32,000 nt of DNA from Brevibacillus brevis (lineage in GTDB: Bacteria > Bacillota > Bacilli > Brevibacillales > Brevibacillaceae): the NCBI RefSeq assembly GCF_031583145.1, contig NZ_CP134050.1, positions 685,739-717,738 on the forward strand. Reading direction: 5' to 3'. This document shows, one piece after another, positions 1 through 32,000 of this stretch. The translations under genes were made by a program, and so were the position numbers. The notes beneath the pieces were generated by a model. It searched no databases. It saw only the letters and a program-made list of their open reading frames with translations, and had not been told where the DNA came from. Each line of letters starts with the position of its first letter. The stretch's first letter is position 1.

Positions 1-670
1 GCGGGATATCGAACTGGCGGCGGGCAATTTTTTTGCACAGGTCTTCCAGCTTGCGCAAAGGCTTGCTCAGGTAGCCGCTGAACCAGATGGCGAGCAGCCA
101 GCTGACCAGCAGGAGAAGGGCAAAAATGACCAGAAACTGGCGGGTCAGGATCCAGTTGATCTGGTTGAGCGCCTGTTCCCGGGTAAACAGCACGAGGTAG
201 TAGGGAAAGCCGTGGTAGTCCATCTTTTTGCTGACGAACAGGAAATCGCCGTGTTCGCGTTCCAGCGAGCCGTGCTGGATCTGTCCGTTCGGCCGGTTCG
301 CGGCCTGCCGAAAGAGACTCAGTCTGTCCCGGTGGGAGATGTGCTCGCTGCTGCGGCCGCCCAGGTAGGTGCCGTCTTCCGCGTAGATGATCATATCAAA
401 CGAATACTCGTAGCGGGACAGCAGCAGCTGGAGAAAGTAGGGCGCTGCCGCCGGGACCGGGAGCAACTCGCGGTTCTCGTTGAACGTAATGTGTTCCGAC
501 AGGGAGAGCAGCTCGTCCTCCAGCAGCTGGTACGTGTTGGAGACGAGGTATTGCTTGACGGCGTAGGGATAGCCGAAACCCAGGCCCAGGCCCAACACGC
601 CGGTCAAAAGCATGAACAGGATGAGAATCTGCCGGGAGAGAGGCAGGTCTTTCAGCCGGAATCGGATCAT
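1..670 (-). CDS. Sensor histidine kinase, N-terminal part (gene continues beyond left edge)
   Basis: The minus-strand frame is open from ATG at 670 to position 1. It is absent from the ORF track because there is no stop in the window. My translation is MIRFRLKDLPLSRQILILFMLLTGVLGLGLGFGY (TM1), then an extracytoplasmic segment, then FLVIFALLLLVSWLLAIWFSGYLSKPLRKLEDLCKKIARRQFD (TM2 plus a HAMP-like linker). It has an ATGA start/stop overlap (667-670) with the upstream response regulator. Confidence 0.8.
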   Translation of the reverse strand, partial: MIRFRLKDLPLSRQILILFMLLTGVLGLGLGFGYPYAVKQYLVSNTYQLLEDELLSLSEHITFNENRELLPVPAAAPYFLQLLLSRYEYSFDMIIYAEDGTYLGGRSSEHISHRDRLSLFRQAANRPNGQIQHGSLEREHGDFLFVSKKMDYHGFPYYLVLFTREQALNQINWILTRQFLVIFALLLLVSWLLAIWFSGYLSKPLRKLEDLCKKIARRQFDIP

Positions 671-1374
671 GGGCGGTTCAGACGGTATCCGTAGCCGTAC
701 ACCGTCTCCAGCGGAAATTTGCTCATCTTTTTGCGAATGCGCTTGACCAGATCGTCAACGGCCCGATCGGAACCGATGTAGTCCTCTCCCCAGATCGATG
801 CGAGAATTTGCTCCCGGTTGAGCGCCATCCCCTGATTGTGCAAAAAGTAGATGATCAGCTCAAATTCCTTGGTAGTCAGTTCGATCAGCTTGTCGCCTTC
901 CTTTACCTGCCGCCCTTTTTCCGAGATCAGGTAAGGGCCGATGCTCACCCAGTCCTGGAAAGTTTGCCCCAAAGCCACAGCGGGAAGCGGGCTCGCTTTT
1001 TCATAGGTGCGCTGCAGCAGCTTTTTCGCCCGGATGACCAGTTCCCGGGGAAGAAACGGCTTTGCCAGATAATCGTCACTGCCCAGTTCCAACCCGATGA
1101 TCTTGTCGATGTCCTGATCGCGTGCCGAGATGAAGATAATCGGCACGTCGGACTTCCGGCGGATCAGGCGCAAGAGCTCATAGCCATCGATGTCGGGCAG
1201 CATGATGTCGAGAATCCACAAATGAGGCTGCTCCGCTTCGTCCAGCACCGCCGCGACTTCGCTTCCGGTCGCAAAGGATCGCACCTGCAGACCGGCGCTT
1301 TCCAGGTACGACTGAAGCAGCTGCCGAAGATTGGCTTCATCGTCCACCAGATAGACGAGGTAGGGAGTGTCCAT
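667..1374 (-). CDS. OmpR/PhoB-family response regulator (receiver + winged-helix)
   Basis: Receiver motifs are present: YLVDDE, LDIMLPDIDG and PIIFISARDQDIDKIIGLELGSDDYLAKPF. The C-terminal winged helix reads ELTTKEFELIIYFL...VYGYGYRL. I prefer the MDTPYLVYLVDDE start at 1374 (GAGGG 8 nt upstream) over the ORF-track start at 1434. Confidence 0.9.
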   Translation of the reverse strand: MDTPYLVYLVDDEANLRQLLQSYLESAGLQVRSFATGSEVAAVLDEAEQPHLWILDIMLPDIDGYELLRLIRRKSDVPIIFISARDQDIDKIIGLELGSDDYLAKPFLPRELVIRAKKLLQRTYEKASPLPAVALGQTFQDWVSIGPYLISEKGRQVKEGDKLIELTTKEFELIIYFLHNQGMALNREQILASIWGEDYIGSDRAVDDLVKRIRKKMSKFPLETVYGYGYRLNRP

Positions 1375-1551
1375 GCGAGAATCCCTCACTTTGATCAGGT
1401 ATGCCTTCATTCTGTCATTCTTCCATTGTAGCACAGCGAGGAAGACGATATGTGGAAGGGAGGCAAGAGAATCGTGGAAAACATGTGGAAGCAGGATTCA
1501 CCCGGATGGTGGTGAAAAAAGAAGGGGAGAAAAACTGGAAGGAGCGATCCC

Positions 1552-2358
1552 ATGCAACGCCGTCTGAAAACGCCCCTGGTGCTGCTCACCACGTTGGCCC
1601 TGCTGTCCGCCTGCACCGGACAACCCGCAGAAAACGAACAACCACCCGCACCGGAACAGCCGCCCGCTCCGACCGTGGAAACGCCTGAGCCTGAAAAAGA
1701 ACCCGAATTCGCTTACACGGCGCCGCTGACAGGACTTGGCACCAACCAGCCGCCGGAACAGCGACCCGTCATGGTGATGATCAACAACGCGCCGCCTGCT
1801 CGCCCGCAGTCCGGTTTGAACCAGGCAGATCTGGTTTACGAAGTGCTGGCGGAGGGGGAAATGACCCGGTTTCTCGCCGTTTTTCAAAGCCAAAAGCCGG
1901 AAGTGATCGGCCCGGTTCGCAGCATCCGCCCGTATTTCATCGAGCTGGGCGTCGGTTTCGACGCGGTTCTGATCCACGCCGGAGGCAGCCCGGATGCCCT
2001 GGCCACCCTGTCCCGTTCCGACTACAGCCACGTGGACGAGATCCCCAACGGCAAGTACTTCTGGCGGGAGCAGTTCCGCAAGGCGCCGCATAATCTCTAT
2101 ACCAAACCGGAACTGATCTGGCAGGCGATCGACGACAAGGGCATGCGGAAGACATCGGAGCCGATTCGCTTTTCCTTTTTGCCCGAGGGCGCCGACATTG
2201 CGGAGGGAGAACCGGCGGCGACCATTGACATTACCTTTCATTCGCTGAACAAGGCTGCTTTTCGGTACGATCCCGAGCAGAACAAATACCTGCGTTTTAC
2301 CAATGGTGAGCCGCATCTCGACCTGGTGGACAACAGGCAAGAGGTTCTTGTTTTTTAG
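1552..2358 (+). CDS. DUF3048 (YerB-like) lipoprotein, apparently lacking its C-terminal domain
   Basis: GGAAGGAG RBS, a signal peptide and the lipobox LLSAC. The block VMVMINNAPPARPQSGLNQADLVYEVLAEGEMTRFLAVF...IRPYF is typical of the DUF3048 N-terminal domain. The ORF stops in a T6 run at 2352-2357, and other frames downstream still read FRDGHALHAD and KRPSDDAYF. Confidence 0.75.
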   Translation: MQRRLKTPLVLLTTLALLSACTGQPAENEQPPAPEQPPAPTVETPEPEKEPEFAYTAPLTGLGTNQPPEQRPVMVMINNAPPARPQSGLNQADLVYEVLAEGEMTRFLAVFQSQKPEVIGPVRSIRPYFIELGVGFDAVLIHAGGSPDALATLSRSDYSHVDEIPNGKYFWREQFRKAPHNLYTKPELIWQAIDDKGMRKTSEPIRFSFLPEGADIAEGEPAATIDITFHSLNKAAFRYDPEQNKYLRFTNGEPHLDLVDNRQEVLVF

Positions 2359-2479
2359 GGACGGACATGCGTTGCACGCCGATCGGTCCGCAGTCTGAAA
2401 CGGCCATCGGATGATGCATACTTTTGGATGCGCCGGTAAAGTTTATTTCCTGAATACGCTGTTTCAGGAGGAAACGATA

Positions 2480-2812
2480 ATGAATGACGACAATTACAAG
2501 CGATCGATCAAGCATTTGGAGGAACACCTGCCGGAAGTCGTGGAGCCTTATCACGCGTTGACCGGGACCTGTTTTCAGGCGGGGGAGATCGAGAAAAAGC
2601 AGAAGCACCTGATCGCGCTGGGGATCAGCATGAGCCATCGGGATGACAATTGTGTCCGCTATCATGTACAGGAAGCGATCCACGAAGGGGCGTCGGAAAG
2701 GGAAATCTGGGAAACCGTCGGCGTCACCATTGCGTTGAGCGGCGGCTTGGCAGTGTCCCAGTGTCTGTATTGGGTAACGGAAGCGTTGCAGCAAGGACCG
2801 GATCGCGGCTGA
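2480..2812 (+). CDS. Carboxymuconolactone decarboxylase (AhpD-like, CMD) family protein
   Basis: AGGAGG lies 8 nt upstream of ATG 2480. The CMD-like core is KHLIALGISMSHRDDNCVRYHVQEAIHEGASEREIWETVGVTIALSGG. The ORF-track start at 2411 lacks an RBS. Confidence 0.75.
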   Translation: MNDDNYKRSIKHLEEHLPEVVEPYHALTGTCFQAGEIEKKQKHLIALGISMSHRDDNCVRYHVQEAIHEGASEREIWETVGVTIALSGGLAVSQCLYWVTEALQQGPDRG

Positions 2813-2842
2813 GAAGGCGGCGATCCGGAATGCTTGGGGATC

Positions 2843-3190
2843 GGTCCGAATGACCAGCTCCCGGGGAAAAAAGGACTTGGACAGATCATCGTCGCTTTCC
2901 GGTTCCAAACCGACGCCCCTGTCCAGCTCCCGGTTTCTTGCCGACACGAAAATGACCGGCGTCTGCGGATTCCATGCCCGATTGCAGAAGGAGACTTTCG
3001 TAGAAAAATGGCGAAATGATGTGAAAAATATGTGATATTCCATCACCTGGCCAAGGTGTGTGTCAGGGGTGTCAACAGAAAAAATGAGAAGATCAAATGG
3101 CCGTTCTTCTTTTCCGGGGACGAGGGTATTTGGGTTTGCGGTAGAATAAAAGAGGATGGCAGCGAGGAATTCGAGCCGGCGAGATTTTTG
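2843..3190 (-). pseudogene. Relic of a response-regulator receiver domain
   Basis: Inside the spurious 357-aa minus ORF, the segment RPFDLLIFSVDTPD...TPVIFVSARNRELDRGVGLEPESDDDLSKSFFPRELVIR parallels HLWILDIMLPDIDG...VPIIFISARDQDIDKIIGLELGSDDYLAKPFLPRELVIR of the regulator at 667-1374. There is no start codon, the phospho-acceptor context is altered, and there is no output domain. Confidence 0.55.
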
Positions 3191-3207
3191 GGAGAGAGGA
3201 TGGAAGC

Positions 3208-4425
3208 ATGGACAAGCTGTTGCTAAATGAACGAACCAGGATGATGTTTCTGGAGAGTCTGGGTCAGTGGAAGGAAGCGATTGAAGAATTGGAAGCAAAA
3301 GCAGAGGCGAAGCGCTGGGCAAAAATGCAGCATCCAATCTCGCTGGCTGATGCTCTTTCCAGGCTGACAAAAGAGGACTTGTCGAAAATCAGAACGACAT
3401 TGGATGTCAGGGGGGCCAGTTCCTTGCGAAAACAGGAACTGATTGACGTACTGGTACAGCAGATTCCCGCCAAACTGCCCCGCCTGTTGGGAAAGATGGA
3501 CGAATCACGCTACAAAATCCTGAAGCGCTTGGCAGAAGGGGGCGGAATCGGGTTTGTTTCGCTGACGCCAGATCAGTTGTCTTATTGGATTTCCAGGGGG
3601 CTGGTTTTTTCAGGGACGATTCAAGGGAAAAAGACCTTGGTCATTCCCCAGGAAGTTCTGGCGGCTTTCAGACAAGCGGACGGCGACCCGGCTGTGCAGG
3701 AAAAAGTGCGCCGAAATACAGAGTGGCTTAAGATTACCTATGGGTGCCTCTACTATTACGGAACATTGGGTCTGACTGAATTGCAAAGCCTTCTTAAGCA
3801 GCATGCCAAAGCAGAACCAGAATCGATCGAGTATCTTTTCGTACTATATGAAGCGGAGCAGTTTGAAAAAAACATTCGTATCGATTTGGATGGCACAACT
3901 TCCCACTCCGACGTCTGGGATCCAAAACGCGTGAAACAAGAACACCGGGCGAGACCGGATTTGTCGTTTCGCCCATTCAGCAAGACGCAATTGCTGCGTG
4001 CCGGGGAACCGGGTTATGTCGACCGGAATGCGCAATACCAGGCTTTTGTCCAGTTTCTCTGTAACCATTACGTAATCACGCGCGAAGAAGCAGACCAACT
4101 GGTGGAAGAATGTGTCTATGCCATCCAGAATGGCGAGGAACTGCAGGATACGCTTGGCATGTTTCAGCAAGAGATGGAGATCGACAGTGTGGATATGCTT
4201 CAGGAATTCATGAGGCATATTGTAGAGCTGCACAACCATACCAGACAATGGATTCTGAAGGGCCACACGCCAGATGAACTTTTTGCCGAGGAAAAAAAGG
4301 CCTTGCGTCCGCTTCCTGCTGCCAAGGCAGAGGTGGTCGATTTCGCGACGAGAAAAAAAGTGGGGAGAAATGACCCATGCCCCTGCGGAAGCGGCAAAAA
4401 GTTTAAAAAATGCTGTGGGCGATGA
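3208..4425 (+). CDS. SEC-C motif (metal-binding) domain protein
   Basis: 405-aa ORF ending in [19 protein letters not shown], the canonical SEC-C Zn-binding motif. The N-terminal [25 protein letters not shown] resembles a SAP/Rho-N-like helix pair. Confidence 0.8.
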
Positions 4426-4570
4426 AACTTGCCTGATCAAAGCCAGGGGCGTGAAAATAGATGAATACCTGTCAAACGAAGGCTTTCCTGTGATACAATC
4501 AGTGAATCCGGAAGTTCTGCCGGATGAAACGAGCTGAGTTGAGAAGCGAAGAAAAGAAAGGTGAGCGGAG

Positions 4571-5284
4571 ATGAGAAAGATGGAATCAAGCCATTCATGG
4601 GATTTGGACCGGATAGTATTCATCGGCAGGGTTTGGGATGAATACATGCAGATGTTTCATCTTGTCGAGGCGGATTTGGCAGGGCGCAGGATTCTCGACT
4701 GTCCTGCCGGTGCCTGTTCCTTTACGGCAGGCTGCAACGAACGGGGATTTGATGTGACGGCATGTGATATCGCTTACTACCACCCCGTCACAATTTTGGA
4801 ACAAAAAGGGCTTCAAGATTTGGAAACCACGATTTCGAATATGGAAAAGGCTGAGGTTCAAAAAAATTTCCGGTGGGATTCTTTCAAATCTGTCGACGAT
4901 TTGAAACAGGCGAGAAGGGCCGCATTGCGCGATTGTACCGCGGATATGAGACGAAATCCGAATCGGTATATTCCCGCTGTTCTGCCCATTCTGCCTTTCC
5001 GGGATGAAGCGTTCGACCTGACACTTTCGGCCCATTTCTTGTTCCTGTACGAAGATCAATTGGATTACGCCTTTCATGTGCAGGCGCTAAAGGAATTGAT
5101 CCGGGTGACAAAAGAAGAAATCAGGATATTTCCCACAACCAATTTTGCTTGTGAAAGATATGGATACCTGGATCAACTGATTGAGGAAATCCGTCGCCTG
5201 GGATGGACCGCCCAGGAAGTGAGGGTGCCTTACGAATTTCAAAAAAACACCAACCAAATGCTGGTGATCAGGAAAGAGAAATAG
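4571..5284 (+). CDS. Class I SAM-dependent methyltransferase
   Basis: GAAAGGTGAG RBS. The motif I-like block is RILDCPAGACSF, followed by an acidic post-I residue in TACDIAY. The ORF is 237 aa and is followed by a strong terminator. Confidence 0.7.
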   Translation: MRKMESSHSWDLDRIVFIGRVWDEYMQMFHLVEADLAGRRILDCPAGACSFTAGCNERGFDVTACDIAYYHPVTILEQKGLQDLETTISNMEKAEVQKNFRWDSFKSVDDLKQARRAALRDCTADMRRNPNRYIPAVLPILPFRDEAFDLTLSAHFLFLYEDQLDYAFHVQALKELIRVTKEEIRIFPTTNFACERYGYLDQLIEEIRRLGWTAQEVRVPYEFQKNTNQMLVIRKEK

Positions 5285-5302
5285 CCGTATAGAGTTTCGA
5301 GT

Positions 5303-5336
5303 GACATCCCTGTTTGAAACAGGGGTGTCTTTTTTG
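5303..5336 (+). terminator. Rho-independent terminator
   Basis: GACATCCCTGTTT / AAACAGGGGTGTC stem (one G-T pair) followed by TTTTTT. Confidence 0.8.
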
Positions 5337-5521
5337 ACTGTATCAGAAAGTATAAACTTCACGGCTCAGCTTCCTGATACAGCAAGAACAACCTTCAGCT
5401 AAAACGCGGACGTTCCTCCTCGAGAAGGCTTCGATAGAGGTTTTCTTAACGTATAAGAATTTATAAATTTTGAGGAACCGAAGGCTTCCCCTTTTTCAGT
5501 TTTTTCTGTTATGGTGAAGTC

Positions 5522-6255
5522 ATGGAGACTAACATTTTGTGGCGAATCTTTTTCGATGAACATCAGAATTGGGCTGCTTTCGTAAGAAAACACAAGAAGA
5601 ACATTCGACCTGTTGTCATAAAAGAGGTTGAAAAGTTTCGAGATTGTGGTAACCCAAGGACAGGATTTAAGCTGTTTGTGTGCGAAGGATGTCATGATGT
5701 ACGCAGAGTTCCCTATCGGTGCAAGGGGAGATTTTGTACTACCTGTTCGGTTGGGGAGACGGAGGAGTGGAGTCGCCTTTTGGAGGAAGAGGTGTTTCAG
5801 GTACATCATCGTCATGTGATCCTGACGATTGACGAGGGGTTACGTGTCGTTTTCCTCAAGCATCGTGAATTGCTAAAAGTCTTTATGGATGAAGGGGCGC
5901 GGCTTGTAAAAGAGTATTTTGAGAAAAAACATAAAGTAACTCCTGGGATTATTGTCGGATTACATACATTTGGTTCGAAGATGAACTTTAATCCGCACCT
6001 TCACATGCTCGTCACCATGGGGGGAATGAAGAACAACGGGGAATGGAAAACGTATGATTTCATTCCGTTTGAAATGTTGCGCAAGCAGTGGCAAACCATT
6101 GTGTTGAAGTTGATCCGTCGAATGTTATCGGAAGAAGAAAAAAAGAAAATACAGCCACTTTTGCAAAAAGTACTCTGCCAATGGAGAAGGCTTCTATGTG
6201 TATGCCCCAAAACAAAAAGGGAACATCAAGGCGCAATTGGGGTATATTGGCCGTT
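5522..6255 (+). pseudogene. IS91-family (HUH, Y2) transposase, 5' part, interrupted by IS21 and carrying a frameshift
   Basis: The N-terminal Zn-binding domain is CGNPRTGFKLFVCEGCHDVRRVPYRCKGRFCTTCS. The HUH motif is GLHTFGSKMNFNPHLHMLVTMGG. At the A5 run 6165-6169 the family-like reading moves to the +1 frame (KKYSANGEGFYVYAPKQKGNIKAQLGYIGR), which runs to the IS21 junction at 6255. Confidence 0.85.
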
Positions 6256-6305
6256 TGTAACCGTCAAGTATCTTTGAACAAATTTCACTAATTTATATTC
6301 AACAA

Positions 6306-7061
6306 CTAGTAACTTCCAAATATGGTTTCACGGTGCCTGATCCGATAACTGTCTCCCGTCAGATGAATCACCTCACTTCGATGCAGGATGCGGTCCAGAA
6401 TAGCAGCGGTGACAGCGGGATCGCCAAGCAGATCTCCCCATTCTTCTGGTCCTTTGTTGGATGTGAGAATGATAGATGCTTGTCCGTATAGCTTGTTGAC
6501 CAACTGGAAAAACAAGTGCGCTTCCTGTCGATCCAGCGCCATGAACATCAGATCGTCCACAATCACCAGATCGGATCGCACGATCCGGTTCACCCGCAGT
6601 TGGGCGTTCCGAGAAATCTCTTGCGTTTTCAACAGCTGCAAGAGCTGATCCATGGTGGCGAAGCTGACGTTGTACCCTTGATTCAGCGCCTCAACGCCCA
6701 ATGCGATCGCCAGATGCGTTTTTCCTACGCCCGGCGGGCCGAGGAACAGCAGGTTGTAATGCTGTTCTAGCCAGATCAGTTCCCGAAGTTGTTGCAGCTG
6801 TCGTTTTCCGAGCGAGGGCTGTTGATCAACCCGGAATTCATCCAGGGTTTTCAGCTCCGGAAAAGCAGCACGTTTATATCGGCGGGCAAACTGCTTTTCT
6901 TCCCGTTTTTTCAATTCGTACGAAAGTACGCACTGCAAACACTGGCGGTAACTCCACTGTCGGGTTTCGGCTTCCATCAGAAGCTCGTCCAGTGCTTGAG
7001 CGGCGGCGGTTAACTGCAGTGCGCTGAATACGGACTTCAGTTCCATCGTCACTTCACTCAT
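6306..7061 (-). CDS. istB: IS21-family helper ATPase IstB
   Basis: Walker A GPPGVGKTH, Walker B LVIVDDL, and C-terminal ILDRILHRSEVIHLTGDSYRIRH. ATGA overlap with the istA stop. Confidence 0.92.
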   Translation of the reverse strand: MSEVTMELKSVFSALQLTAAAQALDELLMEAETRQWSYRQCLQCVLSYELKKREEKQFARRYKRAAFPELKTLDEFRVDQQPSLGKRQLQQLRELIWLEQHYNLLFLGPPGVGKTHLAIALGVEALNQGYNVSFATMDQLLQLLKTQEISRNAQLRVNRIVRSDLVIVDDLMFMALDRQEAHLFFQLVNKLYGQASIILTSNKGPEEWGDLLGDPAVTAAILDRILHRSEVIHLTGDSYRIRHRETIFGSY

Positions 7062-8632
7062 CTCGATCCCTCCAGGATTGCTTGGTATACTTCAAACGGA
7101 CGAATTTGCGGCTTCATCTTCAACATCTGCCGCTGGGGCTCTTCCAACAATCGGATGTCTGTGGGAATGGTTGGTTCCGCGCCCGGTTTTCGTTCAGCGA
7201 AATGGTGCAGCGCGTCCACAAAATCCGTGGCCTGGTAGAGTTGATGTTTCAAACAATAGGCCAGCGCTTTCGCAAGTGCGTCCGCATCTGTGTCTTTGGC
7301 GTGCTTATCAATCCACTGTAACTGATCCCGAATGTAACGCGGTTTCCGTTCCCGGATCATCGTGAGATAGGATCGGGCTTGTCCCGGCTCGGGAAAACGG
7401 GCAGCTACGTGTTCGATGTAGGTGTCAATGCCTTTGGAACGATCTCGGGCATGGTTCGTGTTCTTGATCAGCTTCCCTTTACCGGAATGCAGCGGATGAC
7501 GAGCCAATTCATCACCGGTTTCCGAGTGAAACGCCAGCAACTGCTTCTCCGACGTTACTTTGATCTCCACGAAGGTGTCCGGACCGGTGTAGGTTCCAAG
7601 CGGCAGCGAGTATCGGTTCCCCTGAAAGACAACGGTATTGTCTTTTCGCACCCGTCTTGTTATACTGGGGGCAAATTCGGTTTGTATTTTTTCGGGAACC
7701 GGCAGGAGATGGAGCCGCTCTTCGGCGAACACCTCTGCCGGTATTTTTTTCGTAGAGTGATGCATCCGCCCATTTCCGGTTCGGTTCAACCAATCCATGC
7801 AGTCTTCGTTCCAGCGGTCGATGTGGGTAAAGATCCGATGACGCGCGAAGTTGTTTTTCACAAAACCGACGACGTTTTCCACTCGACCCTTACTTTCCGG
7901 ATCCTGCTTACGGCACATGCGAATCTGGAATCCACGCTGTCGGACGTAGGCGGCGAATTGGGCCGTGAGGATCAGATCTCCGTGGTTCTCGCTGACGAGC
8001 AGCAAATGATCCTGATCATAGACGATTTCGCGTGTCATTCCGCCGAAAAATGCGAAGGCGTTCTCGTGACAGCGAATAACATCTACTGTGATGAACGGCC
8101 GATCTTGCCATTCGACGTATTTGTGCCTGGAATGGGATAAAACGAACGCGATGCACCATAATCGTACGGGATGCCCATAAAGATCGCGGGTTTTCGTTTC
8201 GCCGAAATCCACTTGCATCTGCTGTCCCATGGGCGGATCTTCGACTGCCTCGTACTGGCGGATCGGTTTGCTTTTCGGCATGCCATGCTGCTCGCGCAAG
8301 CGCCGGACAAAGTTGCGCACGGTACTCTCGCAGACATTGGCATCCAAGCGTCGTTCCTTCAACCAGTCATGAATCTGAGCGGCTGAAAGATCGGGATATT
8401 CTCGCAACCACTGAACAACTTGGGGCTCAACCGGATCCAGTTTCTTTCTTCGCGTCTTCACCGATTCGATAAAGGCCTGCATCTCTTCCGGTGACATGTG
8501 CAAGTATTTGTACACGGTGTTTCGCGAGATCTTCAATTTACGAGCGATCTGTGAAACAGTAAGCCCCAACTGTTTCAGTTGATAGATTTCGATGTACATA
8601 GGCCACCTTTCCGCAAATTTCATTCTCCTCAC
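7058..8632 (-). CDS. istA: IS21-family transposase IstA
   Basis: The N-terminal HTH is LGLTVSQIARKLKISRNTVYKYL. The DDE integrase core includes QVDFGE and ends ...DQDHLLL...SKGRVEN. The true start may be ATG 8599 (MYIEIYQLK, AAAGGTGG upstream) rather than GTG 8632. Confidence 0.92.
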   Translation of the reverse strand: MRRMKFAERWPMYIEIYQLKQLGLTVSQIARKLKISRNTVYKYLHMSPEEMQAFIESVKTRRKKLDPVEPQVVQWLREYPDLSAAQIHDWLKERRLDANVCESTVRNFVRRLREQHGMPKSKPIRQYEAVEDPPMGQQMQVDFGETKTRDLYGHPVRLWCIAFVLSHSRHKYVEWQDRPFITVDVIRCHENAFAFFGGMTREIVYDQDHLLLVSENHGDLILTAQFAAYVRQRGFQIRMCRKQDPESKGRVENVVGFVKNNFARHRIFTHIDRWNEDCMDWLNRTGNGRMHHSTKKIPAEVFAEERLHLLPVPEKIQTEFAPSITRRVRKDNTVVFQGNRYSLPLGTYTGPDTFVEIKVTSEKQLLAFHSETGDELARHPLHSGKGKLIKNTNHARDRSKGIDTYIEHVAARFPEPGQARSYLTMIRERKPRYIRDQLQWIDKHAKDTDADALAKALAYCLKHQLYQATDFVDALHHFAERKPGAEPTIPTDIRLLEEPQRQMLKMKPQIRPFEVYQAILEGSR

Positions 8633-8745
8633 CCAAATCTAAAAAAAATTCCAGCACTATTATATCGGATGAGGGAAAAGTAGGGAATTTGTGTTGAGAG
8701 TTATTTCGTGTTTCTTGTTAATTTTAGTTTAGCGGTTACACCGTT

Positions 8746-9323
8746 ATATTCGTCGACCTGCGATTGCGATCCGACGGATCGAGGAATATGACGGACAGTA
8801 TGTAACGTATCGTTACCATGACAAGACAGATGGACAAGAGAAGACAGAAACCATCACGGTCGAGGAGTTCATTGCACGATTAATACGGCATATTCCAGAT
8901 GAGGGCTTCAAGACGATTCGATACTACGGCGTTTATTCGCGCAGAATCAAAAGCCTTTGCAAAAAGGTTATTTCTGCATGGCAAAAAACCGTAAGAAAAT
9001 GGGTTGTGAAAGTAAAACAAGCTCTTCGTCGTAGGAACTGGAGAGAAAAGCTGATCCATCACACAGGTAAAGATCCTATGGTCTGCCCAAGATGCGAATG
9101 TTACTATGAATACAAGGGAGAAGTCTGCCTAAAAGATGGACAACTTACGATCGCGTTTGCTGCATGCGATCTTTCAAGGCGTTGTTTAGAAAGGATGATT
9201 GAAGATCTCACAGGTGTCAAAAAAGAAAAAGGCAAAGAAAAACCACAAAGCACTACTCGAAAGTTTCCGAAGGAAACAAGAGAAGAACGAAGTCGTCAAA
9301 TATGTCTGTTTGACGTGTCATGA
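8746..9323 (+). pseudogene. IS91-family transposase, 3' part
   Basis: Reads YIRRPAIAIRRIEEYDGQYVTYRYHDK...FKTIRYYGVYSRR (Y2 region)...MVCPRCECYYEY. Removing 6256-8745 joins GYIGR to YIRRPAIA in frame. Confidence 0.85.
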
Positions 9324-9489
9324 AATAGAGGAAATTCCATTGAGTGTAGTTCGTGATTTTGATGCAATGGATGATGGTGATCCATCTGTCCCCCCTCAAT
9401 TTGGTTGTGAGCACTGCGGAAATCCCATGTACCCTGAGTATTACAAAGGATTGCATGGATATGAGTACAAACTTTCGGATATCCTCTAA
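9199..9489 (+). CDS. Small zinc-ribbon protein (CxxC...CxxC), passenger ORF at the IS91-like 3' end
   Basis: Reads YVCLTCHEIEEIPLSVVRDFDAMDDGDPSVPPQFGCEHCGNPMYPEYYKGLHGYEYKLSDIL and is followed by a terminator. The start is uncertain (TTG 9199 or GTG 9214) and there is no convincing RBS. It overlaps the transposase 3' end in another frame. Confidence 0.4.
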   Translation: MKISQVSKKKKAKKNHKALLESFRRKQEKNEVVKYVCLTCHEIEEIPLSVVRDFDAMDDGDPSVPPQFGCEHCGNPMYPEYYKGLHGYEYKLSDIL

Positions 9490-9499
9490 CGCAAAAAGG

Positions 9500-9525
9500 C
9501 CCGGAGCTTCGCTCCGGGTTTTCTT
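9500..9525 (+). terminator. Rho-independent terminator
   Basis: CCCGGAGC-ttc-GCTCCGGG stem followed by TTTTCTT. Confidence 0.75.
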
Positions 9526-9564
9526 AATAGGACACAGGCGGCTATCCAGGGTGGGCAAAGTAGC

Positions 9565-9599
9565 GAGATCATTTATTACGAAATCGAATAAATGATATC
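9565..9599. promoter_or_regulatory. 13-bp-arm dyad (GAGATCATTTATT N9 AATAAATGATATC), candidate operator or IS91-like end hairpin
   Basis: The arms are 9565-9577 and 9587-9599 with one mismatch; the core ATCATTTATT/AATAAATGAT is perfect. It lies about 100 bp upstream of phnC and about 40 bp downstream of the IS91-side terminator. Confidence 0.35.
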
Positions 9600-9698
9600 T
9601 AAAAAACGCTCGTTTTATTAACTATTTATTCATAAAAGGTGAGGATTCGCATTAACATAGCCATGCGAAGATGGAACATGTAAATCACGCAAGGTGAG

Positions 9699-10490
9699 GT
9701 GATCCAATACTTGATCGAGATTCAGGAACTGACCAAAGCATTCGGGGGAAATATCGTTCTGGACAAGGTCACCTTCTCCATTCATAACCGGGAATTTCTC
9801 GTCATCCTGGGTTCCAGCGGGGCGGGGAAGTCGACGCTGCTGCGCTGCATCAACGGTTTGCTTGCGCCGACAAGCGGACAGATCCGAATGGACGGTACGG
9901 TCTATACACAAAAGAACATCCGGGAATTAAGGAGAAAAGTGGGCTTTATCTTCCAGCATTACGAGGTGATCGGCAACCTGTCCGTGATGCAGAACGTCCT
10001 GCTGGGCAGCCTGGGTACAAAATCCTTCTGGAATGTCTTTTTTTCCAGGGAGGAGCGCGTCAAGGCAGCGGAAGCCATCGAACTGGTCGGACTGGGGGAC
10101 AAGGTCCATGTACGGGTCGATCAGCTCAGCGGCGGACAAAAGCAAAGGGTCGGGATTGCCCGGGCCGTTTTTCAAAATCCGCAGGTGATTTTGGCCGATG
10201 AACCTGTTGCCAGTCTGGATCCGGTGACCAGTCTGGAAATCCTTTCGCTGCTCAAGCGAATCAAGGAGGAAAAAGGCACGACCATTGTCTGCAATCTTCA
10301 CCAGCTGGAGTATGCGCGCACTTTCGGGGAACGGATTATCGGGATTCGCCACGGAATGATTCAGTATGACGGGCAGGCATCCCGGATTACGGAAGCGGAT
10401 ATCCGGAACATTTACGGTAATGCTTACATGCTGGAACAGGGTGAGCGTGAAGAGGAAGGACGCACTGCTGCACAATTGGTTCATTCCTAA
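9699..10490 (+). CDS. phnC: Phosphonate/phosphite ABC transporter ATP-binding protein (PhnC/PtxA-like)
   Basis: Walker A GSSGAGKST, signature LSGGQKQRV and Walker B ILADEP. The N-terminal IEIQELTKAFGG is typical of PhnC. The start may be TTG 9711, with AAGGTGAGG upstream. Confidence 0.88.
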   Translation: MIQYLIEIQELTKAFGGNIVLDKVTFSIHNREFLVILGSSGAGKSTLLRCINGLLAPTSGQIRMDGTVYTQKNIRELRRKVGFIFQHYEVIGNLSVMQNVLLGSLGTKSFWNVFFSREERVKAAEAIELVGLGDKVHVRVDQLSGGQKQRVGIARAVFQNPQVILADEPVASLDPVTSLEILSLLKRIKEEKGTTIVCNLHQLEYARTFGERIIGIRHGMIQYDGQASRITEADIRNIYGNAYMLEQGEREEEGRTAAQLVHS

Positions 10491-10509
10491 ACAACGAGGA
10501 GGGCTTTTT

Positions 10510-11427
10510 ATGAAAAAACGATTTGTGCTTGGCATGATTCTGGCACTCACCGCCATGCTCGCTGTCGGATGCGGAAGCAACAACACGGCGCCAGCGGGGA
10601 CAAATGCCGCCAATGAGACAAATGCCGCAAAGGCAAGCAAGCCGGAAAAGCTGCGGGTAGCGCTGCTGCCGGACGAATCGCCGTCCACGGTCATTACGAA
10701 CAATACCGCGTTGAAAGAGTATTTGTCGAAAACGCTGAACATGGAAGTGGAACTGGTGGTGACCACGGACTACTCTTCCATGATTGAAGCGATGCGAAAC
10801 GGAAAAATCGATGTCGGCTACTACGGCCCGCTTTCCTACGTGCTGCTGAAGCAAAAAATGGAGAATGCGGTGGCGTTTGCGGCTAAAGTGGAAAACGGCT
10901 CTCCTACTTACCAAGCTGTCGTGATTGCCGGCGCCGATACCGGGATTCAATCGCTTTCCGATGTCAAAGGAAAAACCGTTGCCTACGGGGATGTATCGTC
11001 CACATCCAGCCACTTGATCCCCAAGGAAATGCTCTTGTCGGAAGGAAAAGCGGAAGCAGGCAAGGACTACGAGGAACAATTTGTCGGAGCGCATGATGCC
11101 GTTGCCATGGCAGTACAAAACGGAAACGCGCAGGCTGGCGGGCTGAGCAAGCCAATCTTTGAATCGATGGTGGAAAAAGGGACGATCGACCCGAACAAAG
11201 TCAAAGTGATTGCCGAATCGAAACCGTATCCGAACTACCCATGGGTATTGAACGGCGAATTGGACGCTGAGCTGCAGGAACAGATCAAACAGGCTTTCTA
11301 CAACCTGAAGGACGAGGCTGTCTTAAAACCGTTGAAAGGGGAAGGCTTTGCTCCGATCGAGGACAAGGATTATGATGTAATCCGCAACATGGTGGAATTG
11401 CTTGGCGTGGATCTGGAGTCGGTCTGA
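10510..11427 (+). CDS. phnD: Phosphonate/phosphite ABC transporter substrate-binding lipoprotein (PhnD/PtxB-like)
   Basis: GAGGAGGG RBS, a signal peptide and the lipobox LAVGC. PhnD-like blocks are DYSSMIEAMRNGKIDVGYYGPLSYV and TSSHLIP. Confidence 0.88.
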   Translation: MKKRFVLGMILALTAMLAVGCGSNNTAPAGTNAANETNAAKASKPEKLRVALLPDESPSTVITNNTALKEYLSKTLNMEVELVVTTDYSSMIEAMRNGKIDVGYYGPLSYVLLKQKMENAVAFAAKVENGSPTYQAVVIAGADTGIQSLSDVKGKTVAYGDVSSTSSHLIPKEMLLSEGKAEAGKDYEEQFVGAHDAVAMAVQNGNAQAGGLSKPIFESMVEKGTIDPNKVKVIAESKPYPNYPWVLNGELDAELQEQIKQAFYNLKDEAVLKPLKGEGFAPIEDKDYDVIRNMVELLGVDLESV

Positions 11428-12260
11428 TGAAACCGGAACAATCAGAAGCAGTCCACAAGAAAGCAGCTCTCTCGCCCGGAAACAGCTTCTGGGCGAACTG
11501 GGGCTGGGTGATCGGCACGGGAGCTGTCCTGATCGTCGGAGCGTTGGTCTATACCCTCGTGATCAGTTGGGAAGCGTTGATGGCAGGCGACATTCTGGAA
11601 AACATGTCCCGCATCATCGGCGAAATGTTTCCGCCCGATCTGTCGATTATCGCCACATTGGGCCAACCGATCATCGACACGTTGGCGATGAGTGTAATGG
11701 CTACCCTGCTTGCGGTTTGCATCGCCTTTCCGCTCGGCTTTCTCGCCGCGGAAACCACGACCATCCATCCGACAGTGCGGTATTTGGTCAAAGGGTTGTT
11801 CAATGCCTTGCGAACCATTCCTGAATTGATTTTGGCGATCATTTTTGTCGCTTCGGTTGGGTTTGGTATCCTGCCGGGAATTCTGGCCTTGGGCCTGCAT
11901 TCAGCGGGGATGCTTGGGAAATTTTACGCCGAAGCCATTGACAAGGTGGACAAGGGACTGATAGAAGCGGTGGAAGCATGCGGCGGATCCCGTTTTCACG
12001 TCATCGTGTTTGGCGTGATTCCGCAGATTATCAGCCATTGCGTCGATTTCTCCCTGTACCGTTGGGAGTACAACTTTCGGGCATCAACCGTTGTAGGGAT
12101 GATTGGAGCGGGTGGAATCGGCTTCCAACTGATGGCCTCCCTGCGGATCCTGCAGTATCAAGAGGTGTTGGCCATCCTGGTGGCCGTGTTTGTCATGGTT
12201 CAGCTTGTCGATGCGTTCGGAAACGCAATTCGAAACAAATTGATCGTGCGGGAGAGGTAA
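11427..12260 (+). CDS. phnE: Phosphonate/phosphite ABC transporter permease (PhnE/PtxC-like)
   Basis: The start overlaps the phnD stop. It is a multi-TM protein with the PhnE-like EAA region EAIDKVDKGLIEAVEACGGSRFHVIVFGVIPQ. Confidence 0.88.
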   Translation: MKPEQSEAVHKKAALSPGNSFWANWGWVIGTGAVLIVGALVYTLVISWEALMAGDILENMSRIIGEMFPPDLSIIATLGQPIIDTLAMSVMATLLAVCIAFPLGFLAAETTTIHPTVRYLVKGLFNALRTIPELILAIIFVASVGFGILPGILALGLHSAGMLGKFYAEAIDKVDKGLIEAVEACGGSRFHVIVFGVIPQIISHCVDFSLYRWEYNFRASTVVGMIGAGGIGFQLMASLRILQYQEVLAILVAVFVMVQLVDAFGNAIRNKLIVRER

Positions 12261-12262
12261 TC

Positions 12263-13273
12263 ATGAAGAAGCCAAAGGTGTTTATTTCGCATTGGATGCC
12301 GGCCATCGGCGTGGACATGATCCGGCAGCACTGCGAGGTTGACTACTACGACGGAACGGTTCCCCTGGACAAGAGGGAATTCATTGCCCGGGCAGCAGAC
12401 GCGGACGCCCTGCTGGTTTTCGTACCGGATGTGATCGACGCAGAGATTTTGGACCATTGCCCCAAGGTAAAAGTGATCAGCAGCTTTGGAAAAGGGTATG
12501 ACAACATCGATGTGGGAGCGTGTTCCAGGCGGGGCATCCTGGTTACCATCAATCCGGACGCCCTGACGGATTCCACGGCGGATTTGGCCATCGGTCTTCT
12601 GCTCGCCCTCTCGCGCAACATTTTGCCGGGAGACGCTCATGTCAGAAGAAAGGCTTTTGCCGGATGGCATGCCACCAACCTGCTGGGAAAGGATTTTCAC
12701 CATTCCACGTTGGGGATTATTGGCATGGGGGCCATCGGAGAAGCGATTGCCGCCAGAGCCAAAGGATTTCAGACGGAGATGTGGTACACCGATGTGCAGC
12801 GTTTTCCGGAAAAGGAAGAGAAATGGGGGATTCGCTATACCGACCTCCAAAGTTTGCTGGAACAATCGGATTTTGTCATCGTCGCCGTCAATCTGGTGCC
12901 GGAAACCTATCATCTGATCGGCGGGGATCAGCTGCAGCGGATGAAGCCGGGCAGCTGTCTGATCAATATCAGCAGGGGATCCACCGTGGATGAGGCGGCC
13001 GTCGCCCGATCCCTGCAGGCCGGGCATCTGGGAGGATACGCGTCCGATGTGTTTGCGTTTGAAGATCCTTCGAACCCCCATCGTCCGGGGTATATCGCCG
13101 AGGAATTGCTGTCCCGCCAGACGGACACCGTCTTTACGCCCCATATCGGCACAGGAACCTTGCAGGCACGGGACCGTTTGGCGGTTTCCAGCGCCAATCA
13201 GCTGCTGGCCGCACTGAAAGGCGACCGTCCAACAGGTGCCGTCAATTTCCAGCAAGTCAAAGAGTTGGCTTAA
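12263..13273 (+). CDS. ptxD: NAD-dependent phosphite dehydrogenase (PtxD-like D-2-hydroxyacid dehydrogenase)
   Basis: 336 aa, the same length as P. stutzeri PtxD as I recall it. Rossmann motif GIIGMGAIGEAIA. The catalytic-triad contexts are SRGSTVDE, GGYASDVFAFED and TPHIGTG, plus GW in FAGWHATNLLG. It lies directly downstream of phnCDE-type genes. The longer ORF-track start at 11978 lies inside phnE and is rejected. Confidence 0.8.
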   Translation: MKKPKVFISHWMPAIGVDMIRQHCEVDYYDGTVPLDKREFIARAADADALLVFVPDVIDAEILDHCPKVKVISSFGKGYDNIDVGACSRRGILVTINPDALTDSTADLAIGLLLALSRNILPGDAHVRRKAFAGWHATNLLGKDFHHSTLGIIGMGAIGEAIAARAKGFQTEMWYTDVQRFPEKEEKWGIRYTDLQSLLEQSDFVIVAVNLVPETYHLIGGDQLQRMKPGSCLINISRGSTVDEAAVARSLQAGHLGGYASDVFAFEDPSNPHRPGYIAEELLSRQTDTVFTPHIGTGTLQARDRLAVSSANQLLAALKGDRPTGAVNFQQVKELA

Positions 13274-13290
13274 GCAAGAAGGAAACGAAA

Positions 13291-13338
13291 AAGGAAAACC
13301 GGCTGCCGTTCTTGCGGCGATCGGTTTTCCTTTTTTAT
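13291..13338. terminator. Bidirectional rho-independent terminator between ptxD and the LysR gene
   Basis: AAGGAAAACCG ... CGGTTTTCCTT stem with T-runs on both strands. Confidence 0.75.
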
Positions 13339-13347
13339 CGAGACTTT

Positions 13348-14253
13348 TCAGGATGCAAAATACTTTCCGATATAGTGCAGGAACGTTTCCGTTTGGCTGG
13401 GTAGCACTTTGCTTTTGTCGCTGACCAGGTAAAAGGAGCGGTGAAAATGCATGCCTTTCATGGGAATGATCCGCAGCGTCCCCAGTTTCAATTCGCGTGT
13501 CAGGGCGAACCGGGACAGGATCGAGATCCCCATCCCTGTTTCCACGGCAGCCTTCACCGCCTCCGTATTTCCCAATTCCATCACGATGTGCAGTTTCTCG
13601 GGATCAAGATCCAGCCCTACCAGCGTTTCTTCAATGACCTGACGCGTCCCTGACCCCGGTTCCCGCAGAATTAGCGGGAGGGAAAACAGTTCGTATGGGG
13701 TGATGGATTCGCGGTTTTGAAGCAAGGGATGGGGCGATTCCCGTGAGCAAACCACCATCAGTTCGTCATCCAGAATGGGCTGGTAGGAAAGCTTGGGGTG
13801 GCGCAGCGAAGACTCGATGAATCCCAGCTGTATTTCGTGGTCCAGCAGCTGGTTGATGATCTGATGGGAATTGTTGATTTGCATACGGATCGTCACTTGG
13901 GGATAATCCCTCTTGAAGCGGCCCAGTACATAGGGGAGCACGTGCTCGCCAATCGTCGTGCTCGCGCCGATGTGGACCTCGCCGGTTAAAGCGCCGGACA
14001 AAAGGGATATTTCCTTTTCGGCGTTCTCCACCAGGTGAAAGATTCTCTCCGCGTAATGAAACAGGAGGTTTCCGGATTCCGTCAACCGGATCGACTTGGT
14101 GGTGCGCTCAAAAAGTTTCGTCTGCAGATGTTCCTCCAGACGCCGGATCTGGATGCTGACGGAGGATTGGGAAATGTGCAGGGACTTGGCCGTTTGCGAA
14201 AAATTCCGCTTCTTGGCCGCCACGTAAAATACCTTCAAGTGATCGAGATTCAT
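13348..14253 (-). CDS. LysR-family transcriptional regulator (PtxE-like by position)
   Basis: The N-terminal HTH is LKVFYVAAKKRNFSQTAKSLHISQSSVSIQIRRLEEHL, followed by a LysR substrate-binding domain. It is convergent with ptxD. Confidence 0.9.
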   Translation of the reverse strand: MNLDHLKVFYVAAKKRNFSQTAKSLHISQSSVSIQIRRLEEHLQTKLFERTTKSIRLTESGNLLFHYAERIFHLVENAEKEISLLSGALTGEVHIGASTTIGEHVLPYVLGRFKRDYPQVTIRMQINNSHQIINQLLDHEIQLGFIESSLRHPKLSYQPILDDELMVVCSRESPHPLLQNRESITPYELFSLPLILREPGSGTRQVIEETLVGLDLDPEKLHIVMELGNTEAVKAAVETGMGISILSRFALTRELKLGTLRIIPMKGMHFHRSFYLVSDKSKVLPSQTETFLHYIGKYFAS

Positions 14254-14369
14254 GGATCTTCTCCTGTTTGCCGAGGTTAGTTTTATCTTAAATCATTTTC
14301 CGCGACGGAGAAAGACAGCCAACCGGATTTACGCAAAAAGGCGGTTAGCGCAAGTGACCATCGACCGGG

Positions 14370-14497
14370 TCAAGTGATGCGGTATACCTTCAGCTTGCGG
14401 TGCAAGGTGCGTATGCCGATGCCCGGCTCCTTGGCGGCTTCCTGCTTGCCTTACGATCCGCACCGTGCTTCCTGCGTGCCGCCCGGATGGCAAGACG
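14370..14497 (-). pseudogene. C-terminal relic of an NtrC/sigma-54-type activator (Fis-type HTH)
   Basis: The minus strand reads AAKEPGIGIRTLHRKLKVYRIT-stop. One frameshift upstream it reads LAIRAARRKHGADRKA, which matches the usual xAIxxALxxxxGNxxxAAxxLGISRxTLYRKLKxY end of these activators. There is no upstream body. Confidence 0.5.
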
Positions 14498-14620
14498 GGC
14501 CTGGAAAATGTGATTGAAGGCCGGTTCATTCATGTAAAAAAGAAAAACAGGCAGGAAGCGGCTGACAAGGCGATGAATTTACTGGGAAGAGTGGGACTGA
14601 CTGACAAGGCGGACGCGTCG
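14492..14620 (+). pseudogene. Internal fragment of an amino-acid-type ABC transporter ATPase
   Basis: TGLENVIEGRFIHVKKKNRQEAADKAMNLLGRVGLTDKADA matches the segment between the Q-loop and the signature motif of polar-amino-acid ABC ATPases. Walker A and the LSGGQ signature are absent. Confidence 0.5.
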
Positions 14621-14657
14621 GTTCCTGCAGCAACTATTATAAGGAGAAGGTGGACAC

Positions 14658-16307
14658 ATGTTGAATTGCCGTGAACAGATTCTGGCTTTGACCGAAGCGT
14701 TGGTGGGTGTGGAAAGCGTTGTAAACACAAAGGGCGAAATCGACATCGCCCGCCATCTCTACCAATACCTGAATACGCTCCCCTATTTTCAGGAAAACCC
14801 TGACCGGCTTGTCCTCTCCCGTACAGGTAACGACGAGCTGGAGCGGTACAACGTTTTGGCATTTGTCAAAGGCACCAAGAGACCGAGCAGCAAGACGGTC
14901 ATCCTGATGGGGCATCTCGATACGGTGGGGATCGAGGATTACAACCACCTGAGAGACAAGGCCTGCCGTCCGCGCCCCCTGATGGAAGCCTTGGCGCGGG
15001 AGCCTTTGCCGGAACTGGTCAGGCAGCAGCTGGAATCGGGGGAATGGTACTTCGGCCGCGGCGCGCTGGATATGAAGGGCGGTGTCGCCAGCCATCTCTA
15101 CCTGCTGCGCCACTACGCCGAGCATCCGGAGGAATTGGCCGGCAATTTGCTGTTTTTGGCCGAGTGCGACGAGGAAGACAGTTCCCACGGTGTCCTGTCG
15201 GCACTAAAGGATTTGCAAAAATGGCGGGACGAGCACGGCTTCGAGTACATCGCCCTGATCAACTCCGACTTCGTCGCGCCGCGCTACGACGGCGATCCCA
15301 ATCGCTATATCTACAAGGGGACCGTGGGCAAGCTGCTACCGTCGTTTTTCATCACCGGATATGAAACGCACGCAGGGTCGGCGTTTGAAGGACTTGACCC
15401 GAATTTCATCGCCGCCGAGCTCACGCGTCAAATCAGCTACAATCCCGATCTTTGCGACGAGGCGTACGGCGAAATGCCGGTGCCGCCAGTCTCCTTGAAG
15501 CAGACCGACCTCAAGCCCACCTACACGATCCAGACGGCATTGTCCGCTTATGTCTACTTCAATTTTTTCATCCACTCCTGGTCGCCGAAGCAAGTATTGC
15601 AGATGCTGAAGGAACAGGCGGAAATCGCCTTTGAGAACGCGCTCACGCTTCTTCGCGAACGCCATCGCCGTTTTTGCGAGCGGAGCGGGCAGGCCTGGAC
15701 CGAACTGCCGTGGAAAACGCGCGTGCTCGTATACGAGGAGATGAAAAAACAGCTGGTGGAGGAGAACGGCGAGGCCTTCCTTGCCCATATGAAACAGTTC
15801 AAGGAGCAGCTGCTGGAAGACAAGAGCCTGGATGTCCGGATGTTCGCTGCCCGTGTCGTGGAGGAAGAATGGAAGTGGATGAAGGACAGGAGCCCGGCCA
15901 TCATCCTGTTTTACTCTTCTCTCTACTCCCCCCGGATCGAGCTGGTGGGCAGGGATGAGCGGGAGCAAAATCTGATCCATGCGCTAGAGCGTGCTGTCGA
16001 GACCGTCCAACCGCATTATCCGCATCCCATCGTGACGCGTCATTTCTTTCCGTTCGTATGTGACATGAGCTTTGTATCCCTCTCCGACGATGAGGAAGGA
16101 ATCCGGGCGGTTGCGGAAAACAATCCGGCTTGGGGGACGAAGCATTTCGTGAATTATCAGGATGTCCGCGAAATCGATGTCCCTTGCATCAATATCGGAC
16201 CGTATGGATACGACGCGCACAATCGGTATGAGCGCATGGAGATTCCGTACTCGGCGGAAGTGGTGCCGAATGTGACGAATGAAGTGATCAAGGAACTGTT
16301 GACGTAA
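14658..16307 (+). CDS. rocB: M20/M25/M40-family peptidase, arginine-utilisation protein RocB-like
   Basis: AAGGAGAAGGTGG RBS. The ORF is 549 aa. RocB-like blocks are ILMGHLDTVGIEDY, FGRGALDMKGGVASHL and FLAECDEEDSSHG. Confidence 0.8.
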   Translation: MLNCREQILALTEALVGVESVVNTKGEIDIARHLYQYLNTLPYFQENPDRLVLSRTGNDELERYNVLAFVKGTKRPSSKTVILMGHLDTVGIEDYNHLRDKACRPRPLMEALAREPLPELVRQQLESGEWYFGRGALDMKGGVASHLYLLRHYAEHPEELAGNLLFLAECDEEDSSHGVLSALKDLQKWRDEHGFEYIALINSDFVAPRYDGDPNRYIYKGTVGKLLPSFFITGYETHAGSAFEGLDPNFIAAELTRQISYNPDLCDEAYGEMPVPPVSLKQTDLKPTYTIQTALSAYVYFNFFIHSWSPKQVLQMLKEQAEIAFENALTLLRERHRRFCERSGQAWTELPWKTRVLVYEEMKKQLVEENGEAFLAHMKQFKEQLLEDKSLDVRMFAARVVEEEWKWMKDRSPAIILFYSSLYSPRIELVGRDEREQNLIHALERAVETVQPHYPHPIVTRHFFPFVCDMSFVSLSDDEEGIRAVAENNPAWGTKHFVNYQDVREIDVPCINIGPYGYDAHNRYERMEIPYSAEVVPNVTNEVIKELLT

Positions 16308-16564
16308 AGGATTTGTCCCGCAAACAGGAACAAATGGGCGGGCCGTTGTCCTTTTGGGGGTGACGGCTTCTTTGTACAAGTGTCGCTGTACGTTTCTGCC
16401 TGGACAGTCGGATGGCGGGAATTTTGCCGTTTCGTGTTTCCGATCGTTTTTGTGTATACTCATTACAGGATTCGAAAAAAAGCAACCTTTTGAAACTGCA
16501 AAATGCAATACAAGAAAGCGAGTGAAATAAACGTGAAAGTGGCATCCATCCAATTGGAGATCAA

Positions 16565-17173
16565 GTTGAGTCCGTATAATTGTGTAAAAACAGCATCTCT
16601 CTAAAAATAAGGGAGCCATTTTCAATCCCCCTCGGTTAGAATGAAGTTGACTAGACAACATTCGAAGGAGAGGGAATTTGAAATGGCTCAATACCAGATT
16701 ACCGTAGATTCGCAACTTTTGCATCAGCTTTTTCTCGGCAATTCACAGGATTCGGGAGTGGCCAAGTTGTTGGAATCCGTATTGAACCAAGTCTTGCAGG
16801 CACAGGCGACCGAACAGTTGGGGGCGGAACCCTACGAACGGACAGATGAGCGTCAAGCATATCGAAATGGTACATACCCACACCAATTGACTACACGTGT
16901 CGGTACGATCACGCTTCGTGTCCCCCGGATTCGCGGCGGGAAGTTCTCAACGGAGTTGTTTGCCAGTTACCAACGCAGCGAACAGGCTCTGGTGCTAGCT
17001 TTGATGGAGATGGTCGTAAACGGGGTGTCGACCCGCAAGGTGTCACAGATCACGGATGAATTGTGTGGCACGGCGTTTTCGAAATCCACGGTGTCGGATC
17101 TGTGTAAGTGGCTGGACCCAATCGTGACAGCTTGGAACAACCGTCCGCTTCATGACCATTCGTTCCCTGTTTT
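16565..17173 (+). mobile_element. IS256-family element, 5' portion only (copy 1)
   Basis: It starts with the IS256-type left IR GTTGAGTCCGTATAATTGTGTAAAAAC and is co-linear with copy 2 (20045 onward). Homology is lost near 17170, where an IS21-type end (TGGCAAG...) begins. Confidence 0.85.
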
Positions 17174-17183
17174 TGGCAAGTAA
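16683..17183 (+). pseudogene. IS256-family transposase, N-terminal 160 aa fragment
   Basis: MAQYQITVDSQLLHQLFLGNSQDSG... is identical in layout to the 20163 ORF. It ends in unrelated codons (VFGK-stop) after the junction. Confidence 0.85.
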
Positions 17184-17425
17184 GAAATGTAGTAAATGGC
17201 AATTAAAAATGTACCACTTGCCTTCAACTTTTTTATTTACCGTGTAAAAGCGATTCTTTGTACCGATGGCTTTCGCCATTGAATATGATCAAATGAGAGT
17301 GATGAATCAAACGATCAATCACTGCCACTGTCAAAATTCGATCGCCAAAAACATGGTTCCATTGTGGGATTGGATCCGTGATATTGATCCGGTCGGTCGG
17401 CGTATCGGTAAACAACGAGGAGGCA
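17174..17425 (-). pseudogene. istB: IS21-family right end with the 3' fragment of an istB gene (third lineage)
   Basis: The minus strand reads LFTDTPTDRINITDPIPQWNHVFGDRILTVAVIDRLIHHSHLIIFNGESHRYKESL-stop, an IstB C-terminus. The subterminal repeats GGCAAGT / GGCAATT / CACTTGCC lie at 17175-17222. The outer end is TG at 17174. Confidence 0.7.
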
Positions 17426-17569
17426 TTTTGGGTTGATCTGAGCAGGATAATCGAGGAAAATATGTATCAAAATCTTCCTTTTTCCACGCTCCCTGCCCAC
17501 GACTGTATTCTAACCCGTTGTCGTTTTTTACCATCAGGTATATACTGTTGTTTGGAAGGAGGGATGGGG

Positions 17570-18112
17570 ATGCTTAGAAGATTTATGTTGGCGTTTATTG
17601 CTCTTCTTTGCCTCGGGGCACAAACTGCTTCCGCAGATGTTTCTGTTAAGGGATATTTCAGAAAAGACGGTACATACGTCAAACCACATATGCGGAGTAA
17701 TCCAGACGGCAACTTTTGGAACAATTGGAGCACCAAGGGCAACATAAATCCATACACAGGGGAACCTGGAACGAAATCATGGCCGACTTACACGCCATCG
17801 TTTACACCGTACACACCAACGTTACCGGAACCGACATTGCCTGACTTTCCAACGTACTCACAACCGAATTACACGCCGTCTCAATCCGAACCTGTCCCGC
17901 CAGAGGCACCAGAAACATTTATGTCGCCGAAGCCTGCGAAGGGATGCCAATCCATCACAATTCCAGAACGCAAGATACCTCAAAGGGTGATTCCCAAACG
18001 TGTCATTCCTGCTCGGACCATCAACGGCATTTACTATCCGGAAATGGTTTTGCCGGAAGTTGTACTCCCTGAAGTTGTATTGCCTGCCCAAACGATGACT
18101 ATATGTAATTAA
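17570..18112 (+). CDS. Secreted protein with a basic YFRKDGTYVKPHMRSNPDG motif, a Pro-rich linker and short C-terminal repeats
   Basis: AGGAGG lies 7 nt upstream of ATG 17570. The signal peptide is MLRRFMLAFIALLCLGAQTASA. The repeats are IPQRVIPKRVIPARTI and VLPEVVLPEVVLP. Confidence 0.7.
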   Translation: MLRRFMLAFIALLCLGAQTASADVSVKGYFRKDGTYVKPHMRSNPDGNFWNNWSTKGNINPYTGEPGTKSWPTYTPSFTPYTPTLPEPTLPDFPTYSQPNYTPSQSEPVPPEAPETFMSPKPAKGCQSITIPERKIPQRVIPKRVIPARTINGIYYPEMVLPEVVLPEVVLPAQTMTICN

Positions 18113-18426
18113 AAAGGAGTTGCGCTCATTTATCAATTGGCTCCCATTTCGTTTTCTGTTATGGGCTTCCTTGTGTACACTTTGATAAATGAGATTCTTC
18201 CGGAAAAGCATGATTAAGCGAGTCGCATACGCTGGAAGCGACAGCCCAGCAGCGTACCAGAGATGTGGTCATCGTTTTGCCTGTTGAAAGACAGTCCTTC
18301 TCTATTCGGGGAAGGGCTTTTATGCTGCGCTAGCCTGTGAAGCACTGCGTAGAGGCGTGACTCCCTCTTCAACTGGTCGGCCAAGCAGGCGAGTGCTTAC
18401 CTCGCTCCGGCGTTATGGCTGTGTAA

Positions 18427-18516
18427 TCGACTGACCGCGATGAACACTTCATGTGGCTAAGAGCTGGGTATAGACTTGCTTTGGATCGGGATCGTGATGG
18501 AGTAGCGTGTGAATAA
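18427..18516 (+). pseudogene. Relic of an Excalibur calcium-binding domain
   Basis: Reads ...AGYRLALDRDRDGVACE-stop, close to the usual PGYxxxLDRDGDGVACE. Only 29 codons are open. An upstream frame reads LCNRLTAMNTS, which suggests a frameshifted remainder. Confidence 0.4.
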
Positions 18517-18522
18517 CATTGT

Positions 18523-18558
18523 AACGCCCTTCTCGTTTTGAGTAAGGGCGTTGAATTT
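18523..18558 (+). terminator. Hairpin terminator
   Basis: AACGCCCTT-N12-AAGGGCGTT followed by GAATTTTA. The U-tract is weak. Confidence 0.5.
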
Positions 18559-18565
18559 TAACATT

Positions 18566-19045
18566 TTAGCAAAGTGAAGCTAAAAACGAATCCAGTATTT
18601 CCGTGTGTTTTTCTGAAGGAAGGTACTCATCTTTCTCCCATCCCCAAATCATCCGTGAGCTTACTCCCATTAACTTCCCGAACTCTTTTTTGGTGTATCC
18701 ATGATACAGACGGGCTTTTTTTATCCGTTGCCCAAGTGTCTCTTCCGGGAGATCCTCGAAACAGCCAAGAAACGCAATGGAAACACCGAGCGCTTTAGAT
18801 AATTTTCTGAGATTGGGCGGGGTGACAGTCGTTTTGTTTTGTTCCGCATTCCTTAACGATACCACGCTGATTCCTGTCCTAGCAGATAGGTCAACAAGAA
18901 GCAAGTTTTTGTCTAACCTAGCACGTCTGAGTCTGCCTCCAGGTGTATCATCTTCGGGTAAAGGTGGCGATAACGAAACATTCTTCTTAATCACAATTTC
19001 AAAGGTGTTATCTGAACCCTTGTCCGTGCGGATTTTACGGCACAA
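18566..19045 (-). CDS. Transcriptional regulator with two XRE-type HTH domains
   Basis: HTH 1 is LRRARLDKNLLLVDLSARTGISVVSLRNAEQNKTTVTPPNLRKLSKALGVSIAFL. HTH 2 is LGQRIKKARLYHGYTKKEFGKLMGVSSRMIWGWEKDEYLPS. The only in-frame starts are TTG 19045 and GTG 18994, neither with an RBS. The first 11 codons are antisense to the comM relic. Confidence 0.65.
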   Translation of the reverse strand: MCRKIRTDKGSDNTFEIVIKKNVSLSPPLPEDDTPGGRLRRARLDKNLLLVDLSARTGISVVSLRNAEQNKTTVTPPNLRKLSKALGVSIAFLGCFEDLPEETLGQRIKKARLYHGYTKKEFGKLMGVSSRMIWGWEKDEYLPSEKHTEILDSFLASLC

Positions 19046-19503
19046 GGGAACAGATCGAATGTTGCTGTTCGCCGCAGCAGGTTCAGCGGTACCGATCTCG
19101 ATTGTCGGGACCGCTATTGGATCGAATCGACATCCACCTGGAGGTGCCCCGCGTACCGGTAGAGGTGCTGGACAGCGGGGGGCGCGAAGAGGCGTCTGCC
19201 GCTATCCTCAGCAGGGTGGAGCAGGCACGTTCCCGGCAAGTCGATCGTATTCCCCATCGAAAAGACTTTCCGTTCAACAGCGGCATGACACCGAGCGATA
19301 TTCGCAAATACGTTGTCCTGGATCAGGAGGGGCAGAAATTGCTCCGCATGGCATTTGAATCCATGGGGTTAAGTGCTCGGGCGTACCACCGGATCGTCAA
19401 GGTGGCGAGGACAATCGCCGATTTGGCAGGCTCTTCAGAGGTACGGGCAGAGCACGTGGCGGAGGCGATTCGCTACCGGGCGATGGAGCGGAAGGTGGTG
19501 TAA
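19012..19503 (+). pseudogene. comM: 3' fragment of comM/yifB (Mg-chelatase-like AAA+ protein), last ~163 codons
   Basis: Reads LNPCPCGFYGTREQIECCCSPQQVQRYRSRLSGPLLDRIDIHLEVPRV...LSARAYHRIVKVARTIADLAGSSEVRAEHVAEAIRYR, the conserved ComM C-terminal region. The N-terminal Lon-like and AAA+ parts are not present upstream. Confidence 0.85.
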
Positions 19504-19642
19504 CAGATATATAACTAAATAGGGCTTGCTGAACGAATGAAAAATTGAGTAACCACAAGGGTTTTGCCCCGTTTTCATCGAAGTCATGTGCAAGGAAATC
19601 GATGATTTTCCTGCAAATTCCTTGCACATGGAGCGGATATGG

Positions 19643-20044
19643 ATGTACGAATATATCTCTCATCGTGAAAACCAATTGCTTCTCCCCGATGATTTCTTCT
19701 TGCCGTTTGGCGGCAAGTTGAATAAAGAAAATCGCTGGGTCAAACTGGCTCAGTTGGTGCCGTGGGTATATGCGGAGAAAAAGTATGCCAAATCCTTTCG
19801 CAAATCATTTCGTGGACAAAAGGCCGTTTCTATCCGTGTCGCCCTTGGTGCCCTCATCATTCAGGAACGCTTGCAGTTGTCGGACCGGGAAACGGTCCAG
19901 CAGATTGTCGAAAACCCGTATCTGCAATATTTCATCGGGCTGGAAGGCTATCAGGATCATCCGCCGTTCCACCCGTCGCTCATGACGCATTTTCGCAAAC
20001 GTCTGGGCGAGCAAGTTCTCCGCGAAATCAACGAGATCATCGCG
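19643..20044 (+). pseudogene. IS1182/IS5-type transposase, N-terminal (DUF772-like) fragment cut by IS256
   Basis: Reads LLLPDDFFLPFGGKLNKENRWVKLAQLVPW...RVALGALIIQERLQLSDRETVQQIVENPYLQYFIGL...FHPSLMTHFRKRL. The reading frame is broken exactly at the IS256 left IR (20045). Confidence 0.7.
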
Positions 20045-21602
20045 GTTGAGTCCGTATAATTGTGTAAAAACAGAATCTCTCTGAAAAATAAGGGAGCCAT
20101 TTCAGTTCCCTCCGGATAGAATGTGGTTGACTAGATAACATTCGAAAGAGAGGGAATTTGAAATGGCTCAATACCAGATTACCGTAGATTCGCAACTTTT
20201 GCATCAGCTTTTTCTCGGCAATTCACAGGATTCGGGAGTGTCCAAGTTGTTGGAATCCGTATTGAACCAAGTCTTGCAGGCACAGGCGACCGAACAGTTG
20301 GGGGCGGAACCCTACGAACGGACAGATGAGCGTCAAGCATATCGAAATGGTACATACCCACATCAATTGACTACACGTGTCGGTACGATCACGCTTCGTG
20401 TCCCTCGCATTCGCGGCGGGAAGTTCTCCACCGAGTTGTTCGCCCGTTATCAACTCAGCGAACAGGCACTGGTGCTGGCTCTCATGGAGATGGTCGTCCA
20501 TGGTGTGTCTACCCGCAAGGTGGCCCAGATCACAGAAGAATTGTGCGGTACGGAGTTTTCCAAATCGACCGTGTCCGATCTTTGCAAACGGTTAGATCCC
20601 ATGGTGACCGCCTGGAATAACCGTCCGCTGCACGCTTCTTCGTTCCCCTTTGTCATCGTCGATGCCCTGTACCTGAAAGTACGCGAAGAAGGACGAGTGC
20701 GGTCACGCGGCACTCTCATCGGGATCGGTGTCAATGCCGACGGATACCGGGAGGTATTGGGCGTTATGCTCGGCGACAGCGAGTCGGAGGCCAGCTGGAG
20801 CGAATTTTTTGGCTGGCTGAAAAGCCGTGGGCTTAAAAAGGCGTCGATCTGATTGTGTCGGATGACCATGGAGGGTTGGTTCGAGCCATCCGCAGGAACT
20901 TCCAAGGGGTGACCTGGCAGCGATGCCAGACGCACTTCATGCGCAACATTCTTGACGCCACACCCAAATCCTTGCAGGACGAGATTCATAGCCGGATTCG
21001 CCCCATTCTGGAGGCACCGGATGCAAAGACGGCACGGATGCTGTTAGAGAAGGTACTGGAGGAGTATGAAACGAAAGCGCCGAAGGCCATGGCTGTCCTG
21101 GAAGCAGGCTTCGAAGATGTCACAGCCGTCTTGGCATTACCGGAAAAGTACCGCAAGCGTCTTCGCACCACCAATCCGATGGAGCGGTTGAATGAGGAAA
21201 TCCGCCGCCGTGAACGCGTGATTCGGATTTTTCCGAATCGAGAGTCTGCCATCCGCTTGATAGGGGCATTGCTCATGGAGATCGACGAGAAGTGGGCAAG
21301 TGGGAAGAAGTATCTGGATACGTCCGACTATCTTGCATGGCGCGAATCGCAAGCAGGATCTCCCGGTTCGAAAGTTACACGCATCGGTTGACCGACGTAG
21401 CCTGTCAAGGCCGCGAAGCGTTCCATTTAGCCTTGACAGGCTGAATGAAACACACTTTTGAAAAACCCAGCAAGAGATTGCTGGGGCTGCCATACGGCGA
21501 GTGACGGGGTGCAGGGGGCGAACTCCCTGCGTCTTCTCCTTCGGGGGACGGAAGGGGGCGTTCTAACCGAGGGAGAATTTACACACAAATATGGACTTGA
21601 TC
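20045..21602 (+). mobile_element. IS256-family insertion sequence, full length (copy 2)
   Basis: The left IR is GTTGAGTCCGTATAATTGTGTAAAAAC. The imperfect right IR is ...TTTACACACAAATATGGACTTGATC, ending at about 21602. There is no 8-bp duplication: the flanks are TCATCGCG and AAGGGATG. A 13-bp-stem hairpin lies at 21399-21442, after the transposase stop. Confidence 0.85.
20163..21391 (+). pseudogene. IS256-family (mutator-type) transposase split by a -1 frame change
   Basis: ORF A (20163-20852) ends ...WLKSRGLKKASI-stop. ORF B is in the -1 frame from 20840 and reads GVDLIVSDDHGGLVRAIRRNFQGVTWQRCQTHFMRN.... The two are contiguous in intact family members. The switch point is the A5G run at 20835-20840. 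Confidence 0.85.
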
Positions 21603-22292
21603 AAGGGATGCTAACCAAATCGCGAGTCGCATCAAGCACGCCAAATTCCCTTACATGAAAACGCTCGATCAATTTGAATTCTCGGCGATTCCGTCCCTCA
21701 ATAAGCCCAAATTGCTTCAACTGGCTCGTTGTGAGTACATCGAAAAGGCAGAGAACATCATGTTTATCGGAAACTCTGGCACTGGCAAAACTCATCTCTC
21801 CATTGCACTCGGGAAGGAAGCTTGCCATCATGGCTATTCCGTCCAGTTTTGGACTGCCGCTAAAATATGCAATGAGCTTATGGAAGCTCAGTCCCAAAAG
21901 CGAATTCTCCAGCTAGAGAGGCAATGGTTGAAAACAGATTTGATTATTTTGGATGAAGTCGGGTTTGTCCCTCTCAGTCGGACCGGGGCGGAGTTATTAT
22001 TCCAATTTTGTGCGGCCCGCTATGAGAAAGGAAGCATGATCATTACCAGTAATCTGGAATTTACGGAATGGACACAGATTTTCAAAGATGAGCAAATGAC
22101 GTCAGCCCTGGTTGATCGGCTTACCCATCGTGCCCACATCTTTGCAATGAATGGGGACAGTTATCGCTTTAAACAGAGCATTCAAAGATCGTGATCATGA
22201 AAAAGTTACCCACCCGACGGGTGGATTGATTTTTGCCATGGTGGTCAATTTTTTGATGAGCACTGTGGTCAACATTTTGGTTGACATTCACA
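21603..22292 (+). mobile_element. istB: IS21-family element, 3' part only: 5'-truncated istB (to 22194) plus the right terminal repeats
   Basis: The frame is open from the IS256 end and reads RDANQIASRIKHAKFPYMKTLDQFEF...GNSGTGKTH (Walker A)...LIILDEVG...LVDRLTHRAHIFAMNGDSYRFKQ. The terminal repeats TGGTCAA / TGGTCAA / GGTTGACA end in ...CATTCACA at 22292. Confidence 0.8.
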
Positions 22293-22840
22293 CCGTTGCA
22301 AAGGATCGGCTGACATTGATTCGCCCGGCTCTCGAGGCGTTACGATCCGGCAAGAAAAAACAAATTCAGAATTTCGCCGACATTTATTCCAGTGTGTCCA
22401 TTGACGATTATTTGGATCGGATTGAAGCTGAACAGCGGCAAGCGGAACGATTGGAATTGATTCGGAATGAACTTGGTTACGACGTTGTGGAACAAACCGT
22501 GAATGAAGTCTGCGCATGGCTTGTTGAGGCGGGGATTGATCAACTGTCAGCGAAGCAATCGGCCGAGAAGGTTGTAAAGGCGTTTTTGAACGAACTTGAT
22601 AGTGTAGACCTACATAAGGAGGCCTTAAAGCTGGCTTTACAAACTCCGACTGTGCCATCAAGTTCTTCGCCTAAGCAACGCGGAAGAAGCAGTTCAAGAG
22701 TGATTCCGACCGAGCCTGACGATTTGAGAGTAATCGTATCACAAGGGAAAAAGAAGAAGTTGTCAGCTTACGAGGCGCTGAAGGCAGCCGGATATATTAA
22801 AAATCCTTTGGAGTTCCTTAATGAGGCATTGAACCCATGA
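22293..22840 (+). pseudogene. tnsC: Probable tnsC 3' fragment (last ~182 codons) of a Tn7-like transposon
   Basis: The frame continues from the IS21 end with no start codon of its own (TVAKDRLTLIRPALEALRSGKKKQIQNFADI...). It has an ATGA stop/start overlap with tnsD, and its position matches Tn7 gene order. The family assignment rests on synteny plus my weak recollection of TnsC C-termini. Confidence 0.5.
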
Positions 22841-24606
22841 ATGAACGGTTTCCAATTCCAATTCCGTATCCAGATGAGCTCTTATACGGCGTGATCAGTC
22901 GGTATCACTTAAGGGCTAATAACACAAGTCCAAAATGCACGTTTAAAGAAGTGTATGGCACGAAGAATGTCATCCCGACAATTGACCTGCCAAGTCATAT
23001 CGAGGCATTTTCGCGTAGAAGTATGTGGCATGAAATGACAGCCGATGATTGGATCAAAGACCACACTTTTTATCCGTATTATTCTCCCTTCTTGCCAAAG
23101 GATCGTGCCAATCGTTTAAAGCAACTCATGAAAGGGCCGGATGGTTCGGGGATACATGCACTTGTTGGGATTACCGCCAGTACAGTGGATAGGAGCGGTG
23201 ATTTACGGTTCTGTTCACAATGCTATAAAGAAGATATCCATCAATTTGGGGAACCGTATTGGCACCGCATTCACCAGTTGCCGGGAGTATGGGTTTGTCC
23301 GGTTCATCGGGATGTTCTGCATCGGATGACATACCCGGTTTCAGATCGATATGGGTTGACCGTTCTCCCTATTTCGAAGAAGATGTTCGGCTCAGTACCG
23401 ATTGTCGCCAACTTGTCAGGTAAAACAATCAATCAGCTTTCAGACATCGCAAGAGACATTCAGGCATTAATGCAAACCAACGATTTGCCAGTTCTTTATG
23501 AATCCAGGAACATATTTCTACCACGCTTACGGAAGCAAGGGTATGTAACCGCAGGCGGGCGTATTCGCCAGCAAAAACTTGAGGAACAGTTCGTCATTTG
23601 CTATGGGAGAGAGCTGCTGGAGATGCTGGGCAGCCTTCCATACGGTAAGGACTACACATGGCTGAATCTGGCGACAAGGTCCGCCCGGCGGGCGATTCAT
23701 CCGCTGCGGCAGATGCTGCTGATCCGTTTTTTATACGGGTCATTCAATGGATTTTTAGAACAATCCGAGGTGGATGACGCACCCTTCGGTAAAGGGCCAT
23801 GGCCATGTCTGAACAAAGCAGCGGAACATTATCGAACCTCAATAATAACGGACCTGCGCATTACGCGTTGTACAGATACCGGCCGGCCTGTAGGAACCTT
23901 TACTTGTGAATGCGGCTTCGCCTATTCAAGACGAGGACCGGATCAATCCGAAGAAGATAAATACCGCAGAGGGCGTATCAAATCGTTTGGTCCTGTTTGG
24001 ATGGATAAGCTTCAGGTACATTTGCGAGAGGGCATTTCCTATCGTTCCATGGCAGCGTTATTGGGGGTTGATACGAATACAGTCATGAAGTACGCCAAAG
24101 GTACGGTGACAACACGCAACTTGGAACCTGCATTATTAGAGAGTCCAAGAAAATCTTTCAAACCTGTCCGATCCAAGGGATCTAAACATACACGAGTCGA
24201 CTGGGGGAAACGTGATCTGGAGCTAAGTTGGATTGTCGAGGAAGCATGTAGAAGGATGTTATCCGATCGCAAAAATAAACCTGTCAGAATTACGATTTCA
24301 GCGATAGGCAAACGAATCGGGAAACTGAGTTTGCTAGAAAAGCAAAAACAAAAGCTCCCTGTAACGATGGCAGTCTTGTCCGGCTACCTTGAGTCTACAT
24401 CTCAATTTCAAATTAGAAGAGTTCGATGGGCTGCTGAACAAATGGCTGGCGAATGGCCCATAAAACGGTGGAAACTTGTGAAAAAAGCCGGACTGCGACC
24501 AGGATATGCCCAAGAGGTATCTGATGAAATCGATCGTTGTATTGGACAAGGGGCTGCAATAAACCGAATTGCATCTGCTGAGGTGACACCATTATGGCTG
24601 CATTGA
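22837..24606 (+). CDS. tnsD: Tn7-like target-selection protein TnsD (TniQ family)
   Basis: The TniQ N-terminus is FPIPIPYPDELLYGVISRYHLR. The CCCH zinc finger is LRFCSQCYKEDIHQFGEPYWHRIHQLPGVWVCPVH. A second Cys cluster is WPCLN...CTDTGRPVGTFTCECGF. The ORF is 589 aa. Confidence 0.88.
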   Translation: MNERFPIPIPYPDELLYGVISRYHLRANNTSPKCTFKEVYGTKNVIPTIDLPSHIEAFSRRSMWHEMTADDWIKDHTFYPYYSPFLPKDRANRLKQLMKGPDGSGIHALVGITASTVDRSGDLRFCSQCYKEDIHQFGEPYWHRIHQLPGVWVCPVHRDVLHRMTYPVSDRYGLTVLPISKKMFGSVPIVANLSGKTINQLSDIARDIQALMQTNDLPVLYESRNIFLPRLRKQGYVTAGGRIRQQKLEEQFVICYGRELLEMLGSLPYGKDYTWLNLATRSARRAIHPLRQMLLIRFLYGSFNGFLEQSEVDDAPFGKGPWPCLNKAAEHYRTSIITDLRITRCTDTGRPVGTFTCECGFAYSRRGPDQSEEDKYRRGRIKSFGPVWMDKLQVHLREGISYRSMAALLGVDTNTVMKYAKGTVTTRNLEPALLESPRKSFKPVRSKGSKHTRVDWGKRDLELSWIVEEACRRMLSDRKNKPVRITISAIGKRIGKLSLLEKQKQKLPVTMAVLSGYLESTSQFQIRRVRWAAEQMAGEWPIKRWKLVKKAGLRPGYAQEVSDEIDRCIGQGAAINRIASAEVTPLWLH

Positions 24607-26207
24607 CATTGCGTTCATGGCCGTTTCCGGATAATCAGGGGGTTGAGTTATTTTGGTTCGGGTCCCCTTTCATGGACTACAAAGGGAATTGGAGAGTTCG
24701 AGTCGCATTTCGGACGGAAACCGGGGACTTGAAAGTTGTATCCTACCCATGGGGAACAGTACCTTATTTGCGCATGGGACAAGTCTACACCAACGGAGTA
24801 TTTGATCAAATCAAGCCATTGGAAGGCATTGTACATAGAATAACGATAAGCAGCTTGGATCAAGGTTTGATGAGCAATGGGTTTAAATTGCCCAAGCGTT
24901 TGATTGACTTCCGTCAAAATCCGGAGCTTGGGCTTCAGAAAATTATTCAGTTTCAGTTTGACGGGATGATTTATTGCTTTCCAGTGTTCGAATTCATTCG
25001 AGCCATGTTTATTAACTCCAGGTATTTGGCGTATTATTTAATGCAGCCGCACGGTCTGGAAATGTTGATCGATAACAGCGATATGAGAGGAACAACTCTG
25101 TATTTTGATTTGAGTTTTCGTGTACCGGCCAAATTGGCAAGCGAAAGTAACGCACGTCACCTATCCTGGATTTACATCGATCCCGCTATTCGTACCATGT
25201 GGGATTCCGTTTATCAATTGATGTTTAATCAAGCGATCAAGGACTCGCCTCAGAATCCGAGCGCCAGAATGAAGAAGGGAATTCCGCTTGGCGTTGAGCT
25301 CCCGGCTGTTGGTCCTCTTGAGTTTCACGTTCGAGGAGAACAATTCAATAACTACTTCTTGGTGAAAGAAATTCTCGGCATTGGCGGTTTTAAGCATCCG
25401 GCGGAAGAAATCGTCTTTTGGCACCCATCGAAGAAACGCCGTGAGTCGATTTCAGGAGATAAACAAGTTCGAGTTACGTCCGGATCTGAAAATAAAGACT
25501 ACATATTGAATGATCAAAGCGAAAATGCCAGGGAAAACACGCGGCAAGATGTATTGGAGGCCCCTCCTACGTTTATGCGTTTCTCCAATTATCCGAGAGT
25601 TACTACTCGTCGAGAGGATGTGAGGCATTCCCATACCGGCAACGACGTGATCATCACCTCCGGGAGAGGCGGGAAGAACTCAGGAGGATTAGAGGAAGTA
25701 AGCACACAGGATTCAATGGTCGGCGGTGATACGCCTCCTATCGATTTTCAGACGCTTGAAACTATACCAATTACAGAGGCTATCGGTCTTGAATCTTTTT
25801 TCGAAATGACTCAAATCTTGAAGCATGTCTTTCCCGGTCATATCCGGATGTCTGTGCTCAGGATTCCTCCCGGCAAAAGATTTTCTGTATGTCCAAACGG
25901 TTCCCGACGAACATGTGCGATCGTACAGGCGGATCATGGTATCACGACTAAGTTTATTGTCGAAGTGGCCCGGCCGGATGATTGGTCCATTTCGACATTG
26001 ATCCTCCACCCAACCCCGCAGATTTCACTAAAGACAGTTGAGCGTGATATTAAGTTACTCCTTGAAGGGCTTGTTCAAAAAGGCGGTCACTGGGATCAGA
26101 ACATTTTAAACCAATGCAACGGCTTCAATATCGAAAAGGTTAAACATTATCAGAGTGACTCAGTTAGGGATTGGGCGTATCGGATAAACGGGAAATTATC
26201 CGGCTAG
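24594..26207 (+). CDS. tnsE: Tn7-like TnsE homologue
   Basis: 537 aa, against about 538 aa for Tn7 TnsE. It overlaps the tnsD stop. From my memory of Tn7 TnsE, three blocks align. IYCFPVFEFIRAMFINSRYL aligns with YHIPQLELARSLFLINSYF. LEFHVRGEQFNNYFLVKEILGI aligns with WKLHVKGRSSNEDKDYLVEEIVGL. IPPGKRFSVCPNGSRR aligns with LPKVGRSRLHLCKDGSPR. Confidence 0.75.
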   Translation: MAALTLRSWPFPDNQGVELFWFGSPFMDYKGNWRVRVAFRTETGDLKVVSYPWGTVPYLRMGQVYTNGVFDQIKPLEGIVHRITISSLDQGLMSNGFKLPKRLIDFRQNPELGLQKIIQFQFDGMIYCFPVFEFIRAMFINSRYLAYYLMQPHGLEMLIDNSDMRGTTLYFDLSFRVPAKLASESNARHLSWIYIDPAIRTMWDSVYQLMFNQAIKDSPQNPSARMKKGIPLGVELPAVGPLEFHVRGEQFNNYFLVKEILGIGGFKHPAEEIVFWHPSKKRRESISGDKQVRVTSGSENKDYILNDQSENARENTRQDVLEAPPTFMRFSNYPRVTTRREDVRHSHTGNDVIITSGRGGKNSGGLEEVSTQDSMVGGDTPPIDFQTLETIPITEAIGLESFFEMTQILKHVFPGHIRMSVLRIPPGKRFSVCPNGSRRTCAIVQADHGITTKFIVEVARPDDWSISTLILHPTPQISLKTVERDIKLLLEGLVQKGGHWDQNILNQCNGFNIEKVKHYQSDSVRDWAYRINGKLSG

Positions 26208-26234
26208 ACAATAGATGTTTGATTTATTTTGGTA

Positions 26235-26264
26235 TTGAAATACTTGATTCTTGGATGGTATAAT
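26235..26264 (+). promoter_or_regulatory. Sigma-A-type promoter for the R-M operon
   Basis: TTGAAA (26235-26240), an 18-nt spacer, then TGgTATAAT (extended -10, hexamer 26259-26264). It lies in the AT-rich gap after tnsE. Confidence 0.6.
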
Positions 26265-26275
26265 TTAGTTGGCTA

Positions 26276-27886
26276 TTGGCAGTGAAAGAAGGTGATGAAT
26301 TGATTGAATCGTTCTGGAATACTTGTTTGCTTCATGATATCACAACCCGTGATCAGCTGCTGCGCGAAGCCATTCGAGTGAAGCGGACACAACAACTACT
26401 GAAACTACAACAGTTGGCCGAAACGGAGCTAATTACGGAACCCGAGAAGCTGTTTCTGTGGATGAAGGAACGCGCTTTAGACAGGGAATTAGGCCATTTC
26501 CCCGGCGATCGGGATTTATTTTATAAATTATACCATGCAGGCAAGGACATGGACTTGTTGGAATACGCCATGCTCACCATCCAACAAGATCGGGTTACAG
26601 GGAGCATTGTCGTCCATCCTGGAATCGTCGAAAAGTTTGTCGATCAGTGTGAGCGGCGTGGTTGCAAGAACATTCTGCTTGCAGAAGCTGAAAAGTATAT
26701 CAAAGGACTTGTCGAGACGAAATGTTACCATCGCCCATGGACAATCACATTGTTAACGGAAAACTACATCGTAGGCAGGTTGTTCAAAACGTATTTCGAG
26801 TCCTACTCCAATATCCGCATCGTTCAAGGGTCCATTTATCAGCCGCTACCTGCAGAAATTCAATTCGACGCGATCCTGGCGATGCCGAATTTCGGTATGA
26901 AAATGAACGATGACGAGGTTGCGGTTCGGGAATCCGAGGGCGCGGCGGCCAGCTATCTGCTTCCACTCTTGCAAGATGGCGGGAGATTAAGCGTGACCTT
27001 GCCCGCGCGGATGCTGTTTCAATCCGGCGCGATCGCCAGCTGGCGGAAGCAAATGAATGATCAGGCGCCGGTGCAAACGATCTATTCGCTTCCGGACGGC
27101 TTGTTTCGTCCCTACACTTCCATCAAGACCTATCAGGTTGACTTTGGAAAAGCGCCTGTGGAAGAGGTGATCCTCGGGCGGCTCCATATGGAGAAGTCAA
27201 AGCTTGTGGCGGAACGGGAGATTGCCATCCATCCAGACCGGTTCCGAGAGCTGGATCATTGGCGAATCGAACTGCTGCTGGATGAAGATCAGGATACACT
27301 TCGTTCGTTCCAGCAGGCGGCGACCCCGAAAGTGAAGTTGCGCGATGTGGCAGAAATTTTTCGGGGAAAATCGATTCTTAAGCAGGATCTAAAGCCCGGG
27401 AACATTAAGGTGCTGAATATATCCAATCTGGATGACGGCGAAGTGCTATTGGATCAACTTGAAACGATTGACGAGGAAGAGAGGAAAGTGAAACGTTACG
27501 AGATTCTCCCGGGTGACCTGGTCATGACGTGTCGCGGCACCGTGAACAAGCTGGCTGTATTTCCGGAGGCTCAAGGGATGGTCATCGCCTCCTCGAATAT
27601 GATCGTGATCCGATTCAAGTCGGCCATCAAGAGCCATTTTGCCAAAATATTTCTGGAAAGCCCGGTCGGGACAGCTCTTATTCAAAGCTTCCAGCGGGGA
27701 ACAACCGTGATGAATTTGAATCCAGCGGATGTGGCGGAATTGGAATTGCCTTTGGTACCGGAAGATATACAGCAAGAATTAATACAGCAATATATCCGGG
27801 AGAAAGAACGATATAAAGAGGTCGTTCGGGAAGCGGCTAACCGTTGGGAACAAGTGAAGAACCAGTTATATGAGCAACTCTACTGA
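26276..27886 (+). CDS. HsdM-like (gamma-class N6-MTase fold) + single HsdS-type TRD fusion with degenerate catalytic and SAM-binding motifs
   Basis: Co-linear with N6_Mtase proteins but with substituted motifs. IVVHP replaces (F/Y)[12 protein letters not shown] (26672-26698) replaces ILDPxCGx[12 protein letters not shown] (MPNF at 26882-26893) replaces FDxILxNPPF. The downstream [14 protein letters not shown] and IYSLPDGLF blocks are retained. The C-terminal half (about 27326-27760) is a typical type I TRD: [13 protein letters not shown]...[19 protein letters not shown]...SSNMIVIR...[19 protein letters not shown], followed by a heptad-like helix. The start is uncertain (TTG 26276, or TTG 26300 with GAAGGTGA upstream). 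Confidence 0.7.
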
Positions 27887-27902
27887 GGAGGAATTCAGGA
27901 TC

Positions 27903-29426
27903 ATGGCAACAGCGAACATTGGATTCGAGGAAAAATTATGGAGCATGGCCGATAAGCTGCGTGGCAGCATGGATGCAGCGGAGTATAAGCATGTAGCTCT
28001 CGGCCTGCTTTTTCTGAAATATGTGTCTGATGCATTTGAAGAAAAATACGAAGCTTTGAAAAATGAGCCATATGCTGATCCGGAAGACCGGGACGAATAT
28101 GTTGCTGCAAACATTTTCTGGGTACCGAAGGAAGCGCGCTGGAGCTATATCAAGGATAACGCGAAAAAGCCGGAAATCGGGCAGCTCATTGATAATGCGA
28201 TGATTGCCATCGAGAAGGAAAATCCAACGCTGAAAGGTGTGCTGCCGAAAGATTACGCCCGCCCGGCGCTCGATAAAACCCGTCTTGGCGAAGTGATCGA
28301 CCTATTCTCGTTCAAAGTGGGCGATGAAGAAAGCCGTTCGAAGGATGTACTGGGGCGGGTATATGAGTATTTCCTTAGCAAATTCGCAAGCGCGGAAGGC
28401 AAGAACGGCGGGGAATTCTATACCCCGAACAGCGTTGTTCGCCTGCTCGTCGAGATGATACAGCCGTTCAAGGGCCGCGTATACGACCCCTGCTGTGGTT
28501 CCGGCGGCATGTTCGTTCAGAGCGAGAAGTTTGTAGAGGAGCATCAGGGGCGCATTGGCGATATCGCGGTGTACGGGCAGGAGTCGAATCCGACGACGTG
28601 GAAGTTGTGCAAAATGAACCTCGCCATTCGCGGCATCGACGGCAACCTTGGGGAGCATCATGCAGATACGTTCCATAATGATTTACATAAAAATCTGAAG
28701 GCCGATTACATCTTGGCGAATCCGCCATTCAATATCAGCGATTGGGGCGGCGAGCGGCTGACAGAGGATGCCCGCTGGACATATGGAGTGCCTCCCGCTG
28801 GGAACGCTAACTACGCCTGGATTCAGCACATTGTGAACAAGCTTGCGCCCAGCGGTGTTGCAGGTTTCGTACTGGCGAATGGTTCCATGTCGACGAGCAC
28901 GACGGCGGAGTTTGAGATTCGCAGCAAGCTGGTTAACGCCGATCTGGTCGATTGCATCGTCACCTTGCCGGGGCAGTTGTTTTACTCCACACAGATTCCG
29001 GTATGTCTCTGGTTCATTGCTAAAAATAAAGCGCCAAAGGGCCTTCGGGACCGCCGCGGTGAAATCCTGTTTATTGATGCCCGCAAAATGGGCCATATGG
29101 TGGATCGCACACATCGCGAACTCAGTACGGAGGATATCCGGAAGATCGCCGATACATACCACGCATGGCGCGGTCAGGCGGAAGCTGGACAGTATGAGGA
29201 TGTGAAGGGCTTCTGCAAAGCAGTGAAACTTGCGGAAGTGCAGGAGCACGAGTATATTTTGACGCCGGGGCGTTATGTCGGGATTGAAGATGTGGAGGAA
29301 GACAGCGAACCGTTCGAGGATAAAATGGCACGGCTGACTTCGGAGCTAGCGGAACAGTTCGCCAAGTCCCGGCAACTGGAAGACGAAATTCGCAAGCGGC
29401 TTGGGGGGATTGGGTTTGAGTTTTGA
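27903..29426 (+). CDS. hsdM: Type I restriction-modification methyltransferase subunit HsdM
   Basis: The N-terminus [46 protein letters not shown] is the HsdM_N domain. Motif I is [12 protein letters not shown]. Motif IV is ILANPPFN (NPPF at 28719-28730). A GAGGAGG RBS overlaps the upstream stop. The alternative ATG at 27870 lies inside the previous gene. Confidence 0.92.
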
Positions 29427-30669
29427 AACTGGATGGAGAAAGTGTACTTGGGGAGATATTTCTACACTTGAATATGGGAAAGCCCTTAGGGATTATAAAG
29501 ATAAAACAAGTGGATATCCGGTTTATGGTACTAATGGTTTAATAGGATATACTGAAAAATATCTTTCAGATAAGCCAGGGGTAATAATTGGGCGAAAAGG
29601 TGCATACCGAGGAGTTCACTATTCCAATAGACCTTTTTTTGTTATCGATACCGCCTATTACTTATCACCCAAAATTCCCCAACTAAATTTAAGATGGGCA
29701 TACTATAGTTTGCGTAATATAGATATTAATAGCATGGATTCAGGCTCTGCAATTCCTTCCACGAGTAGAAGTGATTTTTACTCAATTGAAGTTGATCTAC
29801 CAGATATTTATGAACAACAAGAGATAGCAAATTTGCTCTCAGTATTAGACGATAAAATCGAACTCAACAACGCAATCAACAAAAACCTTGAAGAAATGGC
29901 CCAAGCCCTTTTTAATAGCTGGTTTGTGGACTTCGAGTTTCCAAATGAAAACGGAGAACCGTATAAATCCAGTGGCGGCGAGTTTGAGGAAAGTGAATTG
30001 GGGCTCATTCCGAAGGGGTGGAAGCAGGGGACAATTAGTGAACTTGGTGAGGTTGCCGGAGGAGCAACGCCTTCTAAGAAAAACGAAGACTTTTATACCG
30101 TTAGAGGCATTCCTTGGATCACTCCTAAAGATCTATCGAAAACTAACAACAAATATATCTCGCGCGGCGAAATAGATATTACACAGAAAGGGTTTAGCAA
30201 CTCCAGTGTAAAGCTTTTACCGAAAGGGACAGTTTTATTTAGTTCGCGAGCTCCTATTGGTTATATTGCAATAGCTAAAAATGAAGTTACAACAAATCAG
30301 GGATTTAAGTCCGTTATTCCATTCAAACATGTTGGTTCAGAATTCGTCTATTATCTCTTGAAGAGTAATGTTGAGACGATTGAATGTCGTGCATCGGGCT
30401 CAACCTTTAAGGAGATATCCGGGACAGAAATGAAGCGAGTGCCTGTTCTTATCCCTACAGAAAATGTCCTTGCGAAGTTTAATGAGATCGTTGAACCGAT
30501 AGGGAGATTAACACAAAAGTGTGAAGAAGAAAATGAAGATTTAACCCAAATCCGCGACACCCTTCTCCCCAAACTGATGTCGGGCGAGATCCGTGTCCCT
30601 GTGGAGCAGGATCATAATCATCCCGATCTGCCAAAGGTTGCGGAGAGCAGCGCAATCTATCAGCCCTAA
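29401..30669 (+). CDS. hsdS: Type I R-M specificity subunit HsdS (two TRDs)
   Basis: TRD1 and TRD2 are separated by the central conserved region [44 protein letters not shown]. The distal conserved region is [19 protein letters not shown]. The gene overlaps the hsdM 3' end. The start could be TTG 29401, 29410 or 29416. Confidence 0.9.
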
Positions 30670-30686
30670 TCCAAAGGAGGTGCAAC

Positions 30687-32000
30687 ATGGCCTACTATAC
30701 GACGTCCTATACCGAAAGCGACCTGGAGCAGGCCGCACTGGAGTGGTTCGAAGAACTGAACTACGAGAAAGCATACGGCCCGGATATTTCTCCGGAAGGC
30801 GAGTATCCCGAACGACAGTTTTACCATGACGTCATCCTGAAAGATCGGCTGCGCGAGGCTCTCATTCGCATCAACAAACATGTGCCGCGCGAAGCGATTG
30901 AGGAAGCGATCCGGATCGTTGAAGTGCCGCGCAGTCCCAGTTTGCTGATCAACAACCGGGCGTTCCAGAAGATGATCACTGACGGAATCGACGTGCAGTA
31001 TCAAGCCGCCAATGGCGAATATCCGACAGAGAAAATATGGCTGTTCGACACCGATCCGGACGGGATCGACAACAACGACTTTCTGGTCGTCAACCAGTTT
31101 ACCATCGTTGAAAATCAGGGAGAGAAGCGCCCGGATATCGTCGTGTTCGTAAATGGATTGCCGATCGCCGTATTTGAATTGAAAAGCGCCTCCAACGAAG
31201 AAGTCGGGATCAGCGATGCCTATAATCAAGTGCAGACGTACAAAGGCGCGATACCGTCCCTGTTCACCTACAACTCGTTCCTGGTCATCAGTGACGGTGT
31301 GAATGCGCGGGTTGGCACGCTGACCGCCAATGAAGACCGCTTTATGATGTGGCGCACGATCGACGGCGATGACGTGGCGCCCTCCTCCCTGCCCCAGCTT
31401 GAAGTGCTTGTAAAAGGAATGTTCGAGAAAAGCCGACTGCTTGATATTATCAAGCATTTCGTGCTGTTTCAGACCGATGGGGAGCATCTGTTCAAAATAT
31501 TGGCGGGATACCACCAATACCACGCCACCAACAAGGCGATTGCAAGTACGGAAAGAGCGACGATGGATGATGGGGACCGCAAAATCGGCGTCATCTGGCA
31601 TACGCAAGGCTCCGGTAAAAGCTTGTCCATGGTTTTCTACGCGGGAAAACTTGTTCTGACGCTGAACAACCCGACGATCGTCGTGGTGACGGACCGGAAC
31701 GATCTGGACGATCAGTTGTTCAGCACGTTCAGCAAGTCGAAGGACTTGCTCAGGCAAACGCCTCAGCAAGCGGAAAATCGGACTCATTTGCGACAACTTT
31801 TGTCGGTGGAGTCGGGCGGGATCATTTTCACAACGGTTCACAAGTTCACCCCCGATGAAAATGAAGACAAATATCCTGTACTTACGGAACGCCGCAATGT
31901 GATTGTGATTGCGGACGAGGCGCATCGCAGCCAGTACGGGTTTCAGGCGGATATGGTCGCCGGGGACGACGAAGCGGCCATTAAGTATGGCTATGCCAAA
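30687..32000 (+). CDS. hsdR: Type I restriction endonuclease subunit HsdR, N-terminal part (continues beyond right edge)
   Basis: AAAGGAGG RBS with ATG at 30687. The frame is open to 32000 and is not in the ORF track because there is no stop. The N-terminal nuclease-region block is RPDIVVFVNGLPIAVFELK. Helicase motif I is WHTQGSGKSLSM and motif II is VIADEAHRSQYG. Confidence 0.9.
   Translation, partial: MAYYTTSYTESDLEQAALEWFEELNYEKAYGPDISPEGEYPERQFYHDVILKDRLREALIRINKHVPREAIEEAIRIVEVPRSPSLLINNRAFQKMITDGIDVQYQAANGEYPTEKIWLFDTDPDGIDNNDFLVVNQFTIVENQGEKRPDIVVFVNGLPIAVFELKSASNEEVGISDAYNQVQTYKGAIPSLFTYNSFLVISDGVNARVGTLTANEDRFMMWRTIDGDDVAPSSLPQLEVLVKGMFEKSRLLDIIKHFVLFQTDGEHLFKILAGYHQYHATNKAIASTERATMDDGDRKIGVIWHTQGSGKSLSMVFYAGKLVLTLNNPTIVVVTDRNDLDDQLFSTFSKSKDLLRQTPQQAENRTHLRQLLSVESGGIIFTTVHKFTPDENEDKYPVLTERRNVIVIADEAHRSQYGFQADMVAGDDEAAIKYGYAK

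Follow-up and report, generated by a model that had tools for sequence, protein, structure and literature searches.

A predicted catalytically dead methylase/target recognition domain fusion and its co-conserved palindrome at the head of type I restriction-modification operons

Introduction

Which function can be assigned to a protein that joins a methylase-like part to a single target recognition domain (TRD), is predicted to be catalytically dead and is encoded by the first gene of a type I restriction-modification (R-M) operon? This question is raised by a gene, referred to as X in the following, which locates to a 32,000-nucleotide stretch of the Brevibacillus brevis genome (contig NZ_CP134050.1; the window). 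[quoted passage not shown] An earlier note on the window knew of no described role for a protein like X. This holds for the dead HsdM/TRD fusion as such, for which the literature yielded nothing beyond Esub1, RptR and reviews, but it has to be restricted, as with Esub1 a relative and with RptR and the C proteins analogues of X have been reported.

The locus and its gene order

Upstream of X the window carries a Tn7-like context (22837-26207, forward strand) comprising tnsD (22837-24606) and a tnsE-like gene (24594-26207), to which a putative operator, X and hsdMSR adjoin as cargo. The tnsD-tnsE-X junction recurs in 16 other loci; next to Tn7-like cargo, contigs classed as viral were identified as a setting of X. 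X, hsdM, hsdS and hsdR are encoded on one strand with X being first in the operon. The frame of X (26276-27886, forward strand) is present and stop-free, as had been stated, whereby its start was refined: it encodes 536 aa from the TTG at 26276 and 528 aa from the TTG at 26300. Since the latter length is common to many homologues and a predicted Shine-Dalgarno (SD) sequence, GAAGGTGAT (26288-26296, forward strand; AAGGTGAT, 3-7 nt before the TTG), precedes the second of these two TTG codons, TTG 26300 is probably the true start and X then spans 26300-27886; the same SD/start arrangement is found in loci L001 and L016. Residue numbering follows the 536-aa frame throughout. The SD of hsdM (GAGGAGG, 27886-27892, forward strand) overlaps the TGA stop of X and serves the ATG at 27903 of a canonical hsdM (27903-29426, forward strand), in which both DPCCGSGG and NPPF are kept, as noted before. 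It is followed on the same strand by hsdS (29401-30669), which encodes two TRDs and is hypervariable from locus to locus, and by hsdR (30687-32000), of which the N-terminal 437 aa lie within the window while the gene continues past its end. In a search of the locus with PADLOC and NCBIfam no named defence system was identified; the matches obtained (S-subunit, MTase, MADS5) were generic and remained far under the cut-offs.

Domain structure and loss of catalytic motifs

The HsdM-like order, the single TRD and the C-terminal helix that had been proposed for X are in agreement with Pfam, an AF2 model and Foldseek. In the model (pLDDT 88.7), a helical domain at the N-terminus is followed by a Rossmann-like domain, a TRD and a C-terminal helix of 40 residues. 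On the forward strand these correspond to the N-terminal helical domain (aa 9-104, 26300-26587) with an invariant motif containing F75, P76, G77, D78 and F82, the gamma-class MTase-like domain, predicted to be dead (aa 105-335, 26588-27280), a single, highly conserved Esub1-type TRD (aa 350-495, 27323-27760) and the long C-terminal helix (aa 496-536, 27761-27883), the latter being the equivalent of both the HsdS conserved-region (CR) helix and the Esub1 dimerisation helix. Within the TRD, an FRGKS loop (27359-27373, forward strand) and an "insertion helix" ERKVKRY with the pattern R403-x-V405-x-R407 (27479-27499, forward strand) were located.

The Rossmann-like MTase fold with gamma-class motif order was identified by Pfam (partial N6_Mtase match of aa 188-286 to profile positions 116-226 of 311, E 5.5e-7), by hhalign, according to which the MTase motifs X and IV are collinear between the protein and HsdM, and by Foldseek, which matched the model to type I HsdM (7eew), 5ybb, 2okc, CamA, BpuSI, M.BseCI and M.TaqI. 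With the methylase/TRD parts of CamA, M.BseCI, M.TaqI and BpuSI the two-lobed layout is shared (Foldseek E 1e-14 to 1e-18, TM ~0.5); however, these enzymes are active, possess NPPY/F and a SAM pocket and lack a long C-terminal dimerisation helix. The TRD fold was found by Pfam (Methylase_S, aa 352-501, E 3.4e-11), PADLOC (Specificity_I matches down to 1e-19), AF2 and Foldseek, and X possesses one TRD and one helix, not the two TRDs and two helices of an HsdS chain. An HTH or an RptR fold was detected in X by none of Pfam, NCBIfam and Foldseek.

Three motif replacements had been claimed, two of which were borne out by alignment: GSIVVHP (26600-26620, forward strand) is the profile counterpart of GEFYTP, and AMPNFG (26879-26896, forward strand) aligns with NPPF of the neighbouring HsdM. 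As to the third, ILLAEAEKY (26672-26698, forward strand) in place of the SAM loop, the loss of the loop stands but a substitution does not: in the profile alignment the YDPCCGSGG glycine loop of HsdM falls into an 8-residue gap of X and the helix downstream of the loop is matched by AEAEKY, hence the loop was deleted and not exchanged residue by residue. A catalytic motif hidden elsewhere in X was considered and ruled out, as the alignments place motif IV at AMPNFG, and according to profile, Pfam and family alignments no member has a (D/N/S)PP(Y/F/W) or a glycine loop elsewhere in the protein. With SAM loop and catalytic motif lost, X is predicted to be unable to bind SAM or to methylate. BLASTP detected no significant similarity of X to the adjacent HsdM or HsdS, and X is an ancient paralogue of the type I methylase-plus-specificity unit.

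Conservation and selection in the X family

The X family is Bacillota-wide and the gene was found intact in 85 of 85 sources. Its dN/dS amounts to 0.11 overall, to 0.15 in the dead methylase domain and to 0.056 in the TRD; a comparison of homologues had been proposed earlier, and X was thereby found to be under purifying selection. The motifs are conserved in their degenerate form (LIxEAEK; xPxFG) and never become catalytic again, even in members merely 24-30% identical. In place of motif I the family has L-I-[AT]-E-A-E-K-[YF], whereby all 111 sequences share E139 and K140, and the glycine-rich loop (D/E-x-x-x-G-x-G) is missing from the family, distant members included. Motif IV reads [IVLM]-P-[NHAST..]-F-G, whereby P204 is invariant, the aromatic F206 is kept and the first position is I, V, L or M, with D, N or S occurring in 0 of ~150 sequences. 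The idea that X is a decaying hsdM/hsdS duplicate or an active methylase with unconventional motifs could draw on the weak N6_Mtase and Methylase_S matches, but a gene that is uniformly intact and evolves at such a low dN/dS, that shows no significant similarity to its neighbours, and whose glycine loop and catalytic N/D/S are gone in all sequences examined renders it barely credible. Consequently, and in line with what had been suggested before, X is classified on sequence grounds as a retained pseudo-enzyme and not as a decaying duplicate.

The best-conserved part of X is its TRD with a mean pairwise identity of 0.67, as compared to 0.31 for HsdS at the same 51 loci, and the variability between systems that is the hallmark of HsdS TRDs is not seen in X. 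FRGKS, ERKVxxY and CRGT are kept even in members whose N-terminal parts share as little as 24-30% identity, and R403 and K404 are invariant in the family. This conservation (together with the dN/dS of the domain) argues for a fixed ligand of the TRD.

It had been asked whether X always precedes hsdMSR. This is true for nearly all loci: of 68 that were long enough to be judged, 59 have the order X-hsdM-hsdS-hsdR. The lack of hsdM downstream of X in L048 is explained by an IS110 insertion and most other incomplete loci stop shortly after X; L002, L012, L059 and L064 have room downstream, yet contain just a truncated hsdM or no hsdS/hsdR, with the L002 operon consisting of X and hsdM without hsdS. 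Other operons headed by operator and X are arranged as X-hsdR-…-two hsdM, as X-213aa-778aa-HNH-hsdM or as sigma-like/helicase-X-hsdMSR. Operator and X thus constitute a modular cassette which heads differing operon layouts.

The promoter and its palindrome

X directly follows a sigma-70-type promoter (26235-26264, forward strand) with the -35 hexamer TTGAAA (26235-26240), an 18-nt spacer and the extended -10 element TGgTATAAT (-10 at 26259-26264). With 11 of 12 matches and the TG extension it is the sole strong promoter in 25900-31000, which is consistent with its earlier description as the only good one. Upstream of X it is overlaid by the putative palindromic operator TTTGGTAT-TGAA-ATACTTGA (26228-26247, forward strand), whose core TGGTA-TTGAAA-TACTT (26230-26245) has the -35 hexamer as its 6-nt spacer and two mismatches, both outer, to the family consensus TAGTA-N6-TACTA. 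In the family, the -35 box upstream of X is covered by the palindrome TTTAGTA-TTGACA-TACTAAA, and TTTAGTAT-TGAC-ATACTAAA is common to 63 dereplicated upstream regions with unrelated flanks; its information content was determined as 1.67 bits per arm position as compared to 0.25-0.35 in the flanks. In most dereplicated loci the spacer is a -35-like TTGNNA, and by eye a TATAAT-like -10 can be read downstream of it with roughly the usual spacing. In L044, L053, L061, L062, L069 and L236 the palindrome resides just upstream of a separate -35 box and not over it, so that in these lineages the sign or mode of regulation may differ. In EcoR124I/II the helix length sets the spacer length; for the X loci with an N7 spacer, no matching indel in the length of the C-terminal helix was found.

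Exact TAGTA-N6/7-TACTA sites occur 46 times in the 20 kb upstream of X genes and twice in the remaining 1.51 Mb. Allowing for at most two mismatches, 78 of 84 loci possess the site upstream of X. Among the six others (L001, L004, L026-28 and L071), L004 has no upstream sequence, in L001 genes have been inserted upstream and the canonical site (one mismatch) is located at their promoter, L026-28 share the symmetric variant TGATA-N6-TATCA and another symmetric variant, TGGTA/TACCA, is found in L071. The TGATA variant is accompanied by the exchanges S366A, L368S and D371E in the protein, a covariation representing one evolutionary event. The reverse search yielded 112 metagenomic contigs with the exact 20-mer, 91 of which continue downstream for 400 nt or more; in 85 of these 91 the 20-mer is immediately followed by an X homologue (27-42% identical), a further four or five encode divergent X-like N-termini and one is a true exception. 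With a looser operator pattern, four viral contigs with X homologues were found, and most matches have no X downstream, these X-less ones probably being due to chance.

The association of operator and gene will partly reflect shared ancestry, as promoter and gene are inherited together; selection on the site itself is argued by the divergence of its flanks. It might still be asked if the palindrome is the site of another host or element factor or mere promoter architecture, with the function of X being unrelated. The binding of X is a prediction and the -35 box alone explains the spacer sequence, but it does not explain the conserved arms, and the conservation extends over many Bacillota classes and over mobile contexts of several kinds, in which the site is almost never seen without X and X is the only gene common to all loci. 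This possibility is therefore regarded as highly improbable.

Esub1 as the closest solved relative

The closest solved relative of the X TRD is Esub1 of Streptococcus pyogenes (SpyM3_0890, PDB 8VSQ/8VSR), which was published without an assigned function or DNA target (Muna et al., NAR 2024, PMC11754733). Esub1 (8vsq) matches aa 338-531 of X with E 1.4e-44, 28-30% identity and a TM of 0.86-0.88, as compared to 4e-11 for the best true HsdS match to this region. ERKVKRY of X aligns with RRQLLRY of Esub1, the RxΦxR insertion helix being kept. The Esub1 crystal revealed a helix-mediated homodimer, a dimer was also documented by SEC-MALS, and the phage protein paratox was reported to bind the insertion helix on the DNA-binding face, while in SEC no clear binding of Esub1 to HsdM was observed (PMC11754733).

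Like X, Esub1 combines one conserved TRD with a long C-terminal helix, which in Esub1 serves dimerisation, and with the RxΦxR helix, and TAGTA-N6-TACTA precedes its gene as well. In six of seven Streptococcus esub1 genes the start codon is preceded, at a distance of 20-40 nt, by TAGTA/TGGTA/TTGTA-N6-TACTA/TACAA (candidate site TAGTATCTAAATACTA, L229 4961-4976), and by eye this site appears to overlap a -10-like hexamer, whereas the X site lies over the -35. Unlike X, Esub1 (~198 aa) has neither N-terminal nor methylase-like domains and is a stand-alone protein outside R-M, its loci having no R-M genes nearby and a conserved chromosomal context (ABC transporter, DUF2130); X has ~340 extra N-terminal residues and heads hsdMSR. 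A 166-aa ORF upstream of esub1 in L230 was considered as a remnant of the dead domains and rejected, as it has no similarity to X. Operator and protein show an exclusive two-way association in two paralogous families, and the recurrence of the site with Esub1, there over the -10, further speaks against a factor other than X.

The comparison also bears on the former suggestion of an alternative specificity module, i.e., that X is an extra specificity or assembly subunit which recruits HsdM or HsdR to a fixed sequence and so adds a second, constant specificity. X shares its operon with hsdMSR in nearly all loci, its architecture is that of M plus half-S and the L002 operon has to make do with X and hsdM, all of which would fit. 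However, a TRD that is conserved, and a paralogue with the same operator but free of R-M genes, render this idea unlikely; in addition, the presumed target is conserved solely at the promoter of the gene itself, a restriction complex without matching methylation would cut host DNA, X-like genes head unrelated type I layouts and the SEC result with Esub1 and HsdM points in the same direction. Similarly doubtful is the assumption that X mainly serves as a decoy or guard; as a dead mimic of the M2S1 clamp it would be bound by phage anti-restriction proteins, and the palindrome would be only a readout of this or unrelated. The binding of paratox to Esub1, the kept insertion helix of X and the full M-like shape held under selection speak for it, but no phage partner of X is known and the decoy idea alone leaves the operator unexplained; being compatible with repression, it would extend a repressor model and not replace it.

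A model for autoregulation by X

Among the roles put forward earlier, that of a sequence-specific DNA-binding regulator is favoured, given the conserved putative operator over the promoter that is tied to the gene in both directions; the first-in-operon position directly behind this promoter is likewise that of a regulator. With a probability of roughly 0.7, X is suggested to be a homodimeric pseudo-methylase/TRD autorepressor of X-hsdM-hsdS-hsdR which acts via TAGTA-N6-TACTA. We infer its dimerisation, its operator binding, whether it acts positively or negatively and what its dead domains do as follows. Two X molecules would pair via their C-terminal helices, as the solved Esub1 does, and would thereby place two identical TRDs, which are invariant in the family, at a distance of about one helical turn. 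The dimer would bind the bipartite TAGTA-N6-TACTA, in the window TGGTA-TTGAAA-TACTT at 26230-26245, and from this -35-spanning site would occlude RNA polymerase, the outcome being negative autoregulation of the operon. When the Tn7-like cargo enters an X-free cell, a burst of expression would be expected, followed by a low level independent of copy number. The dead methylase and N-terminal domains may have been kept as a clamp on DNA, the role of HsdM in M2S1, or for sensing.

A precedent for such a geometry is given by the M2S1 complex (HsdM plus HsdS) and by symmetric half-S enzymes, among them EcoR124I-NT (PMC3320862). The folds and the order of M domain, TRD and CR helix are shared with X, the half-S homodimer reads a palindrome with half-sites about one helical turn apart, as is predicted for X, and the half-sites upstream of X are spaced like those of symmetric type I targets, of which GAA-N7-TTC of EcoR124I-NT is an example (PMC3320862). 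Unlike M2S1, X lacks SAM loop and catalytic motif, joins M and half-S in one chain and has an invariant instead of a hypervariable TRD.

As Esub1 does without the methylase half, autorepression leaves unexplained why X keeps it under purifying selection. A tentative and on balance unlikely extension is that X combines repression with the function of a guard-type sensor, with anti-restriction proteins pulling it off the operator and derepressing hsdMSR. Since X keeps the whole M2S1 clamp shape with dead lobes and TRDs, DNA mimics of the Ocr/ArdA type or paratox-like binders of the insertion helix would be able to displace it, so that hsdMSR and in some loci extra defence genes would be derepressed exactly under attack. 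If this were true, the pseudo-enzyme half would be the sensor of a transcription factor assembled from components of the very enzyme under its control, and Esub1 would represent a minimal chromosomal version of the switch which is targeted by prophage paratox.

Comparison with known regulators

The autorepressor role predicted for X has its nearest parallel in the R-M-proximal transcriptional regulator RptR, a homodimeric autorepressor encoded by the first gene of type I systems of E. coli (Zhang et al., NAR 2025, PMC12255303). Both genes head a type I R-M operon or island, in both cases regulator and palindromic site are conserved together over many genomes, and derepression by a phage factor, as conceived for X, was proposed for RptR (PMC12255303). 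Unlike X, RptR is a 9-kDa four-helix protein of unrelated fold which binds the 6-bp TAGCTA repeated over the -10 and occurs in Gammaproteobacteria. A C-protein homologue represses the hsd operon of Mycoplasma gallisepticum from an upstream gene (review PMC12707154), and type II C proteins share with X the layout of head-of-operon autoregulators with palindromic operators over their own promoter; however, they are small proteins of the HTH type, as a rule activate before they repress, and are unrelated to M/S subunits. Judged by its sequence, X is an analogue of C proteins and RptR and a member of neither family. As predicted for X, the methylase polypeptide of SsoII, Ecl18kI and EcoRII doubles as repressor of its own R-M system (PMC12707154), but these are active m5C methylases with an added HTH-type N-terminal operator-binding domain, whereas in X catalysis is lost and the TRD itself would bind the operator. 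A restriction-system controller of the X type would be new to the literature.

If X is a regulator, it would represent a third, widespread solution for type I control, found in many orders of Bacillota and made from the methylase and specificity modules of the enzyme itself after loss of catalysis. A type I TRD would then serve as the DNA-binding domain of a transcription factor, and X would be a clear bacterial case of a pseudo-enzyme with a regulatory role. For Esub1, too, binding to the TAGTA-N6-TACTA of its own promoter is predicted, as is its displacement from there by phage paratox. X genes are currently labelled either "restriction endonuclease subunit S" or "N-6 DNA methylase", and both labels mislead R-M and methylome predictions.

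Domain architecture and loss of catalytic motifs

The gene heading the hsdM-hsdS-hsdR operon (here termed X) was confirmed as a reading frame without stops at 26276..27886 on the plus strand of the window, as the earlier note had described it, whereas the start it assigned for a 536-aa protein is probably too early. The annotated start, TTG 26276, is not preceded by an SD sequence, and TTG 26300 is preferred because the SD sequence AAGGTGAT lies directly upstream and the resulting 528 aa match the length of many homologues; judged from these features, TTG 26300 is probably the true start (residue numbers below follow the 536-aa frame). Pfam identified a Methylase_S domain (aa 352-501, E 3.4e-11) and, at aa 188-286, part of an N6_Mtase domain (E 5.5e-7, covering profile positions 116-226 of 311), and PADLOC and NCBIfam returned generic type I S-subunit and MTase matches alone, far under the family cut-offs. 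The AlphaFold2 model, obtained with 56 homologues as input (pLDDT 88.7), comprises four parts: an N-terminal domain made up of helices (to about aa 104) is followed by an alpha/beta domain (aa 105-335), the target recognition domain (TRD, aa 350-495) and a terminal helix of 40 residues. Foldseek found the whole chain to resemble type I HsdM (7eew) and the MTase-TRD enzymes CamA, BpuSI, M.BseCI and M.TaqI, so that Pfam, model and fold search agree with the proposed order of MTase-like domain, single TRD and C-terminal helix.

Alignment of X with the neighbouring HsdM (BLASTP, hhalign) pairs GSIVVHP with GEFYTP, in line with the suggested replacement of the YTP motif by IVVHP, and the 11-residue stretch of X around AMPNFG with 11 residues around NPPF of HsdM. 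The HsdM glycine loop YDPCCGSGG falls opposite an 8-residue gap in X, hence the SAM loop is missing and not, as had been proposed, substituted residue by residue by ILLAEAEKY. The motif loss as such stands: in the alignment of 111 members, L-I-[AT]-E-A-E-K-[YF] occupies the place of motif I, where E139 and K140 never vary, and [IVLM]-P-[NHAST]-F-G-x-K that of motif IV, where P204 never varies and none of the members has D, N or S at the catalytic position.

A search of 5.8 billion proteins identified 379 relatives of X, mostly of 525-545 aa and with identities down to 39%, in Paenibacillus, Brevibacillus, Cohnella, Alicyclobacillus, Thermoactinomycetaceae, Clostridia and Negativicutes as well as in one MAG labelled Parabacteroides; their source names are 'restriction endonuclease subunit S' or 'N-6 DNA methylase'. 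Exhaustive HMMER searches with the N-terminal 332 residues added about 70 clusters, whose proteins are roughly 520-560 aa long and share as little as 24-26% identity; the same dead pattern was seen in every one, and ordinary methylases match this region weakly, over motifs IV-VIII. Pairwise comparison of X with the adjacent HsdM (E 0.34) and HsdS (E 0.21) showed no significant similarity. The dN/dS ratio (Nei-Gojobori, 109 pairs) was 0.11 over the full gene; the TRD alone gave 0.056 and the dead methylase domain 0.15. By these sequence comparisons X is an old paralogue under purifying selection, and the earlier view of a retained pseudo-enzyme rather than a decaying duplicate is borne out by both the dN/dS of 0.11 and the family-wide conservation of the degenerate motifs.

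Operon context

The SD sequence of hsdM (ATG 27903, plus strand) overlaps the X stop codon, as had been noted, and hsdS and hsdR (from 30687) follow on the same strand; a 419-aa minus-strand ORF at 30666-31925 is a shadow of hsdR. The promoter of X (26235-26264, plus strand; TTGAAA-18-TGgTATAAT, 11/12) is the sole strong one within 25.9-31 kb, likewise as first described. Neighbouring genes were labelled with phmmer in loci looked up from Brevibacillus composti, Sporomusa carbonis and Gottfriedia acidiceleris, and in 80 loci from a scan in which each species was represented by a single genome. In 80 of 85 sources hsdM is the next labelled same-strand gene after X, and the order X-hsdM-hsdS-hsdR was found in 59 of the 68 sources with at least 6 kb downstream; in one exception, L048, an IS110 insertion directly follows X. 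Across 51 complete loci the mean identity is 0.79 for HsdM, 0.75 for HsdR and 0.31 for the hypervariable HsdS, and the TRD (0.67) is the best-conserved part of X, as compared to 0.44 for the dead methylase domain. The constancy of the TRD points to a single fixed ligand and speaks against the formerly considered role of X as an alternative specificity module.

Deviating neighbourhoods were also observed. In Sporomusa carbonis (L002, 11621-14487) a HIRAN-domain gene separates X from hsdM, after which comes a RhuM-family gene; neither hsdS nor hsdR was detected within 10 kb. Intact X lies beside truncated hsdM (matches of about 200-270 aa) in six loci (L012, L059, L064, L033, L042, L078) and beside fragmented hsdM or hsdR in four (L040, L043, L051, L058); assembly errors, contig ends (L033, L042) or operon decay with the regulator kept are possible reasons, and keeping of the regulator alone could be the origin of orphan genes like esub1, discussed below.

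A palindrome in the X promoter

Upstream regions of 63 dereplicated loci, aligned on a conserved residue, share a near-perfect palindrome, TTTAGTAT-TGAC-ATACTAAA, i.e., TAGTA-N6-TACTA (N7 in Negativicutes), within otherwise unrelated sequence. In the window this putative operator reads TGGTA-TTGAAA-TACTT (26230-26245), its spacer being the -35 box of the X promoter. In most loci the six spacer bases likewise form the -35 hexamer (TTGACA, TTGAAA, TTGCAA), followed about 17 nt downstream by a TATAAT-like -10 element; in a few lineages a separate -35 follows directly after the palindrome, and regulation may work differently in these. Arms match at 16/16 positions in 30 and at 15/16 in 18 of the 63 sites, and information content is 1.67 bits per arm position, a value inflated by anchoring on the best match, versus 0.25-0.35 in the flanks.

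The 20 kb of sequence immediately preceding X in 84 loci contain 46 exact copies of TAGTA-N6/7-TACTA, versus two in the other 1.51 Mb, and 78 of the 84 carry a site at ≤2 mismatches. Among the other six, L004 has no upstream sequence, L071 carries the symmetric TGGTA-N6-TACCA, L001 has two genes inserted ahead of X, with a canonical site (1 mismatch) at their promoter, and L026-28 have the symmetric TGATA-N6-TATCA at the corresponding promoter. The three X proteins with the TGATA-type operator share the clade-specific exchanges S366A, L368S and D371E in a TRD loop; that these track the operator is suggestive, though they represent one evolutionary event.

In these Brevibacillus, Cohnella and Paenibacillus loci (L001 5460-12150; L026, L027, L028 about 5400-11600) operator and promoter are followed by the two genes and then by X and hsdMSR. 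The inserted genes encode a sigma-70-like protein (PADLOC MzaA-like, 378 aa) and a DpdF/alt-Cas3-like helicase of about 1090 aa, and their position would place extra defence-type genes under X operon control; L001 moreover holds a 169-aa gene without family match between X and hsdM.

For the reverse search, the exact operator 20-mer was sought in 241 million metagenomic records, yielding 112 contigs. Of these, 91 extend 400 nt or more past the site. On 85 of the 91 the next gene, in the same orientation, is an X homologue whose product shares 27-42% identity with the protein of the window, and four or five more encode divergent X-like N-termini, leaving one contig as real exception; the operator thus almost never occurs without X. 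On viral-classed contigs (L213, L220, L223) as well as in L236 (5900-13617) and L237 divergent X homologues with operator head other layouts, and those found on such contigs and with a distant family member include X-hsdR-…-two hsdM and X-213aa-778aa-HNH-hsdM. From its distribution, the pair behaves as a portable promoter-regulator cassette. The X-213aa-778aa-HNH-hsdM layout adjoins phage-like replication genes (DNA polymerase A, PD-(D/E)XK).

Relationship to Esub1

The closest solved relative is Esub1 from Streptococcus pyogenes (SpyM3_0890, PDB 8VSQ/8VSR), which matched X aa 338-531 with E 1.4e-44 when the family profile was compared with PDB sequences, the best genuine HsdS reaching 4e-11; Foldseek agreed (TM 0.86-0.88). 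X and Esub1 have the TRD and helix alone in common, the methylase-like half being present in X but not in Esub1. Esub1 was reported to form a homodimer through its C-terminal helices, with two identical TRD-like heads, and the prophage protein paratox to bind its conserved 'insertion helix' (RxΦxR), located on the putative DNA-binding face; convincing HsdM binding was not shown, and the authors suggested that it might be a transcription factor (PMC11754733). The insertion helix is present in X as E-R403-K-V405-K-R407-Y, with R403 and K404 invariant.

Proteins of the Esub1 type (about 198 aa) are conserved throughout Streptococcus, and their chromosomal neighbourhood contains no R-M genes. In six of seven Streptococcus loci the operator motif was found 20-40 nt before the esub1-type start codon, overlapping a -10-like hexamer: TAGTA-TCTAAA-TACTA in S. 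pyogenes (L229, 4961-4976), TAGTA-TTATAA-TACTA in a Streptococcus sp. sequencing-run assembly (L230, 4966-4981), TAGTA-TTTTAA-TACTA in S. iniae (L233, 1461-1476), TGGTA-TTATAA-TACTA in S. equinus (L232, 1466-1481), TGGTA-TTACAA-TACTA in an uncultured Streptococcus sp. (L234, 1468-1483) and the symmetric TTGTA-TTAGAA-TACAA in S. pluranimalium (L235, about 1455-1475). A site upstream of the esub1-type gene was not evident in S. tangpeifui (L231). The presence of one palindrome in the respective promoters of two paralogous families which share the TRD and helix alone provides the strongest evidence that the TRD would read TAGTA-N6-TACTA, and the finding for X predicts the DNA target of crystallised Esub1. 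Operator-like sites with 1 mismatch and a TTGAAA spacer also recur at the same positions within esub1 (TAGTATTGAAATACCA) and the DUF2130 gene (TGGTATTGAAATACTA) of three loci (L230 5447/6485, L232 1947/3000, L234 1947/2966); these may reflect chance, through the coding of an …IEI… motif, or be secondary sites.

Proposed mechanism

X was considered most likely, with a probability of roughly 0.7, to be an autoregulator of its operon. The suggested mechanism assumes that X dimerises via its terminal helix, whereby two identical TRDs would sit on the half-sites with their centres about 9-11 bp apart, a geometry also found in symmetric type I sites such as GAA-N7-TTC (PMC3320862). Bound X would cover the -35 box and thereby repress X-hsdM-hsdS-hsdR. 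Of the roles raised in the earlier note, that of a DNA-binding regulator is thus favoured by the operator and the fixed TRD, with binding and sign of regulation being predicted. Motif IV keeps its aromatic residue, F206, as well as P204, so that a base-flipping or stacking pocket without chemistry is conceivable, and since Esub1 does without it, the dead methylase half may be a DNA clamp or sensor domain. An extension, in which X is a decoy-sensor and phage proteins of the anti-restriction or paratox-like type remove it from the operator, thereby inducing the system, is considered rather unlikely.

Autoregulators of R-M operons are a known sort. In Gammaproteobacteria, type I systems have RptR (9 kDa), an autorepressor encoded by the first gene (PMC12255303), and C proteins include a homologue upstream of a Mycoplasma hsd operon (PMC12707154); X would resemble RptR and the C proteins in function, whereas its fold is unrelated to theirs. 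In SsoII, Ecl18kI and EcoRII active methylases are fused to repressor domains (PMC12707154), as compared to which X would have given up catalysis, with the TRD itself reading the operator. What is new is the construction as a pseudo-methylase/TRD fusion, with a TRD as the putative DNA-binding domain of a transcription factor; the literature searched describes no role for this protein family, in keeping with what had been stated for type I systems.

Mobile surroundings

In the window and 16 other loci the X cassette directly follows tnsD-tnsE of a Tn7-like element. Upstream of tnsD/tnsE the window contains remains of mobile elements (19586-22840). A frameshift divides a Mutator-family transposase (20163-20852 and 20855-21391), and only fragments are present of a DUF772 transposase (19586-20059) and of IstB (IS21; 21655-22194); a 229-aa ORF without family match lies in the same region. 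As tnsA, tnsB and tnsC were not identified among the ORFs examined in the window, the element looks degraded. Two copies of a 23-nt repeat, TGGTAGTAACGGCTCTACTATTA, lie 121 nt apart upstream of X in L015 (9048-9064, 9169-9185), and one with 1 mismatch lies downstream of glmS in L001 (5174-5190); these repeats may represent a Tn7-like end or TnsB-binding repeats.
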